From positions 1 through 63,876 of the forward strand of contig JBGPXN010000005.1 in assembly GCA_041492755.1 (NCBI GenBank): a DNA stretch of 63,876 bases, in the 5' to 3' direction. Of the stretch, positions 1 to 63,876 are shown one piece after another. Within the stretch, counting starts at the first letter, position 1; each line of letters opens with the position of its first letter. A program made the position numbers and the translations under genes. Under the pieces are notes generated by a model. It was not told the origin of the DNA, did no database searches, and saw only the letters and a list, made by a program, of their open reading frames with translations. The stretch is from Candidatus Methylomirabilia bacterium (GTDB lineage Bacteria > Methylomirabilota > Methylomirabilia > Rokubacteriales > CSP1-6).

Positions 1-1
1 C

Positions 2-592
2 GACGACACGCTGAAGCCTGAAGTCGAGGGCGACCTGAACGTCGTCAACTTGTTGAAGGTCGCGCTGAAGAACGAGATCGAGGCGACGGAGATCGCCGCG
101 CGCTGGCTCGTCGGCACCGACGACGTCGACGTGAAGCTCGCCTTCGCTCGGCAGGTGGGCGACGAGGCCAAGCACTACCGGCTGATCGTCGAGCGGTTGC
201 GTGGGCTCGGCGTGGACGCGACGCGCATCGATCCGCTCGCCAAGGGCTACGGGCCGCTCTTCAAGTACCTCGACAGCCTGGCCACGACCGTGGAGCGGGT
301 GGCGGCCGGCCAGTTCACGCGCGAGGCGATCGCCGTGGTCAAGAACCGCCAGTTCATCGAGTTTTGCGAGCACGCCGGGGACCGTGAGACGGCCACGCTC
401 TACCGTGACGTCATCGAGCCCGACGAGCGGTATCACCACGAGCTCGGGCGGAAGCTCCTGTTGCGCCTCGCCACCACCCCGGACGCTCAGGCGGCGGCCG
501 CCGCGGCCGCGGGGAAAACACTGGAGCTGGCGGAGGAGCTGCAGCGCGCCGCCCTCGCCGGCGCCGGCATCCATCACGCCCCGGGCTGCTGA
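2..592 (+). CDS. Ferritin-like domain protein (5'-truncated by the window edge)
   Basis: Frame is open from position 2. Di-iron-type ExxH motifs: DEAKH and DERYHH in a four-helix-bundle pattern. Confidence 0.75.
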   Translation, partial: DDTLKPEVEGDLNVVNLLKVALKNEIEATEIAARWLVGTDDVDVKLAFARQVGDEAKHYRLIVERLRGLGVDATRIDPLAKGYGPLFKYLDSLATTVERVAAGQFTREAIAVVKNRQFIEFCEHAGDRETATLYRDVIEPDERYHHELGRKLLLRLATTPDAQAAAAAAAGKTLELAEELQRAALAGAGIHHAPGC

Positions 593-614
593 TGGATCCG
601 GCGCGCCGCGCCTG

Positions 615-1436
615 ATGGACCCGGCCCTGCGCGCCTTCGTCGACCTGATGCAGACGCCCGAGGCCGAGATCGACCTCGGCCTGGCCGCGCTCCTGGTGGC
701 GCAGATCGAGCGCCCGGACGTGATCGTCGACCATCATCTCGAGCGCCTCGACGAGCTGGCCGCGCGCTCGGGCGCGGCGGGCGTCGCCGACCCGCTCAAG
801 GCCTTGCACCGCCTGCGCGAGTTCCTGTTCCACGAGGAAGGCTTCCGCGGCAACGCGGCCGAGTACTACGATCCGCTGAACTCGTGCCTCGACGCCGTCC
901 TCGATCGAAAGCTCGGCATCCCCATCACGCTCTCGATTCTGGTGATAGAAGTCGGTCGCCGCGTGAATATCGAGGTCCACGGCATCGGCCTGCCCGGTCA
1001 CTTCGTGGTGACGGCCGCGATGCCGGATGGGCCGGTCCTCCTCGATCCCTTCGACGGCGGCGCCGTGGTCACCCACGAGCGCGCCACCGAGCTGGTGGGC
1101 CGGGCGCTTGGTCGTCGCGTCAAGCTCACGGATGGGCACTTCGCGCCCGTCAGCAAGCGGCAGATCCTGGCCCGCATGCTGGCCAACCTGCGCGGCATCT
1201 ACTTCGAGTGCAGCGAGTGGGGCAAGGCGCTGGCGGTGGTCGAGCGCTTGATCCGGCTCGACGCCGATCCCGCGAACGTCCGTGACCGCGGCACCCTGCT
1301 CGTCAAGCTGGGTGAGCTCTACCGGGGCGCCGCGGACTGGGGACGCTATCTCGACGCCGCCCACGAGCCAAAGGACGCCAAGAAGGTTCGCCAGCAGCTC
1401 CGCCGTGTTCGTGAGCATCTGGCCAGCCTGAACTGA
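615..1436 (+). CDS. SirB1-like transglutaminase-core/TPR protein
   Basis: Motifs YYDPLNSCLDAVLDRKLGIPITLS, GLPGHF, LDPFDGG, ILARMLANL and C-terminal TPR-like RDRG. ATG at 615. Confidence 0.85.
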   Translation: MDPALRAFVDLMQTPEAEIDLGLAALLVAQIERPDVIVDHHLERLDELAARSGAAGVADPLKALHRLREFLFHEEGFRGNAAEYYDPLNSCLDAVLDRKLGIPITLSILVIEVGRRVNIEVHGIGLPGHFVVTAAMPDGPVLLDPFDGGAVVTHERATELVGRALGRRVKLTDGHFAPVSKRQILARMLANLRGIYFECSEWGKALAVVERLIRLDADPANVRDRGTLLVKLGELYRGAADWGRYLDAAHEPKDAKKVRQQLRRVREHLASLN

Positions 1437-1452
1437 CCTCACGCACCCGACG

Positions 1453-1770
1453 GTGAGCCCACGGGTCGGAATCTCGCGGACGGACGTCGTCGGCAGCCTC
1501 CTGCGACCCGCCTACGTGCGCGACGCACGGCAGCGCCGGCGGGAGGGGAAGATCGACGACGGCGAGCTGCGGGGGGTGGAAGACCGCGCGGTCCGCGACG
1601 CTATCGAGTTGCAATTACGACCGGCTGCTGCTGGGTACGTTCCGCTGACCCGGCTCGCGGTCAGCCCGCAGTGTGGCTTCGCGTCCGGGGAGGCCGGCAA
1701 CCCGCTGACTCCCGAAGAGCAGGAGGCCACGCTCCGGCGCGTCGTCGAGGTGGCTCGCCGGATCTGGTGA
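1453..1770 (+). pseudogene. Internally deleted remnant of a cobalamin-independent methionine synthase II family gene
   Basis: The family N-terminus (DVVGSLLRP...EDRAVRDAIELQ) is fused in frame to the family C-terminus (LAVSPQCGFAS...LRRVVEVARRIW). Only 105 aa; the catalytic core is missing. Confidence 0.75.
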
Positions 1771-1787
1771 TCCGCGGCGGCGACCGC

Positions 1788-3062
1788 ATGCGGCTCGGCC
1801 CCGCGCTGGCCTGCCTCACCGTCTCCACCTGCGTGCTCGCCGCGTGCGCCACGGGCATGATCTCCCCGATGGGCGCCGGCGTCCCGCCGTTCACGCCGGA
1901 CGCGGACGAGCGGGCGCTCTGGTCACGTGCGGCGCGCGAGCACACGGTCCTGGCCGAGCGCGCGTGGGTCTATGTCGATCCGCTCCTCGAGGACTATCTG
2001 ACCCGGATCGTGGAGCGACTGCTGCCGGCGTCGGTGAAGGCGGCCGGAGCGCCGGGGCCGAAGCTCGTCGTGCTTGCCGATCCCACGCTCAACGCCTTCG
2101 CGTTGCCCGACGGCCGCATCTATCTCCACACGGGGCTGCTGAGCCGGCTCGAAAACGAGGCGCAACTGGCGGCCGTGCTTGCCCGTGAGCTCATCCACTA
2201 CGTCTATCGACATACGCTCCAGCGGGTCCGCGCCCACGGCGAGGCCGCGGCCCTGGATGTGATCGGTGACGTGGCCCGCGTCGGTGCGTCGGCGGCGGCG
2301 GGTGTCGATGGTATCCGCGAGGACGGCGCGGCCGTGCTGAGCCGCACGGCCCTGGCGATCCTTGGGGGCCGGCTGCAACTCTCGGCGCTCGGCGCGATCG
2401 AGGGCCACGGCTCGCGGCGGGAGCGGCAGGCGGATCGAGAAGGGCTGCGTTGGCTCGCCGCGGCGGGCTGGGATTCGAGTGAGATGCCGCGTGTCTTCGC
2501 GCGCCTGGCCGAGAGCGCGCCCGATGGTGGCCGCATGGAGTTGTTCCGTCTTGGCCGGGTGGCAGCGTTACGGGACCGTGTCGCGAGCGTGCGGTGGTTG
2601 CTCGACGCGCGACCGTCCGGCGTGAGCGCCGCGACCGGCGCCGCGACGGCGAGCGAGGAGTTCGGGGTGAGGCTGCTGCCCGTCGTGCGGGAGAATGCGT
2701 GGCTGGACGTCCGGGCCGGCCGCTTTGTGCTGGCCCGCCGGCAGCTCGATCGCGTGTTGACCGCCAATCCGGCCGATCCGGTGGCGCACGTTTACGATGG
2801 CGACTGGCATCGTCTGCTGGCGCAGCGAACGCGATCGGCGGAGGCGCGGGCCGTCGACGAGGCGCGGGCGCGTGAGCACTACGAGCGCGCGGCCGAGCTC
2901 GACCCGACGTACGCCGAGCCGTTTCGCGGGCTCGGCCTGCTCTACTACCAGGCCAACGACCCCGCGAAGGCCCGCATGGCGTTCGAGCGCTACCTCACGC
3001 TCAAGCCGGACGCGCCCGATGGGCGCCGGATCCGAGAGTACGTCGTCGAGCTGACACGCTAG
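1788..3062 (+). CDS. M48-family (BepA/YfgC-like) lipoprotein peptidase homologue with TPR C-terminus; zinc motif altered to RExxH
   Basis: Lipobox VLAAC, NAFALPDGRIYLHTGLL, LAAVLARELIH, ERQAD, C-terminal TPR repeats. Confidence 0.85.
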   Translation: MRLGPALACLTVSTCVLAACATGMISPMGAGVPPFTPDADERALWSRAAREHTVLAERAWVYVDPLLEDYLTRIVERLLPASVKAAGAPGPKLVVLADPTLNAFALPDGRIYLHTGLLSRLENEAQLAAVLARELIHYVYRHTLQRVRAHGEAAALDVIGDVARVGASAAAGVDGIREDGAAVLSRTALAILGGRLQLSALGAIEGHGSRRERQADREGLRWLAAAGWDSSEMPRVFARLAESAPDGGRMELFRLGRVAALRDRVASVRWLLDARPSGVSAATGAATASEEFGVRLLPVVRENAWLDVRAGRFVLARRQLDRVLTANPADPVAHVYDGDWHRLLAQRTRSAEARAVDEARAREHYERAAELDPTYAEPFRGLGLLYYQANDPAKARMAFERYLTLKPDAPDGRRIREYVVELTR

Positions 3063-3118
3063 AGTAATGGCTCACGACGCCACGCGCGCAGGCTTGTCCC
3101 CGCGTCCCGCGTAATCGA

Positions 3119-3523
3119 TCAGCCGGCGGCGCGCAGGCGATCGATGAGGTGCTGGTCGGCGGGCGGGAAGTCGTAGTCGGCGAGTCGTGCGGGCTCCACC
3201 CAGTCGAGGGCGGCGCACTCGAGGAGCTGGAGCGTTCCGCCGGTGATCCGGCAGCGGTAGAAGTGCAGGACCACGGTCTTTTCCCCATACTCCCACCGGA
3301 CGGTGTCCACCTTCTCGCCGACCGCGACGTCGATACCCAGCTCTTCGCGGAGCTCGCGGGCCAGGCAACCTTGAAGCGTCTCGCCGGCCTCGCGCTTGCC
3401 ACCGGGAAACTCCCAGCGGCCGGCCAGATGCGTGTCGGCGAGTCGCTGCGTGATCAGATATCGTCCGCCCGCGTCGCGCACGAGGGCAGCGGCCACCTCG
3501 ACGACCTGCGCCGGCTGCGTCAT
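3119..3523 (-). CDS. mutT: NUDIX (d)NTP pyrophosphohydrolase, MutT-like
   Basis: Nudix box WEFPGGKREAGETLQGCLARELREELG. ATG at 3523 overlaps the mutY stop. Confidence 0.85.
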   Translation of the reverse strand: MTQPAQVVEVAAALVRDAGGRYLITQRLADTHLAGRWEFPGGKREAGETLQGCLARELREELGIDVAVGEKVDTVRWEYGEKTVVLHFYRCRITGGTLQLLECAALDWVEPARLADYDFPPADQHLIDRLRAAG

Positions 3524-4278
3524 CGGTGTTTCGTGCGGGCGCGTTTGAGGGTGATGCGCCCGGCGCGGGGGAGCTCGGCGGGGAGGCCGCGGGCGCTGGT
3601 GCGGTTCGCTCCGACGCCTTTCGTCACGAGCGTCGGATACGTGCGACATAGGCCACGGAGCGGACACTGCGGACAGCGCGGCTGCCGCGGCGTGCACCAC
3701 GTGGCGCCGAAGTCCATGAGCGCCTGGTTGTAGTCGTAGGCGCTTCCGGCCGGCACCAGCGCGGTCGAGAGATCCCACAGCGCCTTCTCGCCCCGGACCC
3801 GCCGCCGCGGACCCACGAACACGCGGGTGAGCACCCGGCGGACGTTCGTGTCGAGGATCGCGGCGTCCCGGCCATACGCGAAGGAGAGGATGGCGCCGGC
3901 GGTGTAGCGGCCGATGCCGGGCAGGCGACGCAGGTCCGCGTCGTTGTCCGGGAGCTGGCCGCCGTAGCGGGCCAGCGCTTCGCGGGCGATCTGGTGCAGA
4001 CGGACGGGCCGGATGTTGTAGCCCAGCGGGTACCAGAGACGGCGAACGTCCTCGACCTCGGCACCGGCCAGACTCTCCAGCGTCGGGTAGCGGGTCAGGA
4101 ATTCGTGGTACTTCGGCGTCACGCGGTCCACCTGGGTCTGCTGCAGCATGATCTCGGAGACGAGCACGCGGTAGGGATCACGCGTCCGCCGCCACGGCAG
4201 GTCGCGGCCGTGGGTCGCGTACCAGGCGAGCAGCCGCCGCTGGAAGCGTCGCGCCAGGCGCGGGTCGGGTGCGCGCAC
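3520..4278 (-). CDS. mutY: A/G-specific adenine glycosylase (HhH-GPD with 4Fe-4S cluster), start approximate
   Basis: LPWRRTRDPYRVLVSEIMLQQTQV, HhH LPGIGRYTAGA, DTNV, CTPRQPRCPQCPLRGLC. Confidence 0.9.
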   Translation of the reverse strand: MRAPDPRLARRFQRRLLAWYATHGRDLPWRRTRDPYRVLVSEIMLQQTQVDRVTPKYHEFLTRYPTLESLAGAEVEDVRRLWYPLGYNIRPVRLHQIAREALARYGGQLPDNDADLRRLPGIGRYTAGAILSFAYGRDAAILDTNVRRVLTRVFVGPRRRVRGEKALWDLSTALVPAGSAYDYNQALMDFGATWCTPRQPRCPQCPLRGLCRTYPTLVTKGVGANRTSARGLPAELPRAGRITLKRARTKHR

Positions 4279-4369
4279 GCCGCGCAGTCTAGCACCGGCC
4301 TCCGCGCCGACGCCACGCGCCGTCTGGATCCGCCGTGCCCGTCGGCCGTTCTGTCCCGAGCGCGGGGGG

Positions 4370-4375
4370 TACAAT
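4370..4375 (+). promoter_or_regulatory. Putative -10 box (TACAAT) 6 nt before the ATG, suggesting leaderless transcription
   Basis: TACAAT-aaccgc-ATG, with no Shine-Dalgarno sequence. Confidence 0.45.
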
Positions 4376-4381
4376 AACCGC

Positions 4382-5446
4382 ATGCCCGACCGATATCCGC
4401 TCCACGAGCTCCACGCGGCCGCCGGCGCCCGATTCGTCGCGCCCTGCGGCATCGATCTGCCCATCGACTACGGTGATCCCGCCGCCGAGTACGCCAGCGT
4501 GCGTCGGGCCGCTGGATTGATCGATCGCGGACCAGTAGGACTGCTCGAGGTCACCGGCAAGGACCGCGCGTCGTTCCTGCACGCGATGCTGAGCAACGAC
4601 GTGAAGTCGCTCACCCCGGGCCAGGGGTGCGCGGCCGCGTTCCTCGACGTTCACGGCAAGGTGCAGGTGTTGCTCCGGGTGCTCGTGCTCGAGGATCGCA
4701 TCTTCGTCGTCACGCCGATCGGCATGGCCGCGGACACCATGGAAGCGCTCGACAAGTTCCTGTTCTCGGAGAAGGCGTACTTCCGCGACGCCACCGGCGA
4801 GCTCGCATTGCTGGTGCTGGCCGGGCCGGAAGCGCCGGCGCTGGCGGAACGACTCACGGGTCAGCATCCGCCGGAACACGCATGGGCACACGTGGCCGCC
4901 CGGGTTGGGGACGACGAGGTTCGCTTGGTGCGCGGTGGCGGCGAGATCGATGAGCCGGAGGTGTGGATGCTGACCGCGGCCGGTGCTCGCGTGTGGTCGG
5001 CCGTGCGCGCCGCCGGCGTGCCGGTGGTCGGGGTGACGGCGCAGGAGTCGCTGCGCATCGAGGCGGGCACGCCGATCTATCATCACGACGTCGACGCCAG
5101 CGTGCTGTTGCCGGAAATCCCCCTCGACCCGTTCGTGTCGTACACCAAGGGCTGCTACATCGGTCAGGAGCTCGTGGTTCGCGTTCGCGACCGCGGCCAC
5201 GTCACCCGCCACCTCCGCGGCCTCGTCATGGAAGGCGAGGAGGTCCCGGCACCCGGTGCGTCGATTTTGGCCGACGGCGCCGAGATCGGTCGCCTCACGA
5301 GCACGACGTTTTCTTACGGCCTCGGACGTCCGATCGGGCTCGGCTTCGTCCGACGCCAGCAGTCCGAGCCCGGCACGAAGCTGACGGTGCGCGACGGAGA
5401 ACGACTGCTGCCGGCGTCGGTGTCGGCCCTGCCGTTCCCGCGCTGA
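4382..5446 (+). CDS. ygfZ: YgfZ/GcvT-family folate-binding protein
   Basis: Signature [10 protein letters not shown]; GcvT-like N-terminus [16 protein letters not shown]. Confidence 0.8.
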
Positions 5447-5469
5447 GCACCCGGACCGGAGAACGACCC

Positions 5470-7476
<2,007 letters not shown>

Positions 7477-7554
7477 GGGCTCCGACGATCGCCGGGTGAC
7501 GTCGCCGACCGTGGACATTGACGGCGGGGAGACTACCGCGTCATTCTCGGCCTG

Positions 7555-8130
7555 ATGGCAACTCCAGTCGTCCGAACGCGTCGATGGACCCGGAAGGAGT
7601 ACGACCGCCTGATCGATCTCGACGTCTTCAAGCCCGGAGAGCATCTCGAGCTGCTCGATGGAGTGCTCGTCGTCGGCGAGCCACAGAACCCGCTGCATGC
7701 GACGACGATCGGCCTCGTTGCGGAGGTGCTCCGGCGGACTTTCGGGGCGGGCTGGGAAGTACGGGAAGAGAAGCCGGTTGCGCTCGACGGTAACTCCGAG
7801 CCGGAGCCAGATGTTTCGGTCGTCCGGGGCTCGCATCGCGACTACGTGCGTGCACACCCGCGGCGGCCGGTTCTGGTCGTCGAAGTCTCCGACAGTACCC
7901 TGACGTCCGATCGGCGAAAGGGCGGCCTCTACGCTCGCGGACAGGTAAGGGACTACTGGATCGTCAATCCGCGGGCGCGGATGCTCGAGGTGTATCGGCG
8001 ACGGCGGCGTGCACCGGTCGCACGCTTCGGCTGGGAATATACCGAGATTCAGATCCTGACGGCCGATCAGGCCGTTACCCCGCTGGCCGCCCCGGGTGCC
8101 GCCATCCCCGTCGCCGACCTCTTGCCATAG
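7555..8130 (+). CDS. Uma2-family (DUF820) putative restriction endonuclease
   Basis: ELLDG, SEPEPDVSVV, LVVEVSDSTL..DR, YWIVNP. Confidence 0.9.
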   Translation: MATPVVRTRRWTRKEYDRLIDLDVFKPGEHLELLDGVLVVGEPQNPLHATTIGLVAEVLRRTFGAGWEVREEKPVALDGNSEPEPDVSVVRGSHRDYVRAHPRRPVLVVEVSDSTLTSDRRKGGLYARGQVRDYWIVNPRARMLEVYRRRRRAPVARFGWEYTEIQILTADQAVTPLAAPGAAIPVADLLP

Positions 8131-8149
8131 GGGTATACTTTGGCCAGTC

Positions 8150-8238
8150 GACGTGGGGGGAGGATTCCTGAGAACCGGGTGCGGCCCGGGACCCCTCGAA
8201 CCTGATCTGGATAATCCCAGCGAAGGGAACACGGCGAC
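8150..8238 (+). ncRNA. TPP (THI-box) riboswitch aptamer
   Basis: Conserved CTGAGA...CCCTCGAACCTGATCTGGATAATCCCAGCGAAGGGA immediately upstream of thiSGE. Confidence 0.93.
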
Positions 8239-8246
8239 GGTGAGTT

Positions 8247-8276
8247 GGCCGCACCCACACGGGCGCGGCCTTTTTT
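8247..8276 (+). terminator. Intrinsic terminator, the expression platform of the TPP riboswitch
   Basis: GGCCGC-a-CCC-acac-GGG-c-GCGGCC followed by TTTTTT. Confidence 0.85.
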
Positions 8277-8316
8277 GTCTGCCGCGCGCGGCGGAGATGG
8301 CGGGCGCGAGACCAGG

Positions 8317-8517
8317 ATGACGATCACGGTCAACGGTCAATCCATGGAGGTCGCCGACGGCGTCAGCGTGGAAGCGCTGCTCACGCAGCTCGGGGTGCCG
8401 CGACGGTTCACGGCGGTGGCGGTGAACCGTGAGGTGATGCCCCGCGGCGATTACGAGTCGGCCGCGCTGCGACCGGGTGACCGCGTGGAGATCGTGCGAC
8501 CCATGGGAGGAGGCTAG
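8317..8517 (+). CDS. thiS: Sulfur carrier protein ThiS
   Basis: 66 aa, VAVNREV...[13 protein letters not shown] with C-terminal GG. Confidence 0.93.
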
Positions 8518-8519
8518 CA

Positions 8520-9305
8520 ATGTACGACACGAATCTGGTCATTGGCGGCAAGGACTTCACGTCCCGGCTCATCGTCGGCACGGGCAAGTACTCCTCGAAC
8601 GACGTCATGCGGCAGGCGCTCGAGGAATCCGGCGCCGAGGTGGTGACGGTCGCCGTGCGACGGGTGAGCTTGCCCGGCAAGGGCGAGTCGATCCTGGACT
8701 TCATCGACACCACGCGGTTCACGCTCCTGCCCAACACGGCGGGCTGCTACACGGCCGACGAGGCCGTCCGCACCGCGTACCTCGCGCGGGAGGCCGGCAT
8801 GGGCGAGCTGATCAAGCTCGAGGTGATCGGCGACGCGCGCACGCTCTTCCCCGACGTGGCCGGGCTCCTGGAAGCCACCAAGACGCTGGCCCGCGAAGGC
8901 TTCACCGTCATGCCGTACACCAACGACGATCCCGTCATGGCCAAGCGGCTGGAAGAGGCCGGCGCGGCCGTGGTGATGCCGCTGGGCGCGCCCATCGGCT
9001 CCGGGCTCGGCATCCGCAACCCGTACAACATCAAGATCATCCTCGAGACCGTGTCAGTGCCCGTCATCGTCGACGCCGGGGTGGGCACCGCGTCCGACGC
9101 CGCCATCGCCATGGAGCTCGGCTGCGACGGCGTGCTGATGAACACCGCGATCGCTTCGTCGGGTGATCCGGTGGCCATGGCCAAGGCGATGCGGCTGGCC
9201 GTGCAGGCGGGCCGGCTCGCCTACAAGGCCGGGCGGATGTCGAAGAAGCTCTACGCCACCGCGTCGTCCCCGCTCGAGGGCGTACCGGATTGGACGACGA
9301 GCTGA
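8520..9305 (+). CDS. thiG: Thiazole synthase
   Basis: [47 protein letters not shown]. Confidence 0.97.
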
Positions 9306-9913
9306 GGCTGTGCCTCGTCACCGACCGCTCCCAGGTCCCCGACCGGGACCTCGTCGACGTCGTGCGAGACTGCCTGGCCGCGGGCCTGCCCGCCGTCCAG
9401 GTGCGCGAGAAGGATCTCGGCGTCATTGACCTCGTGACGCTCTGCCGGCGCCTGCGCGAGCCCACGCGCGAGCACGGCGCGCTCCTGATCGTCAACGATC
9501 GCGCCGACGTCGCCCTCGCCGCCGGCGCCGACGGCGTTCAGCGGACGCATGCCTCGCTGGCCGTCGCCGACCTCCGCGCGGTGGCGGACAAGCGTTTACG
9601 GATCGGTGCGTCCGTGCACAGCCTGCAAGACGCGCGGGCCGCCGAGGCCGCCGGCGCCGACTGGCTCTTCTTCGGTCCGGTCTACGACACGCCGTCGAAA
9701 CGGCGCTTCGGCGCGCCACAAGGACTGGCCGCGCTCGCGCGCGTGGCCGAGGCCGTGCGCGTCCCCGTCATCGCCATCGGTGGGATCACGCCGGAACGGG
9801 TGGGCGAGGTGCGGCGCGCGGGAGCCAGCGGCGTGGCGGTGATCACCGCGTTGCTGCGGGCGGCGTCGCCGGCCGATGCGACGCGCCGGTTCCTGGACGA
9901 GCTGGCGCGATGA
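9290..9913 (+). CDS. thiE: Thiamine phosphate synthase
   Basis: [36 protein letters not shown]. Confidence 0.92.
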
Positions 9914-9950
9914 AGCTCACTCCGGATAGCCTTCTGAAAGGCGACCGAGA

Positions 9951-11279
9951 ATGACCAAGGACGAGCTGAAGCAGCGCGTGTACGAGGCCATCGACCGCCG
10001 CGCCGAAGAGATCATCGGACTGGGCGAGCAGATCCGCCGCCACCCCGAGCTCGGGTTCAAGGAGGTCAAGACCGCCCGGCTCGTGGAGGACACGTTCAGC
10101 AAGCTCGGACTGGCGCCGAAAACCGGCCTGGCCATGACTGGCGTCCGCGCCGACGCGGCCGGGCGGGGCGGCGATGGCCCGACGTTCGCGCTGCTCGGAG
10201 AGCTCGATGCGCTGATCGTGGTCGGCCACCCGGAGGCGGATGCCACCACCGGCGCCGCGCACGCCTGTGGGCACAACGCGCAGATCGCCGGGCTGCTCGG
10301 CGCGGCGATGGGCCTGCTGGACAGCCGCGCGCTCGACCACCTCGCCGGGCGCGTGGTGTTCTTTGCGGTCCCGGCCGAGGAATACGGCGACATCGAATGG
10401 CGGGTGGCGCAGGCTCGGCAGGGCAAGCTCGAATTCCTCGGCGGCAAGCCCGAGCTCATGAAGCTGGGCCACTTCGACGACGTCGATCTGTCCATGATGA
10501 TCCACGCGACGCCGCGCCCGGAGGACGGCAAGGCGGGCGTGCCGGCGTCGAACAACGGCTGCGTGGTGAAGACCGTGCGCTACATCGGGCGCGCCGCGCA
10601 CGCCGGCGGCGCCCCCCACCTGGGCATCAACGCGCTTTACGCCGCCCAGATCGGCCTCATGGCCATCAACGCCGTCCGCGAGACCTTCCGGGACGAGGAC
10701 ACCATCCGCGTGCATCCGATCATCACCCACGGCGGCTCGCAGGTGAACGTGATCCCCGGCGAAGTGCGGATCGAGACGTACGTGCGCGGCCGCACGGTCG
10801 AGGCCATCCTCGACGCCAACAAGAAGGTGGATCGCGCGCTGCGCGCGGGCGCGCTGGCGCTCGGCGCCAAGGTCGAGATCGAAACGCTGCCCGGCTACCT
10901 GCCGATGACGTGCGACGCCATCATGGCCGAGCGCTTCCGCACGATCGCCGAGCGGCTGGTCGGCGCCGAGCACTACCGGCAGATCGGGCATCGCACCGGC
11001 TCGACCGACATGGGCGATCTCAGCCAGGTCATGCCGATCCTGCATCCGTACGTCGGCGGCGCCCAGGGCACCGGCCACGGCGCGGACTTCCAGATCGTCG
11101 ACAAGCCGCTCGCCTACGTCACCCCCGCCAAGGCGCTCGCCGCGATGGCCATCGACATGCTGGCCGACGGCGCCACCGGCGCGCGCGAGGTGCTGGCGAA
11201 GGCCAGGCCGCCGCTCACCCGCGCCGCCTACTTCAAGCTGCAGCGGTCCATCGCCGCCCACGAAGTCTGGGAGGGCTGA
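9951..11279 (+). CDS. M20-family amidohydrolase (AbgB/ACY1L2-like)
   Basis: HPELGFKE, GELDAL, HACGHN, PAEE, GSTDMGD. Confidence 0.88.
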   Translation: MTKDELKQRVYEAIDRRAEEIIGLGEQIRRHPELGFKEVKTARLVEDTFSKLGLAPKTGLAMTGVRADAAGRGGDGPTFALLGELDALIVVGHPEADATTGAAHACGHNAQIAGLLGAAMGLLDSRALDHLAGRVVFFAVPAEEYGDIEWRVAQARQGKLEFLGGKPELMKLGHFDDVDLSMMIHATPRPEDGKAGVPASNNGCVVKTVRYIGRAAHAGGAPHLGINALYAAQIGLMAINAVRETFRDEDTIRVHPIITHGGSQVNVIPGEVRIETYVRGRTVEAILDANKKVDRALRAGALALGAKVEIETLPGYLPMTCDAIMAERFRTIAERLVGAEHYRQIGHRTGSTDMGDLSQVMPILHPYVGGAQGTGHGADFQIVDKPLAYVTPAKALAAMAIDMLADGATGAREVLAKARPPLTRAAYFKLQRSIAAHEVWEG

Positions 11280-11340
11280 GGCCGTGTTAGTTCCCGGGTG
11301 TCGGCGGGTAGCAGCGCTCGCTGCCCCCGACCCTCGATAG

Positions 11341-12144
11341 ATGTACGGCAAGGCCGGCGCGGACTTCCCACGTCGGGTGGTGTGCCTCACGGCCGAGACG
11401 ACGGAAATCGTGTACCTGGTCGGCGCGGGGGACCGGGTGGTCGGCGTGCCCGGCACCGCGCGCCGGCCGCCGGAGGCGCGTGAGAAGGCGCGGGTCGGCG
11501 GCTTCACGACGTTTCGCCGCGACCGCATCCTCGCCCTCGAGCCCGATCTAGTGCTCGCGTTCTCCGATCTGCAGCGCGAGATCGTCGCCGAGCTGATCGG
11601 CGCCGGGGTGACGGTGCTCTGCACCAACCAGCGTTCGGTGGACGAGGTCCTGCGCACGATCTTGCTCATCGGCGGCGCGCTGGGCCGCGAGGAGCAGGCG
11701 CGCGCCGTCGTCGGCGACATGCGCGACGAGATCAAGCAGATCCGCGAGTACTCGAGCATCTGGCCCGATCGCCCGCGCGTGTACTTCGAGGAGTGGCCGG
11801 ACCCGATGATCGCCGGCATCCGCTGGGTGTCCGAGCTGATCGAGATCGCCGGCGGCCGCGACGTCTTTGCCGAGCTGCGCGACAAGCCGGCGGCCAAGGA
11901 CCGCGTGATCGCCGCCGAGGAAGTGGTGCGCCGCGATCCGGACATCATCCTCGCGTCGTGGTGTGGCAAGCCGGTGGACATCAGCGCGATCACCGGGCGT
12001 CCGGGGTGGAGCGGGATCATGGCGGTGAAGCAGGGACGCGTCCACGAAATCGACGGCGCCGACATCTTGGCGCCCGGGCCGTCGCTCATGGTCGGCCTGC
12101 GGCGGATCCACGAGCTGATTCAGGTGGCCCAGGCGTCGAAGTAG
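11341..12144 (+). CDS. BtuF-like cobalamin/iron ABC substrate-binding protein
   Basis: RVVCLTAETTEIVYLVGAGDRVVGV, ILALEPDLVLAFSDLQ, YFEEWPDP; class III periplasmic binding fold. Confidence 0.8.
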   Translation: MYGKAGADFPRRVVCLTAETTEIVYLVGAGDRVVGVPGTARRPPEAREKARVGGFTTFRRDRILALEPDLVLAFSDLQREIVAELIGAGVTVLCTNQRSVDEVLRTILLIGGALGREEQARAVVGDMRDEIKQIREYSSIWPDRPRVYFEEWPDPMIAGIRWVSELIEIAGGRDVFAELRDKPAAKDRVIAAEEVVRRDPDIILASWCGKPVDISAITGRPGWSGIMAVKQGRVHEIDGADILAPGPSLMVGLRRIHELIQVAQASK

Positions 12145-12178
12145 CCGGCCAGGCCGCGGGGCGGCGGGGGAGAGGGCG

Positions 12179-13276
12179 ATGACGATCGATCAGCAGCGCG
12201 TTCGCCGGACACGGACCGGGCCCATCGCTCACGATCCGGCTCGCGCCCAGCCGGGCTACACGCTGTTCACGCCGATGTTCGGTGACGGCACCGTGTACCT
12301 CATCGATATGGATGGCCGCGTGGCCCACACCTGGCGCATGCCGTATCGCCCCGGCCTCTACGGCTACCTCCTCGACAACGGCCATTTGTTCTACACCGGC
12401 AAGGTGATGGAAGACCTCGACCGCTTCGAAGCCTGGGCGCGCTTCAAGGCGGGCGCGGCGCTGGAAGTCGACTGGCGCGCCAACGTCATCTGGGAGGTGA
12501 AGCACCCGGATCACCATCACGACGCGCGCAAGCTCCGGAACGGCAACGTCGTGCTGCTCTGCCTGCGTCCGGTGCCGCGCGAGCTGCACGGGCGTATCAA
12601 GGGCGGGCTGCCCGGCACCGAGGTCGACGGGAAGATCTACGCCGACTACCTCGTCGAGATGACCACGCGCGGTGAGGTCGTCTGGGAATGGCGGAGCTGG
12701 GAGCACCTGGATTTCGAGACCGAGATCATCACGGCGCAGGATCGCCGTGAAGAATGGACCCACGGCAACACGGTGGCGGAGATGGCGGACGGCAACCTGC
12801 TCGTGAGCTTCCGCAACATCTGCACCGTCGCCGTCATCGAGCGCAGCAGCGGCAAGATCGTCTGGAAGCTCGGGGGACCGCCGCTCGCCCAGCAGCACGA
12901 CCCCCGCCCGCTGCCCAACGGCAATCTACTGATCTTCGACAACGGGACTCACCGCCGCGATCATCCGGCGCCGTACTCACGGGTCATCGAGGTCGATCCC
13001 CGCCAGGGCGCGATCGTGTGGGAGTACCACGATCAGTCGATCTTCGACTTCTTCAGCCCGTACATCTCCGGGGCGCAGCGGCTCGCCAACGGCAACACGC
13101 TGATCTGCGAGGGGTGCGACGGGCGGATCTTCGAGGTCACCCGGGAAGGCGACGTCGTGTGGGAATACGTCAACCCACACTTCTTCGCCGAGCCCGGCCG
13201 GCCGGGACTCAACAACTGGGTGTTTCGCGCCTTCCGTTACACGCCGGAGGAGATCGAGGCCGCCCGCCGCGCCTGA
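12179..13276 (+). CDS. Arylsulfotransferase (ASST)-like beta-propeller protein
   Basis: HHDARKLRNGN, WTHGN, QQHD, IFDNG, ISGAQRLANGNTLICEG. Confidence 0.85.
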   Translation: MTIDQQRVRRTRTGPIAHDPARAQPGYTLFTPMFGDGTVYLIDMDGRVAHTWRMPYRPGLYGYLLDNGHLFYTGKVMEDLDRFEAWARFKAGAALEVDWRANVIWEVKHPDHHHDARKLRNGNVVLLCLRPVPRELHGRIKGGLPGTEVDGKIYADYLVEMTTRGEVVWEWRSWEHLDFETEIITAQDRREEWTHGNTVAEMADGNLLVSFRNICTVAVIERSSGKIVWKLGGPPLAQQHDPRPLPNGNLLIFDNGTHRRDHPAPYSRVIEVDPRQGAIVWEYHDQSIFDFFSPYISGAQRLANGNTLICEGCDGRIFEVTREGDVVWEYVNPHFFAEPGRPGLNNWVFRAFRYTPEEIEAARRA

Positions 13277-13369
13277 GCCGGGAACGAACGGCCGGGAGTC
13301 AGCGTTTCAAGGGCGCCGAGCTTTGCGTGCCGCGCTGCGCAGCGTCCCTGGATCCTAGGGAGGACGACA

Positions 13370-13552
13370 ATGATCGCGATCCTGAGACTCGTCGTCGGCG
13401 CCCTCCTCCTGAACAGCCTGATCACCGGCTGCACGGCAGCAGGGGGGTCGCCTTCACAATATTCCGAGCTCGAGAAATGCTCCCGGTCGGGGGGCAGTTG
13501 GCGTGCGGGGGCCTGTGAACCAGCCTCGTCAGGCGGTGGCGGGGGCTACTGA
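13370..13552 (+). CDS. Small lipoprotein (CxRSGGxW..C motif, Gly-rich tail)
   Basis: SD GGAGG, hydrophobic signal with lipobox LITG-C, paralogous to the next gene. Confidence 0.7.
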   Translation: MIAILRLVVGALLLNSLITGCTAAGGSPSQYSELEKCSRSGGSWRAGACEPASSGGGGGY

Positions 13553-13565
13553 CCGGAGCCTCAGG

Positions 13566-13769
13566 ATGCGGCTCCTGCGCATGCGGCGCACGAAGTCCAG
13601 CACCGTCGTGGGGATCTTCCTCGTCGCGCTCATCCTCGCGGGATGCGCGTCGGGGCCGGTCCCGGAGGCGAGGTCGAGCGCCAGGGCCGATTGCGAGCGG
13701 AGCGGCGGCGTCTGGTTCTCGGGTCCGGCCGCCTGTGTGATCGGAGGCGGTGACGGAGGCGGGATGTAG
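13566..13769 (+). CDS. Small lipoprotein (CxRSGGxW..C motif, Gly-rich tail)
   Basis: Lipobox LAG-C; CERSGGVWFSGPAAC; GGGDGGG tail. Confidence 0.7.
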   Translation: MRLLRMRRTKSSTVVGIFLVALILAGCASGPVPEARSSARADCERSGGVWFSGPAACVIGGGDGGGM

Positions 13770-13781
13770 CCTCGGCCGGCC

Positions 13782-14576
13782 TCACTGCCCCCGGAACACC
13801 GGCGGGCGCTTGTCCACGAAGGCGCGGATGCCCTCGCGCGCGTCCTCGGTGTCGAAGCAGATGTTCTGCGCGTAGGTCTCGAACTCGAGCGCCTTCTTCA
13901 GATCTGTCTCGAGGCTGTGATAGATGGCGCGCTTGGACAGGCGGATGGCGATGGGCGGGCCGTCGGCGATCTTTCGCGCCAGCGCGTAGGTCGCGGGGAG
14001 CAGCTCCTCGGGCGGGTGGACGGCGCTGACGATGCCCAGCCGCAGCGCCTGCTCGGCGTCGATCACGTCGCCTGTCCAGATCAGCTCGCAGGCCTTCGCC
14101 ACGCCCACCACGCGCGGCAGGAAGTAGGTCCCGCCCCAGTCGGGGTGGAGCCCGCGCTTGACGAAGGCCTGGGAGAACTTCGCCGCGGTCGAGGCCAGGC
14201 GGATGTCGCAGCAGAGCGCGATGTTGAATCCGGCGCCGGCGGCGGCGCCGTTGACGGCGGCGATCACCGGCTTGGGCGCGTCGCGCAGCGCGAGCACGCC
14301 GCGGTCGCGTCCCGGTGCGACTTTTTCCGTGAGCGGGCGGCCCACCCCACGCTCCTTGTTCTCGTTCATCGCCTTGACGTCGCCACCGGAGCAGAAACCC
14401 TTGCCGGCGCCGGTGAGCACGATCACGCGAACCTCGGCATCCTGCGAGGCGCGAGTCACCCCGTCCAGCAGGTCTTCGCGGAGCGTGTCGCCGAGGGCGT
14501 TGAGCCGCTCGGGGCGGTTCAACGTCAGCGTCGCGATGCCGTCCTTCACCTCGTAGAGCAGGCATTTGTAGGTCAT
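13782..14576 (-). CDS. Enoyl-CoA hydratase/isomerase (crotonase family)
   Basis: LNRPERLNAL, FCSGGD, IAAVNGAAAGAG, PDWGGT. Confidence 0.92.
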   Translation of the reverse strand: MTYKCLLYEVKDGIATLTLNRPERLNALGDTLREDLLDGVTRASQDAEVRVIVLTGAGKGFCSGGDVKAMNENKERGVGRPLTEKVAPGRDRGVLALRDAPKPVIAAVNGAAAGAGFNIALCCDIRLASTAAKFSQAFVKRGLHPDWGGTYFLPRVVGVAKACELIWTGDVIDAEQALRLGIVSAVHPPEELLPATYALARKIADGPPIAIRLSKRAIYHSLETDLKKALEFETYAQNICFDTEDAREGIRAFVDKRPPVFRGQ

Positions 14577-14630
14577 GGATGGTCTCCCGGCCACGAGTAT
14601 AAGCGGCTGTCAGCCGTGACGAAGTACGCA

Positions 14631-14747
14631 GGTCGGCTGCTCCTCGTGCAGCGGCCAATAGTGCGGGCGCGCCGGGGAGTTCCGGCGTCTTGCTTCCGGC
14701 GCTACACTTGATGAGCGGAGTCCCGCCGCAACCCGCCGGAGGCGACC
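14631..14747 (+). ncRNA. Candidate structured non-coding RNA with 6S-like architecture
   Basis: Intergenic. The ends pair (GGTCG/CGACC, CTCC/GGAG, TGCAGCGG/CCGCCGCA) around a central bubble and an apical stem (GCGCCGGGGAG/CTTCCGGCGC). TATAAG lies upstream. Not verified by a covariance model. Confidence 0.3.
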
Positions 14748-14848
14748 AATGATTTGAGGGAGTTGCCCCGTTCACGCGAAAAATTTGGGGGTGCGGAAGG
14801 CGCCGCGCTAGGATTGGGCCCGCAGCGACCCCGGGGGAGCAAAGATCC

Positions 14849-16294
14849 ATGACCGAACTCGTGCCCGTGCATCCCGAACGCTTCTTCGCCGACCGTTTCA
14901 ACGTCACCCCGTCGCTGATGGAGCGGCTGCTCGGCTCGTCGCTGCGTGGACGCGCCGACGACGCCGACGTGTACCTCGAGTACCGCATCAACGAGGACCT
15001 GGTGCTCGAGGAAGGTACGGTCAAGAAGGCGTCGCGCCACGTCAGTCAGGGCGCGGGGGTGCGCGCGCAGGCGGGCACCCGCACGGGCTACGCGCACACG
15101 GACGAGATCTCGTTGCAGAACCTGGAAGAGGCGGCACGGCAGGCGCGCGCGATCGGGGAGCGGGGAGGTGACTCGGCCGTCGTGGCGGTCAGGAACGGGA
15201 GCCCCCACGACCTCTATCACCTCTCCGAGCCCCCGATCGCGACCGACCTGCACCGCAAGGTGGCGCTCCTGCGCTCGGTCGACGAAGCGGCGCGCGCGGC
15301 CGACCCGCGCGTGCGCCAGGTCATCGCCAGCATCACCAGCGAGGAAGTGGTCATGCTGATCGTCACCGCCGCCGGCTGGAGCGTGGGCGACATCCGACCG
15401 CTCACGCGGCTGAACGTCACGGTGATCGCCGAGTCGGGCGCGCAGCGCGAGATCGGGACCTACGGCGGCGGCGGCCGCGTGCCCTTCGAGTACTTCCTGG
15501 AGCAGGACCGCTGGCGGCGGTTCGCGGCGGAGGCCGCGCGCCAGGCCACCCTCAAGCTGAGCGCGGTGGACGCGCCGGCCGGCACGATGACGGTCGTGCT
15601 GGGACCGGGCTGGCCCGGCATCCTCCTGCATGAGGCGATCGGCCATGGCCTCGAGGGCGACTTCAACCGCAAGGGCGTGTCGGCGTTCGCCGGGCGCATG
15701 GGACAGAAGGTCGCCTCCGAGCTCGTCACCGTCGTGGACGACGGCACCATGGCCAATCGCCGCGGCTCGCTCAACTTCGACGACGAGGGCACGCCGACCG
15801 GACGCACCGTGCTCATCGAGCGTGGCGTCCTGCGCGGCTACATGCAGGACAAGCTCAACGCCCGCCTGATGGGAATGACGCCGACCGGCAACGGCCGGCG
15901 GGAGTCCTACGCGTACCCGCCGATGCCGCGGATGACGAACACGTTCATGCTGGCCGGCGAGGACGAGCCGGAGGACATCATCCGCTCCGTCCGCAACGGT
16001 CTCTACGCGGTGGCGTTCGGGGGCGGACAGGTCGACATCACCAACGGCAAGTTCGTGTTCTCGGCCAGCGAGGCCTACCTGATCGAGGACGGCCGAATCA
16101 CGGCGCCGGTGAAGGGCGCGACGCTGATCGGCAACGGCCCCGACGCGCTCACGCGGGTCAGCCGCGTCGGTCACGATCTGGCCCTCGACGAGGGCATCGG
16201 GACTTGCGGCAAGGACGGCCAGTCGGTGCCGGTGGGTGTGGGCCTGCCCACGATTCTCATCGACAGCCTGACCGTCGGCGGCACCCAGGTCTGA
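14849..16294 (+). CDS. tldD: Metalloprotease TldD
   Basis: GWPGILLHEAIGHGLEGDFNRKG, GNGRRESYA..PMPRMTNT, CGKDGQSVPVGVG.PT. Confidence 0.96.
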   Translation: MTELVPVHPERFFADRFNVTPSLMERLLGSSLRGRADDADVYLEYRINEDLVLEEGTVKKASRHVSQGAGVRAQAGTRTGYAHTDEISLQNLEEAARQARAIGERGGDSAVVAVRNGSPHDLYHLSEPPIATDLHRKVALLRSVDEAARAADPRVRQVIASITSEEVVMLIVTAAGWSVGDIRPLTRLNVTVIAESGAQREIGTYGGGGRVPFEYFLEQDRWRRFAAEAARQATLKLSAVDAPAGTMTVVLGPGWPGILLHEAIGHGLEGDFNRKGVSAFAGRMGQKVASELVTVVDDGTMANRRGSLNFDDEGTPTGRTVLIERGVLRGYMQDKLNARLMGMTPTGNGRRESYAYPPMPRMTNTFMLAGEDEPEDIIRSVRNGLYAVAFGGGQVDITNGKFVFSASEAYLIEDGRITAPVKGATLIGNGPDALTRVSRVGHDLALDEGIGTCGKDGQSVPVGVGLPTILIDSLTVGGTQV

Positions 16295-16299
16295 GCGCC

Positions 16300-17637
16300 A
16301 TGCGAAGCGATCTGCTCGTCGACGTCCTCAAGCGGGCGACGGCAGGCGGCGCGACCGCGGCCGACGGCTTCCTGGTGGACGAGCGCCACTTCAGCGCGAC
16401 GGTCCGTCTCGGCGAGGTCGACACCGTCACCCACTCCCACGACCAGCGGCTGTCGCTGCGCGTGTTCGTGGGCCGCGCGTCGGCGGCCGCGTCCACCTCC
16501 GACCTCTCGCCCGACTCGATCACCCGCGTGGTCGAGGAAGCCGCCGCGCTGGCCCGGGTGACCGCCGAAGATCCGCACGCGGGCTTGCCCGACCCGGCCG
16601 ATCTGATCGGCCTCATCCCGGATCTCGACCTCGCCGACACCAGCCCGGACGATCTGACCCCGGAGGCGAAAATCGAGATCGCGCGCCAGGCCGAGGCGGC
16701 CGCGCTCGCCGTCGATCCGCGCATCACCAACTCCGAAGGCGCGGAGTACTTCGATCGCCGGGCCCGCTACGCGTACGCGACGTCCTCCGGCTTCGCCGGC
16801 GGGTACACGACGACGTCGTTCGGCATCACGGTCTCGCCGGTCGCGAGCGTGAACGGCGACATGCAGCGCGACTCCTGGTACTCGATCGCCCGGAAGCGGG
16901 CGCGCGTGGAGGATCCGGCCGCCATCGGGCGCATCGCCGCGCAGCGCGCGCTACGCCGGCTGGGGGCCCGAAAGGTGAAGACGGTCGAGGTGCCGGTGGT
17001 GTTCGATCCCGAGACCGCGGCCAGCCTCGTGCGTGCCATCGCCGGCGCGGCCAGCGGCCCGAGCCTGTACCGGCGCGCCTCGTTCCTGGTCGATCGACTG
17101 GGCTCGCGGATCGGCGCGCCCACCGTCACCATCGTCGACGACGGGACGATCCCCGGCGCGCTCGGCTCGCGCCCGTTCGACGGAGAGGGACTGGCCACGC
17201 GGCGCACGGTTCTCGTGAACGATGGCGTGCTCGAGTCCTACCTGCTCGACTCCTACAGCGCGCGCAAGCTGGGCTCGGTCTCGACGCACCACGCCGCGCG
17301 CGACGGCAGCGGAGTGACGGTCGGGACGACGAACCTGATGCTGTTGCCGGGGACGGCGTCGCCCGACGAGCTCATCGCGTCGGTGAGCGACGGCTTCTAC
17401 GTCACCGAGCTGATCGGCTTCGGTGTCAACGGCGTCACCGGTGACTATTCGCGGGGCGCCTCCGGGCTCTGGATCGAGAACGGCAAGCTCACGTATCCGG
17501 TGGAGGAAGTCACCGTAGCGGGTAATCTCCTGAAGATGTTCGACGCGATCGACGGGGTCGGCAACGACCTCGTGCTCCGGGATCGCACCGCGTCGCCCAC
17601 CGTGAAGATCGCCCGCATGGTGGTGGCGGGCGCCTAG
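16300..17637 (+). CDS. pmbA: TldE/PmbA family protein
   Basis: RPFDGEG, GVNGVTGDYSRGASG, VEEVTVAGNL; directly follows tldD. Confidence 0.93.
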   Translation: MRSDLLVDVLKRATAGGATAADGFLVDERHFSATVRLGEVDTVTHSHDQRLSLRVFVGRASAAASTSDLSPDSITRVVEEAAALARVTAEDPHAGLPDPADLIGLIPDLDLADTSPDDLTPEAKIEIARQAEAAALAVDPRITNSEGAEYFDRRARYAYATSSGFAGGYTTTSFGITVSPVASVNGDMQRDSWYSIARKRARVEDPAAIGRIAAQRALRRLGARKVKTVEVPVVFDPETAASLVRAIAGAASGPSLYRRASFLVDRLGSRIGAPTVTIVDDGTIPGALGSRPFDGEGLATRRTVLVNDGVLESYLLDSYSARKLGSVSTHHAARDGSGVTVGTTNLMLLPGTASPDELIASVSDGFYVTELIGFGVNGVTGDYSRGASGLWIENGKLTYPVEEVTVAGNLLKMFDAIDGVGNDLVLRDRTASPTVKIARMVVAGA

Positions 17638-17659
17638 GGGACGAGCATGTGGGAGTATC

Positions 17660-17731
17660 GAGGAGCGCCACGGGTTTCCCGGGGCGCTCTGAGCGTGGGG
17701 GGTATGGGGGGCCGTTTCGGGGCCCCCCATC
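17660..17731. repeat. REP-like double-hairpin intergenic repeat, copy 1
   Basis: GAGGAGCGCC.CGGGT..CCCGGGGCGCT...GGGGGGCC.TTTCGGGGCCCCCCA; nearly identical to 23740-23811. Confidence 0.85.
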
Positions 17732-17747
17732 TTTCCAGGGGGGCCCG

Positions 17748-18533
17748 ATGATCATCGACACCCACTGCCATCTTCACGAGCCGCCGCTCGGCGACGTCCG
17801 TGAGACGCTGCGTACCGCGCTCGCCCACGACGTGTGGGGCATGATCGCCGTGGGATGCGACGCCGCGACCAACGAGCGGACGCTGGCCGCCGCCGCCGCC
17901 GCACCGAAGGCCGTGTGGGCATGTCTGGGCTTCCACCCCGACTGGACGCACCTCACCTGGGACGATCTGGAGCAGGTGGAGCAGCAGGTGGCCGAGCATC
18001 ATGGGCACCTGGTGGCGCTCGGAGAAGTCGGTCTGCCGTGGTACTCGCTGGAGAAGGCTGCCGACCCGGCCACCATGATGACGCGCGGTCGCGGGCGGCT
18101 CGAGCGTCTGCTCGCCCTCGCCGTCCGGTACGATCTGCCCGTCGCGCTGCACGCGCCGCACGGCGCCGCCGCCGGCGCCCTGGAAGCGCTGCGCCGCCAC
18201 CGCGTCGAGCGCGCGGTGTTCCACTGGCACAAGGCGCCCGCGGACGTCACCCGTGCCATCGTCGACGCCGGCTACTTTGTGTCCGTGGGCCCCGAGGTGG
18301 TGTATCGCGAGCGCGATCGGGAGCTGGTGGCCGCGATTCCGCTGGAGTCGCTGCTGGTCGAGAGCGACGCACCCTGGGGCTACCGCGGGGAATTCGAGGG
18401 GCTGCCGTCCGGCCCGTGGTTCGCCGCGCGCGTGGCCGAGGAAGTCGCGAAGATCAAGCAGCTACCCGTCGACGACGTGATGTTCGGGCTGTCCGCCAAC
18501 GCTTGCCAGCTCTTCGATCTCGTCTGGACGTGA
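17748..18533 (+). CDS. tatD: TatD-family metal-dependent hydrolase/DNase
   Basis: IIDTHCH, LGFHP, GEVGL, VFHW, LLVESDAP. Confidence 0.88.
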   Translation: MIIDTHCHLHEPPLGDVRETLRTALAHDVWGMIAVGCDAATNERTLAAAAAAPKAVWACLGFHPDWTHLTWDDLEQVEQQVAEHHGHLVALGEVGLPWYSLEKAADPATMMTRGRGRLERLLALAVRYDLPVALHAPHGAAAGALEALRRHRVERAVFHWHKAPADVTRAIVDAGYFVSVGPEVVYRERDRELVAAIPLESLLVESDAPWGYRGEFEGLPSGPWFAARVAEEVAKIKQLPVDDVMFGLSANACQLFDLVWT

Positions 18534-18570
18534 GCGAGGGCGGCGTCGGCCCGGCGCGCCGCTGGCGCAC

Positions 18571-19308
18571 GTGAGCGAAGCGCGGCCGCGCGTCCCCGTT
18601 CCCGGGGGCGAGCTCGCCCTCGTTCTTCATCTTCCCGAGGGGCGGCCGCGCGTTCCGTGCGTCGTCGCCTGCCACGGTCTGCGCGCCTCGAAGGAGGGCG
18701 AGAAGTATCTGTTGCTCGCCGCCGAGCTGCCGCGCGCGGGCTTCGCCCTCGCGCGCTTCGACTTTCGGGGCTGTGGCGAGTCCAGCGGCAGCGAAGAGGA
18801 GACCACGGTCGCCACCCGGATCGAGGACGTGGAGGCGGTCATGCGGTCTCTGGCCGGCCATTCGGCGCTGAGCGGACGGTTCGGTCTCCTTGGCGCAAGC
18901 CTCGGCGGCTTCGTCGCATTGCACGTGGCGGCCCGGCGGCAAGACGACACGCCCGTGGTGACCTGGAACGCGCCGGCGCACCTGCTCGACCTCGGCAATC
19001 GGGCCGACACCGAGGGCCTCGGCGTGCCGTTCCTGCTGGAGCTGGCGACGCATCGCTATGACGCCGCCCCCGGCGTGACACGACATCTCGTCATCCAGGG
19101 CGAAGCCGACGACGTGGTGCCGCTCGAGCACGGCGTGATCCTGCATGCGCGCGCTCAGCCGCCGTGCGATCTGATCGTGGTCCCCGGCGGCGACCATCGG
19201 CTCACCGATCCGGGCCACCGTCAGGCCGCCGTCGCCCACAGCATCGACTGGTTCGGACGGTATCTTTCGCCGGCCGATCACTCCGAGCGTGTCACCTCCG
19301 CGGTCTGA
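18571..19308 (+). CDS. Alpha/beta hydrolase
   Basis: CHG, RFDFRGCGESSG, GASLGG nucleophile, QGEADDVV, GGDH. Confidence 0.88.
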   Translation: MSEARPRVPVPGGELALVLHLPEGRPRVPCVVACHGLRASKEGEKYLLLAAELPRAGFALARFDFRGCGESSGSEEETTVATRIEDVEAVMRSLAGHSALSGRFGLLGASLGGFVALHVAARRQDDTPVVTWNAPAHLLDLGNRADTEGLGVPFLLELATHRYDAAPGVTRHLVIQGEADDVVPLEHGVILHARAQPPCDLIVVPGGDHRLTDPGHRQAAVAHSIDWFGRYLSPADHSERVTSAV

Positions 19309-19343
19309 GTACATGGGGGGCCCCGACATGGCCCCCCATGTAC
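19309..19343. repeat. REP-like palindrome, partial copy in reverse orientation
   Basis: GTACATGGGGGGCCCCGACATGGCCCCCCATGTAC; its reverse complement matches the GGGGGGCCAT.TCGGGGCCCCCCA hairpin. Lies between convergent genes. Confidence 0.8.
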
Positions 19344-19937
19344 TTACACCGCGGACGGCGATACGGCCGGCGCGTGCTCCGCGGGCGTTTCGTCGGGGCA
19401 GTAGATATACCACTCGGGCTCGGTGAGCAGCAGCGGGCGCAGCTCGGGCAGGACCGAATCGAGGCTGAACGCGCTCGGCCGCGCGGACTGCAACGCGAGC
19501 GACTCGTGAACCCCGGTGAGCAAGGCGCTCAGCCGCGGCTGCTCCAGTGAATGCGCGAGCAGCAGGTAGGCGGGCTGGTAGAGACTCACGGCCAGTTCGG
19601 CCCACTGCGCGAGGGCCGCGACGATCGGCGCGGCCTGTCCGGCGCGGGACGTGAATACCATGAGCGCGAGCGCGGAGGCGTCCAGCGGGACGCGGCGGAA
19701 CTCGCGGACGACGACCAGGGTGTGGTGGTTCAGGGGCGCCGACACGAGCGCGCCGGGGACGTCGTCGCGCACGGAGTACAGGGCGAAGCGATCGGGGTCG
19801 GCCAGGCTGCGGAACCGGGAGCGCGCGTGTACGCCGGCTCCGTTGAACTGACCCCCCGCATGGGCACCGTCCGGTGGCTCGGTATCCCGCTCGTAGAGAC
19901 GGAGCCCTCGGCTCCACGCTGGACGCTGGCGCAGCAT
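19344..19937 (-). CDS. Hypothetical protein (possible tandem dimeric alpha/beta-barrel, ABM-like)
   Basis: Only plausible ORF in the gap; protein-like composition. RFRSLADPDRFALY resembles ABM-type strands. Confidence 0.5.
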   Translation of the reverse strand: MLRQRPAWSRGLRLYERDTEPPDGAHAGGQFNGAGVHARSRFRSLADPDRFALYSVRDDVPGALVSAPLNHHTLVVVREFRRVPLDASALALMVFTSRAGQAAPIVAALAQWAELAVSLYQPAYLLLAHSLEQPRLSALLTGVHESLALQSARPSAFSLDSVLPELRPLLLTEPEWYIYCPDETPAEHAPAVSPSAV

Positions 19938-20100
19938 GGGGGACGGCGGGGAGCAACTCCTGTGCCTCGGCTACTCGCCGGGGGAGGCGCCGCATCCATG
20001 CGGCCTTCGCGCGCGCTCCCAAGTTTTCAACGCGGACGGATCGGACGGCAAGCGTCACGCGGATGACAAGCCTTCGCCGCATGTGCTAAAGGATTGGAAC

Positions 20101-21375
20101 GTGAGACGTCGTCTCGTCCTGGCCCTCCTCGTTCTGGTCGTCCTCTGCGGTGCCGGTTGGGGGGGATATGCTTGGCAATCTTCACGACATGTCATGTCCA
20201 CCGATGACGCCTACGTCGAGGGCCCGATTGCCCCAGTGTCGGCAAAGATTGCCGGGCAGGTGGTCGAAGTGCTCATTCGCGACAACGAGACGGTGAAGGC
20301 CGGCCAGGTCCTGGTCCGCCTCGACGCGCGCGACCACAAAGCGAAAGCCGAACAGCTCCGCGCCGGCGTCCTCATCGCCGACCGCCGCTTCCGGGCCGCC
20401 GTCGAGCGCATCGCCCTCGGCAAGGAGGTCGCGTCCAGCCAGGTGACCCAGGCCCGCGCCGCCACCATGCGCGCGGACGCGGCCAAGCAGTCCGCGAACA
20501 GCCTGCTCGAGGGAAGCCGGGCCACCGTCATGTCGCGCCGGGCTGCGCTCGCCTCCGCCATCGCCGAGCGCGATCGCAGTGCCGCGCTCCGCGACCGCGC
20601 GACCGGCGACCTCGCGCGGGCGCGGGAGCTCTTCGGCAAGGAGCTGGTGGCGCGGCAGTTCGTGGACTATGCCGAGACGGAAGCGCGCGCGGCGGAGGCC
20701 GGGGTCATTGCCGCCGACGAGAAGGTGGTGCAGGCGCGGCGCGACCTCGAGTTCGCCGAAGCCGACGAGCGGATGCGTCACTCGGGGTACGAGCCACAGC
20801 AGATCGGTCTCAAGACGGCCGAGGCCCGGGCCGTCGAGGCGCGTGCGCAGGAGATCCAGGCCGAAGCGCTCCACACGGAAGTCCGCGTCCGCCAGGCCGA
20901 GCGCGATCTCGCGCAGGCTCAGCTGCGCGAGGCCGAAGCCGACCTCTCCGCCGCGATGCTCACGCTCGAGTACACCGAGATCCGCGCGCCGGCGACCGGG
21001 GTGGTCTCGAAGAAGACCGTCGAGCCCGGACAGGTCGTGCAGCCGGGCCAGCCCTTGATGGCGCTGGTCGCGCTCCACGAGGTCTGGGTGCTGGCGAACT
21101 TCAAGGAGACGCAGCTGCAGAGGATGCGGCCGGGGATGCGAGCGCGGGTGGTGGTGGACGGCTTTCCCGACCACGTCTGGTCCGGGCGGATCGATTCCAT
21201 CGCCGCCGGCACGGGCTCCCGCTTCTCGCTGTTGCCCCCCGAGAACGCGACCGGGAACTGGGTGAAGGTCGTGCAGCGGGTCCCGGTGAAGATCGTCCTC
21301 GACAGTGACGCCTCGAGCAATCCCCAGATGCTGCGCGCGGGAATGTCGGTCGTAGTGACCGTCCAGCTTCGCTGA
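20101..21375 (+). CDS. HlyD/EmrA-family membrane fusion protein
   Basis: N-terminal TM segment, STDDAYVEG, coiled coil, ANFKETQL, FSLLPPENATGNWVKVVQRVPVKI. GTG start at 20101. Confidence 0.92.
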   Translation: MRRRLVLALLVLVVLCGAGWGGYAWQSSRHVMSTDDAYVEGPIAPVSAKIAGQVVEVLIRDNETVKAGQVLVRLDARDHKAKAEQLRAGVLIADRRFRAAVERIALGKEVASSQVTQARAATMRADAAKQSANSLLEGSRATVMSRRAALASAIAERDRSAALRDRATGDLARARELFGKELVARQFVDYAETEARAAEAGVIAADEKVVQARRDLEFAEADERMRHSGYEPQQIGLKTAEARAVEARAQEIQAEALHTEVRVRQAERDLAQAQLREAEADLSAAMLTLEYTEIRAPATGVVSKKTVEPGQVVQPGQPLMALVALHEVWVLANFKETQLQRMRPGMRARVVVDGFPDHVWSGRIDSIAAGTGSRFSLLPPENATGNWVKVVQRVPVKIVLDSDASSNPQMLRAGMSVVVTVQLR

Positions 21376-21394
21376 CCGCGTTACCCGCCTCTCC

Positions 21395-23734
21395 GTGGCC
21401 CCCGATGCGCAACGTGTAAGAACCTCGGGTTCCGGCGGCCCCGGTGGAGCATTGTCTCCGTTCTTCCCGCCTGCCCTGCCATCACGGTGCGCCCATCCCG
21501 GCTCGGGGCAGGTTCGCGCCGGGTGCCGGTTTCGAATCCCGGCGCTGGCCGCTGGTTTCGTGCTCGCCGCGCTCACTGCCCCGGCCTACCCGCAGACGAC
21601 GTTCCAGCCCGCCGTCACCATGGGGGTCGGTTCCGGGCCGGCCGCCGTTGCCGTCGGCGACCTGAATCGCGACGGCGTGCCCGATCTCATCGTGGCCAAC
21701 ACGGGCACCGACAACATGTCGATCTTCTACGGGGTCGGCGGCGGGCGGTTCGGGCCCCGAACGGATATCGGCACCGGGGTCGCGCCTCATGGCGTCGGCG
21801 TGGGCGACTTCAACGGCGACGGCATCCTCGACATCGTCGTCGTCAACACGGGATCCGATTCCGTCTCGGTATTCCTGGGCGACGGGCGCGGAGGGTTCTC
21901 GCGGGCGGACTACGGGACATCGAACGCTCCGTTCTCGGTGGCGGTCGGCGATCTCAACGGCGACGGCGTGCCGGACCTTGTCGTTGGTCACGCCACGGTC
22001 CCCGTCCTCTCGGTCCTTCTCGGCGCGGGGAACGGCGCCTTCGGTCCACGCACCGACTTCGCGAGTGGGATCGCGCTCTCGGTGGCGGTTGGTGACGTCA
22101 ACGGTGACGGGCGGCTCGACGTCGTCGCCGGCAACGTCGCGTCGAGCTCGGTGTCGGTGCTGCTCGGGGACGGCGCCGGACGCTTGGGCGGCGCGACGGA
22201 AGTCCCCGTCGGCGCCGGTACGGGCCGCTTCGCCGTCCTCGCCGACGTCGACGGGGACGGTGTCCTCGACATCGTGGTGGCGACCAGCGCTGGAAATGCG
22301 GTCTCGGTCCTCCGCGGCATCGGCGACGGGCGTTTCGCGAGCGCCGCGCTGTTTCCGACCGGCAGCTCGCCCCGGGGCGTCGCCGTCGCGGACTTGAACG
22401 GCGACGGCAAGCTCGACCTGGCCGTGCCGGCCCTTGCCGACGGTGTCGTTTCGATCTTGCTCGGCACGGGGACGGGCACCTTCGGCGCTCCGACGTCCCT
22501 CCCCGCGGGGGCAGCGCCTTTTTTCGTGGCGACGGCGGAGTTGAGCGGCGACGGCCGTCAGGACGTGGTGGTGGTGAACGGGGGCGGGAGCAGTCTTTCC
22601 GTCTTCCTCAACGCCACCGCTTTCCTCTCGAGCGTCGACTTCACGGGCGATGGTCGTGCCGACGTCGTGGTCCACGATCTCCAGACGGGCAACTGGTTCG
22701 TCGGGCGCTCGACGGGGGGCAGCTTCGCGGTCGAGCCGTGGGTGTCGAACTTCGGCAACCGCGGCGCCGACGTCGAGGAGACGTTCGCTGCCGACTTCAC
22801 CGGTGACGGTCGCACCGACGTCGCCGTGCACGACCTCCCGAGCGGCAACTGGTTCGTCGGTGCGTCCACGGGCACGAACTTCGCGGTCACCCAGTGGGTG
22901 CGTGGCTTCGGCACCCGGGGCCGGACCGTCGAGGAGGTGTTCGTGGCCGACTTCACCGGTGACGGGCGTGCCGACGTCGCGATCCACGACCGGCAGAGCG
23001 GCGAGTGGTTCGTCGGCCGCTCCACGGGCTCCAGCTTCACGATCGAGCGGTGGGCGACGCGATTCGGCAACCGCCCCGACGTCGAAGAGACGTTCGTCGG
23101 CGACTTCACGGGTGACGGCAAGGTGGACGTGGCGATCCACGACCGCCAGACCGGCGAGTGGTTCGTGGGGCGCTCCACGGGCGCCGCCTTCGTGGTGGAA
23201 CGCTGGGTCTCCGGATTCGGCAACCGCGGCGCCGCCTTCGAGGAGGCGTTCGTCGGTGACTTCACCGGAGACGGGAAGGTCGACGTGGCGATTCACGACC
23301 GGCAGAGCGGTGACTGGTTCGTCGGACGCTCGACCGGGTCCCGCTTCACGATCGAACCGTGGGTGCGCGGCTTCGGCAATCAGGGCGCCACGGTCGAGGA
23401 AGCGTTCGTGGGCGACTTCACGGGCGACGGCAAGGAGGACGTTGCGATTCAGAACCGCCGCACCGGCGACTGGTTCGTCGGTCGCTCGACGGGCTCGAGC
23501 TTCGAGATCGAGGCGTGGGTGAGCGGATTCGGCAATCGCGGCGAGCGCGAGGAGATCTTCGTCGCCGACTTCACCGGCGACGGCCGGATCGACGTCGGCC
23601 TGCACGACCGCCAGACCGGACAGTGGTTCGTCGGCCGGTCCACCGGCGCGAGCTTCGCCGTCGAGATCTGGGCCACGAACTTCGGGAATCGCGGCGCGGG
23701 TTTTGAAGAGGCCCTCGCCGGCCCACGCCGCTGA
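21395..23734 (+). CDS. Secreted FG-GAP/VCBS repeat protein with two repeat modules (start uncertain)
   Basis: Signal-like ALAAGFVLAALTAPAYP. N-terminal repeats GD(L/F/V)NGDG..D; C-terminal 7 x 51-52-aa repeats DFTGDG.ADV..HD..G.WFVGRSTG. Confidence 0.88.
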   Translation: MAPDAQRVRTSGSGGPGGALSPFFPPALPSRCAHPGSGQVRAGCRFRIPALAAGFVLAALTAPAYPQTTFQPAVTMGVGSGPAAVAVGDLNRDGVPDLIVANTGTDNMSIFYGVGGGRFGPRTDIGTGVAPHGVGVGDFNGDGILDIVVVNTGSDSVSVFLGDGRGGFSRADYGTSNAPFSVAVGDLNGDGVPDLVVGHATVPVLSVLLGAGNGAFGPRTDFASGIALSVAVGDVNGDGRLDVVAGNVASSSVSVLLGDGAGRLGGATEVPVGAGTGRFAVLADVDGDGVLDIVVATSAGNAVSVLRGIGDGRFASAALFPTGSSPRGVAVADLNGDGKLDLAVPALADGVVSILLGTGTGTFGAPTSLPAGAAPFFVATAELSGDGRQDVVVVNGGGSSLSVFLNATAFLSSVDFTGDGRADVVVHDLQTGNWFVGRSTGGSFAVEPWVSNFGNRGADVEETFAADFTGDGRTDVAVHDLPSGNWFVGASTGTNFAVTQWVRGFGTRGRTVEEVFVADFTGDGRADVAIHDRQSGEWFVGRSTGSSFTIERWATRFGNRPDVEETFVGDFTGDGKVDVAIHDRQTGEWFVGRSTGAAFVVERWVSGFGNRGAAFEEAFVGDFTGDGKVDVAIHDRQSGDWFVGRSTGSRFTIEPWVRGFGNQGATVEEAFVGDFTGDGKEDVAIQNRRTGDWFVGRSTGSSFEIEAWVSGFGNRGEREEIFVADFTGDGRIDVGLHDRQTGQWFVGRSTGASFAVEIWATNFGNRGAGFEEALAGPRR
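22637..23720 (+). repeat. Intragenic tandem repeat, 7 units of 153-156 bp
   Basis: GACTTCAC unit starts at 22637, 22793, 22949, 23102, 23258, 23414 and 23567. Confidence 0.92.
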
Positions 23735-23739
23735 GCGAC

Positions 23740-23811
23740 GAGGAGCGCCCCGGGTGCCCCGGGGCGCTACCGAGCAGGGGGGGTGTGGGGGGCCATTTCG
23801 GGGCCCCCCAC
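23740..23811. repeat. REP-like double-hairpin intergenic repeat, copy 2
   Basis: Near-identical to 17660-17731; lies between convergent genes. Confidence 0.85.
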
Positions 23812-23816
23812 TTTAA

Positions 23817-24611
23817 TTACCACCCGACGAGGACGATGGCGGCGGCCAGGATCAGGCGGTAGATGACGAAGGGCAGGAGTGAGCGGCGCTTGAGGTAGCT
23901 CACCAGGAACCACACCGCGATCCATCCGCTGACGAACGACGCGAGCACGCCGATCGCCAGCGCCGTGCCCTCGCCGGGGGGCAATCCCACCTTGAGCAGG
24001 TCGTAGGTTTTCTTCAGTCCCGCGCCCGCCGTGATCGGGATGCCGAGCAGGAACGCGAAGCGCGCGGCGGTTGCGCGGTCGAGTCCGCTGAACAGGCCCG
24101 CGGTGATCGTGATGCCCGACCGCGACGTGCCGGGAACGAGCGCCAGCGCCTGCGCGCAGCCGATCACGAGGCCGCGGCCCCAGGACACCGTCTCCAGCCG
24201 GTCCTCCATCGGTGAGCCGGCGGGCGTGGCCCGGGCCGCCGTACGGTCGGCCATCCACATGACGACGGCATAGAACGCCGTGGTCGCGGCGATCAGCAGC
24301 GGCCAGCGCAGGTGCTCTTCGATGGCGCGGCCGAAGCCGGCGCCGATGAGCGCGCCCGGGACGGTGGCGACGATGAGGATGAGGGCGAGCCGGCGCGACA
24401 GCGCTCCGGTGACGAAGCCGAGCAGCTCGGCGCGGAAGTAGGCGATGAGCGCGGCGAGCGTGCCCAGGTGCAACGCGGCGTCGAAGGCGAGCCCCTGGTC
24501 GGCCCAGCCGAAGACGTGAGGGACGAGGATGAGATGGCCGGACGACGAGACGGGCAGGAACTCGGTGACGCCCTGGACGATGCCCAGGACGAGGGCCTGG
24601 GGGTAGGTCAC
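23817..24611 (-). CDS. uppP: Undecaprenyl-diphosphate phosphatase
   Basis: LGIVQGVTEFLPVSSSGHL, PGTSRSGITI, ARFAFLLGIP. Confidence 0.95.
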   Translation of the reverse strand: MTYPQALVLGIVQGVTEFLPVSSSGHLILVPHVFGWADQGLAFDAALHLGTLAALIAYFRAELLGFVTGALSRRLALILIVATVPGALIGAGFGRAIEEHLRWPLLIAATTAFYAVVMWMADRTAARATPAGSPMEDRLETVSWGRGLVIGCAQALALVPGTSRSGITITAGLFSGLDRATAARFAFLLGIPITAGAGLKKTYDLLKVGLPPGEGTALAIGVLASFVSGWIAVWFLVSYLKRRSLLPFVIYRLILAAAIVLVGW

Positions 24612-25426
24612 CCGACGATGTCTTCGCCGCCGTCCACGCCGATCACGTTGCCGGTGATCCAGTAGGTGTCGGGGTGGGTGAGGACGACGATCGCGCGGGC
24701 CACGTCCTCCGGCGTCGTCATGCGGCGCTGGGGATTCCGGCGGAGGGCCTCGGCGGCGATCTGCTCGTAACCCGGGATCTTGGTCGATGCCGGCGTCTCC
24801 GTGACGCCGGCGCGAATGGAGTTCGCGGTGATGCCGCGGGGCGCGAGCTCGGCCGCGAGCTGGCGGATGTGCGATTCCAGCGCCGCCTTGGCCGCGGACA
24901 CCGGCCCATAGTTGGGCAGCACACGGGTGCCGCCTGCCGACGTCATCGCGTAGACCCGGCCGCCGCGTCCCATGAGCCCGCGCCCCACGACCTCTTGCGT
25001 CCAGTACACGAGGCTGTGCGCCATCACGTCGAGGCTCATGTCCATCTGGCTCGGGCTGACCGCGTCCTTCATCGGGTCGGTCACGTAGAGCCTGAGCGTC
25101 CCGAAGGCCAGCGAGTGCATGAGCACGCGCACGCGTCCCATCTCGTTGCGCGCTTCCAGGATCTTCTGGATCTCCGCCGCCGTCTCCGCGCGCCGCTCGG
25201 GGTCGGCCGCGTTGACGTTGAAGAAGTGGGCCTCGCGCCCCGTGCCCCGGATCTCGGCGACGATGCGCTCCACGTTCGGCATGGTGGCGCGCCGGTCCAG
25301 GTGCACGCCGAAGACGTTCACGCCGGCGCGCGCGAGGGCGAGCGACGTCGCGGCCCCGAACCCCGACGAAGCGCCGAGGATGAGGGCCCAGCCGCTGAGA
25401 CGGATCGCGTCCGCGTCGTCGCTCAC
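24608..25426 (-). CDS. Enoyl-ACP reductase-like SDR (FabL/FabI type)
   Basis: GASSGFG Rossmann motif, Y-x6-K (YGPVSAAK), TPEDVA. Confidence 0.8.
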   Translation of the reverse strand: MSDDADAIRLSGWALILGASSGFGAATSLALARAGVNVFGVHLDRRATMPNVERIVAEIRGTGREAHFFNVNAADPERRAETAAEIQKILEARNEMGRVRVLMHSLAFGTLRLYVTDPMKDAVSPSQMDMSLDVMAHSLVYWTQEVVGRGLMGRGGRVYAMTSAGGTRVLPNYGPVSAAKAALESHIRQLAAELAPRGITANSIRAGVTETPASTKIPGYEQIAAEALRRNPQRRMTTPEDVARAIVVLTHPDTYWITGNVIGVDGGEDIVG

Positions 25427-25491
25427 GAGAATCTCCAGAGGGTAAAGCGATTGGACGAGCGCATTGTAGCATCGTAGAATCGCGGCAGGCG

Positions 25492-26220
25492 ATGCCGAAG
25501 ACCGCCGGAATCATCCTGATCGGCAACGAAATCCTCTCGGGAAAGATCGAGGACGCGAACGCCACCTACCTCTGCCGCGAGCTGCGCGGGCTCGGCGTGG
25601 ACGTCCAGCGCATCACCGTGATCCCCGACGACGTCCCCACCATCGCGCGCGAGGTCGCGCTCTTCAGCGAGCAGTTCGACGTCGTGTTCACCTCGGGCGG
25701 CGTGGGCCCGACCCATGATGACGTCACCATGGAAGGCGTGGCGCGCGCCATGAACGTGAGCGTCGTCCGTCATCCCACGCTGGTGTCGCTGCTGCAGACG
25801 TACTACGGGGCCGCCGTCAACGCGGCGGACCTGAGGATGGCGGAAGTTCCCGAAGGCGCGGAGCTGGTGAGCGCCGAGTCGGTGCGATTTCCGACCGTGC
25901 TCGCGCGAAACGTCTACATCCTGCCCGGCGTGCCCGAGATCTTCCGGCGGAAGTTCGCGGCGATCCGCGAGCGCTTCCGCGACGTGCCCATCCACCTCAA
26001 GAACGTCTTCGTGCGCATCGGGGAAGGCACGCTGGCCGGGCACCTCAACGGTCTGCTCGACGATTTCCCGGACCTGATGCTCGGCTCCTATCCGGAGTTC
26101 GACAATCCCGAGTATCGGGTGAAGGTGACGCTGGAGTCCCGGGACGAGGCGTATCTGACGCGAGCGATGACGGCCTTCCTCGAGCGTCTCCCCGCCGACG
26201 CCGTCGTCCGTGTCGGCTGA
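25492..26220 (+). CDS. CinA-like molybdopterin-binding domain protein
   Basis: IGNEILSGKIEDAN, TSGGVGPTHDDVT, LPGVPEI. Confidence 0.85.
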   Translation: MPKTAGIILIGNEILSGKIEDANATYLCRELRGLGVDVQRITVIPDDVPTIAREVALFSEQFDVVFTSGGVGPTHDDVTMEGVARAMNVSVVRHPTLVSLLQTYYGAAVNAADLRMAEVPEGAELVSAESVRFPTVLARNVYILPGVPEIFRRKFAAIRERFRDVPIHLKNVFVRIGEGTLAGHLNGLLDDFPDLMLGSYPEFDNPEYRVKVTLESRDEAYLTRAMTAFLERLPADAVVRVG

Positions 26221-26237
26221 AGCACCCGCCAGGCTCG

Positions 26238-27965
26238 GTGCGACTGATTCCCCTCGGTGTGGCCGTCGTGGCGGCGGCGCTGTACTTCATCGGCCTCGGG
26301 GCCGCGCCCTTCATCGATCCGCCCGAGGGCTTCCATGCCGAGATCGCCCGCGAGATGGGCCAGTATCACGACTGGGTCACCCCGCGGTTGAACGGCGTGC
26401 GGTATTTCGACAAGCCGCCGATGCTCTACTGGCTCATGTCGGCGTCGTTCTCCGTGGCGGGGCCGACGCCGGCGGCGGCACGCTTCTGGTCGGCGCTCGC
26501 GGCCGTCGGCTGTGCCGCGATCACGGCGCGGCTGGGTATGCTGTTGGGCGGGCCACGCGTCGGCCTCCTCGCCGGCCTCATGGTGGCGGCGAACATGGGC
26601 TTCTTCCTGTTCGGGCGCTTCGTGAAGCCCGACCTCGTCTTCATTCTCTGTCTCGTCCTCGCCTATGCGGGCTTCACCCTCGCGTATCTCGGTCGCGGGC
26701 GATGGGCGCTCGGGCTCTTCTACGCCGCGCTCGGCGCCGCCACCCTGGCCAAGGACATCCTGGGCGCGGCGGGGCCCATCGTGGTGGCGGTCCTGTTCCT
26801 CGTCCTCACTCGCGAGCGTCCGTGGCGCGCGTGGTTTCCGTGGTGGGGGGTGCTGGTGTTCGCCCTCATCGCGGTGCCCTGGTACGGCTTGGTGGAGGCG
26901 CGCAACCGGGGCTTCCTCTGGTACACCATCGTGGACAACCACCTGCTCAACTTCATGCGGCAGCGGATCTTCCCCGACGAAGACGTGCCGCTGGGCTCGC
27001 TCGAGTTCCTCGTCGTGACCATCCTGGCCTTCCTGCCCTGGGTGACGGCGGTGCCGTGGGCGCTCGCGCGGACCTTCCGGCCGCCGTGGCCAACGACGGT
27101 TCACCGGCTGTGGCTGCTCTTCGGACTCTGGGCGCTGGTGGTGATCGGCTTCTTCACGCTGTCGCCGTTCAGGCTGCCGCACTACGGACTGCCGGCCATC
27201 CCGGCGCTGGCGCTGCTGTCCGCACGGGTCTGGGACGAGACCATCGCGAAGGCGCCGGGCGCGGTGGCCGCCCGCGTGCTGCTGGTGCCGCCGCTCGTTG
27301 TCTTCGCGCTGGTCGCGGTCGCCTTTGGACTGGCGTGGGCGGACCGTTTGCCGCTTCCGCCCGCGGCAATGAGCGCGGTCGACCTGACCGCGCGGAACTT
27401 CGCGGCGCGGGGACAGCGCGCGGCCCAGGGCGCGCTCGAGCCGTTCCTGCCCGTGCTGGCCGGATCCTTCGTGGTCTTCGCGCTCGGCACCCTGGGCATG
27501 GCCGTGGCCGTGGCGCGCCGGGCGGCCGGGCTGGGTGCCGCCGTGGCTCTCGGCGCGGTCATCGCCTTCCTGCCCCTCGCCGGCGAGGGGATGGCGGAGT
27601 TCGCGCGCATCCGGTCCGCTCAGCCGATCACCGAGGCGCTGCTCAAGCGGCTCGGGCCACGTGACGTCGTCATCCACGAAGGGACGCTCGAGCACAGCGG
27701 CTCGGTGCTCCTCGCCCTCGATCGTCCGGTGCGGGTGGTGGACGGGTTGCAGTCGAACCTCGCGTTCGGCGCGACGTTCCCGGAGGCGCGTGACGTGTTC
27801 TGGGACGCGGCGCGCTTGCAAACCGCGTGGCAGGAGCCCGGGCGGCGGTTCCTGATCTCGGTCGTGAATCGCCAGCACAGCGTCGTACGCGCCTTGCCGT
27901 CCGGATCGGTGCATCTGCTCGCCGAGGCGGGCGGCCGGCGACTCTACTCGAATGTCTCCGACTGA
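26238..27965 (+). CDS. ArnT-like GT-C (family 39/83) glycosyltransferase
   Basis: AEIAREM...DWVTPRLNGVRYFDKPPMLYW, many TM helices, KLPHY-like RLPHY. Confidence 0.88.
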   Translation: MRLIPLGVAVVAAALYFIGLGAAPFIDPPEGFHAEIAREMGQYHDWVTPRLNGVRYFDKPPMLYWLMSASFSVAGPTPAAARFWSALAAVGCAAITARLGMLLGGPRVGLLAGLMVAANMGFFLFGRFVKPDLVFILCLVLAYAGFTLAYLGRGRWALGLFYAALGAATLAKDILGAAGPIVVAVLFLVLTRERPWRAWFPWWGVLVFALIAVPWYGLVEARNRGFLWYTIVDNHLLNFMRQRIFPDEDVPLGSLEFLVVTILAFLPWVTAVPWALARTFRPPWPTTVHRLWLLFGLWALVVIGFFTLSPFRLPHYGLPAIPALALLSARVWDETIAKAPGAVAARVLLVPPLVVFALVAVAFGLAWADRLPLPPAAMSAVDLTARNFAARGQRAAQGALEPFLPVLAGSFVVFALGTLGMAVAVARRAAGLGAAVALGAVIAFLPLAGEGMAEFARIRSAQPITEALLKRLGPRDVVIHEGTLEHSGSVLLALDRPVRVVDGLQSNLAFGATFPEARDVFWDAARLQTAWQEPGRRFLISVVNRQHSVVRALPSGSVHLLAEAGGRRLYSNVSD

Positions 27966-27973
27966 CGTGGCGG

Positions 27974-29575
27974 ATGCGGGCAACTGACGTGTCGACGTCG
28001 CGCGCCGGCGCGACGCGTGTCCTGGATGGGGCGGCGGTGGCGCTGGCGCTGGGAGCGGTGGCGATCCTCGCCACCGGCGGGGGGCGCATCGCGGGCGCGG
28101 ACCTGATCCGCGCGGAGGATTTCGTGGTCGCGCTCGCCGTGGTGACGGGCGTGCGCTGGCTGCTCCGCCCGCCAGCGCCGCCACCGTCGAGTCCGGCCGT
28201 CGCGGTGGCGGCCGGAGTCGTCCTGTACGTGGTGATCATGGGCTTCATCGTGGTGACCCGTCATCACGCGCTTCGCACGCACGCGTTCGATCTGGGCTAC
28301 TACGTCCAGGTCGTCTGGAATCTCGCGCAGGGCAACGGAGCGGTCACCACCCACGCTCCGACCTACGTGGCCACGGAAGCCATGCACGCCTGGGGTGATC
28401 ACCTGTCGCCGGTGCTCTACGTGCTGGTGCCGTTGATGTGGCTGGCCCCGGGAGCGCCGGCGTTGCTGCTGGCGCAGACGGCGATCCTGGCGGCCGGCGC
28501 CTTCGCGCTGTTCGCCTATGCCCGCCCGCGCGTCGGTCCCGGCGCGGCCGCCGGGTCAGCCGCGCTGTACCTGATGAACCCCTCGATCCACGGGATCAAC
28601 CTGCGGGACGTTCATCCGCAGGCCTTCGCGATCCCGCTCGTCATGGCCGCCGCGCTGGCCTTCGACCGCGGCCGCCACGTCCTCTGCGCGGCGGCGCTGG
28701 TGCTCGTGCTCGCGTGCCGTGAAGACGCGGCGGTGGCGGTCGTGGGCTTCGGCATCTGGCTGGCCCTCGCGCGCGGATGCCGGGCGGCCGGAGCGGCGGT
28801 GGCCGGCGCCGCCGTCGTGGTGCTCTTCGTCGACGTCTCCTGGATCATGCCCTCGTATCTCGGGGCCCGTTACAACCATCTCATCCGCTATCCACATCTC
28901 GGCCATTCGCTCGGGGAGATCCTGGTCTCGCTCGGGTTGCGGCCTCACCGCTGGCTCGCCGTGGCCCTCACGGGCGACAAGCTCCTGTATCTGGTCGCGA
29001 TGCTCGCCCCGCTGGGATTCCTGCCGCTGCTCGGGCCGCGCGCGCTGCTCGCCGCGCTGCCGGGGCTCGCGCTGAATCTGCTGAGCGTCGATGAGCGGCT
29101 GTTCAACTACCGCTCCCAGTACCAGGCCTTCGTGTTGCCGTTTCTCCTGCTGGCCGCGGTGGACGGCGGTGTCCGGCTGCGCGCGATCGCCGACACGCGG
29201 CGACGGACGGTGCGCCTCGCGGGCGTGGTGGCCGCCGGGTTCCTCGCCGCCGTGGTCCTGACGTCGCGGACCGTCAACGATCTCGGCGTTCGCGCGTGGC
29301 GACTGGGCGCGGACCAGCGCGCGGCCCACGCGCTCATCGCGCGAATCCCGCCCGCGGCCGCCGTCACCGCCAACGAACGGCTGGTCCCGCACCTCGCGCT
29401 GCGGAGCCGCGTCTTTCCGTTTCCGCGGGGCCTCGCCGAGAGTGAGTACGTCGTGGAGCTGGCCCGCGTGGCCCCCCAGGTGCCGGCGACGCGCTACGAG
29501 ATGGTCGCGGGTGAAGGGCGGTGGATGCTCTGGCGACGCCGGGCTTCGCATCGCGTGAATCCAGCCGCGAGTTGA
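27974..29575 (+). CDS. DUF2079-family membrane protein (GT-C-like)
   Basis: FDLGYYVQVVWN, GDHLSP, DVHP, CREDAA, YRSQY; multiple TM segments. Confidence 0.82.
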   Translation: MRATDVSTSRAGATRVLDGAAVALALGAVAILATGGGRIAGADLIRAEDFVVALAVVTGVRWLLRPPAPPPSSPAVAVAAGVVLYVVIMGFIVVTRHHALRTHAFDLGYYVQVVWNLAQGNGAVTTHAPTYVATEAMHAWGDHLSPVLYVLVPLMWLAPGAPALLLAQTAILAAGAFALFAYARPRVGPGAAAGSAALYLMNPSIHGINLRDVHPQAFAIPLVMAAALAFDRGRHVLCAAALVLVLACREDAAVAVVGFGIWLALARGCRAAGAAVAGAAVVVLFVDVSWIMPSYLGARYNHLIRYPHLGHSLGEILVSLGLRPHRWLAVALTGDKLLYLVAMLAPLGFLPLLGPRALLAALPGLALNLLSVDERLFNYRSQYQAFVLPFLLLAAVDGGVRLRAIADTRRRTVRLAGVVAAGFLAAVVLTSRTVNDLGVRAWRLGADQRAAHALIARIPPAAAVTANERLVPHLALRSRVFPFPRGLAESEYVVELARVAPQVPATRYEMVAGEGRWMLWRRRASHRVNPAAS

Positions 29576-29774
29576 CCACCGCAGTGTTTTGTATGGAAGT
29601 CCTGCAAGGTCGCTTCCTATCGTGAATCAGTCGCGTACCGTGGCGGGCGCTCCGCGCGCCAATTGATCCATGCGGACTGGCCTTGTCGCACCAAGAGATG
29701 TGGTCTGCCGATTGCACGATGGTGCTTGCTGGGTTCTTGGGCGACCGCGCGATTGCTGGGCTCCGATTGGGCGG

Positions 29775-29804
29775 TTGACAATTTGGCCGGCGCCGCAAGA
29801 TACT
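29775..29804 (+). promoter_or_regulatory. Putative sigma70 promoter
   Basis: TTGACA-N18-GATACT upstream of 29964. Confidence 0.35.
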
Positions 29805-29963
29805 CTCCGGGCTCTGCCGCTGCTCCGCTTTGCCGGGCAACGCCTCTGCGGTGTTCTCCTCCGATTGCGCGACGTAGTGCTCTCTTTTCTCGGTAGGCTT
29901 CGTTGACGACAGACGCCGCTCGCGCGGCGCGTCGCGGGTCCGCCAGTCACGACGGACAAAGGG

Positions 29964-32843
29964 GTGGAGATGGAGATGATGCGGCGGGATTTCAGGATGT
30001 TCGTGGAGCGAGCCACGCTCGGACTTCTCATCGTCTTCGGGATCGCCACGGCCGGGGGCGGGGCCGAGGCGGCTGTCGGGAGCCTTCTCAAGAACGTCAT
30101 CATCCCGAATGGCGCCGTGTGTAACAACGGCGATGGCGGCGACCCCGGAACCGCCCTCGGCCTGGTGCCGGGCAGCAAGGCGGGGTTCCCGAAGATCCCG
30201 ATTCTCCTGGTGACGAGCTGCACCGAGTTTCCGCTCGAAGGGTCGCCCACGACCCGGCTGTTCTTCCTCAATCCGTTCAACCCCGACTCCGAAAGCAGCG
30301 CGGCGGTCCTGGTCAGGACGCTCCCGACGCCCGGCGTCACGCCGGACAACGGCTGGGAATCACTCGTGCTCCGCGCCGACAGGGGTGACCTGCTCGCGTG
30401 CGGGAGTTTCGATGGCTCGCTGCGCCTCCACGCCATCGACTTCAGCCCGTTCTCGGCGGCTGTCGACGGCACGGCCACCCTGCTACGCAACGCTCCCGAA
30501 GGAGCGGCCTGCGACGGCATCGCGTGGGATCCGAGCGACCAGACCATCTATCAGAGCTCGGATGGCGACAACGTTCTCCACTTCCTCCCTACCGGGACCG
30601 GTACGCTCACGCCGGTCCCGCACGGCTGCGGTGCCGGTCGCGACGTGACCGGAGTCCACGTCAGCGGGGTGAGCCTCTTCGTCACCTGTGCGAACGCTGA
30701 CAGCGACGCCACGCCCGGGATCCGCCAGATCGCCAAGGCGGCGCCCTTCGGCGAGGTGAGATCGTTCAACTTCACGCCTCCGAGTCAGCCGGGCATAGGG
30801 GGCGACCTCGAATACGATCCGGTGAGCTTCGCGTCCCAGGGGAAGGATGCCCTCTGGGTCATCGATGAGTTCGGTGGCCGGATCTTTGCCTACGAGCTTC
30901 CGATCGGGCTCCTCGCTCAGCGCACGGGGACGCCGGTGGCAACGCCTGGCGCGTGTCCCGTGGAGTATCCGACGAATGCGTCGGGCGGGGTCCTCGACAC
31001 CGACGGCGACGGGCTCCCGGATTGCTGGGAGGACACCACGCTCTGGACCGACGGCTTGCCGGGGATCAGCTTCACCGGCAACTACGGAAACCCCGCGAAC
31101 CGGGACGTCACGCTGTGCGTGGACGCGAACGGCAGCAACAGCTTTGGCGGGGCCGGATCCCAGGAACGGGCCATCGAGTGCGCCGACCGGCTGGTCAAGG
31201 ACGTCTTCGTCGAGGTCGACTTCATGCAGTTCCACCGGCCGGATGCGGCGGCCGTCGGCAACGTCGTCACGGCCTTTCTCAACTCGCCGGTCGTCAACGT
31301 GGGCGGCCTCCCCGCCACGGGCGTCCGGCTGCACGTCCAGATCGGTGATCAGCTCACCCACAGGACCCGGATCGCGCTGGAGCCGTGCACGGGGCCCTTC
31401 AATCTCGCCGACGCCGATTCCGCCAACTTCGACACCCTCAAGCGGGACTTCTTCGGGACCGCCGCCGAGCGCACGAACGCCGCCAACGGCGGCAACGCGG
31501 TGAACGCGAAGCGGCTGGCCTTCCGCTACGGGATCTTCGCGCACAACCAGGTCGCGATCCCGCCCTCCACCGCCGTCAACACGGCCTCCGGCTGCGCCGA
31601 GGTTCCGGGCGACGACTTCATCGTCACGCTCGCGAGCTTCCCCGGCGCCACCGTGACCGGACACACCGGCAACGTGGGCACCACGGTCCAGCAGCAAGGC
31701 ACCTTCATGCACGAGTTCGGACACACGCTGGGCCTGCGCCACGGCGGTGGCGACAACGTCAACTGCAAGCCCAACTACCCCAGCGTGATGAACTACAACC
31801 GCCAGATGGGCAGCCCGCTCGCGAACTTGCCGCCGGACTACTCGCGCCAGAAGCTGGCCGACCTGAACGAGGCGAGCTTGAGCGAGGCCACCGGCGTCCC
31901 GCCGGCCCCAGGGGAGCTCGCGTTCACCGGCCAGATCGCGTTCGGCCCGGCCGGAAACGCGCTGGTGAAGCCGGCGGTCGTCTCGGGCGTCGGCGCCGTC
32001 AACTGGAATCGTGACACCGATACCGCGGACACGGTCGCCCGCGACGTCAACACGCTGAGCAGCTTCGGCTGCGCGGCGGCGCCGGGAACGTTCCCGGCGA
32101 ACGCCGAGATGCTGGAGGGCTTCAACGACTGGGCGAACATCCAGTTCAATCTCCGCGCCACGGTGGACTTCTCCGACGGCGCCCGCGCCACCATCGACGA
32201 GGCGGTGGTGGGAGGCACGCTCGACATCACCGTCGAGGAAGCGGTAGAGATCAGCATCGACAGCGACGGCGACGGCATCCTGGACATCTTCGACAACTGC
32301 CCGAACACCTTCAACCCGAGCCAGCGGGACAGCAACCACAACGGCGTCGGTGACGCCTGCGAGCTCGACATCAAGATCCTCACCACGGTCGTGCGGTCGC
32401 ATCGCACCGGGACGCTCCCGGTGGTGATCTTCGGCGGACCGAACCGCGACGTGAGGAGGATTGATCCGGCCTCGCTGGTGCTCCACGGCGCCGCGGTGAA
32501 CGGTAACGGTATCTGGCAGCTCACGGTCAGGCTCAGCCGGGGCCGGCCCCTCTGCACCGTGACGCAGGTGGCCTACCACCGATCACAGGTCATGATCTGC
32601 GATTTCGAGATCGAGCAGGGCGAGCTGCCCGAGCGCGTCTCGAGGGCGGTGCTGGACGCCATGACTTTCGGCGGCGAAACGCTTCGGGGATTCGATTCGG
32701 TGCTGGTCAAACGCTTGTTCCAGGTGGATATCGTGAGTGGCTTGCCAGACCACGAGGAGGACGACAGGCATGATGACAGACATGGACATGACAACCACGA
32801 CCGGGACGACCGGCACAGCGGGGACTATGGGCACCGTCGCTAG
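29964..32843 (+). CDS. Large secreted metzincin-type zinc metalloprotease with Ca-binding/TSP3 repeats and an Asp/His-rich tail
   Basis: Signal peptide, HEFGHTLGLRH (HExxHxxGxxH), Met-turn SVMNY, DTDGDGLPD, DSDGDGILDIFDNCP...DSNHNGVGDAC. Confidence 0.8.
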   Translation: MEMEMMRRDFRMFVERATLGLLIVFGIATAGGGAEAAVGSLLKNVIIPNGAVCNNGDGGDPGTALGLVPGSKAGFPKIPILLVTSCTEFPLEGSPTTRLFFLNPFNPDSESSAAVLVRTLPTPGVTPDNGWESLVLRADRGDLLACGSFDGSLRLHAIDFSPFSAAVDGTATLLRNAPEGAACDGIAWDPSDQTIYQSSDGDNVLHFLPTGTGTLTPVPHGCGAGRDVTGVHVSGVSLFVTCANADSDATPGIRQIAKAAPFGEVRSFNFTPPSQPGIGGDLEYDPVSFASQGKDALWVIDEFGGRIFAYELPIGLLAQRTGTPVATPGACPVEYPTNASGGVLDTDGDGLPDCWEDTTLWTDGLPGISFTGNYGNPANRDVTLCVDANGSNSFGGAGSQERAIECADRLVKDVFVEVDFMQFHRPDAAAVGNVVTAFLNSPVVNVGGLPATGVRLHVQIGDQLTHRTRIALEPCTGPFNLADADSANFDTLKRDFFGTAAERTNAANGGNAVNAKRLAFRYGIFAHNQVAIPPSTAVNTASGCAEVPGDDFIVTLASFPGATVTGHTGNVGTTVQQQGTFMHEFGHTLGLRHGGGDNVNCKPNYPSVMNYNRQMGSPLANLPPDYSRQKLADLNEASLSEATGVPPAPGELAFTGQIAFGPAGNALVKPAVVSGVGAVNWNRDTDTADTVARDVNTLSSFGCAAAPGTFPANAEMLEGFNDWANIQFNLRATVDFSDGARATIDEAVVGGTLDITVEEAVEISIDSDGDGILDIFDNCPNTFNPSQRDSNHNGVGDACELDIKILTTVVRSHRTGTLPVVIFGGPNRDVRRIDPASLVLHGAAVNGNGIWQLTVRLSRGRPLCTVTQVAYHRSQVMICDFEIEQGELPERVSRAVLDAMTFGGETLRGFDSVLVKRLFQVDIVSGLPDHEEDDRHDDRHGHDNHDRDDRHSGDYGHRR

Positions 32844-33309
32844 GATCAAGGCGGCCGCAAGTCTGCTGGCCGCCGTCGCGCTGATCGCCGCATCCGCGGC
32901 GGTGGCGCAGGCGGGCGGCGGCGCGGGCGTCCCCGCGGACATACCGCTGTTCCAGTGCTATATGATCGAGGACGGCGTCAACGCGCCGTTCGTGCTCACC
33001 CTCACCGACCAGTTCGGCACCAGGGAGCACGTTCGTCTTGCGAAGTCGAGGCTGCTCTGCACTCCAGTGGTGGCGACCGTGGAATCGGGGCCGGACTTGA
33101 CCGGCGTGGATTTCAACGCCGAGACCGGCGGGCACCTGAGCTGCTACCGTTTGAGGGCGCAGGACGGGACCGGGCGCGATCCCTTGGTCAGGATCACCGA
33201 CCCGTTCGGTATCCAGACGGTCGAGCTGGAGAAGGAACGGCTGCTGTGCGCGGGAGCCCAGAAGGAGATCCTGCCGCCGCCACCGCCGCCGGTCCACCAC
33301 CGGAGGTGA
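32827..33309 (+). CDS. Secreted hypothetical protein with two Cys-containing D(Q/P)FG repeats
   Basis: Signal peptide AASLLAAVALIAASAAVAQA; repeats CY..TDQFG..LLC and CY..TDPFG..LLC. Confidence 0.7.
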   Translation: MGTVARIKAAASLLAAVALIAASAAVAQAGGGAGVPADIPLFQCYMIEDGVNAPFVLTLTDQFGTREHVRLAKSRLLCTPVVATVESGPDLTGVDFNAETGGHLSCYRLRAQDGTGRDPLVRITDPFGIQTVELEKERLLCAGAQKEILPPPPPPVHHRR

Positions 33310-33878
33310 GGTTCACGCGGCGGCGCCTCCTCGTCGGGGTTGCCGCCGCGCTCGGCCTCGACCCACTGAGCCTGCCCGGATGGCTCGGTGGGCGAGGACG
33401 AGTGTCCGCGGTCCACATCGCGCAGGCTGCCGGTCCGGCGCCGCTCGCCGGGCTGGAGCTGGGTGACCTCATCGCGTTTGCCGAGGTGCTCCTGGAGGGT
33501 CGGACCTTCTCCGCCCGCGAACGCGCTGCTCTCGTCGACTACATCGAGGAACGGGCGCGCGACGGTTCGGGGTACTACACCGGCCTCTATCGGACGACCG
33601 TCGGCTTACTCAACAGGTTGGCGGGCGGGCGCTTCTCCCGCCTCGACGTCGCCAAACGCGCCGCGCTGCTGATGCGGTATCACCTCGTCTCTTCCGACGT
33701 GCGGCCAGGAGAGCCCCTGGGCCCGCTGCCTGAGCAGGCTCGCGCCGTGCGGACACAGACGGTTCCCGACCTGATCGGCGGTTACTACCGGTCGGCGGCA
33801 GGTTGGGCGGTCGTGGAATACAGCACGTTCCCCGGAAGGTGCGGCGATCTCGCCCGATACACGGGCCCCGAGCCGTAG
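33306..33878 (+). CDS. Tat-exported gluconate 2-dehydrogenase subunit 3-like protein
   Basis: TRRRLL Tat motif, FSRLDVAKRAALL, YYRSAAGW..VEY..FPG; upstream of a GMC oxidoreductase; GTGA overlap. Confidence 0.7.
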   Translation: MRFTRRRLLVGVAAALGLDPLSLPGWLGGRGRVSAVHIAQAAGPAPLAGLELGDLIAFAEVLLEGRTFSARERAALVDYIEERARDGSGYYTGLYRTTVGLLNRLAGGRFSRLDVAKRAALLMRYHLVSSDVRPGEPLGPLPEQARAVRTQTVPDLIGGYYRSAAGWAVVEYSTFPGRCGDLARYTGPEP

Positions 33879-33902
33879 CTCGCAGTAGGGCCGACGGTCG
33901 AG

Positions 33903-35498
33903 GTGGAGGCCGAGGTCGGCATCGTCGGCGCCGGCGCTGCCGGCGGCGTCCTGGCGCTCGAGCTGGCGCGGCGGGGCATCCGCGTGGTCGTGCTGGAGTC
34001 GGGTCCGCGGCACGACTTCGCGCGCCGTGGGGAGTACGTACGGCGCTACCTGCGGCACGAGAACCCGTGGCAGACCGTGCCCCGCAACCTGGATCGCTAC
34101 ACCGTCGGCGGGCCCGTGGCCTATCAGCTGGAGGGCCGGCGGGCGCGGGGCGTGGGCGGCAGCACGCTGCACTGGGAGGGCTACGCCCTGCGCCTGCACG
34201 AGAGCGACTTCCGTCTGCACTCGCGGTACGGGATCGCGGACGACTGGCCGATCTCGTACCCGGATCTGGAGAAGTACTACGCGGCGGCCGAGCGGATGCT
34301 GGGCGTGGCGGGGACGGCCGACGAGCCGTGGGCTTCGCCGCGGAGCACGCCGTTTCCGCTGCCGGCCTTTCCCTTGAGCTATTCCGACAAGCTGTTCGCC
34401 CCGGCGTGCCGGAGCCTCGGCATCGGTCTGCATCATCTGCCGCAGGCACGCAATTCACTGCCCTACGACGGACGCGCGCAGTGTCGGGCCTGCGCGACCT
34501 GCCAGGTCTGCCCGACGGGGGCGAAGGCGAGCGTCGACCTGGCGCAGATCCCCCAGGCCGAGGCGACCGGCAATGCCCAGGTCGTCGCCGAGGCGACCGC
34601 GCTCAGGCTGGAGCTGAGCCGATCGGGCGAAGTTCGTGCCGTGGTCTACGCGCGGCGCGACCGGGCCGAGCAGCGGCTGACCGCGCGCGTGTTCGTGCTG
34701 GCCGGCGGCGCCGTCGAGAATGCGCGGCTCCTGCTCCTCTCGACCTCACGCGAGTCGCCGGCGGGTCTCGCCAACGGGAGCGGTCTGGTCGGCAAGTTCT
34801 TCACCTCCCATCCGGCGATCGACGTCGTTGGGCGCGCCCGCGAACAGGTCTACCCGTACCGCATCGGGTTCTCGACCGCGATGTCGCGGCAGTTCGCCAT
34901 CGAGCGCGACCGAGCCACCGAGGGCGCGTTTCTCCTCGAGTTCCTCAACTCCGCGGGACCCGCGCCCGACCGCATCGCCGTCGCCAGCGGGCTTTCGGGG
35001 GAAGCGCTGCGCCGCCGGGTTCGCGAGGAGTTTGGACATTGGCTGGGCATCCGGGTGTACGCGGAGCAACTGCCCGATCGCGTCAACGCGATCTCGCTCA
35101 ACCCGCGTGTCCGGGATTCCTTTGGCAGCCTGGCGCCGCACATTCACTACAGCCTCGGTGCCTACGAGCGCCGGGCGCTGGACGAAGCCAAGCGGATCAG
35201 CGGCAGAATCCTCGCGACCCTGGGGCTGAGCGACATCCGATCCACCGGCCTGTCGTTCGCCGCGCATCAGATCGGCACCCATCGGATGGGCGGCGACCCC
35301 CGCACGAGCGTGGTCGACGTGAACCTTCGAGCTCACGACGTTTCCAATCTCTATCTCGTGGGCAGCGGCTGCTTCGTTACGGCCAGCGCGTCGCCACCCA
35401 CGTTGACCATCGCCGCGCTGGCGATCCGGGCCGCGGAGCACATCGCCGCCCGGCTGCGGCCCGCGGGCGCGAGCGAGCCGGCCGCGCCCGCACGTTGA
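33903..35498 (+). CDS. GMC-family FAD oxidoreductase
   Basis: IVGAGAAGG, VGGSTLHW, CRACATCQVCPTGAK, HQIGTHRMG, PTLTIAALA.R. Confidence 0.92.
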   Translation: MEAEVGIVGAGAAGGVLALELARRGIRVVVLESGPRHDFARRGEYVRRYLRHENPWQTVPRNLDRYTVGGPVAYQLEGRRARGVGGSTLHWEGYALRLHESDFRLHSRYGIADDWPISYPDLEKYYAAAERMLGVAGTADEPWASPRSTPFPLPAFPLSYSDKLFAPACRSLGIGLHHLPQARNSLPYDGRAQCRACATCQVCPTGAKASVDLAQIPQAEATGNAQVVAEATALRLELSRSGEVRAVVYARRDRAEQRLTARVFVLAGGAVENARLLLLSTSRESPAGLANGSGLVGKFFTSHPAIDVVGRAREQVYPYRIGFSTAMSRQFAIERDRATEGAFLLEFLNSAGPAPDRIAVASGLSGEALRRRVREEFGHWLGIRVYAEQLPDRVNAISLNPRVRDSFGSLAPHIHYSLGAYERRALDEAKRISGRILATLGLSDIRSTGLSFAAHQIGTHRMGGDPRTSVVDVNLRAHDVSNLYLVGSGCFVTASASPPTLTIAALAIRAAEHIAARLRPAGASEPAAPAR

Positions 35499-35567
35499 CG
35501 GTGCTGAACCCGGGGACTATCCTGGCCTCGGCGTCGATGAACACGCACGTATGATGAGCACGCGCGT

Positions 35568-38500
35568 ATGAAGTGTCTTCAGTGTGCGGCGGACAACCGC
35601 GAAGGGCGGCGATTCTGCGCCCAGTGCGGGGCGCCTCTCGCCGCGACCTGCGCGGCGTGCGGATTCACGAACGAGCCGGAGGAGAAGTTCTGCGGTGGCT
35701 GCGGCCAGCCGCTGGCCGCGCCGGCGAAGGCGGCCCCGCACGCCGCTGCGCCGGCAAGGCCGGCCCCGCAAGAAGCCGCTCCCAGCGGTCCGTCCCCCGC
35801 GGGTTTCGCCTCGCCCGAGACCTACACGCCCAAGCACCTCGCCGAGCGGATCCTGACCTCGAAGAGCGCCGTCGAAGGCGAGCGCAAGCAGGTGACGGTG
35901 CTCTTCGCCGACGTCAAGGGCTCGATGGAGATGCTGGCCGATCGCGATCCCGAAGAGGCCCAGCGGATCCTCGACCCGATCCTCGAGCGGATGATGGACG
36001 CGATCCACCGTTACGAGGGCACCGTGAACCAGGTCATGGGGGATGGGATCATGGCGCTGTTCGGCGCCCCACTCGCCCTCGAGGATCACGCCGTCCGCGG
36101 CTGCTACGCCGCGCTGGCCATGCAGGAGGCCATCCGCGAGTACGCCGACGGCCTGCGGCAAACGGGCGGGGTCGAGGTGCTGGTTCGGATCGGATTGAAC
36201 TCCGGCGAGGTCGTGGTCCGGTCCATCGGAAGCGACCTTCGCATGGACTATTCCGCCGTCGGCCAGACGACGCACATGGCTGCCCGCATGGAGCAGACGG
36301 CGGTACCCGGAACCATTCTGCTCACCGCGGAGACGCTGCGGCTGGCGGAAGGCTACGTGGGCGTCACGCCGCTGGGGCCGATCACCCTCAAAGGCCTGGC
36401 GAATCCCATCGAGGTGTTCGAGCTGATCGGCACGACGGCCAGCCGAACTCGATTGCAAGTCGCAGCCGCCCGCGGGCTGAGCCGGTTCGTGGGGCGCCAG
36501 CCGGAGCTGAACGCCCTGCCGCAGGCGCTGGAGCGGGCCGCGGGCGGCCATGGCCAGATCGTCGCGCTCGTCGGCGAGGCTGGGCTGGGCAAGTCGCGTC
36601 TGTTCTGGGAATTCGCTCACTCACCCCGCACCGACGGCTGGCTCGTGCTGGAGAGCCGATCGGTCTCGTACGGCAAGGCCACCACGTACCTGCCCGTCAT
36701 CGAGCTACTGAAAACCTACTTCCGCGTCGAAGATCGTGATGATGCGGGCCGGATCCGCGAGCGGATCGCCACCAAGCTCCTCGCGCTCGACCAGAACCTG
36801 GAGCGTGTCATGGCCCCGCTGCTCGCGCTGCTCCACGTGCCCGTGGAGGATCCGGCGTGGGACGCGCTCGATCCGTCCCGGCGCCGCCAGCGGACGCTGG
36901 ACGCGGTCAAGCACCTGGTGCTCCGGCAGAGCCAGGCCCAACCGTTGCTCCTCGTCTTCGAGGATCTGCACTGGCTCGACTCCGAGAGCCAGGCGGTTCT
37001 GGACAGTCTCGTGGACAGCCTTCCGACGGCGCGCATCCTGTTGCTCGTCAACTACCGGCCGGAATACCGGCACGGGTGGGGAGGCAAGACCCACTACACC
37101 CAGCTCCAGCTCCGTCCGTTGCCGGCGGAGAGTGCGGGGGAACTGCTCACCGCGCTCCTTGGCGACGGGTCCGATCTCGAGCCGCTCAAGCACCGGTTGA
37201 TCGAGCGCACCGAGGGCAATCCGTTTTTCCTCGAAGAGAGCGTACGGACGCTCGTGGAGACTCACGTCCTGGTCGGCGAGCCGGGCGCCTATGAGCTGGA
37301 CCGGCCTCTGGCCACGATCCAGATGCCGGCCACCGTGCAGGCCATCCTGGCCGCCCGTATCGACCGCCTGCCGAACGAAGAGAAACGTCTGCTGCAGTCG
37401 GCCTCGGTCATCGGCAAGGACGTCCCGCTGGTCCTGCTCCAGACCATCGCCGAGCTGCCGGAGGACGAGCTGCACCGGGGACTCGGGCAGCTCCAGGCGC
37501 GCGAGCTCCTCTGGGAGATGAACCTGTTCCCGGAGATCGAATATACGTTCAAGCACGCCCTGACCCACGAAGTTGCCTACGCGAGCTTGCTTCAGGAGCG
37601 GCGGCGGGCGCTGCACACCCGCATGGTCGAGGTGATCGAGCAGCTCTATCCGGATCGGCTCGAGGAACATATCGAACGCCTCGCGTTGCATGCGTTTCGC
37701 GGTGAGCTCTGGCCGAAGGCGGTGAAGTACGGGCGGGATGCCGGCGCCAAGGCGCTGGCCAGGTCGGGCCACCCGGAGGCCGTGGCGTCGTTCGAGCAGG
37801 CGCTGGAAGCCCTCGGTCATCTGCCCCAGAGCCGGGACGTCATCGAGCAGTCCATCGACGTGCGCTTCAATCTGCGTAACTCGCTCTGGCCGCTGGGCGA
37901 GCTGCCGCGCCTGCTCAAGCACCTGCGGGAAGCGGAAGCGCTGGCCCAATCCCTCGGCGACGAGCGCCGCCTGGGCCAGCTCAGCGCCTACATGAGCCAG
38001 TTCTTCGCCTGGATGGGCGAGCACGACCGGGCGGTGGAGTCGGGTCAGCAGGCCCGGGCTATCGCCGAGCGGCTGGGTGATTTCGCGCTGCGGGTCGGCG
38101 CTTGCTTCCGGCTGGGCCAGGCCTACTACGCGCTCGGTGAGTACCGCCGCGGCATCGTCGTCCTCCGCTCCAGCATCCAGGATCTCACCGGGGACCGGGC
38201 GACGCAGCGCTTCGGCCAGACCGGTCTGCCCTCGATTCTCTCCCGCGCGTGGCTGGTCTGGTGCTCGGTCGAGGTCGGTGAGTTCGCCGAGGCGCGCCTG
38301 CGCGCCAAGGAGGCGATGACCATCGCCGAGACCGCCGCTCACCCGTTCGATCTCGTCGTCGCCTCGTTCGCCCTCGGCGTCCTGGCCTTGCGCAAGGGGG
38401 AGCTTCACGACGGCATCGCGGTGCTCGAGCGCGCGCTCGAGCTGTGCGAGGTCGGCCACGTGCCGTTCTGGTTCCCGCTCATCGGCGTCTGGCTGGGCTC

Positions 38501-38975
38501 CGGGTACGCGCTGTCGGGACGCGTGGCCGAGGCGCTCCCGCTGCTGCAGCGGGCCGTCGATCGGCACGCCGCCATCGGCCTCACGGGTGTTCATTCCCTG
38601 TTCGAGACGCTTCAGGGGGAGGCGCTGCTCCAGGCCGGCCACGTCGACGAGGCCGCCGCCCTCGCCGATCACGCGCTGGGACTGGCGCAGAACTTCAACG
38701 AGCGTGGCCATCAGGCCTGGGCCCTGCGGCTGCTGGGCAACATCGAATCGTGTCGGTCTCGCGAGGACGTCGTGAAGGCCGAGACCATGTATCGCGATGC
38801 CATCGCGATTGCCGGCGAGCTGGGAATGCGGCCGCTGCTCGGCCGGTGTCACCTCGACCTGGGGCGCCTGTACCAGCGCACGGGCCGCCCCGAGGCCCCC
38901 GCAACCCTGGCGACGGCGCGCGCGTGCCTGGAAGAGCTGGACATGCAGCTTTGGCTGAAGGACGCGCCGCCCTGA
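35568..38975 (+). CDS. Double zinc-ribbon + class III adenylate/guanylate cyclase + AAA ATPase + TPR protein
   Basis: CxxC pairs, VTVLFADVKGS, GDGIMALFG, Walker A GEAGLGKS, FEDLHW, TPR C-terminus. Confidence 0.93.
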   Translation: MKCLQCAADNREGRRFCAQCGAPLAATCAACGFTNEPEEKFCGGCGQPLAAPAKAAPHAAAPARPAPQEAAPSGPSPAGFASPETYTPKHLAERILTSKSAVEGERKQVTVLFADVKGSMEMLADRDPEEAQRILDPILERMMDAIHRYEGTVNQVMGDGIMALFGAPLALEDHAVRGCYAALAMQEAIREYADGLRQTGGVEVLVRIGLNSGEVVVRSIGSDLRMDYSAVGQTTHMAARMEQTAVPGTILLTAETLRLAEGYVGVTPLGPITLKGLANPIEVFELIGTTASRTRLQVAAARGLSRFVGRQPELNALPQALERAAGGHGQIVALVGEAGLGKSRLFWEFAHSPRTDGWLVLESRSVSYGKATTYLPVIELLKTYFRVEDRDDAGRIRERIATKLLALDQNLERVMAPLLALLHVPVEDPAWDALDPSRRRQRTLDAVKHLVLRQSQAQPLLLVFEDLHWLDSESQAVLDSLVDSLPTARILLLVNYRPEYRHGWGGKTHYTQLQLRPLPAESAGELLTALLGDGSDLEPLKHRLIERTEGNPFFLEESVRTLVETHVLVGEPGAYELDRPLATIQMPATVQAILAARIDRLPNEEKRLLQSASVIGKDVPLVLLQTIAELPEDELHRGLGQLQARELLWEMNLFPEIEYTFKHALTHEVAYASLLQERRRALHTRMVEVIEQLYPDRLEEHIERLALHAFRGELWPKAVKYGRDAGAKALARSGHPEAVASFEQALEALGHLPQSRDVIEQSIDVRFNLRNSLWPLGELPRLLKHLREAEALAQSLGDERRLGQLSAYMSQFFAWMGEHDRAVESGQQARAIAERLGDFALRVGACFRLGQAYYALGEYRRGIVVLRSSIQDLTGDRATQRFGQTGLPSILSRAWLVWCSVEVGEFAEARLRAKEAMTIAETAAHPFDLVVASFALGVLALRKGELHDGIAVLERALELCEVGHVPFWFPLIGVWLGSGYALSGRVAEALPLLQRAVDRHAAIGLTGVHSLFETLQGEALLQAGHVDEAAALADHALGLAQNFNERGHQAWALRLLGNIESCRSREDVVKAETMYRDAIAIAGELGMRPLLGRCHLDLGRLYQRTGRPEAPATLATARACLEELDMQLWLKDAPP

Positions 38976-39013
38976 TCGGCGACCACGTGGCCCAGACGCG
39001 GTAGGAAAGGGAC

Positions 39014-40207
39014 ATGGCGACGCCCGAGGAGCTGTTCAACCCGTTCCTGCCCGAGTTTCACGCCGATCCGTACCCGGCGTATCACCGCCTGCGGTCCATC
39101 GCGCCGGTGTACCAGACGCCGATGGGTTTCTGGGTGTTGACCCGCTACGACGACGTCGTCATGGCGTTGCGCGATCCGCGCTTCGGCCGCGACGGGTTCG
39201 ACCAACTGCTCGCCGCCATGTACGACACGGAGGGGTCCCGCCTTCCGCGGTCGATGCTGTTCCGTGATCCCCCCGATCACACCCGCCTGCGGGCGCTCGT
39301 GAGCAAGGCGTTCACCCCGCGGGTGATCGAGGGCATGCGCGCGCACATCCAGGACATCGTCGACCGGCTGCTGGATCGGGTCCAGCCCGCGGGGACGATG
39401 GACGTCATCGCGGATCTCGCGTATCCGCTGCCGGTGACCGTCATCTGCGAGATGCTCGGCGTCCCGCCGGAGGATCAGGGCAGCATCCGGCAGTGGTCCT
39501 CCGACGTCGCGCGGAGCCTCGACGCGATCGGGATCCCGGCCGATGAGGAGATCGTCGTCCGTGGACGGGAGGCGCGTCAGGCGCTCGGTGCGTACTTCCG
39601 CCGCCTGCTTCCCGAGCGTCGCCGGCAGCCTCAGGACGATCTCCTGAGCATGCTGATCGCCGCCGAGGAAGCGGGCGACAAGCTGTCCGAAGGCGAGCTG
39701 CTCGCCACCTGCGTGCTGCTGTTCATCGCCGGCCACGAGACGACGGTCAACCTGATCGGCAACGGGCTCCTGGCCCTGCTCCGTCATCCCGACCAGCTCG
39801 CGCGGCTTGCTGCCGAGCCGGCGCTGATTCAAAGCGCGGTCGAAGAGCTGCTCCGGTTCGACAGTCCCGTCCAGCGGACCGCCCGCATCACCAACGCCGA
39901 TGCCGAGATCGATGGCCACGCGATCGCGAAGGGCTCGCTGGTCGTCACCGCGATCGGCGCCGCCAACCGCGACCCGGCGCAGTTTCCCGACCCGGATCGC
40001 CTCGACATCGGCCGCCGGGACAACCGTCACGTGGCGTTCGGCTTCGGCATCCACTTCTGCCTGGGCGCGCCTCTGGCGCGGGTGGAAGGCCAGATCGCGC
40101 TCGGCACCATCATTCGGAGGATGCCGCGACTGGCGAGCGCGGGGACGCCGACGTGGCGGGAATCGTCGACGCTGCGCGGGCTCAAGACGTTTCCGGTCGC
40201 GTTCTGA
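39014..40207 (+). CDS. Cytochrome P450
   Basis: AGHETT, EELLR (ExxR), FGFGIHFCLG haem-binding Cys. Confidence 0.96.
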   Translation: MATPEELFNPFLPEFHADPYPAYHRLRSIAPVYQTPMGFWVLTRYDDVVMALRDPRFGRDGFDQLLAAMYDTEGSRLPRSMLFRDPPDHTRLRALVSKAFTPRVIEGMRAHIQDIVDRLLDRVQPAGTMDVIADLAYPLPVTVICEMLGVPPEDQGSIRQWSSDVARSLDAIGIPADEEIVVRGREARQALGAYFRRLLPERRRQPQDDLLSMLIAAEEAGDKLSEGELLATCVLLFIAGHETTVNLIGNGLLALLRHPDQLARLAAEPALIQSAVEELLRFDSPVQRTARITNADAEIDGHAIAKGSLVVTAIGAANRDPAQFPDPDRLDIGRRDNRHVAFGFGIHFCLGAPLARVEGQIALGTIIRRMPRLASAGTPTWRESSTLRGLKTFPVAF

Positions 40208-40281
40208 TCCTTCCGGCCACGTTCTGAACTTTCCGGCGACGTCGTAGCAGGTCCGGCCACGCCCGGAGGGGGAGTCTCGAC

Positions 40282-41121
40282 ATGGGACGGCTCGACAACA
40301 AGGTGGCGGTGATCACGGGGGGCGCGAGCGGGATCGGCGAGGCGACCGTGCGGCTGTTCACCAGCGAGGGCGCCCACGTCGTGATCGCCGACGTCCAGGC
40401 CGACCGCGGGCGCCGGCTCGCGGACGAGCTCGGCGCGCGCGCGAGCTTCCAGCACGTGGACGTCACGCGCGAAGCCGACGTTCGCGCGGCCGTCACCGAG
40501 ACGGTCGCGCGTCACGGGAAGCTCGACTGCCTGTTCAACAACGCGGGCTACGCTGGCGTGACGGGCGGCATCGAGACCATCTCGAGCGAGGGCTTCGATG
40601 AGACGATCGCCGTGCTCCTGCGCGGCGTCCTGCTCGGCATGAAGCACGCGGCGCCGGTGATGAAGCGCCAGGGCTCGGGGAGCATCATCAGCACCGCCAG
40701 CGTGGCCGGCCTGCGTGCGGGATACGGGCCGCACGTGTACAGCGCCGCCAAGGCCGCGGTCGTGCAGCTCACGCGCTCGGTCAGCATGGAGCTCAGCGAG
40801 AGCGGCGTCCGCGTGAACTGCATCTGTCCGGGAGGCATCGCCACCCCGATCTTCGGAAAGTCCGTCGGGCTGTCGCCCGAGGCCGCGGATCAGACGGTGG
40901 GGATCATGAAGGAAGCGCTTGCCGCGTTGCACCCGATCGGCCGCTCGGGCCTGCCGGACGACATCGCCCACGCGGCGCTGTGGTTGGCCAGCGACGACTC
41001 GAGCTTCGTGAACGGCCACGCGCTCGTGGTCGACGGCGGGCTGATCGGCGGCCGCAAGTGGTCCGATCAGCTCAGCGGACGCGCCGTGCTCCGCCAGCTA
41101 CTGGGCGTGAGCGACGCGTGA
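40282..41121 (+). CDS. Short-chain dehydrogenase/reductase
   Basis: TGGASGIG, FNNAG, YSAAK. Confidence 0.93.
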   Translation: MGRLDNKVAVITGGASGIGEATVRLFTSEGAHVVIADVQADRGRRLADELGARASFQHVDVTREADVRAAVTETVARHGKLDCLFNNAGYAGVTGGIETISSEGFDETIAVLLRGVLLGMKHAAPVMKRQGSGSIISTASVAGLRAGYGPHVYSAAKAAVVQLTRSVSMELSESGVRVNCICPGGIATPIFGKSVGLSPEAADQTVGIMKEALAALHPIGRSGLPDDIAHAALWLASDDSSFVNGHALVVDGGLIGGRKWSDQLSGRAVLRQLLGVSDA

Positions 41122-41161
41122 GGCCTGCGGTTCACAGCCACTCTGCTACACTTCGAGCACG

Positions 41162-41428
41162 ATGGACGCGCGTGACGTGAGAGCTTATGTCGAGCGGGAT
41201 TGGGGCGCGCTCGCGGCAGCCAAGCAGGAGCATTGGGCCCGCGAGTTCGCCGCGCGGGGCGCGCTGGCGACCTTCGACGCCTCGCAGGTGCTCTGGCGCC
41301 ACATGCGACAGCTCCACCCCGAGTGGCCGTCGGAAGGCGAGCGCCGCGAGGACCTGGCTCACCACGTGAGGCTGAAACGCGACCTCGATCGCGCCGCGAG
41401 TGCCGTCCGAGCGCTCACCCCTCGCTGA
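41162..41428 (+). CDS. Small hypothetical protein, putative antitoxin
   Basis: 88 aa helical ORF overlapping a nucleotidyltransferase gene; TACACT -10-like box upstream. Confidence 0.7.
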   Translation: MDARDVRAYVERDWGALAAAKQEHWAREFAARGALATFDASQVLWRHMRQLHPEWPSEGERREDLAHHVRLKRDLDRAASAVRALTPR

Positions 41429-41990
41429 GCTTCTCGCCGAGCTCGGGCAGGTCTTCGGCGACCTCGGCGTGCGCTGGTACCTGTTCGGGGCCCAAGCCGC
41501 AATCCTCTACGGCGCCGCCCGTCTCACCGCCGACGTGGACGTCACCGCCGAGCTCGGCAGCCGCCCGACCGTCGAGCTGGTCGACACTCTCACCGTTGCC
41601 GGATTCGACCTGCGAGTGGCCGACGCGACAGGGTGCGTCGAGCGCACGCGTGTCTTGCCGATGGTCCATCGCGCCACGGCGATTCCGGTGGACGTGGTGT
41701 TGGCGGGACCGGGCCTGGAGGAGCTGTTCCTGTCCCGCGCCACCGAGCGCTGGATCGGGGACGTCCGCGTCTTCGTGCTCGCCCCCGAGGATTTGGTCGC
41801 GACCAAGATCCTCGCCGGGCGGCCAAAGGATATCGAGGATGCGGCGAGCGTCGTGCGAACCCATGGCGAGCGGCTGGACGTCGAGCTCATCCGCACCACG
41901 CTGAGCTTGCTCGAGCGCGCCCTCGATCGGAGTGATCTGCTGCCCGAGCTCGAGCGCGTTCTCGAGCGGGGGCACCGTGGGACGCGGTGA
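41400..41990 (+). CDS. Nucleotidyltransferase (Pol-beta fold), putative toxin
   Basis: YLFGAQAA...TADVDV (G..DxD), PEDLVATKILAGRPKDIED. Confidence 0.8.
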   Translation: MPSERSPLAELLAELGQVFGDLGVRWYLFGAQAAILYGAARLTADVDVTAELGSRPTVELVDTLTVAGFDLRVADATGCVERTRVLPMVHRATAIPVDVVLAGPGLEELFLSRATERWIGDVRVFVLAPEDLVATKILAGRPKDIEDAASVVRTHGERLDVELIRTTLSLLERALDRSDLLPELERVLERGHRGTR

Positions 41991-42011
41991 AGGCCGCGCG
42001 GCGCCCGAGGA

Positions 42012-42794
42012 TCAGCCGAGAAAGCGCGCGACGGCGGCGGCGAAGGCCTTGGGCTGCTCCCAGGGCAGCATGTGCCCGGCGTTTTCGATCATCTCCACGC
42101 GTGCCGCTGGAACGAGCGCCTTCCAGCGCGCGGCGTACACGGGGACGATCAGCCGGTCCGCCGAGCCCCAGAGCACGAGCGTCTCTGCGCTGAGGCGGTA
42201 GAGGCGCTTGGACAGTCGCCGGTTCGGAATCGGAAAGAGGATCTTGCCGGCCATGGCCAGCCGCCGCTGGTTGCCGACGTAGAAGGTTTCGAGCGCCTTC
42301 ATGTCGGTGAGGTCGGCGCCGCCGGTGAGCAGGACGGCGCCCCGCGCCGGGTCGTGGAACAGCGCCTCCGCGATCTGATACGGCAGCAGCGCGAAGATGT
42401 CCGGGATCGGGTGCTCGTCCATCCAGAGGCCGGCCGCGCCCACCAGGACGAGCTTGGCGACGTCACGCGGCGCGGTGCACGCCATCTCCGCGGCGATCAT
42501 GCCGCCCATCGAGTGGCCGACCAGGTGCGGCTGGCTGAGGCTGAGCGCGTCGACCAGGTCCCAGCCGTGCAGCGTGAAGTCGAGCATGTCCTCGAGCAGC
42601 TCGTCGCCCGTCGACTCGCCGTAGCCCGGCCACTCCGGGGCGAAGACGTGGTAGCGCTGCGCGAGCACGTCGAGGAACGGATTCTCGGCGAGCAGGCCGC
42701 CGGCACCGTGCAGGAAGACCAACGGCGCGCCGCTGCCCCCCTCCAGCACGCGGCAGCGCGTGCCCTTCTTCGTGTCGACCACCTGCCACTTCAT
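42012..42794 (-). CDS. Alpha/beta hydrolase
   Basis: FLHGAGG, GHSMGG, WGSAD, AGH. ATG overlaps the LLM stop. Confidence 0.9.
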   Translation of the reverse strand: MKWQVVDTKKGTRCRVLEGGSGAPLVFLHGAGGLLAENPFLDVLAQRYHVFAPEWPGYGESTGDELLEDMLDFTLHGWDLVDALSLSQPHLVGHSMGGMIAAEMACTAPRDVAKLVLVGAAGLWMDEHPIPDIFALLPYQIAEALFHDPARGAVLLTGGADLTDMKALETFYVGNQRRLAMAGKILFPIPNRRLSKRLYRLSAETLVLWGSADRLIVPVYAARWKALVPAARVEMIENAGHMLPWEQPKAFAAAVARFLG

Positions 42795-44056
42795 CGCGGC
42801 CACTCGCCCCCCACGACGTCGGCGCCGGGGTGGCGCTCCTCGGGGTGGATGCGGTCGTCCATCGGGTGCATCCACCAGCGCTCGTCGTGCTTCCACTCCG
42901 GCCAGAGATCGCGCAGGTGCGGCATGACCTGCTCGGCGAAAAGCTTGCTCGAGTGGCGCGTTTTCCAGTCCGGCATGTTGCCGTTGTGCATGAGGCAGAA
43001 CAGGTGGCCGATGCGCAGCCCCTTGATGCACTCCTCGAGCTGCTGGCGCACGGTGGCCGGGCTGCCCGCGATCACGAAGCGCTCGTCCACGAGCTGCTTC
43101 CACGTGAGGTTTTCGAGGATCTTCTGGCGGGCCAGCGTGAGTTGGGAGAGCGCCCCGTACTTGATGGTCGCCATCGTCCGGTACCCGGCGGGGTCGGCGA
43201 AGGGCGGGAAGACGTGCAGGCACCGGTTGAAGAAGTAGAGGCAGTGCTCGGCGTAGAGCCGCTCGGCCTCGGCGTCGGTGTCGGCCACGCAGATGATCTG
43301 GGCGAACGCCGCCCGGTACGGTGACTCGTCCTTGCCCCGCTTGGCCACGCGCTCCCAGTAGCCGTCCAGCAGCGACTTGCCGCGCAGGTAGCCGAAGAAG
43401 GACAGGTACGAATAGTTGTAGTCGTGATCGAGACAGAAGTCCCAGGTCTCGATGGACCCGCCGCCGGGAATGTAGATCGGCGGGTGCGGCTTCTGGATCG
43501 GCTTGGGCCAGCAGTTCACCCAGCGGAGCTGGTTGTACTTGCCGTCGAAGGCGAACGGCTCCTCGCTCGCCCACGCCTTCATGATCAGGTCGTGCGCCTC
43601 GCGGTACTTGTCGCGGGTGAGCGCGGGGATCTGGCCGTAGCAGAAATTCGTGTCCATCGGCGTGCCCACCGGGAAGCCCGCCACCAGGCGGCCGCCCGAG
43701 ATCACGTCAAGCATGGCGAACTCCTCGGCGACGCGGATGGGCGGGTTGTAGCCGGCGATGGAGTTGCCGATGACGCAGATGGCCGCCCGGCTCGTGCGGC
43801 GGGCCAGGCCGGCGGCAATGATGTTCGGGGACGGCATGAGCCCGTAGCCGTTCTGGTGGTGCTCGTTGCAGCCGATACCGTCGAAGCCCAGCGTCTCCGC
43901 GTACTCGAGCTGGTCCATGTACGTGTGGTAGACGTGGTGGCCCTTGCGCGGGTCGTAGAGGGTGTTGGGGATGTCGACCCACACGCTGCGATGCTTCTCG
44001 CGGAAGTCGTCGGGGAGGTACGGCCACGGCATGAGGTTGAACCAGGTGAATTTCAT
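42791..44056 (-). CDS. Luciferase-like (LLM) flavin-dependent monooxygenase
   Basis: GFDGIGCNEHH, RVAEEFAMLDVISGGRLVAG, PKPIQKPHPPI. Confidence 0.93.
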   Translation of the reverse strand: MKFTWFNLMPWPYLPDDFREKHRSVWVDIPNTLYDPRKGHHVYHTYMDQLEYAETLGFDGIGCNEHHQNGYGLMPSPNIIAAGLARRTSRAAICVIGNSIAGYNPPIRVAEEFAMLDVISGGRLVAGFPVGTPMDTNFCYGQIPALTRDKYREAHDLIMKAWASEEPFAFDGKYNQLRWVNCWPKPIQKPHPPIYIPGGGSIETWDFCLDHDYNYSYLSFFGYLRGKSLLDGYWERVAKRGKDESPYRAAFAQIICVADTDAEAERLYAEHCLYFFNRCLHVFPPFADPAGYRTMATIKYGALSQLTLARQKILENLTWKQLVDERFVIAGSPATVRQQLEECIKGLRIGHLFCLMHNGNMPDWKTRHSSKLFAEQVMPHLRDLWPEWKHDERWWMHPMDDRIHPEERHPGADVVGGEWPR

Positions 44057-44252
44057 CAGTCGGGCCTCCGCGCGAGAAAGCATAGCGCGTTTCAAGCCCG
44101 CTGCGTTTGGTGATGAGCAGATGACCGCCGCGAATCGAGAGTAGCGGACGATGTCCGTTCCAGGGGGTCACCGGTTAGTGACCCGGAGAACTGCCGACTA
44201 GCGAATCCATGTCGTGTTGCCGTAAGAGCGCACCCATCTCGGAGAGAATGGT

Positions 44253-44520
44253 ATGGCTGACGAAGAGAAAGCCGATATCAGCGGATTGTTAGCGTTACTT
44301 GGCTCTGCGCCGTACACGATCACGGGCCAGTGGTATTACAGGCAGGCGATCCCGCTCGACGGCTTCAAGTTTGTCCGCTGCAGATTTGATAGCTGCTCGG
44401 TTTCCACCGAGAAAGGCACGTTCTCGCTCGAGCATTGTTTTTTCTCGGCATGCACTTTCTTCGTTCGGAACGAAGCAAAGACTGCTGTTCAACTCGTGAG
44501 TCTCGTCGTACCTGAGAGAT
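44253..44520 (+). pseudogene. Lower-GC hypothetical gene fragment, truncated at a junction with top6B-derived DNA
   Basis: Visibly AT-richer. LDGFKFVRCRFDSC..LEHCFFSACTF reads like a real protein, then the frame runs into top6B sequence. Confidence 0.5.
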
Positions 44521-44591
44521 CAGCCGAAGAAGGCGATCCGCTCCTCTATCAGCCGTCCGCGTGCGCGATCACCAGGGCGGTGCTCGACACC
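44521..44591 (+). repeat. Two-piece remnant of top6B (duplicates 49562-49584 joined to 49652-49705)
   Basis: CAGcCGAAGAAGGCGaTCCGCT + CCTCTATCAGCCGTCCGCGTGCGCGATCACCAGGGCGGTGCTCGACACC matches two separate segments of the top6B fragment. Confidence 0.85.
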
Positions 44592-44627
44592 CGCGGATCA
44601 GCAGGCGCTCACGACCCGGATCACCCT

Positions 44628-45479
44628 TTACTTGATCGCCCCGGCGGTGAAGCCGGCGATGAAGCGGTCGACGAAGAAGTTGTAGAGGATGGCGATGGGC
44701 ACGCTGGCGATGAAGCAGCCGGCCATGAGCGAGCCCCAGAAGTAGACGTCGCCGCGCACCAGGAACGTCGGCACGCCGACGCTCACCGTGAAGTTCTGCG
44801 CCGCGGTGATGAAGGTCAGCCCGTAGACGAACTCCTGCATCACCAGGGTCAGGCTGAAGATGACGACGGTCAGGAGCCCGGCCACCGAGATCGGGATGAC
44901 GACCTTGACGAACGCCCCGAAGCGGCTGTAGCCGTCGATCATGGCCGCCTCTTCCAGGTCGCGCGGGATCGCCTTGAAGAAGCCCATCATGAGCCAGGTG
45001 CAGAAGGGCACCGTGAACGACGGATAGACGACCACCAGCGACCAGAGCGAGTCCTGGAGGCCGAGGTCGGAGACGACGCGCGCCATGGGCAGGAAGAGCA
45101 GCGTGGGCGGCACCAGGTACGTGAGGAAGATCGCGATGCCGAGGTGCTCGCCCCAGCGACCGGTCAATCGAGCCAGGGCGTAGCCGGCCGGCACCGCGAG
45201 CACGAGCGTGATCGCCACCACCACGGCGCCCACGAAGAGGGTGTTGCCGAGCCACCGCAGGTAGAGCGTGTCGAAGAAGAGCACGCGCAGGTTCTCGAGC
45301 GTGGGGGGATCGTTGTAGATGAAGGGGTTGTTGGCGTGCTTGAGCAGGTCGCTGGTCGTCTTGAACGTCGTGATCAGCATCCAGTAGAAGGGAAACGCGC
45401 TGAACACCGTGAAGAAGACCAGCACGGCGGCGTGGACGCTCCGTTCCGCCCACCGCCTGCCGGCGCCGGTCACGCTCAC
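44628..45479 (-). CDS. Carbohydrate ABC transporter permease (MalG-like)
   Basis: FPFYWM, EEAAMIDG (EAA motif), WGSLMAG. Confidence 0.92.
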   Translation of the reverse strand: MSVTGAGRRWAERSVHAAVLVFFTVFSAFPFYWMLITTFKTTSDLLKHANNPFIYNDPPTLENLRVLFFDTLYLRWLGNTLFVGAVVVAITLVLAVPAGYALARLTGRWGEHLGIAIFLTYLVPPTLLFLPMARVVSDLGLQDSLWSLVVVYPSFTVPFCTWLMMGFFKAIPRDLEEAAMIDGYSRFGAFVKVVIPISVAGLLTVVIFSLTLVMQEFVYGLTFITAAQNFTVSVGVPTFLVRGDVYFWGSLMAGCFIASVPIAILYNFFVDRFIAGFTAGAIK

Positions 45480-46384
45480 ACCACCTCGCTGCGGCGGGCC
45501 ACGCGCAGGAGCAGGATCGCCACGGCCACCAGCAGCGGGAAGAGAAAGACGGCCACCGCCGCCCCCTCGGCCACGTCGCCCGCCTGCACCCCGGTGAAGA
45601 AGGCCAGGCTCGCCAGCACCTGCGTGGTGTCGTAGGGCCCGCCCCGCGTCAGCACGAAGATGACGATCATGTCGGTGAACGCCAGCACGAGGCCGAAGAG
45701 TCCGGCCACCAGCATGATCGGGCGGATCAGCGGCAGCGTGATCTGGAACAGGTGGCGGAGGAAGCTCGCGCCGTCCATTTGGGCGGCGTCGTGGATGTCC
45801 TGGGGGATCGAGGTGAGCCCCGCCAGCAGGATCACGGTGGCCAGCGGCAGGATACGCCACACGTGGACGGTCACGATCGAGCCCATCGCCAGATAGGGAA
45901 CGCCGAGCCACATGAACCGGTCGCCGGGGCCGAGGAACCCCATCGCCTGCAGCGTCCAGTTGAGCACGCTGTAGGTGGAGTCGAGGATCCACAGCCACCC
46001 GATGGTGCCGAGCGAGATCGGCGCCACCCACGGCAGGAGGATGAGGAGGCGCACGAACCACTTCCCGCGGAAGTCCCTGAGGAGGGCGAGCGCGAGGATC
46101 GTGCCGAGCACCATCACGAGCACCTGCGCGGTGATGGCGAAGACGAACGTGTTGACGAGCGAGGTCTGGAACTTCGTGGTGCCCGCGACGCTGATGAAGT
46201 TCCGGAGCCCCACGAACCCCAGCGTGCGGCTCCCCATGCTGATGTCGCTCACGCTGTAATAGAGCGCCAGCACGAACGGCACCCCGATCAGCAGCACGAT
46301 GTAGAGCACGGCGGGCCCGATCATGAGCGGCCCGAGCCACTCCGGCCGGTCGAGGAGGGAGCCGCGACCTCCGCGATTCGTCAC
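45476..46384 (-). CDS. Carbohydrate ABC transporter permease (MalF-like)
   Basis: FVGLRNF, LAGLTSIPQDIHDAAQMDGA, LTRGGP. Confidence 0.92.
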   Translation of the reverse strand: MTNRGGRGSLLDRPEWLGPLMIGPAVLYIVLLIGVPFVLALYYSVSDISMGSRTLGFVGLRNFISVAGTTKFQTSLVNTFVFAITAQVLVMVLGTILALALLRDFRGKWFVRLLILLPWVAPISLGTIGWLWILDSTYSVLNWTLQAMGFLGPGDRFMWLGVPYLAMGSIVTVHVWRILPLATVILLAGLTSIPQDIHDAAQMDGASFLRHLFQITLPLIRPIMLVAGLFGLVLAFTDMIVIFVLTRGGPYDTTQVLASLAFFTGVQAGDVAEGAAVAVFLFPLLVAVAILLLRVARRSEVV

Positions 46385-47412
46385 AGCGCGCGCGGCGTCG
46401 TCCGGCGCCCGGTCTGCCGGTCGAAGAACTTGAGGTCTCGGACGGGCACGGCGAAGTCCTGGGTCTGGCCGACGACGACGGGCGTGGTCACCGTGGACGG
46501 CAGCCGCGCGATCACCTTGGCGTCGCGGAACCTGGCCGCCGGCGTGCCGTACACGAGCCGGTCGGCGCCCAGGTACTCCTGCCGCTGGACCTCGAGCGGC
46601 AGCGTCAAGAGCTCGCCGTCTTCCCGCTGGACCGCACGCGGCAGGAAGTGCTCGGGCCGGAAGCCCACCAGCACGTCGGGCCCGTCCACGAGGTTCATCG
46701 GCGGCGAGCCGAGGAATCCGGCCACGAAGGTGTCGGCCGGCTCGTCGTAGACCTCCGTGGGCGAGCCGATCTGACGCACCTTGCCGCCTTGCATGACGGC
46801 GATCCGGTCACCGAGGCCCATGGCCTCGACCTGGTCGTGCGTCACGTAGATGGTCGTGGTGGCGATGCGGCGCTGGAACTGCTGCAGCTCCTCGCGGGCC
46901 GAGGTCCTTAGCTTGGCGTCGAGGTTGGAGAGCGGCTCGTCGAGCAGGAACACCGCCGGCTCGCGAATCACCGCCCGGGCCAGCGCCACGCGCTGGCGCT
47001 CGCCGCCCGACAGCTGGCGCGGCTTGCGATCGAGCAGGCGCTCGATGCCGAAGAGCGAGGCGGCCCACTGCACCTTGCCCGGGATCTCCGCCCGCGCCAC
47101 GCCCTGCGCCTTGAGCGGGAAGGCGATGTTCTTGTACACGGTCAAGTGCGGATAGAGCGCGTAGCTCTGGAAGACCATGGCGATCTTCCGGGCGCGCGGC
47201 GGCAGATCGTTCACCACCTGCCCGCCGATGAGGATCTCGCCCGAGGTTGGACGCTCGAGCCCGGCCAGCATGCGTAGCAGGGTGGTCTTGCCGCAGCCCG
47301 ACGGGCCGAGCAGGACGAGGAACTCGCCTTCCTTGGTGGCGAGGTCCACGCCGTCCACGGCCCATACGTCACCGAACTGCTTTCTGACGTCCCTGGTCTC
47401 GACAGTGGCCAT
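46381..47412 (-). CDS. Carbohydrate ABC transporter ATPase (MalK-like)
   Basis: GPSGCGKTT, LSGGERQR, DEPLSNLD, THDQVEAM. Confidence 0.94.
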   Translation of the reverse strand: MATVETRDVRKQFGDVWAVDGVDLATKEGEFLVLLGPSGCGKTTLLRMLAGLERPTSGEILIGGQVVNDLPPRARKIAMVFQSYALYPHLTVYKNIAFPLKAQGVARAEIPGKVQWAASLFGIERLLDRKPRQLSGGERQRVALARAVIREPAVFLLDEPLSNLDAKLRTSAREELQQFQRRIATTTIYVTHDQVEAMGLGDRIAVMQGGKVRQIGSPTEVYDEPADTFVAGFLGSPPMNLVDGPDVLVGFRPEHFLPRAVQREDGELLTLPLEVQRQEYLGADRLVYGTPAARFRDAKVIARLPSTVTTPVVVGQTQDFAVPVRDLKFFDRQTGRRTTPRAL

Positions 47413-47472
47413 GCGTGAGAGCGAGCGGGCGGAGACCCCGGACGCCCCGAGGTCTCCGCCGCGCGCGGCGGG

Positions 47473-48816
47473 CTAGACCAGCCCCTTGTCCTTCCACTTG
47501 GCGAAGATGCGCTTGCAGGCGGCGTCGGCCTCCTTGAGCGCCTCCTCCGGCGAGGTGGAGCCGCTGGCCGCCTTGGCGAACATGACGTTCAGCACCCAGG
47601 TGCCGAAGATCTCGTCGATGGCCGCGGTGGCGTAGCCCGGGTAGCCGACGTTGGTGGCCCAGTTGAGCACGTCGTCGAGCACCTTGTACTTGGCGGGCGG
47701 GTGGGCCTTCGGGTCGCTGGCGATGAGCTTCTTCAGGTCGGGCACGGTCTTCTCGAAGCACGGGAAGTCGTAGAACTCGCCGGCGCGGAAGGCCTCGGCG
47801 AAGTTCGTCCCGTAGTCGACGAGGAACTTCTTGGCCCCGTCGATGTTCTCGGCGAACTTCCAGGTCACGTAGCACTGCATGACGTGCTCGAGCCCGATCG
47901 CCCGGACGGGCCCGCGCAGAGCCTTGGTGAGCTGGATCTTCTGCGAGATCTCGGGGTTGTCCTTCTCCGCGGTCCGGGTGATCGAGATGGCGTTGAGGGC
48001 CAGCGAGATGGTGCCGGCGATCATCGCCCGGTTGTTGGACGAGGCGTCCCAGGTGAAGACCTCGGGCGTCATCGTCTCGGTGAAGAGCGCCTTGACGAAC
48101 TTGACGGCCTCCAGCGTCTGCTTCGAATTCAGGGTCAGGTTCCCGTTCTGGTCCTGCTCGTGGGCGCCGAAGGCGTACATGATCGTGCGCATGGCCATCC
48201 CGGTGTCGATCTCGTTCGCGAGGCCGATGCCCACCGGAATGTTCCGCTTCTTCTTGATCTCCGCGCCCTTCTTCCGCACGTCGTCCCACGTCTTCGGACC
48301 GCCGGCCATCCCGACCTCGCCGAACAGGTCCTCGCGGTAGTTGACCGGGTCGGGGGTGAAGGACGGCGAGAAGGCGTAGTACTTCTTCGTCTTCGGGTTG
48401 TAGGTGCTCTTCACCGCGAGGTCGATCGGCTTGCCGAACTTCTTCTCGAGCTCCTGGTAAACGTCCTTCATGTCGACCGCCTGCTCCTCGAAGGACGGCG
48501 GCGGCCAGTTGAACATGAATAGATCGTGGCCCTTCTGGGCGGAGACCTCGGCGGCCGCGCGCGCGTTGAGGCCGGCCAGGCCGATGTTGTCGACGGTCAC
48601 CTCGGTGTCGTTCTTCTGCCCCCATTCCACGACGTACTTCTTGTTGAACCACTCGTCGTAGGCGGGGACGAAGTGCACCCACTGCAGGATCCGCAGCTTC
48701 TTGCTGGCCGCGCGCGCCAGGCGGGGCCGGCTCACGTGAGCCGCGACGCCCACCGCCAGCGCTCCGGTCCCGGTCGTTCTGAGGAAGTCTCGACGGTTCA
48801 CGGTGCCGTTACCCAT
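47473..48816 (-). CDS. Tat-exported carbohydrate ABC substrate-binding protein
   Basis: NRRDFL Tat signal; first gene of the ABC operon. Confidence 0.88.
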   Translation of the reverse strand: MGNGTVNRRDFLRTTGTGALAVGVAAHVSRPRLARAASKKLRILQWVHFVPAYDEWFNKKYVVEWGQKNDTEVTVDNIGLAGLNARAAAEVSAQKGHDLFMFNWPPPSFEEQAVDMKDVYQELEKKFGKPIDLAVKSTYNPKTKKYYAFSPSFTPDPVNYREDLFGEVGMAGGPKTWDDVRKKGAEIKKKRNIPVGIGLANEIDTGMAMRTIMYAFGAHEQDQNGNLTLNSKQTLEAVKFVKALFTETMTPEVFTWDASSNNRAMIAGTISLALNAISITRTAEKDNPEISQKIQLTKALRGPVRAIGLEHVMQCYVTWKFAENIDGAKKFLVDYGTNFAEAFRAGEFYDFPCFEKTVPDLKKLIASDPKAHPPAKYKVLDDVLNWATNVGYPGYATAAIDEIFGTWVLNVMFAKAASGSTSPEEALKEADAACKRIFAKWKDKGLV

Positions 48817-48971
48817 AGCTCCGCTCCTTTGTGGGTTGGGGTCGGCGGGGGATAGTTGATGTTATTACCCGCTCGGACCTCGCCGTGTCAAGGGGAGCCA
48901 CGTGCGGCATGCCGGGCGCCGCGCCGGGCGTCTACCGGCCGAGCGGCGGCTCGCCGTGACCGCCGGCGCGC

Positions 48972-49343
48972 TCAGGCGATTCGCTTGAAGGCGCGACTGA
49001 ACGCCGCCTCCGATTCGTAGCCGACCTCCAGCGCCACCGCGGAGACCTTGGCGGCGCCTTCGTCCAGCCGGCGGGCCGCCACCTGCATCCGCCAGTGGGT
49101 GAGGTACTGCATCGGCGGCTGGCCCACGAAATGCCTGAAGCGCTCCGCCAGGACCGAGCGCGACCCCCGACGTCACGCGCAAGCATATCCAGCGTCCAGG
49201 GATCGGCGGGCCGCCGGTGGAGCAGGGTCAGTGCACGCCCCACCAGCGGCTCCCGCAACCCCGCCAGCCAGCCCGTCTGCTCCGCGGGTAGCGTCGCGAG
49301 ATAGCGCCGTACGACCTCGACGAACATCAGCTCGCTGAGACGC
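48972..49343 (-). pseudogene. AraC-family regulator, C-terminal fragment with a frameshift
   Basis: RLSELMFVE...PWTLDMLARDVG, frame change near 49165-49175, then SVLAERF...PPMQYLTHWRMQ...VGYESEAAFSRAFKR. No N-terminus. Confidence 0.85.
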
Positions 49344-50034
49344 AGCTCTACAAGGCCATCCAGGCGACCAAGATCATGGCGCCGCCGACCAACTGCCTCT
49401 CGCCCATCGGCGAGCGGGCGCTCCTCGCCGGGCTGTATCGGCAGATCAAGGGCGAGTTCTACACGGCGGTGACCCGGCCGCCGGCCGTGTACCGCGGCAA
49501 CCCGTTCGTGATCGAGGCGGGGCTGGCCTTCGGGCGGGGGCCGGAGCAGGTCGCGCAGGCTCAGGCGAAGAAGGCGGTTCCGCTGGCCGAAGGCGAGGGC
49601 GAGAAGGACGATCACGAGCTTGCGCGGGTCATCCGGTACGCGAACCGCGTGCCCCTCCTGTATCAGCCGTCCGCGTGCGCGATCACCAGGGCCGTGCTCG
49701 ACACCACGTGGCGCAACTACGGCGTGGCGCAGTCCCGCGGGTCGCTCCCGGCCGGGCCGATGGTGATCTTCGTGCACATGGCCTCGGTGTGGGTGCCGTT
49801 CACCAGCGAATCGAAGGAAGCCATCGCCGAGTACGACGAGATCCACAAGGAGATCGCCCTGGCGCTGCGCGAGTGCGGCCGCCGGCTCGGCGCGTTCCTC
49901 CGACGACGCGAGCGGGCGCACAGCGAGTTCCGCCGGCGCAACATCTTCGAGCTCTACATCGACGAGATCGTCGAGTCGTGTAACCGGCTCAAGGGCGGGC
50001 GACTGGCCACCGCCAAGCTGAAGGACCAGCTCCG
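49337..50034 (+). pseudogene. top6B: DNA topoisomerase VI subunit B, internal/C-terminal fragment (transducer domain)
   Basis: MAPPTNCLSPIGE, RPPAVYRGNPFVIEAGLAFG, RYANRVPLLYQ, FVHMASVWVPFTSESKEAIA. The GHKL ATPase N-terminus is absent and the 3' end is cut. Confidence 0.92.
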
Positions 50035-50141
50035 CGAGCGGGCTCAAGTACGAGCTGGACGCCCTCGCGAACAAGGACTTCCAGTACCTCACCAAGCGCT
50101 ATCTGCCCCGCAAGCTCAAGGAGAAGGACGGGCTGGACTAG
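50035..50141 (+). repeat. top6A: 3' end of topoisomerase VI subunit A, copy 1 (att-like direct repeat)
   Basis: Encodes SGLKYELDALANKDFQYLTKRYLPRKLKEKDGLD*, which resembles the C-terminus of bacterial Top6A; fused directly to the top6B fragment. Confidence 0.8.
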
Positions 50142-50177
50142 CGCGACAGTCTGACGCTCTATAATCGTCCGGCAGCC

Positions 50178-51227
50178 ATGGCGAAGATCGAACTCCTCGA
50201 CGTCTGCAAGTCGCTCGACGCCTTCCACATCCGCGATCTGAATCTGACGATTCCCGACGGCCGCACTCTGGTGATCCTGGGGCCGAGCGGCTGCGGCAAG
50301 ACGACGCTCCTGAGGATCATCGCGGGGCTGATCGACCCGGACTCGGGTCGCATCCGCTACGACGGCGTGGACGTCAAGGACACCGCGCCGGGTGCGCGGA
50401 GGATCGGCATGGTCTTCCAGAACTATGCGCTGTATCCCCACATGGATGCGCGCACCAACGTCCTCTCCTACTTCCTCTTCAGGAAGAAGACCCCGGAGCT
50501 GGACGCGCTCAAGGCGGCGAAGTACCGGCGGACCAGCGAGCTCATGGGCGTCGAGCTCGAGCATCTGCTGGACCGAAAGCCACCCACGCTGTCGGGCGGA
50601 GAGAAACAACGCGTGGCCGTCGCGCGCTGCATCACCAGGGACCCGGCGCTTTTTCTGCTGGATGAGCCGTTCTCGAACCTGGATCAGGCGCTGCGAGAAA
50701 AATATCGGGTCAGCCTGAAGATCCTCCTGAAGCAGTTCGACATCACGACCGTGTACGTCACGCACGACCACTACGAGGCCATGATCCTGGCCGATCTGCT
50801 CGCCATCATGGATCGCGGCCGGATCGAGCAGGTCGGCACCTACGAGGAGATCTACGACCGCCCCCGGAATGCGTTCGTCGCGGGCTTCCTCAACCGCCAC
50901 GTCGGGATGCCGCCGATCAGCTTCATCGCCGCCAAGGACACCGCGCAGTCACGCGTGCTCGGCGACGTGCTGGTGGGCGCGCGGCCCGAAGACGTCGAGG
51001 TGTCTCGAGAGGAACGCCCGGGCGCGACCCGAGGCGTCATCGACGCCAGCGTTGACCTGCCGTTCGTCAACGCCACGATGCTCAGCATCCGCATAGGCAC
51101 GCACGAGCTCCACGCGCAAGCCGGCGGCAGCGAGCGTTTTCGCCCCGGCGACGCGGTGTGGGTGACTTTCGCGCGCTTTCACATGTTCGACGAGTCGGGC
51201 ACGAGGCTGGGCACTCGCCCGAAATGA
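50178..51227 (+). CDS. MalK-like ABC transporter ATPase
   Basis: GPSGCGKTT, LSGGEKQR, DEPFSNLD; TATAAT upstream. Confidence 0.92.
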   Translation: MAKIELLDVCKSLDAFHIRDLNLTIPDGRTLVILGPSGCGKTTLLRIIAGLIDPDSGRIRYDGVDVKDTAPGARRIGMVFQNYALYPHMDARTNVLSYFLFRKKTPELDALKAAKYRRTSELMGVELEHLLDRKPPTLSGGEKQRVAVARCITRDPALFLLDEPFSNLDQALREKYRVSLKILLKQFDITTVYVTHDHYEAMILADLLAIMDRGRIEQVGTYEEIYDRPRNAFVAGFLNRHVGMPPISFIAAKDTAQSRVLGDVLVGARPEDVEVSREERPGATRGVIDASVDLPFVNATMLSIRIGTHELHAQAGGSERFRPGDAVWVTFARFHMFDESGTRLGTRPK

Positions 51228-51287
51228 TCCGTTCCTGCGCGGAGTACCCTCCCGCTTACAGTAGGAGGCACGAGGTCATCGGGCTCT

Positions 51288-51394
51288 CGAGCGGGCTCAA
51301 GTACGAGCTGGACGCCCTCGCGAACAAGGACTTCCAGTACCTCACCAAGCGGTATCTGCCCCGGAAGCTCAAGGAGAAAGACTGGCTGGACTAG
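51288..51394 (+). repeat. top6A: 3' end of top6A, copy 2
   Basis: 107 bp with 4 mismatches to copy 1 (3 synonymous; W instead of G), ending ...KEKDWLD*. Confidence 0.85.
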
Positions 51395-51436
51395 CCCAAC
51401 TTCCACGCGCGCCGAGTGGGAGAGCCCACGCGGCGA

Positions 51437-52099
51437 TTACTCCACGAGCAGGAGGCGCTCACCGAGCGCGTTCAGGTCGGCGATGAAGCGGTTGCAATCG
51501 GGAGGGTCGCTCCACCGGACCAGCCGCCAGTCGTCGTTCGTGACCGTCAGCAACACGCGCGCGATGTCTGCCGGGAAGAGTCCCTCGGCCTTGCTGTGAG
51601 CAGCTTCGAGCGCCGCCTCGCACGAAAGATTCATGCGGCAGCAGAATCCCCAGACGTCGGCAAGATCCTTGGGCTCGCGCCGATCCACGACGGCCGTCAG
51701 CTTGTTCGCGAGGATGTTCTCGGGGCTGTCGAGCCGCCCGAGAACGGGATGAATGTGGATTGCGCCGACATGCGCGGGGACGTCGTCGATCATGTCGAGC
51801 TTCAGGATGACGTCGGCGGCCGTCACGTTGACGCGAACGAGCCGATCGTCACGCTGCAGCACGTCCACCTGCCAATCGGCGCGCTCGGCGATCGCATGGA
51901 TGACACGCTGCGACCACAGACCGAAGCGCGCATCGTCGTTCACGAAGAGGTCGAGATCGTCCGAGAACCGATGGTGGAGATATCCGCGAGAGGCCGCCGT
52001 CCCACCCGTCAAGTAGAAGTCCGTTTCGACCGACGCCACTCGAGCGAGGACCGCGTCCTGCAGGGGATACATGCGGTCGAAGAAGAAGGTACGGTCCAT
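51437..52099 (-). CDS. AbiEii-family nucleotidyltransferase (type IV TA toxin)
   Basis: FYLTGGTAASRGYLHHRFSDDLDLF, ILANKLTA..DRREPKDLADVW. Confidence 0.9.
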   Translation of the reverse strand: MDRTFFFDRMYPLQDAVLARVASVETDFYLTGGTAASRGYLHHRFSDDLDLFVNDDARFGLWSQRVIHAIAERADWQVDVLQRDDRLVRVNVTAADVILKLDMIDDVPAHVGAIHIHPVLGRLDSPENILANKLTAVVDRREPKDLADVWGFCCRMNLSCEAALEAAHSKAEGLFPADIARVLLTVTNDDWRLVRWSDPPDCNRFIADLNALGERLLLVE

Positions 52100-52116
52100 C
52101 CCGTGGGCAGCGGGCA

Positions 52117-52401
52117 CTACACGAGGTGTGGGCGATGTTCGGGCAGCCAGGCGACGAGGAAGTCGAGCCCGCGGCGGCGGGTCTCGGATCGTACCCGTGC
52201 TCGCCACTCAGGCCAACCTCTCACGAGATCACGGAAGCCGAGCCAGCGCACGATTTCCCGGTAGGGCGCGTACTCCAGTACGCGAACGGCCGCCCACGTC
52301 CGATCAAGACGGCCGAGGGTGATCTCTCCGGCAAGCAGGCGTCGAAAGGTCGCCTCGTCGATGTCGTAGTCCCACACGAATGGAAGTCGATCCGCACCCA
52401 T
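52117..52401 (-). CDS. Small putative antitoxin upstream of AbiEii
   Basis: 94 aa, FVWDYD..WAAVRVLEYAP; co-oriented just upstream of the toxin. Confidence 0.75.
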   Translation of the reverse strand: MGADRLPFVWDYDIDEATFRRLLAGEITLGRLDRTWAAVRVLEYAPYREIVRWLGFRDLVRGWPEWRARVRSETRRRGLDFLVAWLPEHRPHLV

Positions 52402-52477
52402 GGGATCGATCGTATACGATCCTGGCCGAGGTCGTCCCTCTCTTGGCTTGCGAGAGGGGTGCCTCTTGAGCTCGGGG

Positions 52478-55400
52478 TCAGCGGATCGACCGGAGCTGCC
52501 CCGATCCCGCTGCCCGGCCGGTCACGTCGCCGACGAAGGTCTCCTCCAGGGGCTGGCCACGGTTGCCGAAGCCGGTTGCCCACAGCTCGATCTGGAAGGC
52601 CGAGCCGGTCGAACGTCCGACGTACCAGTTGCCCGTCAGGCGATCGTGGACGATCGCGTCCGCCTTGCCATCCCCCGTCAGGTCGGCGACGAAGACTTCC
52701 TCGACGGTCGGGCCGCGGTTGCCGAAGCGGGAGACCCAGGGCTCGATGGTGAAGCTGGCGCCGGTGGAGCGGCCGACGTACCAGTCCCCGGTCTGGATGT
52801 CGTGGATGACGGCGTCGGCGGAGCCATCACCGGTCACGTCCGCGACGAAGACTTCCTCCACGGCCGGGCCACGGTTGCCGAAGCGCGTGATCCACTGCTC
52901 GATGGTGAAGCTGGCGCCCGTGGAGCGGCCGACGTACCAGTCGCCGGTCTGGACATCGTGGATGACGGCGTCGGCGCGGCCGTCGCCGGTCACGTCGGCG
53001 ACGAAGACTTCCTCGATAGTGGGACCACGGTTGCCGAAGCGGGCGACCCAGTGCTCGATTTCGAAGCGCGTGCCGGTGGAGCGGCCGACGTACCAGTCGC
53101 CGGTCTGGACGTCGTGGATGACGGCGTCGGCGCGGCCGTCGCCGGTGACGTCGGCGACGAAGACTTCCTCGAGGGCGGGACCACGGTTGCCGAAGCGCGC
53201 GACCCAGTGCTCGATGGCGAAGCTGGCGCCGGTGGAGCGGCCGACGTACCAGTCGCCGGTCTGGACGTCGTGGATGATGACGTCGGCCCGACCGTCGCCG
53301 GTGACGTCGGCGACGAAGACTTCCTCGAAGTCGGGTCCACGATTGCCGAAGTTCGAGACCCAGTGCTCGATCTCGAAACTGGTGCCGGTGGAACGGCCGA
53401 CGTACCAGTCGCCGGTCTGGACGTCGTGGATGACCGCGTCGACCTTGCCGTCGCCGGTGACGTCGGCGAGGAAGACCTGCTCGGTGGCGGGCCCACGATT
53501 GCCGAAACGGGAGACCCAGCGCCCGATGTCGAGGCTGGAGCCGGTGGAGCGCCCGACGAACCAGTCGCCGGTCTGGGCGTCGTGGATGATGGCGTCCGCC
53601 CCGGGGTCGATGGCGAAGCTCGCGCTGACGGCAACTGCCGCCGTCACCGTGACCGTACACGACCCGGTGCCGCTGCAACCGCCTCCAGTCCAGCCGGCGA
53701 AGCTCGAGCCCGCGGTCGCGGTGGCGGTCAGCGTCACCGAGGTGCCGCTGGTGAAGGAGTCGGAGCACGCGGGAGGGCACGCGATACCTGACGGTGACGA
53801 CGCCACCGTCCCGCTGCCGGAACCCGGCGTGCTCACCGAGAGCGCGAACGATGACACCGGGGTGACGGGGGCGAACGACGCGAACACCGAGGTGGCCGCG
53901 CCGACGGTGACGCTGCACGAGCCCGTGCCGCTGCAGCCGCCGCCCGTCCAGCCGGTGAAGCTCGAGCCCGCGGCCGCGGTGGCGGTCAAGGTGACCGACG
54001 TGGCATTGCCGTACGTCTGGGCGCAGTCCGCGCCGCAGTTGATTCCCGGGGCCGACGACGCGACTGTCCCGGCGCCGGCGCCCGCTCTGATCACCGTGAG
54101 CGTCGCCGCCGGAGGCGGAGTGTTCTCCGTCCCGTAGATGCGGAGCGACCAGCTGTCCCAGGTGCCGACGTCCACGGCCGCCCGGTCGGCGACACGCAGC
54201 GTCCAGTTGCCATCGGCCGGCTCGCCCCAGTGGCGCACCGACGTGAAGACCCAGGCCGAGAAGTTGTCGCCGCTATCGGCCGATCGGACGGTCGCCAGAC
54301 GACTCATCGTGCCCGAGGGCGACGTCAGCGTGACCTCGAGGTCGCCCCGATACGGATGCGTCGCGCTGAACACCACCTCCACGTGCTCGACCTGAAAGCC
54401 GGCATGTCCCGCGATGGTGATCGTATCGGTGCGTCCGCTGGCGTCGTTGTCCGGGATGCCGAGGTTGACGTTGTGAGTCACCGCGGGGATCGCCACCTCG
54501 GGACCGACGCCGGGCCACTGGCCGGCGAGATTGACGGCAGCGGCCGCGTCGATGAGGCCGAAGCCGAAGCGCTCGTTGTGCGGGAAGGCCCCGGTCGTCC
54601 AGCCGGCATCCGCCGGCTGGACCTTCACGGCGGTCCGGACCAGAACGTGCTTGACGTCCCGCCAGGTGAGGTTGGGATTCTGGGCCAGCATCAGCGCGAT
54701 CGTCCCGGACACCAGGGGCGTGGCGGAGGAGGTTCCGCCGAACGTGCTCGTGTAGTCGGACGCGCTGTAGCCGTTGCCGCCGACGAGATCGGTCGTGGTG
54801 ATGCCGCGGCTGCCGCCGCTCGACCCGGCGGTCACGAACATCGCCGAGCAGGCCTCGCTGTACGAGGCCGCCTGTCCGGTGTCGGCCAGCGCGCCGACGG
54901 CGATCACGTAGCGGTTGTTCGCGTACCCGTCGAAGTTGCAGTTGTCGCCGGATCCACCGTTGCCGGCGGCCCACGTGAAGATCCGGCCCCGACCGTTGCG
55001 CCCGGTCGTGATCGCGTTCGCGATGGAGGCCAGCGTGAGCGGACCCGGTCCCTCCAGCGTGCGTCCGTCGTCCGACGGTCCCCAGGAGTTGCTCGCGATG
55101 TGGATCGCGTCGGCCATGTAGCCGAGGGCATCGGCCTCCTGCTGGTCGGACGTCGGCGCCGCGATGAGACGCAGCCCGGCCAGTGTGGCCAGGGGCGCGG
55201 CGCCGCTCACGCCGAGGCCGTTGTCGCCGCGGGCGGCCGCGATGCCCGCCACCGCGGTGCCGTGAAAGTCGACGGACAGGGTCGGACTGGGATCGGCGTC
55301 GTTGAAGTTGAAATCGAACGACAGCGCGCTCGAGTAGTTCGAGACCAGGTCCGGGTGAGTGTGCTGCAGGCCGTCGTCGACGATGCCGATCACGATGCCG

Positions 55401-55618
55401 GCGCCCAGTGTCGTGGTCCACGCCGCCCGGGCGTCGGCGCCGGCCGTCTCCTCGGCGCGCGATTTCAGATGCCACTGGTTTTCCAGCAGCGTATCGGGGG
55501 CGGCGAACGCAGGGAGCACCCACAGCACGAGCGCGAGGCCGACGAGCAAACGTGTCGGCAAGCGGCCGGCCGCGAAGAGTCCGTCCCCGCGGCGAGCGCG
55601 TGGCCGGGCGAGCTTCAC
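52478..55618 (-). CDS. Secreted kexin/furin-like S8 serine protease + P-domain + two bacterial repeat (InlB-B/Flg_new-like) domains + 7 x 52-aa C-terminal repeats
   Basis: Catalytic D (IVDDG), H (HGTAVAG), oxyanion N (AAGNG), S (GTSSATP); P-domain HPYRGDL...GNWTLRVAD; repeats VTLTATAAAGSSFTGWTGGGCSGTGSC. Confidence 0.93.
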   Translation of the reverse strand: MKLARPRARRGDGLFAAGRLPTRLLVGLALVLWVLPAFAAPDTLLENQWHLKSRAEETAGADARAAWTTTLGAGIVIGIVDDGLQHTHPDLVSNYSSALSFDFNFNDADPSPTLSVDFHGTAVAGIAAARGDNGLGVSGAAPLATLAGLRLIAAPTSDQQEADALGYMADAIHIASNSWGPSDDGRTLEGPGPLTLASIANAITTGRNGRGRIFTWAAGNGGSGDNCNFDGYANNRYVIAVGALADTGQAASYSEACSAMFVTAGSSGGSRGITTTDLVGGNGYSASDYTSTFGGTSSATPLVSGTIALMLAQNPNLTWRDVKHVLVRTAVKVQPADAGWTTGAFPHNERFGFGLIDAAAAVNLAGQWPGVGPEVAIPAVTHNVNLGIPDNDASGRTDTITIAGHAGFQVEHVEVVFSATHPYRGDLEVTLTSPSGTMSRLATVRSADSGDNFSAWVFTSVRHWGEPADGNWTLRVADRAAVDVGTWDSWSLRIYGTENTPPPAATLTVIRAGAGAGTVASSAPGINCGADCAQTYGNATSVTLTATAAAGSSFTGWTGGGCSGTGSCSVTVGAATSVFASFAPVTPVSSFALSVSTPGSGSGTVASSPSGIACPPACSDSFTSGTSVTLTATATAGSSFAGWTGGGCSGTGSCTVTVTAAVAVSASFAIDPGADAIIHDAQTGDWFVGRSTGSSLDIGRWVSRFGNRGPATEQVFLADVTGDGKVDAVIHDVQTGDWYVGRSTGTSFEIEHWVSNFGNRGPDFEEVFVADVTGDGRADVIIHDVQTGDWYVGRSTGASFAIEHWVARFGNRGPALEEVFVADVTGDGRADAVIHDVQTGDWYVGRSTGTRFEIEHWVARFGNRGPTIEEVFVADVTGDGRADAVIHDVQTGDWYVGRSTGASFTIEQWITRFGNRGPAVEEVFVADVTGDGSADAVIHDIQTGDWYVGRSTGASFTIEPWVSRFGNRGPTVEEVFVADLTGDGKADAIVHDRLTGNWYVGRSTGSAFQIELWATGFGNRGQPLEETFVGDVTGRAAGSGQLRSIR
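52520..53607 (-). repeat. Intragenic tandem repeat, about 7 units of 156 bp
   Basis: Units DVTGDG.ADA.IHDVQTGDWYVGRSTG.SF.IE.W..RFGNRGP..EEVFVA. Confidence 0.92.
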
Positions 55619-56325
55619 CGCGGCAGGCGGAGACGCTTCAGCAATGGATAGGCGGTCCGCACGCCGGGCTGTCCGCGAAGCGCGTCGGCGAGGGCGACGG
55701 CAGCGAGGGGATCATCGCCCTCGACCACGAAGGCGTCAGGCACGCTGCCGACGGGCCTGAGGGCCTTTCCGCCAAGACCCGACGTCACCGGTGTGGGATC
55801 GCGGCCCGGCTTCATGACCACGGCAACCTCGGTGGTCAGCAGGCGGCGCGTGGCCTCTGTCCGGGGTGCCCGCGCCTCGTACAGGACCAGGTGCACGGCG
55901 GCGCCCGGATTGAGTGCGCGCAGGGCAGCGGCTTCAGCGGTCAGGGCCGCGGAGTCCGGCACGCCTGCCAGGGCGACCCGGGTCCGGGCGGGATCCTGGC
56001 CCATGACGGTCGCCCGCGGGGTCATGGCCGCGGCCAGGCCGGGGCCGCGGGACTTGGCCTGGGGATCGCCAGACCAGTCGATTTCGACCTCGTCGAGGGC
56101 CAGCTCGAACGTCCGACGGTCCGGCACGTGGAGGTCGAGAAGGGCGCCGGGCTGTGCTGCGGCCCCGAGGACCTGCGTCAGCAGCAGCACGGGCAAGGCC
56201 AGCGCGAGAACCCTCGGCGGCCTGCGCGGGGATGACCGCCCAGAACGGCCGGCGGCGCATGTCAGGGAATCCAGGCGAGAGCTGCCGCCCGGGCTCATAT
56301 GAACCGTGAGGATACCTCCCGTCAT
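55615..56325 (-). CDS. Secreted protein resembling a stand-alone S8 pro-domain (start uncertain)
   Basis: Own hydrophobic signal (VLALALPVLLLTQVLGAAA); ends ALADALRGQPGVRTAYPLLKRLRLPR; stop codon overlaps the S8 GTG start. Confidence 0.65.
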   Translation of the reverse strand: MTGGILTVHMSPGGSSRLDSLTCAAGRSGRSSPRRPPRVLALALPVLLLTQVLGAAAQPGALLDLHVPDRRTFELALDEVEIDWSGDPQAKSRGPGLAAAMTPRATVMGQDPARTRVALAGVPDSAALTAEAAALRALNPGAAVHLVLYEARAPRTEATRRLLTTEVAVVMKPGRDPTPVTSGLGGKALRPVGSVPDAFVVEGDDPLAAVALADALRGQPGVRTAYPLLKRLRLPR

Positions 56326-56401
56326 CGACGCGTCATCTGTTATTCGTGCCAGGCGCCTCCCCGGATCTCGGTTGACGGTCAGGCACGCCCGGCGGTGTGA
56401 T

Positions 56402-56433
56402 CCGCAAGCTCAAAGAGAAAGACTGGCTGGACT
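56402..56433 (+). repeat. top6A: 3' end of top6A, copy 3 (32-bp core)
   Basis: CCGCAAGCTCAAAGAGAAAGACTGGCTGGACT; 2 synonymous mismatches to copy 2; the stop TAG is replaced by TGG. Confidence 0.8.
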
Positions 56434-56446
56434 GGAACCGGGCGGA

Positions 56447-57022
56447 TCAGGGGAGAAGATCGGCGACGCTGATCCGGGCGTGGGGCGCGGCCAGCGGACT
56501 CACGCTGTCGCGCGGGCCGAACACCGCCACCTCGCCGTAGTCCCACCCGTACGGCGCCGGCGGCGAGGGCGTCGGCGCCCGGCGAACCTCGAGCACGCTG
56601 TCGACCAGGTTGACGATCCAGTACTCCGGGCGGCCCGCGCGGGCGTAGAGGCTCGACTTGTACCGGCGGTCCAAGGTGAAGCTCGAGAGCGTGACCTCCA
56701 CCACGAGCACCGGAGCGGCCGGATGCGCCCGAGCATAGTCACGGAGATCGCCCCGCACGACCGCCACGTCCGGCTCGGGCACTGATGCCTCGTCGAGCGC
56801 GATCGGCCCCTGGGTACGAACGGTCCAGCCGTCCCCGAAGGCGCGTTGCAACGCCCGCTCGACGAGCTTGATGGCGGTGTAGTGCCGTGAGCTCTGCGGC
56901 TCGGCGACGACGAGCAGGCCGTCGATCAGCTCGATCCGGTCCTCCGTCGTGAAGACGCCCTGCTCGACGAGCGCCTCGTACTCGACGCGCTTCCACCGCT
57001 TGAGCTCGAGCTCGGTTTCCAT
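56447..57022 (-). CDS. Uma2-family (DUF820) putative restriction endonuclease
   Basis: IELIDG, PEPDVAVV, LVVEV..SS..LDR, YWIVNL; paralogue of 7555-8130. Confidence 0.9.
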   Translation of the reverse strand: METELELKRWKRVEYEALVEQGVFTTEDRIELIDGLLVVAEPQSSRHYTAIKLVERALQRAFGDGWTVRTQGPIALDEASVPEPDVAVVRGDLRDYARAHPAAPVLVVEVTLSSFTLDRRYKSSLYARAGRPEYWIVNLVDSVLEVRRAPTPSPPAPYGWDYGEVAVFGPRDSVSPLAAPHARISVADLLP

Positions 57023-57159
57023 GGCTGTTCCTTCACCCCGAACTGTAGTCACTGACGGATGAGCCGTCAATGTCGCGAAAGCGTGACTGTGGCCGGACGG
57101 TGACACTCGCGGAACAGTGACGGCTGCCCGCTCGGAGACGAGGATGCTCGAAGACGAGG

Positions 57160-57501
57160 TATCTGCGCGCGCTGCTGTCGATCGACCCGGGAGACGCCGA
57201 CGTGCGTGCGATGAGCCCGGCGCAGCGGCGCGGTGAGACCTTCGAGGCGCTCCGGCGCCTGCTCGTTCACGCGGGCCAGCAGCGGCCGCGAGTGCTGGTG
57301 ATCGAGGACCTGCACTGGATCGTGGGCCTCGGCCATCTCGACGCGGCGCGGGGCCGGCGTGAAGAGGCGCGCGAGCACTATCGGGCGGCGTGGGCGATCA
57401 TCTCGGGGCTGCGCGCACGCACTCAGGATCCCGAGCTTCGTGCCGGGCTTCTGTCTTCACCCTTGATCCTCGAAGTCGAGGACCTGGCGCGGCGGGGATA
57501 G
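57160..57501 (+). pseudogene. Internally deleted remnant of an AAA-ATPase/TPR (cyclase-STAND-like) gene
   Basis: TFEALRRLL...RPRVLVIEDLHWI is fused in frame to a C-terminal TPR end (GLGHL..ARGRREEAREHY...); no start or Walker A. Confidence 0.75.
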
Positions 57502-57509
57502 CGCATGAC

Positions 57510-57914
57510 TCACGCCGGCTCGGCGGCGCTGAAGACGTGGGAGGCGTGGTGGTGGACCATGCGCCAGCCGTCGGCCGACCGCTCGAACAGATTCGTCGCC
57601 AGCACCGACGTGACCGAGACTCGATCGGCCACCTGGCCCAGGATGTTCTCGGTGCACGTCACCCAGCCCAGATCCCCGCGCACGGCGACGACGAGGTCCG
57701 AGATGGTGAACCGCATCTCGGCGGTGTTGGCGAAGATGGTCTCCCACGAGTCGCGGACCGCCTCCCATCCGCTCAGCAGCGGCCAGCCCGGGTGCACGCA
57801 CCGCGCATGCTCGGCGTGCAGCCACACCGCGGCCATCTCGGCGAGATCGAGGGTCTCGAACGCGCGATAGAACCGCGCGTTCGCCTCCGCGACCTCCTGC
57901 TCGTCGCTAATCAC
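57510..57914 (-). CDS. SnoaL/NTF2-like protein
   Basis: ANARFYRAFETLDL..MAAVW, CVHPGW..L.G, ATNLFER....WRMVHHHAS. Confidence 0.88.
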   Translation of the reverse strand: MISDEQEVAEANARFYRAFETLDLAEMAAVWLHAEHARCVHPGWPLLSGWEAVRDSWETIFANTAEMRFTISDLVVAVRGDLGWVTCTENILGQVADRVSVTSVLATNLFERSADGWRMVHHHASHVFSAAEPA

Positions 57915-58270
57915 GTCGCGGCGCAGGACACGACGAGGGTGTCGGCCTCGAGCCGGGCGGGCAGGGGTGTGAGCCGATCGCCGGCGCAGGGGCCGCCGGT
58001 GCACAGCCCGGTGGCCGGCTCGAACGTCGCGCCGTGGGTCGAGCACACGAACTCGCGCCCGTCCTCGGCGAGGAACTCGTTCGGCCAGAGATCGAGCGGC
58101 GTCCCGACGTGGGGGCAGCGGTTCACGTACGCGGCGTAGCCGGTCGCGTGATGGACGACGAAGCCCTCCACCCCACGGTCGCCGCAGCCGAGCCGGAACT
58201 TCGCGGTGGCGCCGGCGGGCACGGCCGACGCGGGACAGCGCCACTCGGCGGAGGCCGTCATGAGCCGCAT
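57911..58270 (-). CDS. Rieske 2Fe-2S ferredoxin-like protein
   Basis: NRCPH and CSTHGATF (CxH...CxxH), TG.C.GGPC. Confidence 0.9.
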   Translation of the reverse strand: MRLMTASAEWRCPASAVPAGATAKFRLGCGDRGVEGFVVHHATGYAAYVNRCPHVGTPLDLWPNEFLAEDGREFVCSTHGATFEPATGLCTGGPCAGDRLTPLPARLEADTLVVSCAAT

Positions 58271-58284
58271 GGTAGCATCGGCCC

Positions 58285-59227
<943 letters not shown>

Positions 59228-59244
<17 letters not shown>

Positions 59245-60022
59245 GCTGGAGGCGGTGTGGGCCTTCGTGGTCCGCAATCTGCTCATGGCCTCCCGCAACG
59301 TCTTCTTCTTCTTCGAGCTGCTCTTCTGGCCGGTGGTCGGCGTGCTCTCGATCGGGCTGATGACGCGGTTCCTGCACCTCGACGCGGCGCAGACGTCCTT
59401 CGTGCTCATCGGGACCATCGCGCTCTCGGTGATCAACGTGTGCCAGCTCGAGGTCGCCTACGCGGTGCTCTACGACGTCTGGAGCAAGTCGGTGAAGCAC
59501 CAGTTCCTGGCCCCCATCGGCGTCCGCCATTTGACGCTCGGCTCGTGGCTGGTGGGCATCCTGCGCGGCGTGCTGATCTTCATCATCCTCGCGCTGATCG
59601 CCCGCTGGGCGTTCGGCTTCGACCCGTTCCGCGGCGGCGTCACCGCGCTGGTCGTGTTCCTGATCGGCTGCTTCCTGACCGCCTGGGTGGTGGGCGTGTT
59701 CGTCTGCGCGCTCATCACGCTGGCCGGCAGCCGCGCCGAGGCCTTCGCGTGGGCGACGGTCAACCTCGTGCTCGTGCTGGCCGGCATCTACTATCCGGTG
59801 TCGATCCTGCCTCCGCCCGTGGCCGCGATCGCCTCCGCGATCCCGCTCACGTATTTCCTGGACGCCTACCGCGTCCACTTCGGCTTCACCTCCGAGTTCG
59901 CCCGGCCCATCGCCATGGGGTTCGCGCTGTCGGCGCTGTATGCGGTCCTCAGCCACTGGGCGTTCGTGGCCGCCGTCCGGCGGGCGCGCTACTCGGGGCT
60001 GCTGCTCAAGATGTCCGAGTAA
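59228..60022 (+). CDS. ABC-2-type permease
   Basis: Six TM segments, AGIYYPVSILP, IPLTYFLD; overlaps the ATPase. Confidence 0.88.
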
Positions 60023-60248
60023 GCGGCTGGATTGGTTCCAGAAGGAGTTCGGCGACCTGCGGGCCTGGCCCGCGTCCACTCGATAGCGCCCGCGTCCGGC
60101 GCGTTCTCGCGCCACACCGCGCCGTCGCCCTGATCCCCCACACCGGGGCCGCGCTCGATGTACACTGCGTGACGACCCGGCGCGAGCGGCGGGAGCGATG
60201 GAAACGGGCTCCCGAAGGGCCGGAATCCGCGAAATACGGAGAAGATAG

Positions 60249-61082
60249 ATGGCAGCGATCGGCGTGTTGAATCCGGGAGACATGGGAAGCGCGGTGGGCG
60301 CGGCCGCACGGGCAGCCGGGGCCCGCGTGCTCTGGGCGTCGGCCGGCCGCAGTGCGGAGACGCACGCGCGCGCCCGGGCCGACGGGCTCGAGGACGCGGG
60401 CACGCTCGCGCGGCTGGTGGGCGAGAGCCAGATGATCGTCGCCGTATGCCCGCCGGCGTCGGCGCTCGACCTGGCGCGGCAGGTCGGGGCGCTTGGTTTT
60501 CGCGGCACCTACGTGGACGGCAACGCCGTCGCGCCCGAGACGGCGCGCAAGATCGGCGACCTCGTGACGGCCGCGGGCGCCACCTTCGTCGACGGCGGCA
60601 TCATCGGCCCGCCGCCCCGCCGGCCAGGGACGACGCGCCTCTACCTCTCCGGCCCCGGCGCCCGTAACGCGGCGGTCCTGTTCAGCGGCAGCATGCTCGA
60701 GGCGATCCCGGTGGACGGCCCCGTCGGAGCGGCCTCCGCGGTCAAGATGGCGTACGCCTCCTGGACGAAGGGCTCGCACGCGCTCCTGATGTCCGTGCGC
60801 GCGCTCGCCGCGCACGAGGGCGTGGACGACGTGTTGCTGGCCGAGTGGGCGCGCTCGCAGGCGGATCTTCAAAAGCGCTCGGAGCAAGCGGTGGCCTCCA
60901 ACGCGCGCAAGGCCTGGCGCTTCGTCGGCGAGATGGAAGAGATCGCCGCGACGTTCCGCGCGGCCGGGCTGCCCGACGGCTTCCACGAAGCCGCGGGGGA
61001 GATCTATCGCCGCCTGGCGGGCTGGAAGGACACGCCCACGCCGCCTTCGGTGGCCGAGGTCTCGAAGACGCTCGCGCCCTGA
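60249..61082 (+). CDS. NAD(P)-dependent oxidoreductase (6PGDH NAD-binding + DUF1932-like)
   Basis: IGVLNPGDMG, FVDGGIIG.PP, ASAVKMAYASWTKG, AWRFVGEMEEIA. Confidence 0.87.
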   Translation: MAAIGVLNPGDMGSAVGAAARAAGARVLWASAGRSAETHARARADGLEDAGTLARLVGESQMIVAVCPPASALDLARQVGALGFRGTYVDGNAVAPETARKIGDLVTAAGATFVDGGIIGPPPRRPGTTRLYLSGPGARNAAVLFSGSMLEAIPVDGPVGAASAVKMAYASWTKGSHALLMSVRALAAHEGVDDVLLAEWARSQADLQKRSEQAVASNARKAWRFVGEMEEIAATFRAAGLPDGFHEAAGEIYRRLAGWKDTPTPPSVAEVSKTLAP

Positions 61083-61105
61083 GGCTTACGGGGCCATCGA
61101 ACGGC

Positions 61106-61672
61106 TCACTGACTCCTCTTGTCTTCCGGACTCCCGCTCTCGCGGAGCATGATCTCCCGGCGCTCCTGGTCACGCTGGGCAACCCGCTCGGCAGGCGTCT
61201 TCGAGTCCACCGGCTGCTCGCGCGCCCGGACCAGTTCCATGCACGTCTTGATACCCTCGATGAGGGCCTTGTGCTCTGCTTGCCCCGGGTCGAAGTCGCG
61301 CATCGACATCAGCGGCGCGGTGTGGCGGTCTGCCAGATCCACCACGCACACGGAGCTGTCACACGCGCAGAGGTCAATCTGGTAAGACCGCAGCACCGTC
61401 TCAGCGGGCATGGCGGGGTGCTCGAGGACCGTGTCCATTACGGCCGAGCTCGGAGCAGTGGGGGCCGAACCCGCTTGGCCGCTCGGTGGCAGCGGCAGCG
61501 GGAATCGCGGTTTGCGTGCGGGCTCGGCGCGGAGCCCGTCGCGACCGACGGGCTCCGGGTCGAGGGGAGATTTCTCGTCCGTCCGGTCGGGGCTGGGCCC
61601 CTGCATGAGGACGATGGAGAGCCCGGCGATGGCGATCGAACTGGAGACGACGGCGATGATCGACCGGCGCAT
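61106..61672 (-). CDS. Hypothetical exported/membrane-anchored protein
   Basis: N-terminal hydrophobic segment, Pro-rich linker, three Cys-containing segments; co-oriented downstream of the di-haem protein. Confidence 0.6.
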   Translation of the reverse strand: MRRSIIAVVSSSIAIAGLSIVLMQGPSPDRTDEKSPLDPEPVGRDGLRAEPARKPRFPLPLPPSGQAGSAPTAPSSAVMDTVLEHPAMPAETVLRSYQIDLCACDSSVCVVDLADRHTAPLMSMRDFDPGQAEHKALIEGIKTCMELVRAREQPVDSKTPAERVAQRDQERREIMLRESGSPEDKRSQ

Positions 61673-61716
61673 CGGTCACCCCTTCCGCAACGAACGCGTC
61701 CTGCCCACGTTGCGTC

Positions 61717-63507
61717 TCAGGGCTTGACTTCGTAGTCGGCGGGCGCCGTCACCTCGTAGCCGCACCCCATGGTCCGGATGCTGCTGCGATTCAGGAAGTG
61801 CGACCGCGCTGAGCTCTCCCACAGGCGCTTGATGGTCTGCTCCGCCTGCGGCATGTACTTCTCCGGCCCGCACATGTAGCGGGCGCTGAGGCCCTTGAAG
61901 GCCTGGAAATCCGTGAAGCTTCCGAACGCTAGGGCCCGATTCGCCTCTGCGCTGATGTGGCACGTCCGGCATGCCCTGGCCACCACCTGCTTGTAGAGCT
62001 GGCGGCTGTTGTCGTTGGTGTCCCAGCCGGGGGGAACGGCGTCGTTGCGGAACGTCGAGCGGGTGAAGGAGTCGTACCACGTGTTGATCAGCGCGTGAGG
62101 CGCGTCGAGGAAATAGAGGTCGGAAAAGTAGACGAGTCGATTGAGCGCCTTGAACTTGTCTTCCTGTTGCGCGCGCGAGCGGGGGTTGGCTGGATCCGGG
62201 CTGAAATACTCGAACGCCTGCAGGTCGAATGGCAAGAAGTACGCGCCGCTGACGGTGGAGGTCTGCAGGTCGTACGAGCTGGACGTGCCGTGGCAGACGA
62301 GGCAGTTCCCGGGATTGAACGTGTTGAACCCCTGGTTGTCGAGCTTTGCCGGTCCGAGGCTCAGGCGGTCGAACTCGTCGAAGACCAGGAAGAGCACCTT
62401 ATTGGCGGGTCGGTCGGACCCCACCCCTCCCATCCACCGTCGCTCGACCATGGCCACCGTCGCGAAGTGTTTACCGGCGTTGAGCGCCTGTAGCGTAGCC
62501 GGCCTGTCATCGAACTTGGCGACCGGCGTGGGGGGGGTCGTTGACCTATCGAGGCCGCCGTAGTTCCTGACGTAGCAGGCGACCTCCTGCGTGCAGTCGT
62601 TGTCGATGCAGTGCATCTCCCGCCCCAGGCCCAGGTCGCCCTTGTTGAAGTACGTCGCGACGGTCTCGGGGGTGGAGAGGCGCGCACAAGTGGGCCGGGC
62701 GGGATCCGGGACGATCGGTCCGAAGTACCGGTCCCGGAATTGCGCAAGGCTGAGAACGGAATCCAGGACGCGGGTACCTGCCCGGTCCACGCGCAAGCCT
62801 GAATAATACCGAAACGTCTCATCGACCTGCGTTCCCCTCGAGTTGGGGAACTGGATGCTCTTCTTGGCGAGGTAGTTCGGCTTCAGCTCGAGGCCGAAGA
62901 ACGGCTGGGTTGGGTTGGGATCAGAGTCGGACAGCACGAGGACGGGATCCAGCCCCTGCACGTTATCTCTGTCGAGCACGGGCAGGTACGCGCTGGCGTT
63001 GCCGCGTACCGCCTTGAAGCGCACGCGCGCCGTGCCCCCCCGCGGCCACGGGCCCACGCCGATATCGGATGTCCCGAAGTCGGGGTCGAGACTGTGAAAA
63101 AGAGGCACCACTCCAGTCCTCCAAGCGTACCGGGTCTCGCCGTTGACCACAGTGTCGTTGCTCGGAGTGAAAGTGACGTTGAGAATCCGGATCCACAGTG
63201 AGTCGCTCCTGGCGTCACCATTGCCCTGCTTCAGGACATAGACCTCGACCCTCCCCTCAGATCCGGGAAAATTCGTGTATCCCCTGTAGTTGAGGGCTTG
63301 GTCAGCCGGATTGCCGCGGACGTCGAAGCCGGCAAGCGGGGGGGCCTCGACGAGGCCACCCGGCGGCGTCTGTGCTTCGAGCAGGCGATCGGCCAGGAAG
63401 AACACGCCAGTAAACGCGACGGCGGCGACGCATCCGACCACAATTGGGATCGTGCGGCTGCGGAATAGACGACGGAACAGACTATTGGACGGGCTGGAAG
63501 CTGACAT
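61717..63507 (-). CDS. Secreted protein with two CxxCH motifs (putative di-haem c-type cytochrome)
   Basis: N-terminal TM/signal; CLVCH and CRTCH; distal Met candidate (YMPQAE). Confidence 0.7.
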   Translation of the reverse strand: MSASSPSNSLFRRLFRSRTIPIVVGCVAAVAFTGVFFLADRLLEAQTPPGGLVEAPPLAGFDVRGNPADQALNYRGYTNFPGSEGRVEVYVLKQGNGDARSDSLWIRILNVTFTPSNDTVVNGETRYAWRTGVVPLFHSLDPDFGTSDIGVGPWPRGGTARVRFKAVRGNASAYLPVLDRDNVQGLDPVLVLSDSDPNPTQPFFGLELKPNYLAKKSIQFPNSRGTQVDETFRYYSGLRVDRAGTRVLDSVLSLAQFRDRYFGPIVPDPARPTCARLSTPETVATYFNKGDLGLGREMHCIDNDCTQEVACYVRNYGGLDRSTTPPTPVAKFDDRPATLQALNAGKHFATVAMVERRWMGGVGSDRPANKVLFLVFDEFDRLSLGPAKLDNQGFNTFNPGNCLVCHGTSSSYDLQTSTVSGAYFLPFDLQAFEYFSPDPANPRSRAQQEDKFKALNRLVYFSDLYFLDAPHALINTWYDSFTRSTFRNDAVPPGWDTNDNSRQLYKQVVARACRTCHISAEANRALAFGSFTDFQAFKGLSARYMCGPEKYMPQAEQTIKRLWESSARSHFLNRSSIRTMGCGYEVTAPADYEVKP

Positions 63508-63876
63508 CAGGCCCCTCCTCTCGCGGGTTCATCGTTCTTGGCCCATGCGCGGCGCACTTCAAAAAGGTGTATCGCGGCCTTGTTGGCCTGTTCGGTCCCC
63601 ACCACAGCGGTCCCGTCGGGCGTTAACCTCAGGACGCGTCACCGCGATGGCTGGAGGTAGCGGGAAGTTGGCTCGCAGCGGGCGATCACGTCTCACCATT
63701 GCCCCCCTGCTCCCCCGCCGTCAGGAGGGGGACGGAAACACGGTGCAGGCACACTAGAGCCGGGCCCTTTAGGTGTCAACATGTTTTTTCTTGACATCAC
63801 GCGCGGCCGGAGCGTTGGCGCAGCGTTGGATAGCCCCTCGAACCGGGGCGGCGTGAAGGAGCCTGCGATGATCTTC

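Follow-up and report, generated by a model that had tools for sequence, protein, structure and literature searches.

A 71-nt top6B relic and a truncated top6B lie on opposite sides of a sugar-transporter operon in an uncultured soil member of the Rokubacteria

How did pieces of a single topoisomerase gene come to bracket a set of transporter genes? The window that we analyzed, a 63,876-nt stretch of DNA from an uncultured soil member of the Rokubacteria, carries a 71-nt relic of top6B and a truncated top6B on opposite sides of a sugar-transporter operon. The relic consists of two pieces, both on the forward strand. Its core (44538 to 44591) holds the codons for PLLYQPSACAITRAVLDT in the transducer domain and matches positions 49652 to 49705 of the truncated gene, the long copy of the repeat, at 51 of 54 sites. 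A short piece (44520 to 44537) corresponds to 49561 to 49578 in a variable loop, reads QPKKAI and matches at 16 of 18 sites. Both pieces have the order and orientation that they have in top6B. The resulting direct repeat (54-nt core plus 18-nt piece) brackets a 4.75-kb block, and the right end of the relic (44591/44592) adjoins unrelated DNA.

A first-pass annotation had read 44521 to 44591 as a copy of two separate top6B segments, while allowing that the match might vanish on proper alignment. The match stayed and is statistically non-random. In the whole window, 49652 to 49705 is the sole match to the core at three or fewer mismatches, and a second match appeared in none of 100 dinucleotide shuffles of the window. 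The 16-of-18 match of the short piece is also unique in the window (0 expected from shuffles), and its observed score in a local-alignment test was reached by 3 of 2000 shuffles. Two further readings of the repeat held in part. The proposed microhomology join exists, but as a 72- to 73-nt deletion between two hexamers that are both CCGCTC ancestrally; both occur in ancestral-type alleles, and CCCCTC is the state of the long copy where relatives have GTGCCGCTCCTC. Differences from the long copy had been called mainly third-position, which is true of the core, where all three are synonymous and at third codon positions, but not of the short piece, which has two first-position changes and either a T/C difference or a 1-nt indel. 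The first-position states of the short piece also occur in functional relatives.

Could the arrangement be a chimeric join between strains made during assembly? The genome is a fragmented MAG of 329 contigs, and the two copies are ~5% apart, like strain variants. However, the whole arrangement recurs on contigs from three other metagenome samples, which are 99.88 to 99.89% identical to the window, gapless and colinear, each with its own SNPs; the longest covers 40178 to 55370. Because three independent contigs agree, the arrangement is not a one-off misassembly. In addition, non-top6B sequence lies on both sides of the relic, and a join at a shared 31-mer cannot yield it. This geometry and the replication in other samples exclude repeat-induced misassembly, and we find an assembly artefact barely credible. 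The 71-nt relic is a genuine recombination scar.

The block between the copies (~4.7 kb) does contain the complete sugar ABC operon and the AraC pseudogene that the first-pass annotation had placed there; four genes are intact and AraC has one frameshift. The intact sugar-type operon (44628 to 48816, gene calls in L129) lies on the reverse strand and encodes two BPD_transp_1 permeases (44628 to 45479 and 45476 to 46324), an ABC_tran ATPase (46381 to 47412) and an SBP_bac_1 solute-binding protein (47473 to 48816), as assigned by Pfam. With its frames intact and orthologous to those of relatives, it has the features of a binding-protein-dependent sugar-type importer, the substrate class being predicted. 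Homology to relatives is limited to 44629 to 48831. The operon is conserved family-wide at 79 to 90% identity in many genera, in a different context in each. It is closest to that of genus g45 (89 to 90%), and a reference block is 74 to 76% identical to all genomes compared. This excess similarity to one genus suggests that the operon may be of foreign origin, though the family as a whole has it as a native operon. It is absent from L149, G041 and G042, the genomes whose top6B is closest. For the operon as a self-mobile cassette we make no claim: in each relative its homology stops at the operon borders, but intergenic DNA is unalignable at 70 to 80% divergence.

The AraC-family regulator pseudogene (48925 to 49345, reverse strand) has lost its N-terminal domain and keeps only the C-terminal HTH, with a frameshift near 49160. 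It was recognized from a PF12833 HTH_18 match on a called 51-aa piece and from frame translations. Its 75% match to the intact orthologue of G150 stops at 49342, and the junction with top6B falls within 49342 to 49346. Since AraC is truncated at the top6B junction, this junction reflects a later deletion rather than the edge of an insertion.

Beyond the junction, the locus at large is what remains of a wrecked top6B-top6A operon. The long copy (49346 to 50033, forward strand) covers the transducer domain, ~codons 326 to 565 of ~650 (PF09239, E = 1.6e-55); its homology to relatives begins at 49344 to 49346 and stops at 50033. It is fused directly to the last 36 codons of top6A (50034 to 50147, forward strand; repeat family D1), which match Top6A residues 333 to 367 at 91% by tblastn. 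A second top6A 3' end (51283 to 51400, forward strand) is 97% identical to residues 332 to 367 and 96% identical to the first copy over 108 nt. A third (56402 to 56436, forward strand), detected by blastn to relatives and to the other two copies, holds the last ~11 codons, with the stop codon changed to TGG. Copies 1 and 2 are separated by a solitary MalK/UgpC-type ABC ATPase gene (50178 to 51227, forward strand; PF00005 and a weak TOBE_2), and three other contigs encode the identical protein. An exact look-up of the fused top6B-top6A ORF gave no record. In the whole assembly (88% complete), what is left of top6 is a stretch of top6B (codons ~326 to 565) and the terminal 36 codons of top6A; the half of top6B that encodes the ATPase is absent, as is nearly all of top6A. 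This 88%-complete assembly thus lacks the GHKL ATPase Top6B and catalytic Top6A of a functional topoisomerase VI. A top6A-end duplicate also occurs in a distant, unrelated Syntrophobacteraceae MAG (L069), and its boundary is the one seen in the window: the 3'-end copies begin at codon 331 to 332 in both.

If insertion of the ABC/AraC block into top6B or beside it had produced a long target duplication, or if there had been a local duplication, both copies would derive from one target and would have diverged in this genome. Long target duplications are recognized by an insert of <20 kb, direct repeats of >30 bp and a lack of mobility genes (Nobusato et al. 2000; Furuta, Abe & Kobayashi 2010, PMC2853133), and the locus agrees in block size, in repeats far longer than transposon target duplications and in having no such genes. 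Relic and long copy are also mutual nearest sequences with clade-specific states in common, which is compatible with an old in-genome duplication. In contrast to the published cases, the cargo here contains no restriction-modification system, related genomes offer no empty site whose flanks are colinear, and the differences between the copies argue against a single target origin.

The intact sister allele L149 (94% nucleotide identity) shares the relic state at all three core sites, so all three synonymous changes lie on the long-copy branch and none on the relic. Under neutral decay, the chance that three of three changes are synonymous third-position changes is (1/3)^3 = 0.037; if the relic had drifted neutrally with the long copy under selection, about three quarters of the changes should fall on the relic, and the chance of 0/3 there is ~0.016, statistics based on 3 to 6 substitutions in ~72 nt. 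The relic has no state that is absent from 74 relatives. Its short piece is nearer to alleles of other lineages (L150 and L023) than to the long copy, with states found in functional alleles (CAGCCG in L150, GCGATC in L022 and L023) and not in the long copy. Template switching with the long copy in its present form as the template was ruled out, because the relic holds ancestral states that the long copy lacks.

The long copy itself shows no decay. It departs from one column conserved at ≥95% (the mean for intact relatives is 1.2), and 31 of its 41 differences from L149 are at third positions. By these substitution patterns it was probably functional until recently; a nonsense variant at 49876, present in L129, is segregating in it. 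An undecayed long copy implies that the gene was not inactivated when the repeat arose. On the few sites available, the relic differences and the undecayed long copy do not fit two copies of one target sequence, and we consider an in-place event unlikely. The synonymous core differences on the long-copy branch, together with the absence of protein-level decay in the long copy, make it most likely that the relic comes from a second, once-functional allele. The 71-nt element is now a dead relic without a function of its own. A search of metagenome contigs with two patterns gave no match to a living gene of the relic type, and hence no donor allele.

Recombination anchored by homology, with a related strain supplying the DNA, predicts both the allelic differences and the undecayed long copy. 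The first-pass annotation had cast top6B as a recombination anchor for cargo. True homologues do bracket the block, with allelic differences and an undecayed long copy, and this reading is supported in part, the ABC operon being a candidate cargo. We give about an even chance to a one-sided recombination event, anchored by homology, in which a gene fragment was displaced; scars of this kind are known. We infer the donor, direction of transfer, order of events and resident allele as follows. The incoming DNA would have come from a closely related Rokubacteria strain with the ABC operon and AraC upstream of its top6B, and would have recombined with the resident top6B-top6A locus. One crossover, a homologous one, would have fallen in the conserved 3' half of top6B; the other join, an illegitimate one, would lie around codon 446 of the resident gene. 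Such an event, with one homologous and one non-homologous end, would belong to homology-facilitated illegitimate recombination (de Vries & Wackernagel 2002 and Prudhomme et al. 2002, as outlined in PMC5361080) and amount to sequential displacement. Beyond the incoming block, the 5' part of one allele would remain and form a direct repeat with the other allele, while the downstream top6B stayed intact. The displaced piece may later have been trimmed to 71 nt, one step being a slippage deletion between the CCGCTC repeats. More recently, microhomology deletions would have made the fusions that killed topoisomerase VI, one between AraC and top6B (codon ~326) and the other between top6B (codon ~565) and top6A (codon ~332).

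The flanks show how much has moved around the relic. To its left lies an orphan non-coding stretch (44069 to 44519, 56% GC) that has no homologue in the genome or in the fetched loci and no Pfam or Rfam match. This 452-nt stretch and two spacers yielded no homologue, RNA family, promoter-like site or terminator-like site. Further left, homology to sister luciferase units stops at 44068, and conservation of the luciferase-like gene context in sister lineages is limited to the two-gene unit 42012 to 44068. The closest relatives of the long copy are L149, G041 and G042 (91 to 94%), and neighboring blocks have other nearest relatives, giving the locus a mosaic ancestry. The window flanks have no synteny with the closest-top6B genomes at the DNA or protein level. 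An alignment across relatives, which had been proposed as a check, found a single top6B copy inside an intact gene in 80 of 80 related loci, but none with the flanks of the window; no empty site or intermediate state was seen in any genome. The ancestral top6B neighbor differs from the left flank of the relic and sits on contig C262, where synteny ends at the top6B start. With that neighbor on another contig, a displacement model needs extra rearrangements; C262 and C231 are joined by binning only, and the completeness of this MAG is 88% and its contamination 4.8%.

Such a mosaic could also be a patchwork left by one or a few repairs of double-strand breaks, with Ku/LigD end joining or microhomology-mediated joining of at least two molecules and the relic as captured filler DNA rather than the remains of an anchor. 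The locus is made of short blocks with different nearest relatives, the junctions examined have 0 to 7 nt of microhomology, and the relic is tiny and sits beside orphan non-coding DNA. A Ku gene is present in the genome, as are ComEC and DprA genes, which are permissive only for uptake or joining of DNA. However, five top6B/top6A fragments lie within 12 kb in one orientation and in gene order, which is improbable by random capture, and the allelic differences imply several source molecules that shared the top6 locus, an indication that homology was involved. On balance, a patchwork seems doubtful.

A dedicated site-specific integration system that used conserved top6 motifs as attachment sites would explain why the 3'-end copies of top6A in the window and in the unrelated L069 share one starting point (codon 331 to 332). 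Yet we found no integrase, transposase or other recombinase gene in or near the blocks, from 33.9 to 61 kb, and the Pfam content of the inserted block is limited to the ABC transporter genes and the AraC fragment, with no integrase, transposase or prophage genes. A second top6B fragment occurs in 0 of 80 related loci, the boundaries of the top6B repeat were found in no other genome, and the copies differ as alleles do, unlike an identical att core. Site-specific integration is thus highly improbable.

Homology-anchored displacement has its closest counterpart in the T6SS effector-immunity arrays of Vibrio cholerae, where sequential displacement leaves scars of this type (Kirchberger et al. 2017, PMC5361080). 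As in those arrays, a conserved gene would serve as the homologous anchor, with a new block entering beside it and no recombinase gene, and the window has a displaced fragment of a different allele kept beside the new block, an orphan that forms direct repeats of different allelic origin. In contrast to the toxin locus, the anchor in our case is a topoisomerase operon of the housekeeping type. A 5'-internal fragment was displaced and lies upstream of the block, and the anchor gene was later destroyed; neither donor nor intermediates were found. Rhs/CDI loci, as outlined in PMC5361080, also keep orphan 3' fragments, displaced gene ends beside a conserved core, and the three top6A 3' ends resemble such a string. 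In that outline, Rhs/CDI fragments are functional, coding for toxin tips that come with immunity genes, whereas the top6 fragments are non-functional relics.

The locus reveals no new mechanism. It documents the dismantling of a conserved topoisomerase VI operon in a natural soil population, replicated across samples, and the reshuffling of neighboring gene blocks without mobile-element genes. The pattern of differences between copies offers a simple test of whether a gene was displaced by a foreign allele or duplicated in place. We also considered whether homology-anchored block capture beside conserved genes often changes gene order across the genomes of uncultured Rokubacteria and leaves displaced allelic fragments as datable scars, which is a tentative and rather unlikely proposal; if true, a survey of scars could gauge how far organisms that resist cultivation recombine with foreign DNA. 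For annotation, the organism should be treated as one without a working topoisomerase VI, given an assembly 88% complete, and "topoisomerase VI B" gene calls of 262 to 315 aa are pseudogene fragments. Elsewhere in the same genome, two further loci (C54 and C144) carry direct repeats of gene fragments whose differences are mostly at third positions.

The top6B remnant at 44520-44591 fits best among recombination scars of a type already known, and it lies in a dismantled topoisomerase VI operon. The window has a G+C content of 69% and makes up all of one contig in a MAG of 329 contigs (88% complete, 4.8% contamination); its top6B relatives place it in Candidatus Rokubacteria / Methylomirabilota. 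Minus-strand genes encoding a luciferase-like monooxygenase and a hydrolase extend to 44068, and 452 nt of orphan DNA (56% G+C) separate them from the relic. To its right, as the first-pass annotation had described, lie a sugar ABC operon and an AraC-type pseudogene; the operon is intact (two permeases, ATPase and binding protein; 44628-48816, minus strand), and of the pseudogene (48925-49345) just the HTH half survives, carrying a single frameshift. Next comes the long top6B fragment (49346-50033), which is confined to the transducer domain (roughly codons 326-565) and is joined without a gap to the final 36 top6A codons (50034-50147). A second copy of the top6A 3' end (51283-51400) lies beyond a lone ABC ATPase gene (50178-51227); between this second copy and a third of 35 nt (56402-56436) are an AbiEii toxin-antitoxin pair and an S8 protease.

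Intact top6B frames of 590-750 aa adjoin top6A in 20 of 41 relatives. The top6B ATPase domain and the top6A core are absent from the whole assembly, at 88% completeness. The upstream neighbour of top6B in the closest genomes is found on another contig (C262, 598-2700), where it is 86% identical to locus L022 from a relative. Synteny there breaks off at the expected top6B start, and unrelated sequence and two tRNA-like genes on the minus strand follow in place of top6B.

The relic arrangement is real and reproducible across samples. The exact ABC ATPase protein was found on three JGI contigs from three other samples, all 99.88-99.89% identical to the window without gaps; the longest, over 40178-55370, takes in the relic together with every junction as far as the protease. 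Among the four assemblies, the called ORF grows to 315 aa where 49289 T>G abolishes the stop ahead of the top6B fragment, and shrinks to 219 aa where 49876 C>A introduces a stop within the fragment. Because the JGI contigs bear their own SNPs, including this nonsense change, they represent independent populations, and the top6B fragment is no longer under selection. A repeat-induced chimeric join was ruled out, as the relic has non-top6B DNA on both sides.

A repeat search pairs 44533-44591 with 49647-49705. The 54-nt core of the relic (44538-44591) has 49652-49705 as its sole window match at up to 3 mismatches in an exact-pattern test, and 100 dinucleotide shuffles gave no second core match. 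For the 18-mer next to it (44520-44537), 49561-49578 is the one match in the window when up to 2 mismatches are allowed, with none expected by chance; in a local-alignment test of this piece, shuffles scored as high as the real sequence 3 times in 2000. These tests bear out the proposed top6B match on the far side of the ABC block. The proposed CCGCT/CCCCT microhomology at the junction is refined by alignment with relatives: ancestral-type alleles have CCGCTC at both places, and the CCCCTC at one of them is a mutation in the long copy. Slippage between these hexamer repeats thus removed 72-73 nt from the relic.

The claim of mainly third-position differences holds for the core, where all three differences are third-position and synonymous. 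At all three sites the relic has the base of L149, a closer intact relative (94% nucleotide identity, top6A next), and the relic and long copy have derived bases in common at two other sites. The resulting tree is ((relic, long copy), L149), in which the long-copy branch bears three changes and the relic branch bears none. Had both copies been dead from the duplication onwards, changes should be blind to codon position (P = 0.037 for the pattern seen) and the long copy should show decay. Decay was not seen: the long copy departs from consensus at one column conserved at 95% or more, where intact relatives average 1.2, and 31 of its 41 differences from L149 fall at third positions. With the relic alone dead, it should have taken up roughly three quarters of the changes, and the probability of none in three is about 0.016. 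The short piece of the relic has states found in other functional alleles, and not those of the long copy. So few sites call for caution, but the most fitting reading is that the relic derives from a second allele which stayed functional until fairly recent times.

One-sided homology-anchored recombination, the model proposed for displaced gene-end arrays at Vibrio T6SS loci (PMC5361080), is the simplest fit for the scar. Homologous crossing-over in the conserved top6B 3' half, paired with an illegitimate join within the resident top6B, would strand a portion of one allele on the far side of the incoming block. [quoted passage not shown] No integrase or transposase was found between 33.9 and 61 kb of the window, and all 80 related loci lack a second top6B fragment. 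The genome encodes ComEC, DprA and Ku, which would permit DNA uptake and end joining and keep a break-repair patchwork in play as a live rival. The earlier suggestion that top6B served as a recombination anchor is partly supported; the donor, direction of transfer and order of events are inferred.

Orthologues of the ABC operon occur in many genera at 79-90% identity, in a differing context in each, so the operon is not alien to the family. It is 89-90% identical to that of one genus (g45), whereas a reference block shows 74-76% identity to g45, no different from its identity to other genera. The operon is missing from the genomes with the closest top6B. Adjacent blocks thus have different nearest relatives, which suggests, without proving, recombinational import. 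AraC is cut off precisely at the top6B junction, which marks that junction as a deletion of later date rather than the edge of an insertion. The sites that hold the operon in two genomes of other genera (G060 and G113) are empty here (C259:4801-5108 and C289:16601-16911), and the latter bears palindromic REP-like elements.

Directly right of the third top6A end is a Uma2-family putative endonuclease gene (PF05685; 56447-57022, minus strand), with another at about 7563-7917; this family is represented by many diverged members both here and in related genomes. A 126-aa frame at 57121-57501 (plus strand) with a partial AAA_16 match is possibly a further gene relic, kin to the 1144-aa cyclase/AAA_16/TPR protein at 35541-38975. 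Two nucleotidyltransferase toxin-like genes flank the rearranged region (DUF6036, 41223-41990, plus strand; AbiEii, 51437-52099, minus strand). In a Syntrophobacteraceae MAG (L069), the last 37 top6A codons recur some 650 bp downstream, past the end of the intact gene (10343-10454 and 11105-11215), and the second copy begins at codon 331, as do the copies in the window. Elsewhere in the genome under study, gene-fragment direct repeats with copies 6-12 kb apart occur on C54, which resembles a defence island (554-686 and 12503-12636; 9 of 12 differences third-position), and on C144, which begins with a serine recombinase gene (1377-1515 and 7046-7184; 8 of 11). Both may be scars of the same kind as the top6B relic.

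Follow-up and report, generated by a model that had tools for sequence, protein, structure and literature searches.

The window, by which we mean the whole stretch of 63,876 nucleotides analysed here, contains the wreck of a topoisomerase VI (top6B-top6A) operon rather than a live top6A gene with cargo attached. The explanation that we favour, and to which we assign a probability of roughly 50 %, is that cassettes were inserted without a recombinase and with long target duplications, using top6 sequence as the homology arm, and that the operon decayed afterwards. Under this explanation, foreign DNA carrying a top6 stretch beside its cargo would recombine with the resident operon through that stretch, most likely by a single (Campbell-type) crossover of a circularised fragment, and each event would leave the cargo between two copies of the common top6 stretch. 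A stretch reaching the stop codon would leave the upstream gene whole with a dead ‘displaced end’ downstream, whereas an internal stretch would break the gene. At least three such events would have occurred in the window, placing a sugar ABC operon between two pieces of top6B, a MalK-like gene between the first and second copies of the top6A end, and an AbiEii gene, an S8 protease gene and a 236-aa ORF between the second and third copies. In this way the window would have gathered fragments of no fewer than three distinct top6 alleles, each once functional, and later deletions would have taken away the rest of the operon. The anatomy described below, its authenticity, the origin of the copies from different alleles, the recurrence in other genomes and the lack of recombinases are observed; the circular intermediate, reliance on host homologous recombination and the order of events are inferred.

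The operon wreck and its gene-end copies

Compared with a functional bacterial topoisomerase VI operon, all that survives of Top6B in the window is its transducer part, and of Top6A the last 11-36 codons, in fragments that are 80-100 % identical to operons of Rokubacteria, Nitrospirota, Binatia and Deltaproteobacteria. The main top6B pseudogene fragment (49292..50033, + strand) encodes the transducer domain only (PF09239, E 1.6e-55). It corresponds to nt 916-1594 of a 1878-nt reference gene and is truncated at both ends, having lost the GHKL ATPase part as well as 284 nt at the 3' end; the open frames of relatives across the Top6B match span 589-754 aa. In the coordinates of the reference operon, G010 (top6B 6596-8473, top6A 8483-9583), window positions 49355-50033 equal 7511-8189. 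An earlier note on this DNA had taken the first gene-end copy as the end of a top6A gene, but the ORF upstream of it, at 49292-50033, is this part of top6B instead. An internal top6B remnant (44520..44591, + strand) lies ~5 kb upstream and repeats the main fragment: the 54 nt at 44538-44591 (G010 7808-7861) match 49652-49705 at 51/54 positions, all 3 differences being synonymous, and a weaker 16-nt match pairs 44520-44535 with 49561-49576. This fourth top6 fragment (44538-44591) was absent from the earlier note. The two top6B pieces form a direct repeat around a sugar-type ABC transporter operon (44628..48816, - strand), recognised from translations and from the precomputed Pfam annotation of an identical JGI contig, with two BPD_transp_1 permeases, an ABC ATPase and a solute-binding protein. 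The MAG, from a soil bacterium (Rokubacteria, 88 % complete, 329 contigs), holds no intact top6A or top6B and no second Top6B anywhere, and in the genome we found neither a TP6A_N domain (PF04406, the winged helix with the catalytic tyrosine) nor a complete Toprim domain (PF21180 was matched only at positions 142-170) nor a further top6A end outside the window.

Three copies of the top6A 3' end, of 107, 112 and 32 nt, lie on the same strand, as the earlier note had reported; the 32-mer with up to 3 mismatches occurs three times in the window against 0.00 expected from 100 shuffles. Copy 1 (50035..50141, + strand; G010 9477-9583) holds codons 332-366 and the stop, and is fused to the top6B fragment across a GCTC common to both, passing in the +1 frame into top6A codon 332. 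Copy 2 (51283..51394, + strand; G010 9472-9583) holds codons 331-366 and the stop with its peptide intact, and lies within a 56-aa ORF (51224-51394) whose first 20 residues bear no relation to Top6A. Copy 3 (56402..56433, + strand) holds codons 356-366. The copy 2 peptide shares 94-100 % identity with the final 36 residues of the 366-aa Top6A of relatives and, together with the PF21180 match of the end peptide (E 1.5e-4, below the cut-off), this identifies it as the Top6A C-terminus.

Copies 1 and 2 form a direct repeat (50035-50141/7 and 51288-51394/400), measured as 113 nt at 95 % in one comparison and as 108 nt with 4 mismatches in a second. In their homologous part, the 107 bp already described, three of the 4 mismatches are synonymous and the other changes a conserved Trp to Gly in copy 1. 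Copy 3 likewise differs from copy 2 only by synonymous mismatches, two in number, although its stop has also been lost (TAG to TGG). Among the copies there are thus 10 differences, 8 of them synonymous, with one non-synonymous change and one stop loss, and copies 1 and 2 resemble each other (101/105 identical) no more than they resemble other genera (100/105). Since the differences are almost exclusively synonymous, the copies derive from different, once-functional top6A alleles, in line with the earlier proposal.

The 1.15 kb between copies 1 and 2 (block 1) are occupied by an orphan and apparently intact MalK-like ABC ATPase gene (50178..51227, + strand; ABC_tran, weak TOBE_2 match). The 5.0 kb between copies 2 and 3 (block 2) carry, all on the - strand, an AbiEii-family nucleotidyltransferase toxin gene (51437..52207; PF08843, E 5e-13), a gene for a secreted S8 subtilase with a P-domain and FG-GAP repeats (52478..55618; Pfam) and a 236-aa ORF (55615..56325) with no family match in a Pfam scan. 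The ATPase, toxin and protease of the earlier description are thereby borne out by Pfam, while its ‘pro-domain’ finds no such backing. Upstream of AbiEii, a 94-aa ORF (52117-52401, - strand), called on the JGI contigs and with no Pfam family on record there, is a candidate antitoxin, and a 120-aa ORF overlapping AbiEii has no Pfam match. On the other side, a frameshifted pseudogene fragment of an AraC-type (HTH_18) regulator (48932..49290, - strand; recognised by translation) abuts the top6B fragment; the JGI contigs have a 46-51 aa HTH_18 gene called there. Beyond copy 3 lies a Uma2-family (PD-(D/E)xK) nuclease gene (56447..57106, - strand; Pfam). As four further Rokubacteria loci have a homolog of this gene, 53-55 % identical, directly behind top6A, it is possibly an original neighbour of top6A.

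Three JGI metagenome contigs are collinear with the window at 99.9 %, without gaps, over 42178-55370, and an NCBI MAG contig and a Logan contig at 99.8 % over 53263-63876, so that five independent assemblies from different samples and sources together reproduce every junction. All recovered contigs share this one arrangement, and among them we saw no circular form, empty site or population variant. Short Logan contigs end inside copy 2. An assembly chimera, in which strains were fused at the conserved top6A end, had been a concern of the earlier note; fragmentation of the MAG into 329 contigs and the Logan breaks within copy 2 would suit it, but gapless collinearity of five separately assembled contigs through all junctions makes it extremely improbable.

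Displaced top6A ends and breakpoints in other genomes

Other genomes, too, carry extra top6A ends behind an intact top6A, with cargo that varies, a point on which the earlier proposal depended: extra ends occur in L055, L130, L131 and L132, and metagenomes hold ~30 independent orphan ends. In L055, a Syntrophobacteraceae MAG, the insert is a 650-bp NTase toxin-antitoxin-like cassette, and in L130 it is a 9.3-kb NRPS island of 60 % GC against 70 % in the flanks; both have kept top6A intact, unlike the window. Uma2, PIN and HNH nuclease genes are among the cargo of the further cases, L131 and L132. In the latter, top6A aa 146-309 are followed by HNH and PIN genes and then by aa 260-366, the gene inside the interrupted top6A being of the DUF222-HNH type. 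The L055 insert is 88.7 % identical over 709 nt, junction included, to L169, which has lost top6BA; cassette and top6A end thus persist as one unit. Relatives carry a single top6A end, and one genome (G040) has a frameshifted extra top6BA copy. With the exception of the upstream half of the interrupted L132 gene (aa 146-309), the displaced copies all reach the stop codon, as expected if only gene-preserving events persist.

Beyond top6A the sequence is hypervariable. Homology in 10 congeners of L130 stops at the top6A stop codon while upstream synteny is kept, and downstream homology stops there in four other genera as well, so that no genome is collinear downstream. Among the congeners the identities of gene body and gene end co-vary (r = 0.84), and there is therefore no clear sign of end replacement. 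The operon occurs in 104/251 Rokubacteria genomes and is 75-90 % identical across phyla, and in bacteria it is known to be sporadic and prone to horizontal transfer (PMC11302465).

The extra copies begin at aa 224, 260, 272, 288, 330, 330, 331 and 356, which gives breakpoints at codons 224-356 with a soft peak at 327-333. The ~30 independent metagenomic junctions range from aa 298 to aa 344, with ~10 of them in codons 327-333 where ~4.5 would be expected. Furthermore, four junctions from three lineages fall within ~7 nt of each other, in codons 330-332 at ‘(GC)ATG|CTC’, and several metagenome contigs start 0-19 nt before Met330. Neither nucleotide conservation nor DNA structure accounts for this hotspot, and the hairpin potential of the repeat is not significant (z -1.05 to +0.87). 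The breakpoints outside it lie at codons 224-326 and 335-356.

Tyrosine and serine recombinases (PF00589, PF00239) are absent from the whole contig, which widens the earlier observation that the window has no integrase. None appeared among the ORFs scanned at 42-63.5 kb, and integrases beside such copies, which the earlier note had named as something to look for, were likewise missing from the scanned gene predictions of L130, L131 and L132 and from the precomputed gene tables of L168 and L169. The top6A end was not found on phage, plasmid or IMG/VR contigs. Elsewhere the genome has ~7 tyrosine recombinase genes, and its other integrase genes sit on contigs without a top6A end. The same scar in other genomes looks like recombination at the gene end and not like a dedicated integrase system.

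Homologous recombination weighed against other routes

Recombinase-less insertion is supported by the absence of a recombinase at the loci, by the variable breakpoints and by the duplication of internal pieces in the same manner, namely of top6A in L132 and of top6B in the window. The synonymous bias, the displaced ends that reach the stop codon, the joint persistence of cassette and end, the hypervariable downstream region, the horizontal mobility of the operon and a described precedent also speak for it. It leaves several observations unaccommodated. A random-ended, purely homology-driven process does not predict the excess at codons 327-333, which, with the coincidence at codons 330-332, counts against it; copy 3, with just 32 nt of homology, gives RecA-type recombination little to work on, unless later trimming has shortened it; and the uniform arrangement of all recovered contigs and the co-variation of body and end fit it poorly. 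The hotspot lends some credit to site-specific integration at a core around codons 330-332, in which elements carry a replacement 3' end and the blocks are integrase-less remnants, or cis-mobilisable elements, stacked by accretion with the recombinase encoded elsewhere. Same-strand gene-end repeats flank the cargo in the window, L055 and L130; the ‘(GC)ATG|CTC’ breakpoint, the soft enrichment around it and the contig starts just before Met330 agree with a core site; the L130 island stands out in GC; toxin-antitoxin and nuclease genes abound in the cargo; and the tyrosine recombinases elsewhere in the genome could supply the enzyme. However, no locus examined has a recombinase in or beside it, the top6A end is missing from phages, plasmids, IMG/VR and the rest of the genome, many breakpoints lie off the hotspot, some blocks are tiny (650 bp or 1.1 kb), and an attachment site at the 3' end cannot yield internal top6A or top6B duplications. 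We consider this route rather unlikely. The ‘top6A-targeted integration system’ of the earlier note, in particular, is not upheld, given the missing recombinase, the breakpoints over codons 224-356, the internal duplications and the dead target gene of the window; the fallback it offered, homology-facilitated recombination at top6 anchors, fits better.

A soft hotspot without a recombinase would also follow if a cassette-borne, site-preferring endonuclease of the Uma2 or HNH type cut near the top6A end and repair from a foreign template copied the cargo and duplicated the target. Uma2 genes do recur beside top6A ends (one each in the window, L049, L135 and L136, and three in L131), and a DUF222-HNH gene lies within the interrupted top6A of L132. 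Yet the islands of L055 and L130 contain no nuclease gene, classical homing does not duplicate its target, and we know of no cleavage specificity for Uma2 proteins, which leaves nuclease-driven insertion quite unlikely. Purely local decay, that is in-place segmental duplication of a single top6BA operon followed by deletions and drift without foreign alleles, would suit the clearly degraded state of the operon and the extra copy in G040. It is improbable and already disfavoured: a predominance of synonymous differences (8/10) is unexpected in neutrally drifting dead duplicates, the copies are as distant from each other as from other genera, and the cargo blocks are unrelated to top6.

A more speculative reading, which we put forward tentatively and regard as rather unlikely, is that the last ~110 nt of top6A serve as a portable ‘address tag’ for recombinase-less cassettes, pairing with the resident end and preferring a joint at Met330-Leu331. 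The cargo (toxin-antitoxin pairs, nucleases, transport and biosynthetic genes) and the end would then travel as one unit able to enter any genome with topoisomerase VI, and might have spread over Rokubacteria, Syntrophobacteria, Binatia and Nitrospirota because the operon is so conserved; the soft hotspot would mark an enzyme or DNA feature that initiates the event. If the hotspot at codon 330 does reflect a real initiating activity, it offers a testable entry to the movement of recombinase-less cassettes. If it does not, this is an ordinary recombination scar and the window holds only dead topoisomerase remnants.

Relation to known insertion systems

The closest described counterpart of recombinase-less insertion is insertion with long target duplication (Nobusato et al. 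2000; Furuta, Abe & Kobayashi 2010, PMC2853133). There, defence cassettes without mobility genes are inserted with 30-500-bp target duplications by a poorly understood mechanism; their amplification and release have been suggested to proceed through recombination of one repeat with the other (PMC2853133). The present loci share inserts of <20 kb (blocks of 1.15 and 5.0 kb in the window, 650 bp in L055, 9.3 kb in L130), slightly diverged direct repeats of >30 bp (107/112 and 32 nt in the window), cargo of defence or addiction type and the lack of a transposase or integrase in or beside the insert. They differ in that the described cases carry restriction-modification systems, whereas the cargo here comprises an ABC ATPase, AbiEii (possibly part of an AbiE toxin-antitoxin pair), S8 protease, NRPS, NTase, PIN, Uma2 and HNH genes, and in that one and the same gene end has been struck again and again in different lineages, with three copies stacked. 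They provide a well-documented, multi-copy and multi-lineage case of a poorly understood kind of gene gain, marked by long gene-end duplications without transposase or integrase. Sporadic in its distribution, spread horizontally and conserved to an unusual degree between phyla, the operon forms the edge of a hypervariable region collecting defence-type and other cassettes, and its last top6A codons can outlast it as fossils.

Integrase-mediated insertion into a gene 3' end with a carried replacement end is exemplified by the e14 prophage at icd in E. coli and by ICESt1, ICESt3 and their integrase-less CIME derivatives at fda in Streptococcus thermophilus, where tandem stacking is known. As in those elements, direct repeats of the target-gene end flank the insert and the copies differ like alleles, and stacking and integrase-less derivatives are shared with the CIMEs. 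Unlike them, the loci examined here have no integrase, their breakpoints extend over >100 codons, internal gene fragments are duplicated and the target gene of the window is destroyed. An integron cassette array, with its IntI integrase and with attC sites at the cassette ends, differs in turn: the contig has no tyrosine recombinase, and the repeat is protein-coding and shows no significant tendency to form hairpins. Finally, in Rhs, CDI and T6SS effector loci incoming ends displace old ones, probably through homologous recombination within the conserved gene portion, and orphans pile up downstream. The displaced ends there are variable, functional toxin tips with their immunity genes, whereas at top6A it is the conserved part that is displaced, and the cargo has no relation to the gene.

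Remains of a top6 operon in the window

The repeat finder returned a 113-nt direct repeat of 95 % identity at 50035-50147 and 51288-51400, together with a third copy of 32 nt at 56402-56433; when up to three mismatches are allowed, the window contains this 32-mer at three places, whereas shuffled sequences predict 0.00. All copies are compared in the reading frame that gives the peptide ...SGLKYELDALANKDFQYLTKRYLPRKLKEKDWLD*. Between copies 1 and 2 there are three synonymous substitutions and a Trp to Gly replacement (in copy 1), and between copies 2 and 3 two synonymous substitutions, the stop being lost in copy 3 (TAG to TGG). The peptide matches positions 142-170 of the Top6A/Spo11 Toprim model PF21180 (E 1.5e-4, below the cut-off) and shares 94-100 % identity with the C-terminal 36 residues of the 366-aa Top6A of relatives. 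The repeats are thus as an earlier note, made from the sequence alone, had described them: in their coordinates, in their synonymous bias and in their identity as Top6A C-termini.

Independent assemblies of the locus, located by exact-protein look-ups, reproduce all junctions of the window. Each of three JGI samples supplied one metagenome contig; these are gaplessly collinear, at 99.9 % identity, with 42178-55370, 46643-51325 and 48723-52711. At 99.8 %, a contig from a second MAG of the species (NCBI GCA_041496405.1) is collinear with 53263-63876, and one from Logan with 53405-58100. With five independent assemblies collinear across every junction, an assembly artefact can for practical purposes be ruled out as the source of the structure. 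When the MalK-like, AbiEii and 236-aa proteins were used to look for population variants without a block, they gave the same arrangement only, and further look-ups returned no match.

The ORF leading into copy 1 had been taken for top6A; it encodes instead the top6B transducer domain (PF09239, E 1.6e-55). When aligned to an intact operon from the related genome G010 (top6B at 6596-8473, top6A at 8483-9583), window positions 49355-50033 correspond to top6B nt 916-1594 only, and the last 107 nt of top6A follow directly, so that 1,287 nt, made up of the top6B end and 90 % of top6A, are absent between the two parts, with a junction in the +1 frame. The upstream edge of the top6B fragment lies against a frameshifted AraC-type fragment encoded on the opposite strand. 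A fourth top6 piece, 54 nt of internal top6B at 44538-44591, is identical to 49652-49705 at 51 of 54 positions, all three differences being synonymous, and the sugar ABC operon is bracketed by this piece and the main top6B fragment. Neither a TP6A_N domain, nor a second Top6B, nor a further top6A end was found in the MAG, which is 88 % complete and consists of 329 contigs, the window being its entire contig C231. Given the truncated fragments, the +1 joint and the missing TP6A_N, the locus is the wreck of a top6 operon. The proposal that it is a live top6A target with cargo does not hold, since top6B is truncated, the joint is out of frame and no top6A body is present.

Ten differences separate the copies, eight of them synonymous, and copies 1 and 2 (101/105) are as distant from one another as from the closest of the other genera (100/105). 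Duplicates that had died and drifted in place would yield neither this synonymous bias nor distances of the kind seen between genera; we therefore consider local decay alone very improbable. These comparisons show that the top6 pieces stem from several alleles on which selection had acted, in agreement with the origin from distinct functional alleles suggested previously.

Displaced top6A ends in other genomes

Duplicated top6A ends with variable cargo, the sign of a wider phenomenon that the earlier note had proposed to look for in related genomes, are present at loci L055, L130, L131 and L132. In a Syntrophobacteraceae MAG (L055, among 84 top6 loci), an intact top6A is followed 650 bp on by residues 330-366 again, and within the insert lie a 63-aa ORF and a gene for a DUF2204-type nucleotidyltransferase. 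Locus L130 (genome G187) has an intact operon, with residues 330-366 and 30 nt beyond the stop repeated 9.3 kb downstream; the island has a GC content of 60 % (70 % in the flanks) and encodes an NRPS-like protein, a phosphopantetheinyl transferase and acyltransferases. At L131 the second copy starts at residue 288 and is accompanied by three Uma2 genes, a dehydrogenase gene and a PIN gene. At L132 (G021:C70, 8047-11084) the insert lies within top6A: residues 146-309 are followed by DUF222-HNH endonuclease and PIN genes and then by residues 260-366, so that about 150 nt (aa 260-309) are duplicated on both sides. The same contig carries a third top6A piece (aa 272-366) at 178-462. A further locus, L137 (G040:C19, 8196-11272), is a second, frameshifted top6B-top6A in a genome where another contig carries the operon intact.

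The 56-aa ORF that contains copy 2 was used as query against 5.8 billion proteins. Hits were limited to proteins of 31-98 aa, and 114 short proteins with the Top6A tail at their C-terminus were obtained. Those of 37 and 94 aa were dropped as junctions, being mostly start-codon calls at contig edges. Unrelated N-termini were found in 45 proteins, and removal of ten that were frameshifted top6A left about 30 independent true junctions, by our own grouping on a common foreign N-terminus. One short ORF with this C-terminus (P0098, 82 aa, JGI) is annotated as a RelE toxin and may be a further case of a toxin-antitoxin cassette next to a displaced end.

Orphan ends also occur on long contigs, without top6 genes in the vicinity; they were found between TctA and amidohydrolase genes (L168, Binatia) and straight after a 63-aa ORF and DUF2204 gene (L169-L171). 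The L169 cassette and end match the L055 insert at 88.7 % identity over 709 nt, junction included, and upstream of the cassette about 70 nt are left over from the top6A end and spacer. These two findings identify L169 as a form of the L055 arrangement that has lost the operon by deletion, a fate that it shares with the window.

The sequence downstream of top6A is itself variable. Among ten species of the genus of L130, top6A is 88-97 % identical, body and end identities co-vary (r = 0.84), giving no clear sign of end replacement, and synteny upstream of top6B is retained; homology stops at the top6A stop codon in all ten, and no congener is collinear downstream of it, leaving L130 with no empty site for comparison. 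Uma2-family (PD-(D/E)xK) genes recur directly downstream of top6A ends in Rokubacteria, namely in the window (56447-57106), three times at L131 (783-1373, 5580-6191 and 6231-6809) and at L049, L135 and L136. The bacterial Topo VI operon is sporadic and spread by horizontal transfer (PMC11302465). In the loci compared here (L020-L099), it retains 75-90 % protein identity across Rokubacteria, Nitrospirota, Binatia, Deltaproteobacteria and Elusimicrobia, and the top6A end occurs in 104 of 251 Rokubacteria genomes, several with two ends on one contig. This patchy yet highly conserved occurrence suggests frequent transfer. A survey of the phylum of L055, where only 1 of 401 genomes has the end, added no information. 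Taken together, the loss of homology at the stop, the recurring Uma2 genes and the sporadic conserved operon mark the top6A end as the edge of a hypervariable region.

Breakpoints and the route of insertion

Four breakpoints fall within about 7 nt at the motif (GC)ATG|CTC (Met330-Leu331): the one between top6B and copy 1, the one where copy 2 begins, and those of the second copies at L055 and L130. This coincidence is independent, as the L055 copy resembles its own allele and not those of Rokubacteria. Residues 327-333 hold about 10 of the roughly 30 metagenomic junctions, where a uniform spread would by our own estimate place about 4.5. Furthermore, in four or five unrelated metagenome assemblies, contigs carrying the protein P0012 (L172-L177) start 0-19 nt upstream of Met330, as if assembly graphs branched at an end repeated in those populations. 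The remaining breakpoints fall at residues 224, 260, 272, 288, 298-326 and 335-356, and internal stretches of top6A and top6B are duplicated in like manner. A conservation island behind the hotspot was ruled out (0.79-0.84 at the end, 0.75-0.89 gene-wide), no notable DNA or RNA structure was found at the repeats and no tRNA or Rfam family near them, and inspection by eye showed no resemblance to a dif/Xer-like or attC-like site. There is thus a soft hotspot near codon 330 that conservation, DNA structure, tRNAs and Rfam families do not explain.

An integrase acting in trans would account for the shared Met330-Leu331 breakpoint, the enrichment at residues 327-333 and the contig starts just before Met330, but it fits poorly with the scattered breakpoints and the internal duplications, and neither a linked recombinase nor a carrier was found. 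The whole contig lacks a tyrosine or serine recombinase, as previously noted; none was detected among the scanned ORFs of the window at 42-63.5 kb or in the other loci examined (L130, L131, L132, L168 and L169), and the integrase genes of the genome all lie on contigs without a top6A end. The 37-aa end had no tblastn match in plasmids and phages, nor did a degenerate 30-nt pattern of it in IMG/VR. We therefore regard such an integrase as unlikely. Nuclease-driven repair is rated rather less likely still.

The window and related loci are best fitted by insertion with long target duplication, in which cassettes without mobility genes are flanked by direct target duplications of 30-500 bp through a mechanism that is unknown (PMC2853133). 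We suggest that a circularised foreign fragment carrying a top6 stretch beside its cargo would recombine with the resident operon by a single homologous crossover. A stretch reaching the stop codon would leave the gene whole with a displaced end downstream (L055, L130), whereas an internal one would break it (L132 and the top6B pieces of the window); successive events would stack copies of different alleles, as in the window, and subsequent deletions could remove the operon and leave the ends (window, L169). Such crossovers would yield every pattern seen, and we put their probability at about 0.5. As for a donor, the cargo genes of the window were never found beside top6A in about 120 loci, save for Uma2 homologs (53-55 % identity). 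While this type of scar is already known, top6A as its place is a new case, none of the papers searched connecting top6A with integration; what merits following is that it recurs in several lineages and that it has a soft hotspot at codon 330.

Other repeats and ORFs of the genome

Genome-wide self-BLAST revealed many short direct repeats, mostly a dispersed REP-like element or paralogous genes; this background neither generalised nor explained the top6 copies. The REP/MITE-like repeat (about 60-120 nt, 85-97 % identity) translates as ...SERWGVWGAISGPP... and lies on many contigs of the genome, including C1 (5806-5870/7015-7079), C209 (7328-7438/22545-22655), C121, C237 and C110. In the window, a 596-aa ORF at 61717-63507 (-) and a neighbouring 188-aa ORF (61106-61672) have no Pfam match, and the surrounding GC is slightly lower (0.63-0.68). 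The C-terminal half of the S8 protease contains six to seven tandem 156-nt (52-aa) FG-GAP-type repeats (52517-53596; 78-81 %). Finally, the 8.9-kb contig C315 carries a 171-nt leucyl-tRNA synthetase fragment (KMSKS region) at both 172-342 and 8759-8929 (98 %), which may reflect duplication of a gene fragment or strain variation affecting assembly.

Follow-up and report, generated by a model that had tools for sequence, protein, structure and literature searches.

A conserved bacterial gene pair that probably encodes a kexin/furin-type protease and its prodomain as two separate polypeptides

Two adjacent genes in the window (the whole 63,876-nt stretch of DNA analysed here, from a Candidatus Methylomirabilia bacterium) very probably encode one kexin/furin-type protease system that is split into two polypeptides at the boundary between prodomain and mature domain (Table 1). 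An earlier note on this DNA had proposed such a naturally split pair. Both reading frames were confirmed at the coordinates it gave, on the minus strand and overlapping by 4 nt, and its interpretation held on every point open to checking. The arrangement, in which each protein has a signal peptide and the genes usually overlap by 4 nt, was found conserved in at least seven independent assemblies.

Table 1 Features of the gene pair and its surroundings in the window.
Feature	Position	Strand	Basis
Gene for a free-standing, predicted secreted prodomain protein, 236 aa from ATG 56325	55615..56325	-	ORF; homology to pro-regions of single-chain S8+P proteases
Signal-peptide hydrophobic core, ~residues 38-57, VLALALPVLLLTQVLGAAAQ	56155..56214	-	Read from sequence; AF2 helix 38-53
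Prodomain N-terminal domain, residues ~61-150, ferredoxin-like, motifs ELALDEVE.DW and HLVLYE	55876..56145	-	AF2, pLDDT mostly 85-95
Prodomain C-terminal domain, residues ~160-231, beta-alpha-beta-beta-alpha-beta, predicted kexin/PC-type prodomain fold	55633..55848	-	AF2, PDB fold search, hhalign
C-terminal tail KRLRLPR-COOH, terminal Arg = predicted P1	55618..55638	-	Alignments
GTGA stop/start overlap of the two genes, 4 nt	55615..55618	-	Sequence
Gene for a prodomain-less kexin/furin-like S8B protease, 1046 aa	52478..55618	-	ORF, Pfam, kexin/furin alignment
Protease signal peptide, residues 1-39, ending ...LLVGLALVLWVLPAFA before A	55502..55618	-	Read from sequence; equivalent in split homologues
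Mature-domain start, APDTLLENQWHL	55466..55501	-	Aligns with mature kexin/furin N-terminus
S8 catalytic domain, residues 72-340, triad motifs VDDG / HGT / GTS	54599..55405	-	Pfam PF00082, E 4e-45
P-domain, residues 410-494, kexin/furin subfamily hallmark	54137..54391	-	PF01483 P_proprotein, E 6e-27
C-terminal FG-GAP-like repeats (period 156 nt / 52 aa), after two InlB-B-repeat-like domains	52517..53752	-	FG-GAP_3 x7, Flg_new_2 x2
32-nt direct repeat, family D4, 91-100% identity	56402..56433; copies 51361-51392, 50108-50139		Repeat search

The protease matched kexin (E 4e-86), furin (E 3e-82) and, at E 1e-25, ASP. Its Asp-His-Ser triad is present (ivDDgl, dfHGT and gGTSsa, conserved relative to kexin), and the P-domain directly follows the catalytic domain, as in the kexin/furin subfamily. 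The acidic pocket motifs SWGPsDDG and NCNfDGY are also conserved with kexin in the alignment, which suggests a specificity for basic residues at P1. In the C-terminal region of the gene, the tandem repeats of 156 nt fall into two families, D1 and D2. The earlier note had read this protein as passing straight from a signal peptide into the mature domain, and the kexin/furin alignment bore this out: it begins at query residue 40-43, which corresponds to residue 9-20 of the crystallised mature chains, and extends through ~498, leaving no space for a cis prodomain. The protease thus lacks a cis prodomain in this alignment and has a mature-type N-terminus at residue 40, right after the signal peptide (VKLARPRARRGDGLFAAGRLPTRLLVGLALVLWVLPAFA followed by APDTLLENQWHL). 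The latter segment also aligned (MAFFT) with xPNDxxFxxQWHL after the dibasic site of fused relatives, and in split homologues an equivalent signal peptide immediately precedes DPLLxxQWHL.

At the gene junction (...CTG CCG CGG TGA), the GTG start of the protease lies inside GGTGA, and this overlap suggests translational coupling of the two genes. An ATGA overlap occurs at the equivalent junction in loci L003, L004, L008, L011 and L016. The start codons are uncertain: the upstream gene may begin at ATG 56325 or ATG 56298, and for the protease the candidates are the overlapping GTG and a TTG that follows in frame after a few codons. Both signal peptides are kept under either choice. These signal peptides were judged by eye and by their conservation in homologues. 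The signal-like hydrophobic segment near the N-terminus of the upstream protein, RRPPRVLALALPVLLLTQVLGAAAQPG, is preceded by a disordered basic region in the AlphaFold model and has an equivalent in all full-length homologues. The 32-nt D4 direct repeats bracket a ~5-kb block carrying the gene pair.

Pfam, NCBIfam and PDB sequence searches returned no matches for the upstream protein, and a phmmer search against 1.84 billion representatives returned 163. Among the 150 matches listed, 51 were at least 600 aa long, nearly all of them S8/P-domain proteins matched at their N-terminal ~50-200 residues; for many long proteins the E-values over this segment were 1e-15 to 1e-4. The likeness to a prodomain end is far above chance. 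All six tested proteins whose match was confined to the prodomain contained Peptidase_S8 and P_proprotein, with S8 beginning at 207-224, and the homology falls on the segment between signal peptide and mature domain. The QWHL start motif and the D/H/S hallmarks were found in 45 of 60 representatives longer than 300 aa. A MAFFT alignment extended the correspondence with cis pro-regions over the full length of the protein (FELALDE, LVLYE, RRxLT, LADxLRxxPGV), the N-terminal domain aligning with the N-terminal half of the pro-regions (FE[VL]ALDEL..., ELVLYE). By these sequence comparisons, the upstream protein is a whole-length homologue of the pro-region of single-chain bacterial S8+P-domain proteases.

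The position of the break was read from the same alignment. The protein ends in ...DPLAAVALADALRGQPGVRTAYPLLKRLRLPR, and the C-terminal Arg of the stand-alone forms falls in the column of the last basic residue (KK, RK or KR) before the mature start (...KK|W-PNDxxFxxQWHL; W/L-xPNDxxFxxQWHL), which places the stop codon at the predicted autoprocessing site. This agrees with the earlier suggestion that the protein ends like an S8 pro-domain with a basic site. The terminal Arg is invariant in alignment A1, closes the chain in 46 of the 65 stand-alone representatives that are 170 aa or longer (typical end AYPLLKRxxxxR; the stand-alone homologues are ~200-220 aa long) and is retained without start-codon overlap in L010, L013 and L017. 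The tail is in effect predicted to be a "pre-cleaved" prodomain end with the P1 Arg at its terminus. Single-chain bacterial kexin-like proteases (P0167, P0187, P0074 and P0080, all uncharacterised) have pro-region, catalytic and P domains homologous to those of the window pair and differ in that a short linker, without a second signal peptide, joins pro-region and mature domain. In the closest two, P0167 and P0187, the catalytic domain is 65-69% identical to that of the window protease (69% in P0167), the prodomain matches at E 5e-44 and 5e-37, and the junction reads ...AYSLLKRQMFTR plus a 14-20 aa linker plus DPLLDSQWHL, so that the window differs there only by the stop/start and the signal peptide; the hydrophobic leader of the split protease has no counterpart in fused forms.

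The full AlphaFold model of the upstream protein (pLDDT 79) consists of two ferredoxin-like domains. The C-terminal domain (pLDDT 81; DSSP order E-H-E-E-H-E) is predicted to form a beta-alpha-beta-beta-alpha-beta open sandwich, and its top two fold matches in the whole PDB were the human PC1/3 prodomain, free and furin-bound (9fic, TM 0.67/0.71, rmsd 2.6 Å; 9fie_B, TM 0.70/0.72; rmsd of the two 2.3-2.6 Å), with marginal Foldseek E-values of 3e-3 to 1e-2 and pro-subtilisin E at rank 9. The comparison with N-terminal regions of single-chain bacterial kexin-like proteases that the earlier note had proposed gave homology over the full length, and the best PDB fold match of the C-terminal domain was a proprotein convertase prodomain. 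The sequence link to the Pfam S8_pro-domain is weak: hhalign placed the C-terminal domain in register with the PF16470 region of the bacterial relative P0266 (E 5e-4, probability 31%), and neither the window protein nor any of 11 family members matched PF16470 or PF05922 at Pfam E-values up to 10. Judged from the model, the C-terminal domain shares its fold with the cis prodomains of kexin, furin and the proprotein convertases (PF16470; 9FIC, 9FIE), which also have a basic C-terminal end at the mature-domain junction. In contrast to these, the window partner is made as a chain of its own with a separate signal peptide, is unmatched by the Pfam model and is twice as long, with an extra N-terminal ferredoxin-like domain; autocleavage would be unnecessary because the chain already ends at the predicted P1.

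The split layout is conserved and unannotated. We found the pair in at least seven independent assemblies (the window, L003/L005/L012, L008, L011, L013, L016 and L017), with prodomain identities of 38-82% and a 4-nt overlap in five of seven pairs; the break always falls at the same residue and the protease always has a new signal peptide. The proteases without a prodomain group into a single clade of 54 rows, 42 of them classed as split (SH-aLRT 100), and a few fused relatives are nested within it. P0207, a close protease that also lacks the prodomain, had no prodomain-type gene within 3 kb upstream, and some relatives (the "otherN" class) have other domains ahead of the S8 domain. Where the downstream gene could be identified, it encoded an S8+P protease in seven of nine contexts. 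In L004 and L010, a homologous small gene is followed, within the contig, by a non-S8 gene (for a repeat protein and an FG-GAP protein, respectively), and in P0023, P0064, L009, L014 and L015 a related domain forms the N-terminal part of a fusion with BNR/sortilin-like proteins, which indicates that the prodomain module is not strictly exclusive to proteases. The prodomain-protein family occurs in uncultured soil and groundwater lineages.

The principle of a prodomain supplied in trans is already known, and its study has been confined to a single Aeromonas enzyme, the A. sobria protease ASP, for which ORF2 is the external chaperone (PDB 3HJR, 3WQB; Kobayashi et al. 2015 JBC, cited in PMC5638518 and PMC9549277), which is the closest precedent for the window pair. 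ORF2 aids the maturation of ASP and inhibits it temporarily, with its C-terminal Lys at the ASP catalytic centre (PMC5638518), and a recent survey describes ASP as the exception among subtilases, having no propeptide (PMC9549277). Both systems combine a propeptide-less kexin-like S8 protease containing a P-domain with a small partner from an adjacent gene that has a basic C-terminal residue and is secreted (predicted for the window partner). The ORF2 gene, however, lies downstream, at the 3' end of asp (PMC5638518), whereas the window partner lies upstream, in the ancestral pro-then-catalytic order and with a 4-nt overlap. ASP/ORF2 is reported from five gammaproteobacterial or betaproteobacterial genera (PMC5638518), in contrast to the soil and groundwater lineages of the window family. 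The A1 profile, searched for a relation to ORF2 against all PDB chains including 3WQB chain B, gave no match at E up to 10, and Pfam, covering any ORF2 model in the library, gave none for the window partner. The window protease is also much closer to kexin/furin (E 1e-86) than to ASP (E 1e-25) and, unlike ORF2, its partner is by homology the family's own prodomain, cut at the predicted processing site.

Subtilase propeptides are textbook intramolecular chaperones. For the window pair, we infer that the upstream protein acts in trans, as folding chaperone and as a product-like, temporary inhibitor. One message would yield both chains, with the GTGA overlap suggesting coupled translation, and the Sec-type signal peptide on each chain would direct its separate export. 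Once outside the cytoplasm, the prodomain protein (~180 residues) would act as an intermolecular folding chaperone by binding the catalytic domain while this is still unfolded or has just folded. The protein ends at the residue that serves as P1 for autoprocessing in its one-piece relatives, so its free C-terminal Arg would be expected in the S1 pocket, like an autocleavage product, and in this position it may inhibit the enzyme until the prodomain protein dissociates or is degraded, at which point activity would appear. Release might follow a cut at a conserved Lys-Arg within the chain, five residues upstream. A wider reading, which we regard as tentative and on balance doubtful, is that these bacterial kexin-like proteases make up an extensive clade of ancient origin in which an obligate two-chain system, "pre-cleaved" at P1, has taken the place of intramolecular folding. 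Within it, the boundary would have been crossed both ways (split, then re-fused in the P0167/P0187 lineage) and the freed module would have been recruited to other large secreted proteins (the BNR/sortilin-like fusions and the FG-GAP and repeat-protein neighbours). The module would then be a portable trans-acting folding or holding factor for surface proteins and not for proteases only.

Stand-alone MEROPS I9-type subtilase inhibitors, such as yeast PBI2 and Pleurotus POIA1, resemble the window partner in being free-standing and in having a propeptide fold, and they bind subtilases in trans. An alternative explanation, which we consider unlikely, is that the upstream protein serves solely as a secreted inhibitor or "immunity" protein (I9-like, as are fungal, plant and Plasmodium propeptide-like inhibitors). 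It would hold the protease in check at the surface or in the periplasm, and the catalytic domain would fold without help. Homology, fold and C-terminal Arg are compatible with inhibition and with chaperoning alike, free-standing inhibitors of the propeptide type are already known, one being the Plasmodium SUB1 propeptide-like protein (PMC6993865), and some hyperthermophilic subtilases have a propeptide that is not an obligatory chaperone (PMC10580911). I9-type inhibitors share no operon with their targets, which retain a cis propeptide, whereas the window protease has none and its gene appears to be translationally coupled. Against this alternative, the complete loss of the cis prodomain in a protease clade whose partner stays coupled by a 4-nt overlap is what one would expect of a partner that has taken over the lost folding role, and ASP, the one studied case, requires ORF2 for maturation (PMC5638518).

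The small protein could instead be a general secreted module for several kinds of large surface protein, with protease adjacency as one context of several, as the neighbours in L004 and L010 and the BNR/sortilin-like fusions would allow. We hold this to be very improbable given the predominance of S8+P proteases downstream and because the break falls where the fused S8 relatives are processed; moreover, the contigs of L004 and L010 end within the downstream gene, and "otherN" relatives have domains before S8, so that an S8 domain further on is possible there. That the split is an artefact or a pseudogene, produced by a frameshift or nonsense error in a one-piece gene, has almost no chance of being right: broken copies do exist (the fused relative L019 has an in-frame TAG inside its prodomain), but the earlier argument against an artefact from two signal peptides is reinforced by the recurrence of the same split at the same residue across the independent assemblies, always with a new signal peptide and usually with an ATGA or GTGA overlap.

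If the two genes do encode one split protease system, the clade would offer a natural two-component system in which folding, inhibition and release are separated without engineering. The fused, split and possibly re-fused forms would make up an evolutionary series in which a gene is divided at a proteolytic processing site through a stop/start and the gain of a signal peptide. For annotation, some 50 or more clusters (at 50% identity) of "hypothetical proteins" could receive a name, and the adjacent proteases could be recognised as needing a partner for heterologous expression; without the upstream gene, the split proteases would probably not be expressed in active form.

The two genes overlap by 4 bases: CGG TGA closes the upstream gene, and the GTG within GGTGA serves as start codon of the downstream gene, which encodes a kexin-like S8B protease. 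Pfam placed Peptidase_S8 at residues 72-340 (E 4e-45) and a proprotein-convertase P-domain at residues 410-494 (E 6e-27), along with two InlB-B-repeat-like domains and seven FG-GAP-like repeats. Its best relatives among all PDB sequences were yeast kexin (E 4e-86) and furin (E 3e-82), with the Aeromonas kexin-like protease ASP a much weaker match (E ~1e-25). The kexin and furin alignments began at residue 40-43, directly after the leader ...LLVGLALVLWVLPAFA, and opposite residue 9-20 of the crystallised mature chains, while the kexin alignment contained the triad motifs VDDG, HGT and GTS as well as the acidic pocket motifs SWGPxDDG and NCNxDGY, which are common to kexin and this protease. These domains, the mature-type alignment start and the catalytic motifs confirm the description in the earlier note of a protease with its own signal peptide (signal peptides were called by eye) and no prodomain in cis. 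The C-terminus is made of very regular 156-nt (52-aa) FG-GAP-like repeats with a DNA identity of 78-81%. A metagenome homologue (P0162, 98% identical) has 890 aa, and since the 156-aa difference equals three repeat units by length alone, it reflects either repeat-number variation or assembly collapse.

Features of the prodomain/protease locus, the split pairs and the comparison loci
Feature	Coordinates	Strand	Remarks
Protease ORF	52478-55618	-	1046 aa
Prodomain-protein ORF	55615-56325	-	236 aa
FG-GAP-like repeats of protease	52517-53752	-	
AbiEii-type nucleotidyltransferase toxin homologue	51437-52207	-	
94-aa ORF	52117-52401	-	
Uma2-family putative restriction endonuclease	56447-57106	-	
32-nt direct repeat, three copies	50108-50139, 51361-51392, 56402-56433		91-100% identical; last two bracket ~5-kb block
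113-nt repeat pair	50035-50147, 51288-51400		
Split pair, window			
Split pair, L003/L005/L012			Rokubacteria GWC2_70_16 and 'Elusimicrobia' GWA2_69_24
Split pair, L008			genome G020
Split pair, L011			
Split pair, L013			genome G114
Split pair, L016			
Split pair, L017			
L019, in-frame TAG	2986-2988		
L004	6001-8555		
L010	4001-7083		
L018	1-6105		

The upstream protein matched no Pfam or NCBIfam model, 11 family members matched no Pfam model at E up to 10, and the family profile gave chance-level matches only against PDB sequences (adenylate cyclase, L33). When 1.84 billion representatives were searched exhaustively with phmmer, 163 matches were obtained, of which the top ~60 were stand-alone proteins of ~200-220 aa. 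Among the matches listed, 51 of 150 were at least 600 aa long, and nearly all of these were matched at their N-terminal ~50-200 residues. All six long proteins with a pro-region-only match that were scanned carried Peptidase_S8 and P_proprotein, with S8 starting at residues 207-224. Of the 60 representatives exceeding 300 aa, 45 had S8 hallmarks and, C-terminal to the matched segment, the QWHL start motif. In a joint alignment, stand-alone and fused proteins corresponded over their full length (FE[LV]ALDE, [EH]LVLYE, RRxLT, LADxLRxxPGV), so the proposed resemblance to an S8 pro-domain holds against the pro-regions of single-chain S8+P proteases. The C-terminal Arg of the stand-alone proteins aligned to the last basic residue of ...PLLARQQQKK, which precedes W-PNDTLFxQQWHL in the fused proteins and is the predicted P1 of their autoprocessing site; the upstream stop codon would therefore lie where a one-piece protein is expected to cut itself, in agreement with the basic cleavage-like end that had been suggested. 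In the closest fused relatives, P0167 and P0187, the catalytic domain is 65-69% identical to that of the window, and the prodomain scores E 5e-44 and 5e-37, respectively, against the family profile. Both have the order ...AYSLLKRQMFTR, a 14-20-residue linker and DPLLDSQWHL, with a second signal peptide absent. Judged from these alignments, the layout in the window is what results when a stop/start and a signal peptide are inserted into that of P0167 and P0187 at the prodomain end. A Tat signal in the upstream protein ('SPRRPPRV') was dropped because the twin-Arg varies among homologues.

The fold of the upstream protein was modelled with AlphaFold2 from an 11-sequence alignment (mean pLDDT 79; 85-95 across the folded part). 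In this model, a disordered basic N-terminus is followed by a hydrophobic helix (residues 38-53), which corresponds to the signal peptide, and by two alpha/beta domains (~61-150 and ~160-231). Foldseek matched the full-length model to tandem RRM and engineered or designed ferredoxin-fold proteins (TM 0.19-0.26, rmsd 10-15 Å), and we read it as two ferredoxin-like domains whose modelled relative orientation differs from that of the matches. Since the protein is predicted to be exported, the RRM matches were not taken to indicate RNA binding. This weak search was resolved by folding and searching the C-terminal domain alone (pLDDT 81, order beta-alpha-beta-beta-alpha-beta): across the entire PDB, the free human PC1/3 prodomain ranked first (9fic; TM 0.67/0.71, rmsd 2.6 Å), the furin-bound PC1/3 prodomain second (9fie_B; TM 0.70/0.72, rmsd 2.3 Å) and pro-subtilisin E ninth. 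Domains of some 80 residues usually give marginal E-values, here 3e-3 to 1e-2, and it is therefore the ranking that carries weight. In hhalign, the family profile gave a weak match (E 5e-4, probability 31%) to the bacterial relative P0266, running in register with its Pfam S8_pro-domain region (63-129) and ending on ...ARQQYPR; P0279, which also carries PF16470, gave no significant alignment (E 0.19).

A frameshift artefact in a one-piece gene was ruled out, because the split, the leaders, the overlap and the terminal Arg are conserved. An N-terminal hydrophobic leader was present in all stand-alone homologues save P0009, whose gene call starts late, and the stand-alone homologues end AYPLLKRxxxxR, with the terminal Arg in 46 of 65 representatives of at least 170 aa. 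In seven pairs, the gene after the small one encodes an S8+P protease whose own signal peptide immediately precedes DPLLxxQWHL; the junction is an ATGA/GTGA overlap in five and a short gap in L017 and L013. The overlapping start codon does not by itself account for the terminal Arg, since this residue is kept (CGG or CGC) where there is no overlap, in L010, L013 and L017. The two genes are thus naturally split, as the earlier note had argued. In an ML tree of 105 catalytic+P domains, the prodomain-less proteases formed one clade (SH-aLRT 100; 54 rows, 42 classed as split), with the fused P0167/P0187/P0190 group nested within it and more distant fused forms outside. The most economical reading would be one split followed by re-fusion, which is provisional because the tree came from a quick short search with midpoint rooting and the split and fused classes were assigned by motif position. 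In L019, the locus of a fused close relative, an in-frame TAG lies within the prodomain between GVEHAYVV and ASDPM, where P0187 has Glu; it is either a nonsense mutation or a sequencing error, and because of it the start of P0190 was called inside the prodomain.

Within the phylum of the window the pair is sporadic, with a full-length stand-alone copy in 4 of 251 genomes, belonging to four genera. Genome G020 is of the same family as that of the window, and its protease P0166 is labelled Candidatus Rokubacteria. A pattern scan of genome contigs, too narrow for measuring distribution, found two loci only, which share one Rokubacteria/'Elusimicrobia' sequence. In the window, the pair and an AbiEii-like gene form a ~5-kb block bracketed by 32-nt direct repeats and thus fit horizontal mobility, and the repeat pattern looks like tandem insertions at one target site. 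The AbiEii-type homologue (PF08843, E 5e-13) lies directly downstream of the protease; the 94-aa ORF overlapping and upstream of it had no Pfam match and could encode its antitoxin. The Uma2-family gene (PF05685, E 1e-23) lies immediately upstream of the block-closing repeat. A promoter and terminator scan found no sites.

Given several cases outside the protease pairing, the prodomain module may have a broader role. In L004 a stand-alone homologue overlaps (ATGA) the gene of a secreted 'DGNFYGTT'-repeat protein, in whose 680 visible residues no S8 domain was found, and in L010 one precedes an FG-GAP/Calx-beta protein; both downstream genes run off the contig end. A Flg_new_2/BNR/sortilin-like gene lies upstream of the homologue in both loci. 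Large BNR/sortilin-Vps10-like beta-propeller proteins without a protease domain (L009, G033:C57; L014, G184:C371; L015, G181:C164; P0023; P0064) also begin, after the signal peptide, with a homologous domain in cis (ALDEV..., LVLYxxG, RRLLT); they come from genomes of the window's own family. The close prodomain-less protease P0207 follows another S8 gene, with no small gene within 3 kb upstream. L018 encodes two prodomain-less S8+P proteases in tandem, of 2316 aa and 1034 aa; the 3 kb preceding the second contain no prodomain gene. A single partner may act on both proteases, or its gene may be located ahead of the first.

The break point, the homology, the fold, the intact catalytic motifs, the two leaders and the conserved gene coupling were observed here, and a mechanism can be proposed by analogy with subtilisin, kexin and furin prodomains and with the trans case of ASP and its external chaperone ORF2. 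Both chains would be exported separately, and the prodomain protein would bind the catalytic domain and aid its folding. Its C-terminal Arg would sit in the S1 pocket like an autocleavage product and keep the enzyme inactive, until the prodomain protein dissociates or is broken down, perhaps by cleavage at or near the conserved Lys230-Arg231, five residues before the terminal Arg.

In ASP/ORF2, the one studied trans case, ORF2 enables ASP maturation and inhibits ASP (IC50 84 nM), with its C-terminal Lys at the ASP catalytic centre (PMC5638518); a 2022 survey still named ASP the exception among subtilases (PMC9549277). The principle of an external chaperone serving a kexin-like protease that lacks a propeptide is therefore already known. 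In contrast to ORF2, to which it has no sequence relation (profile against PDB sequences; Pfam), the partner in the window is encoded upstream rather than downstream of the protease, is its own family's two-domain prodomain severed at the predicted processing site, and belongs to a large family, represented in neither Pfam nor NCBIfam, from uncultured bacteria of soil and groundwater. While the principle itself is known from ASP/ORF2, the split prodomain/protease layout is an undescribed arrangement.
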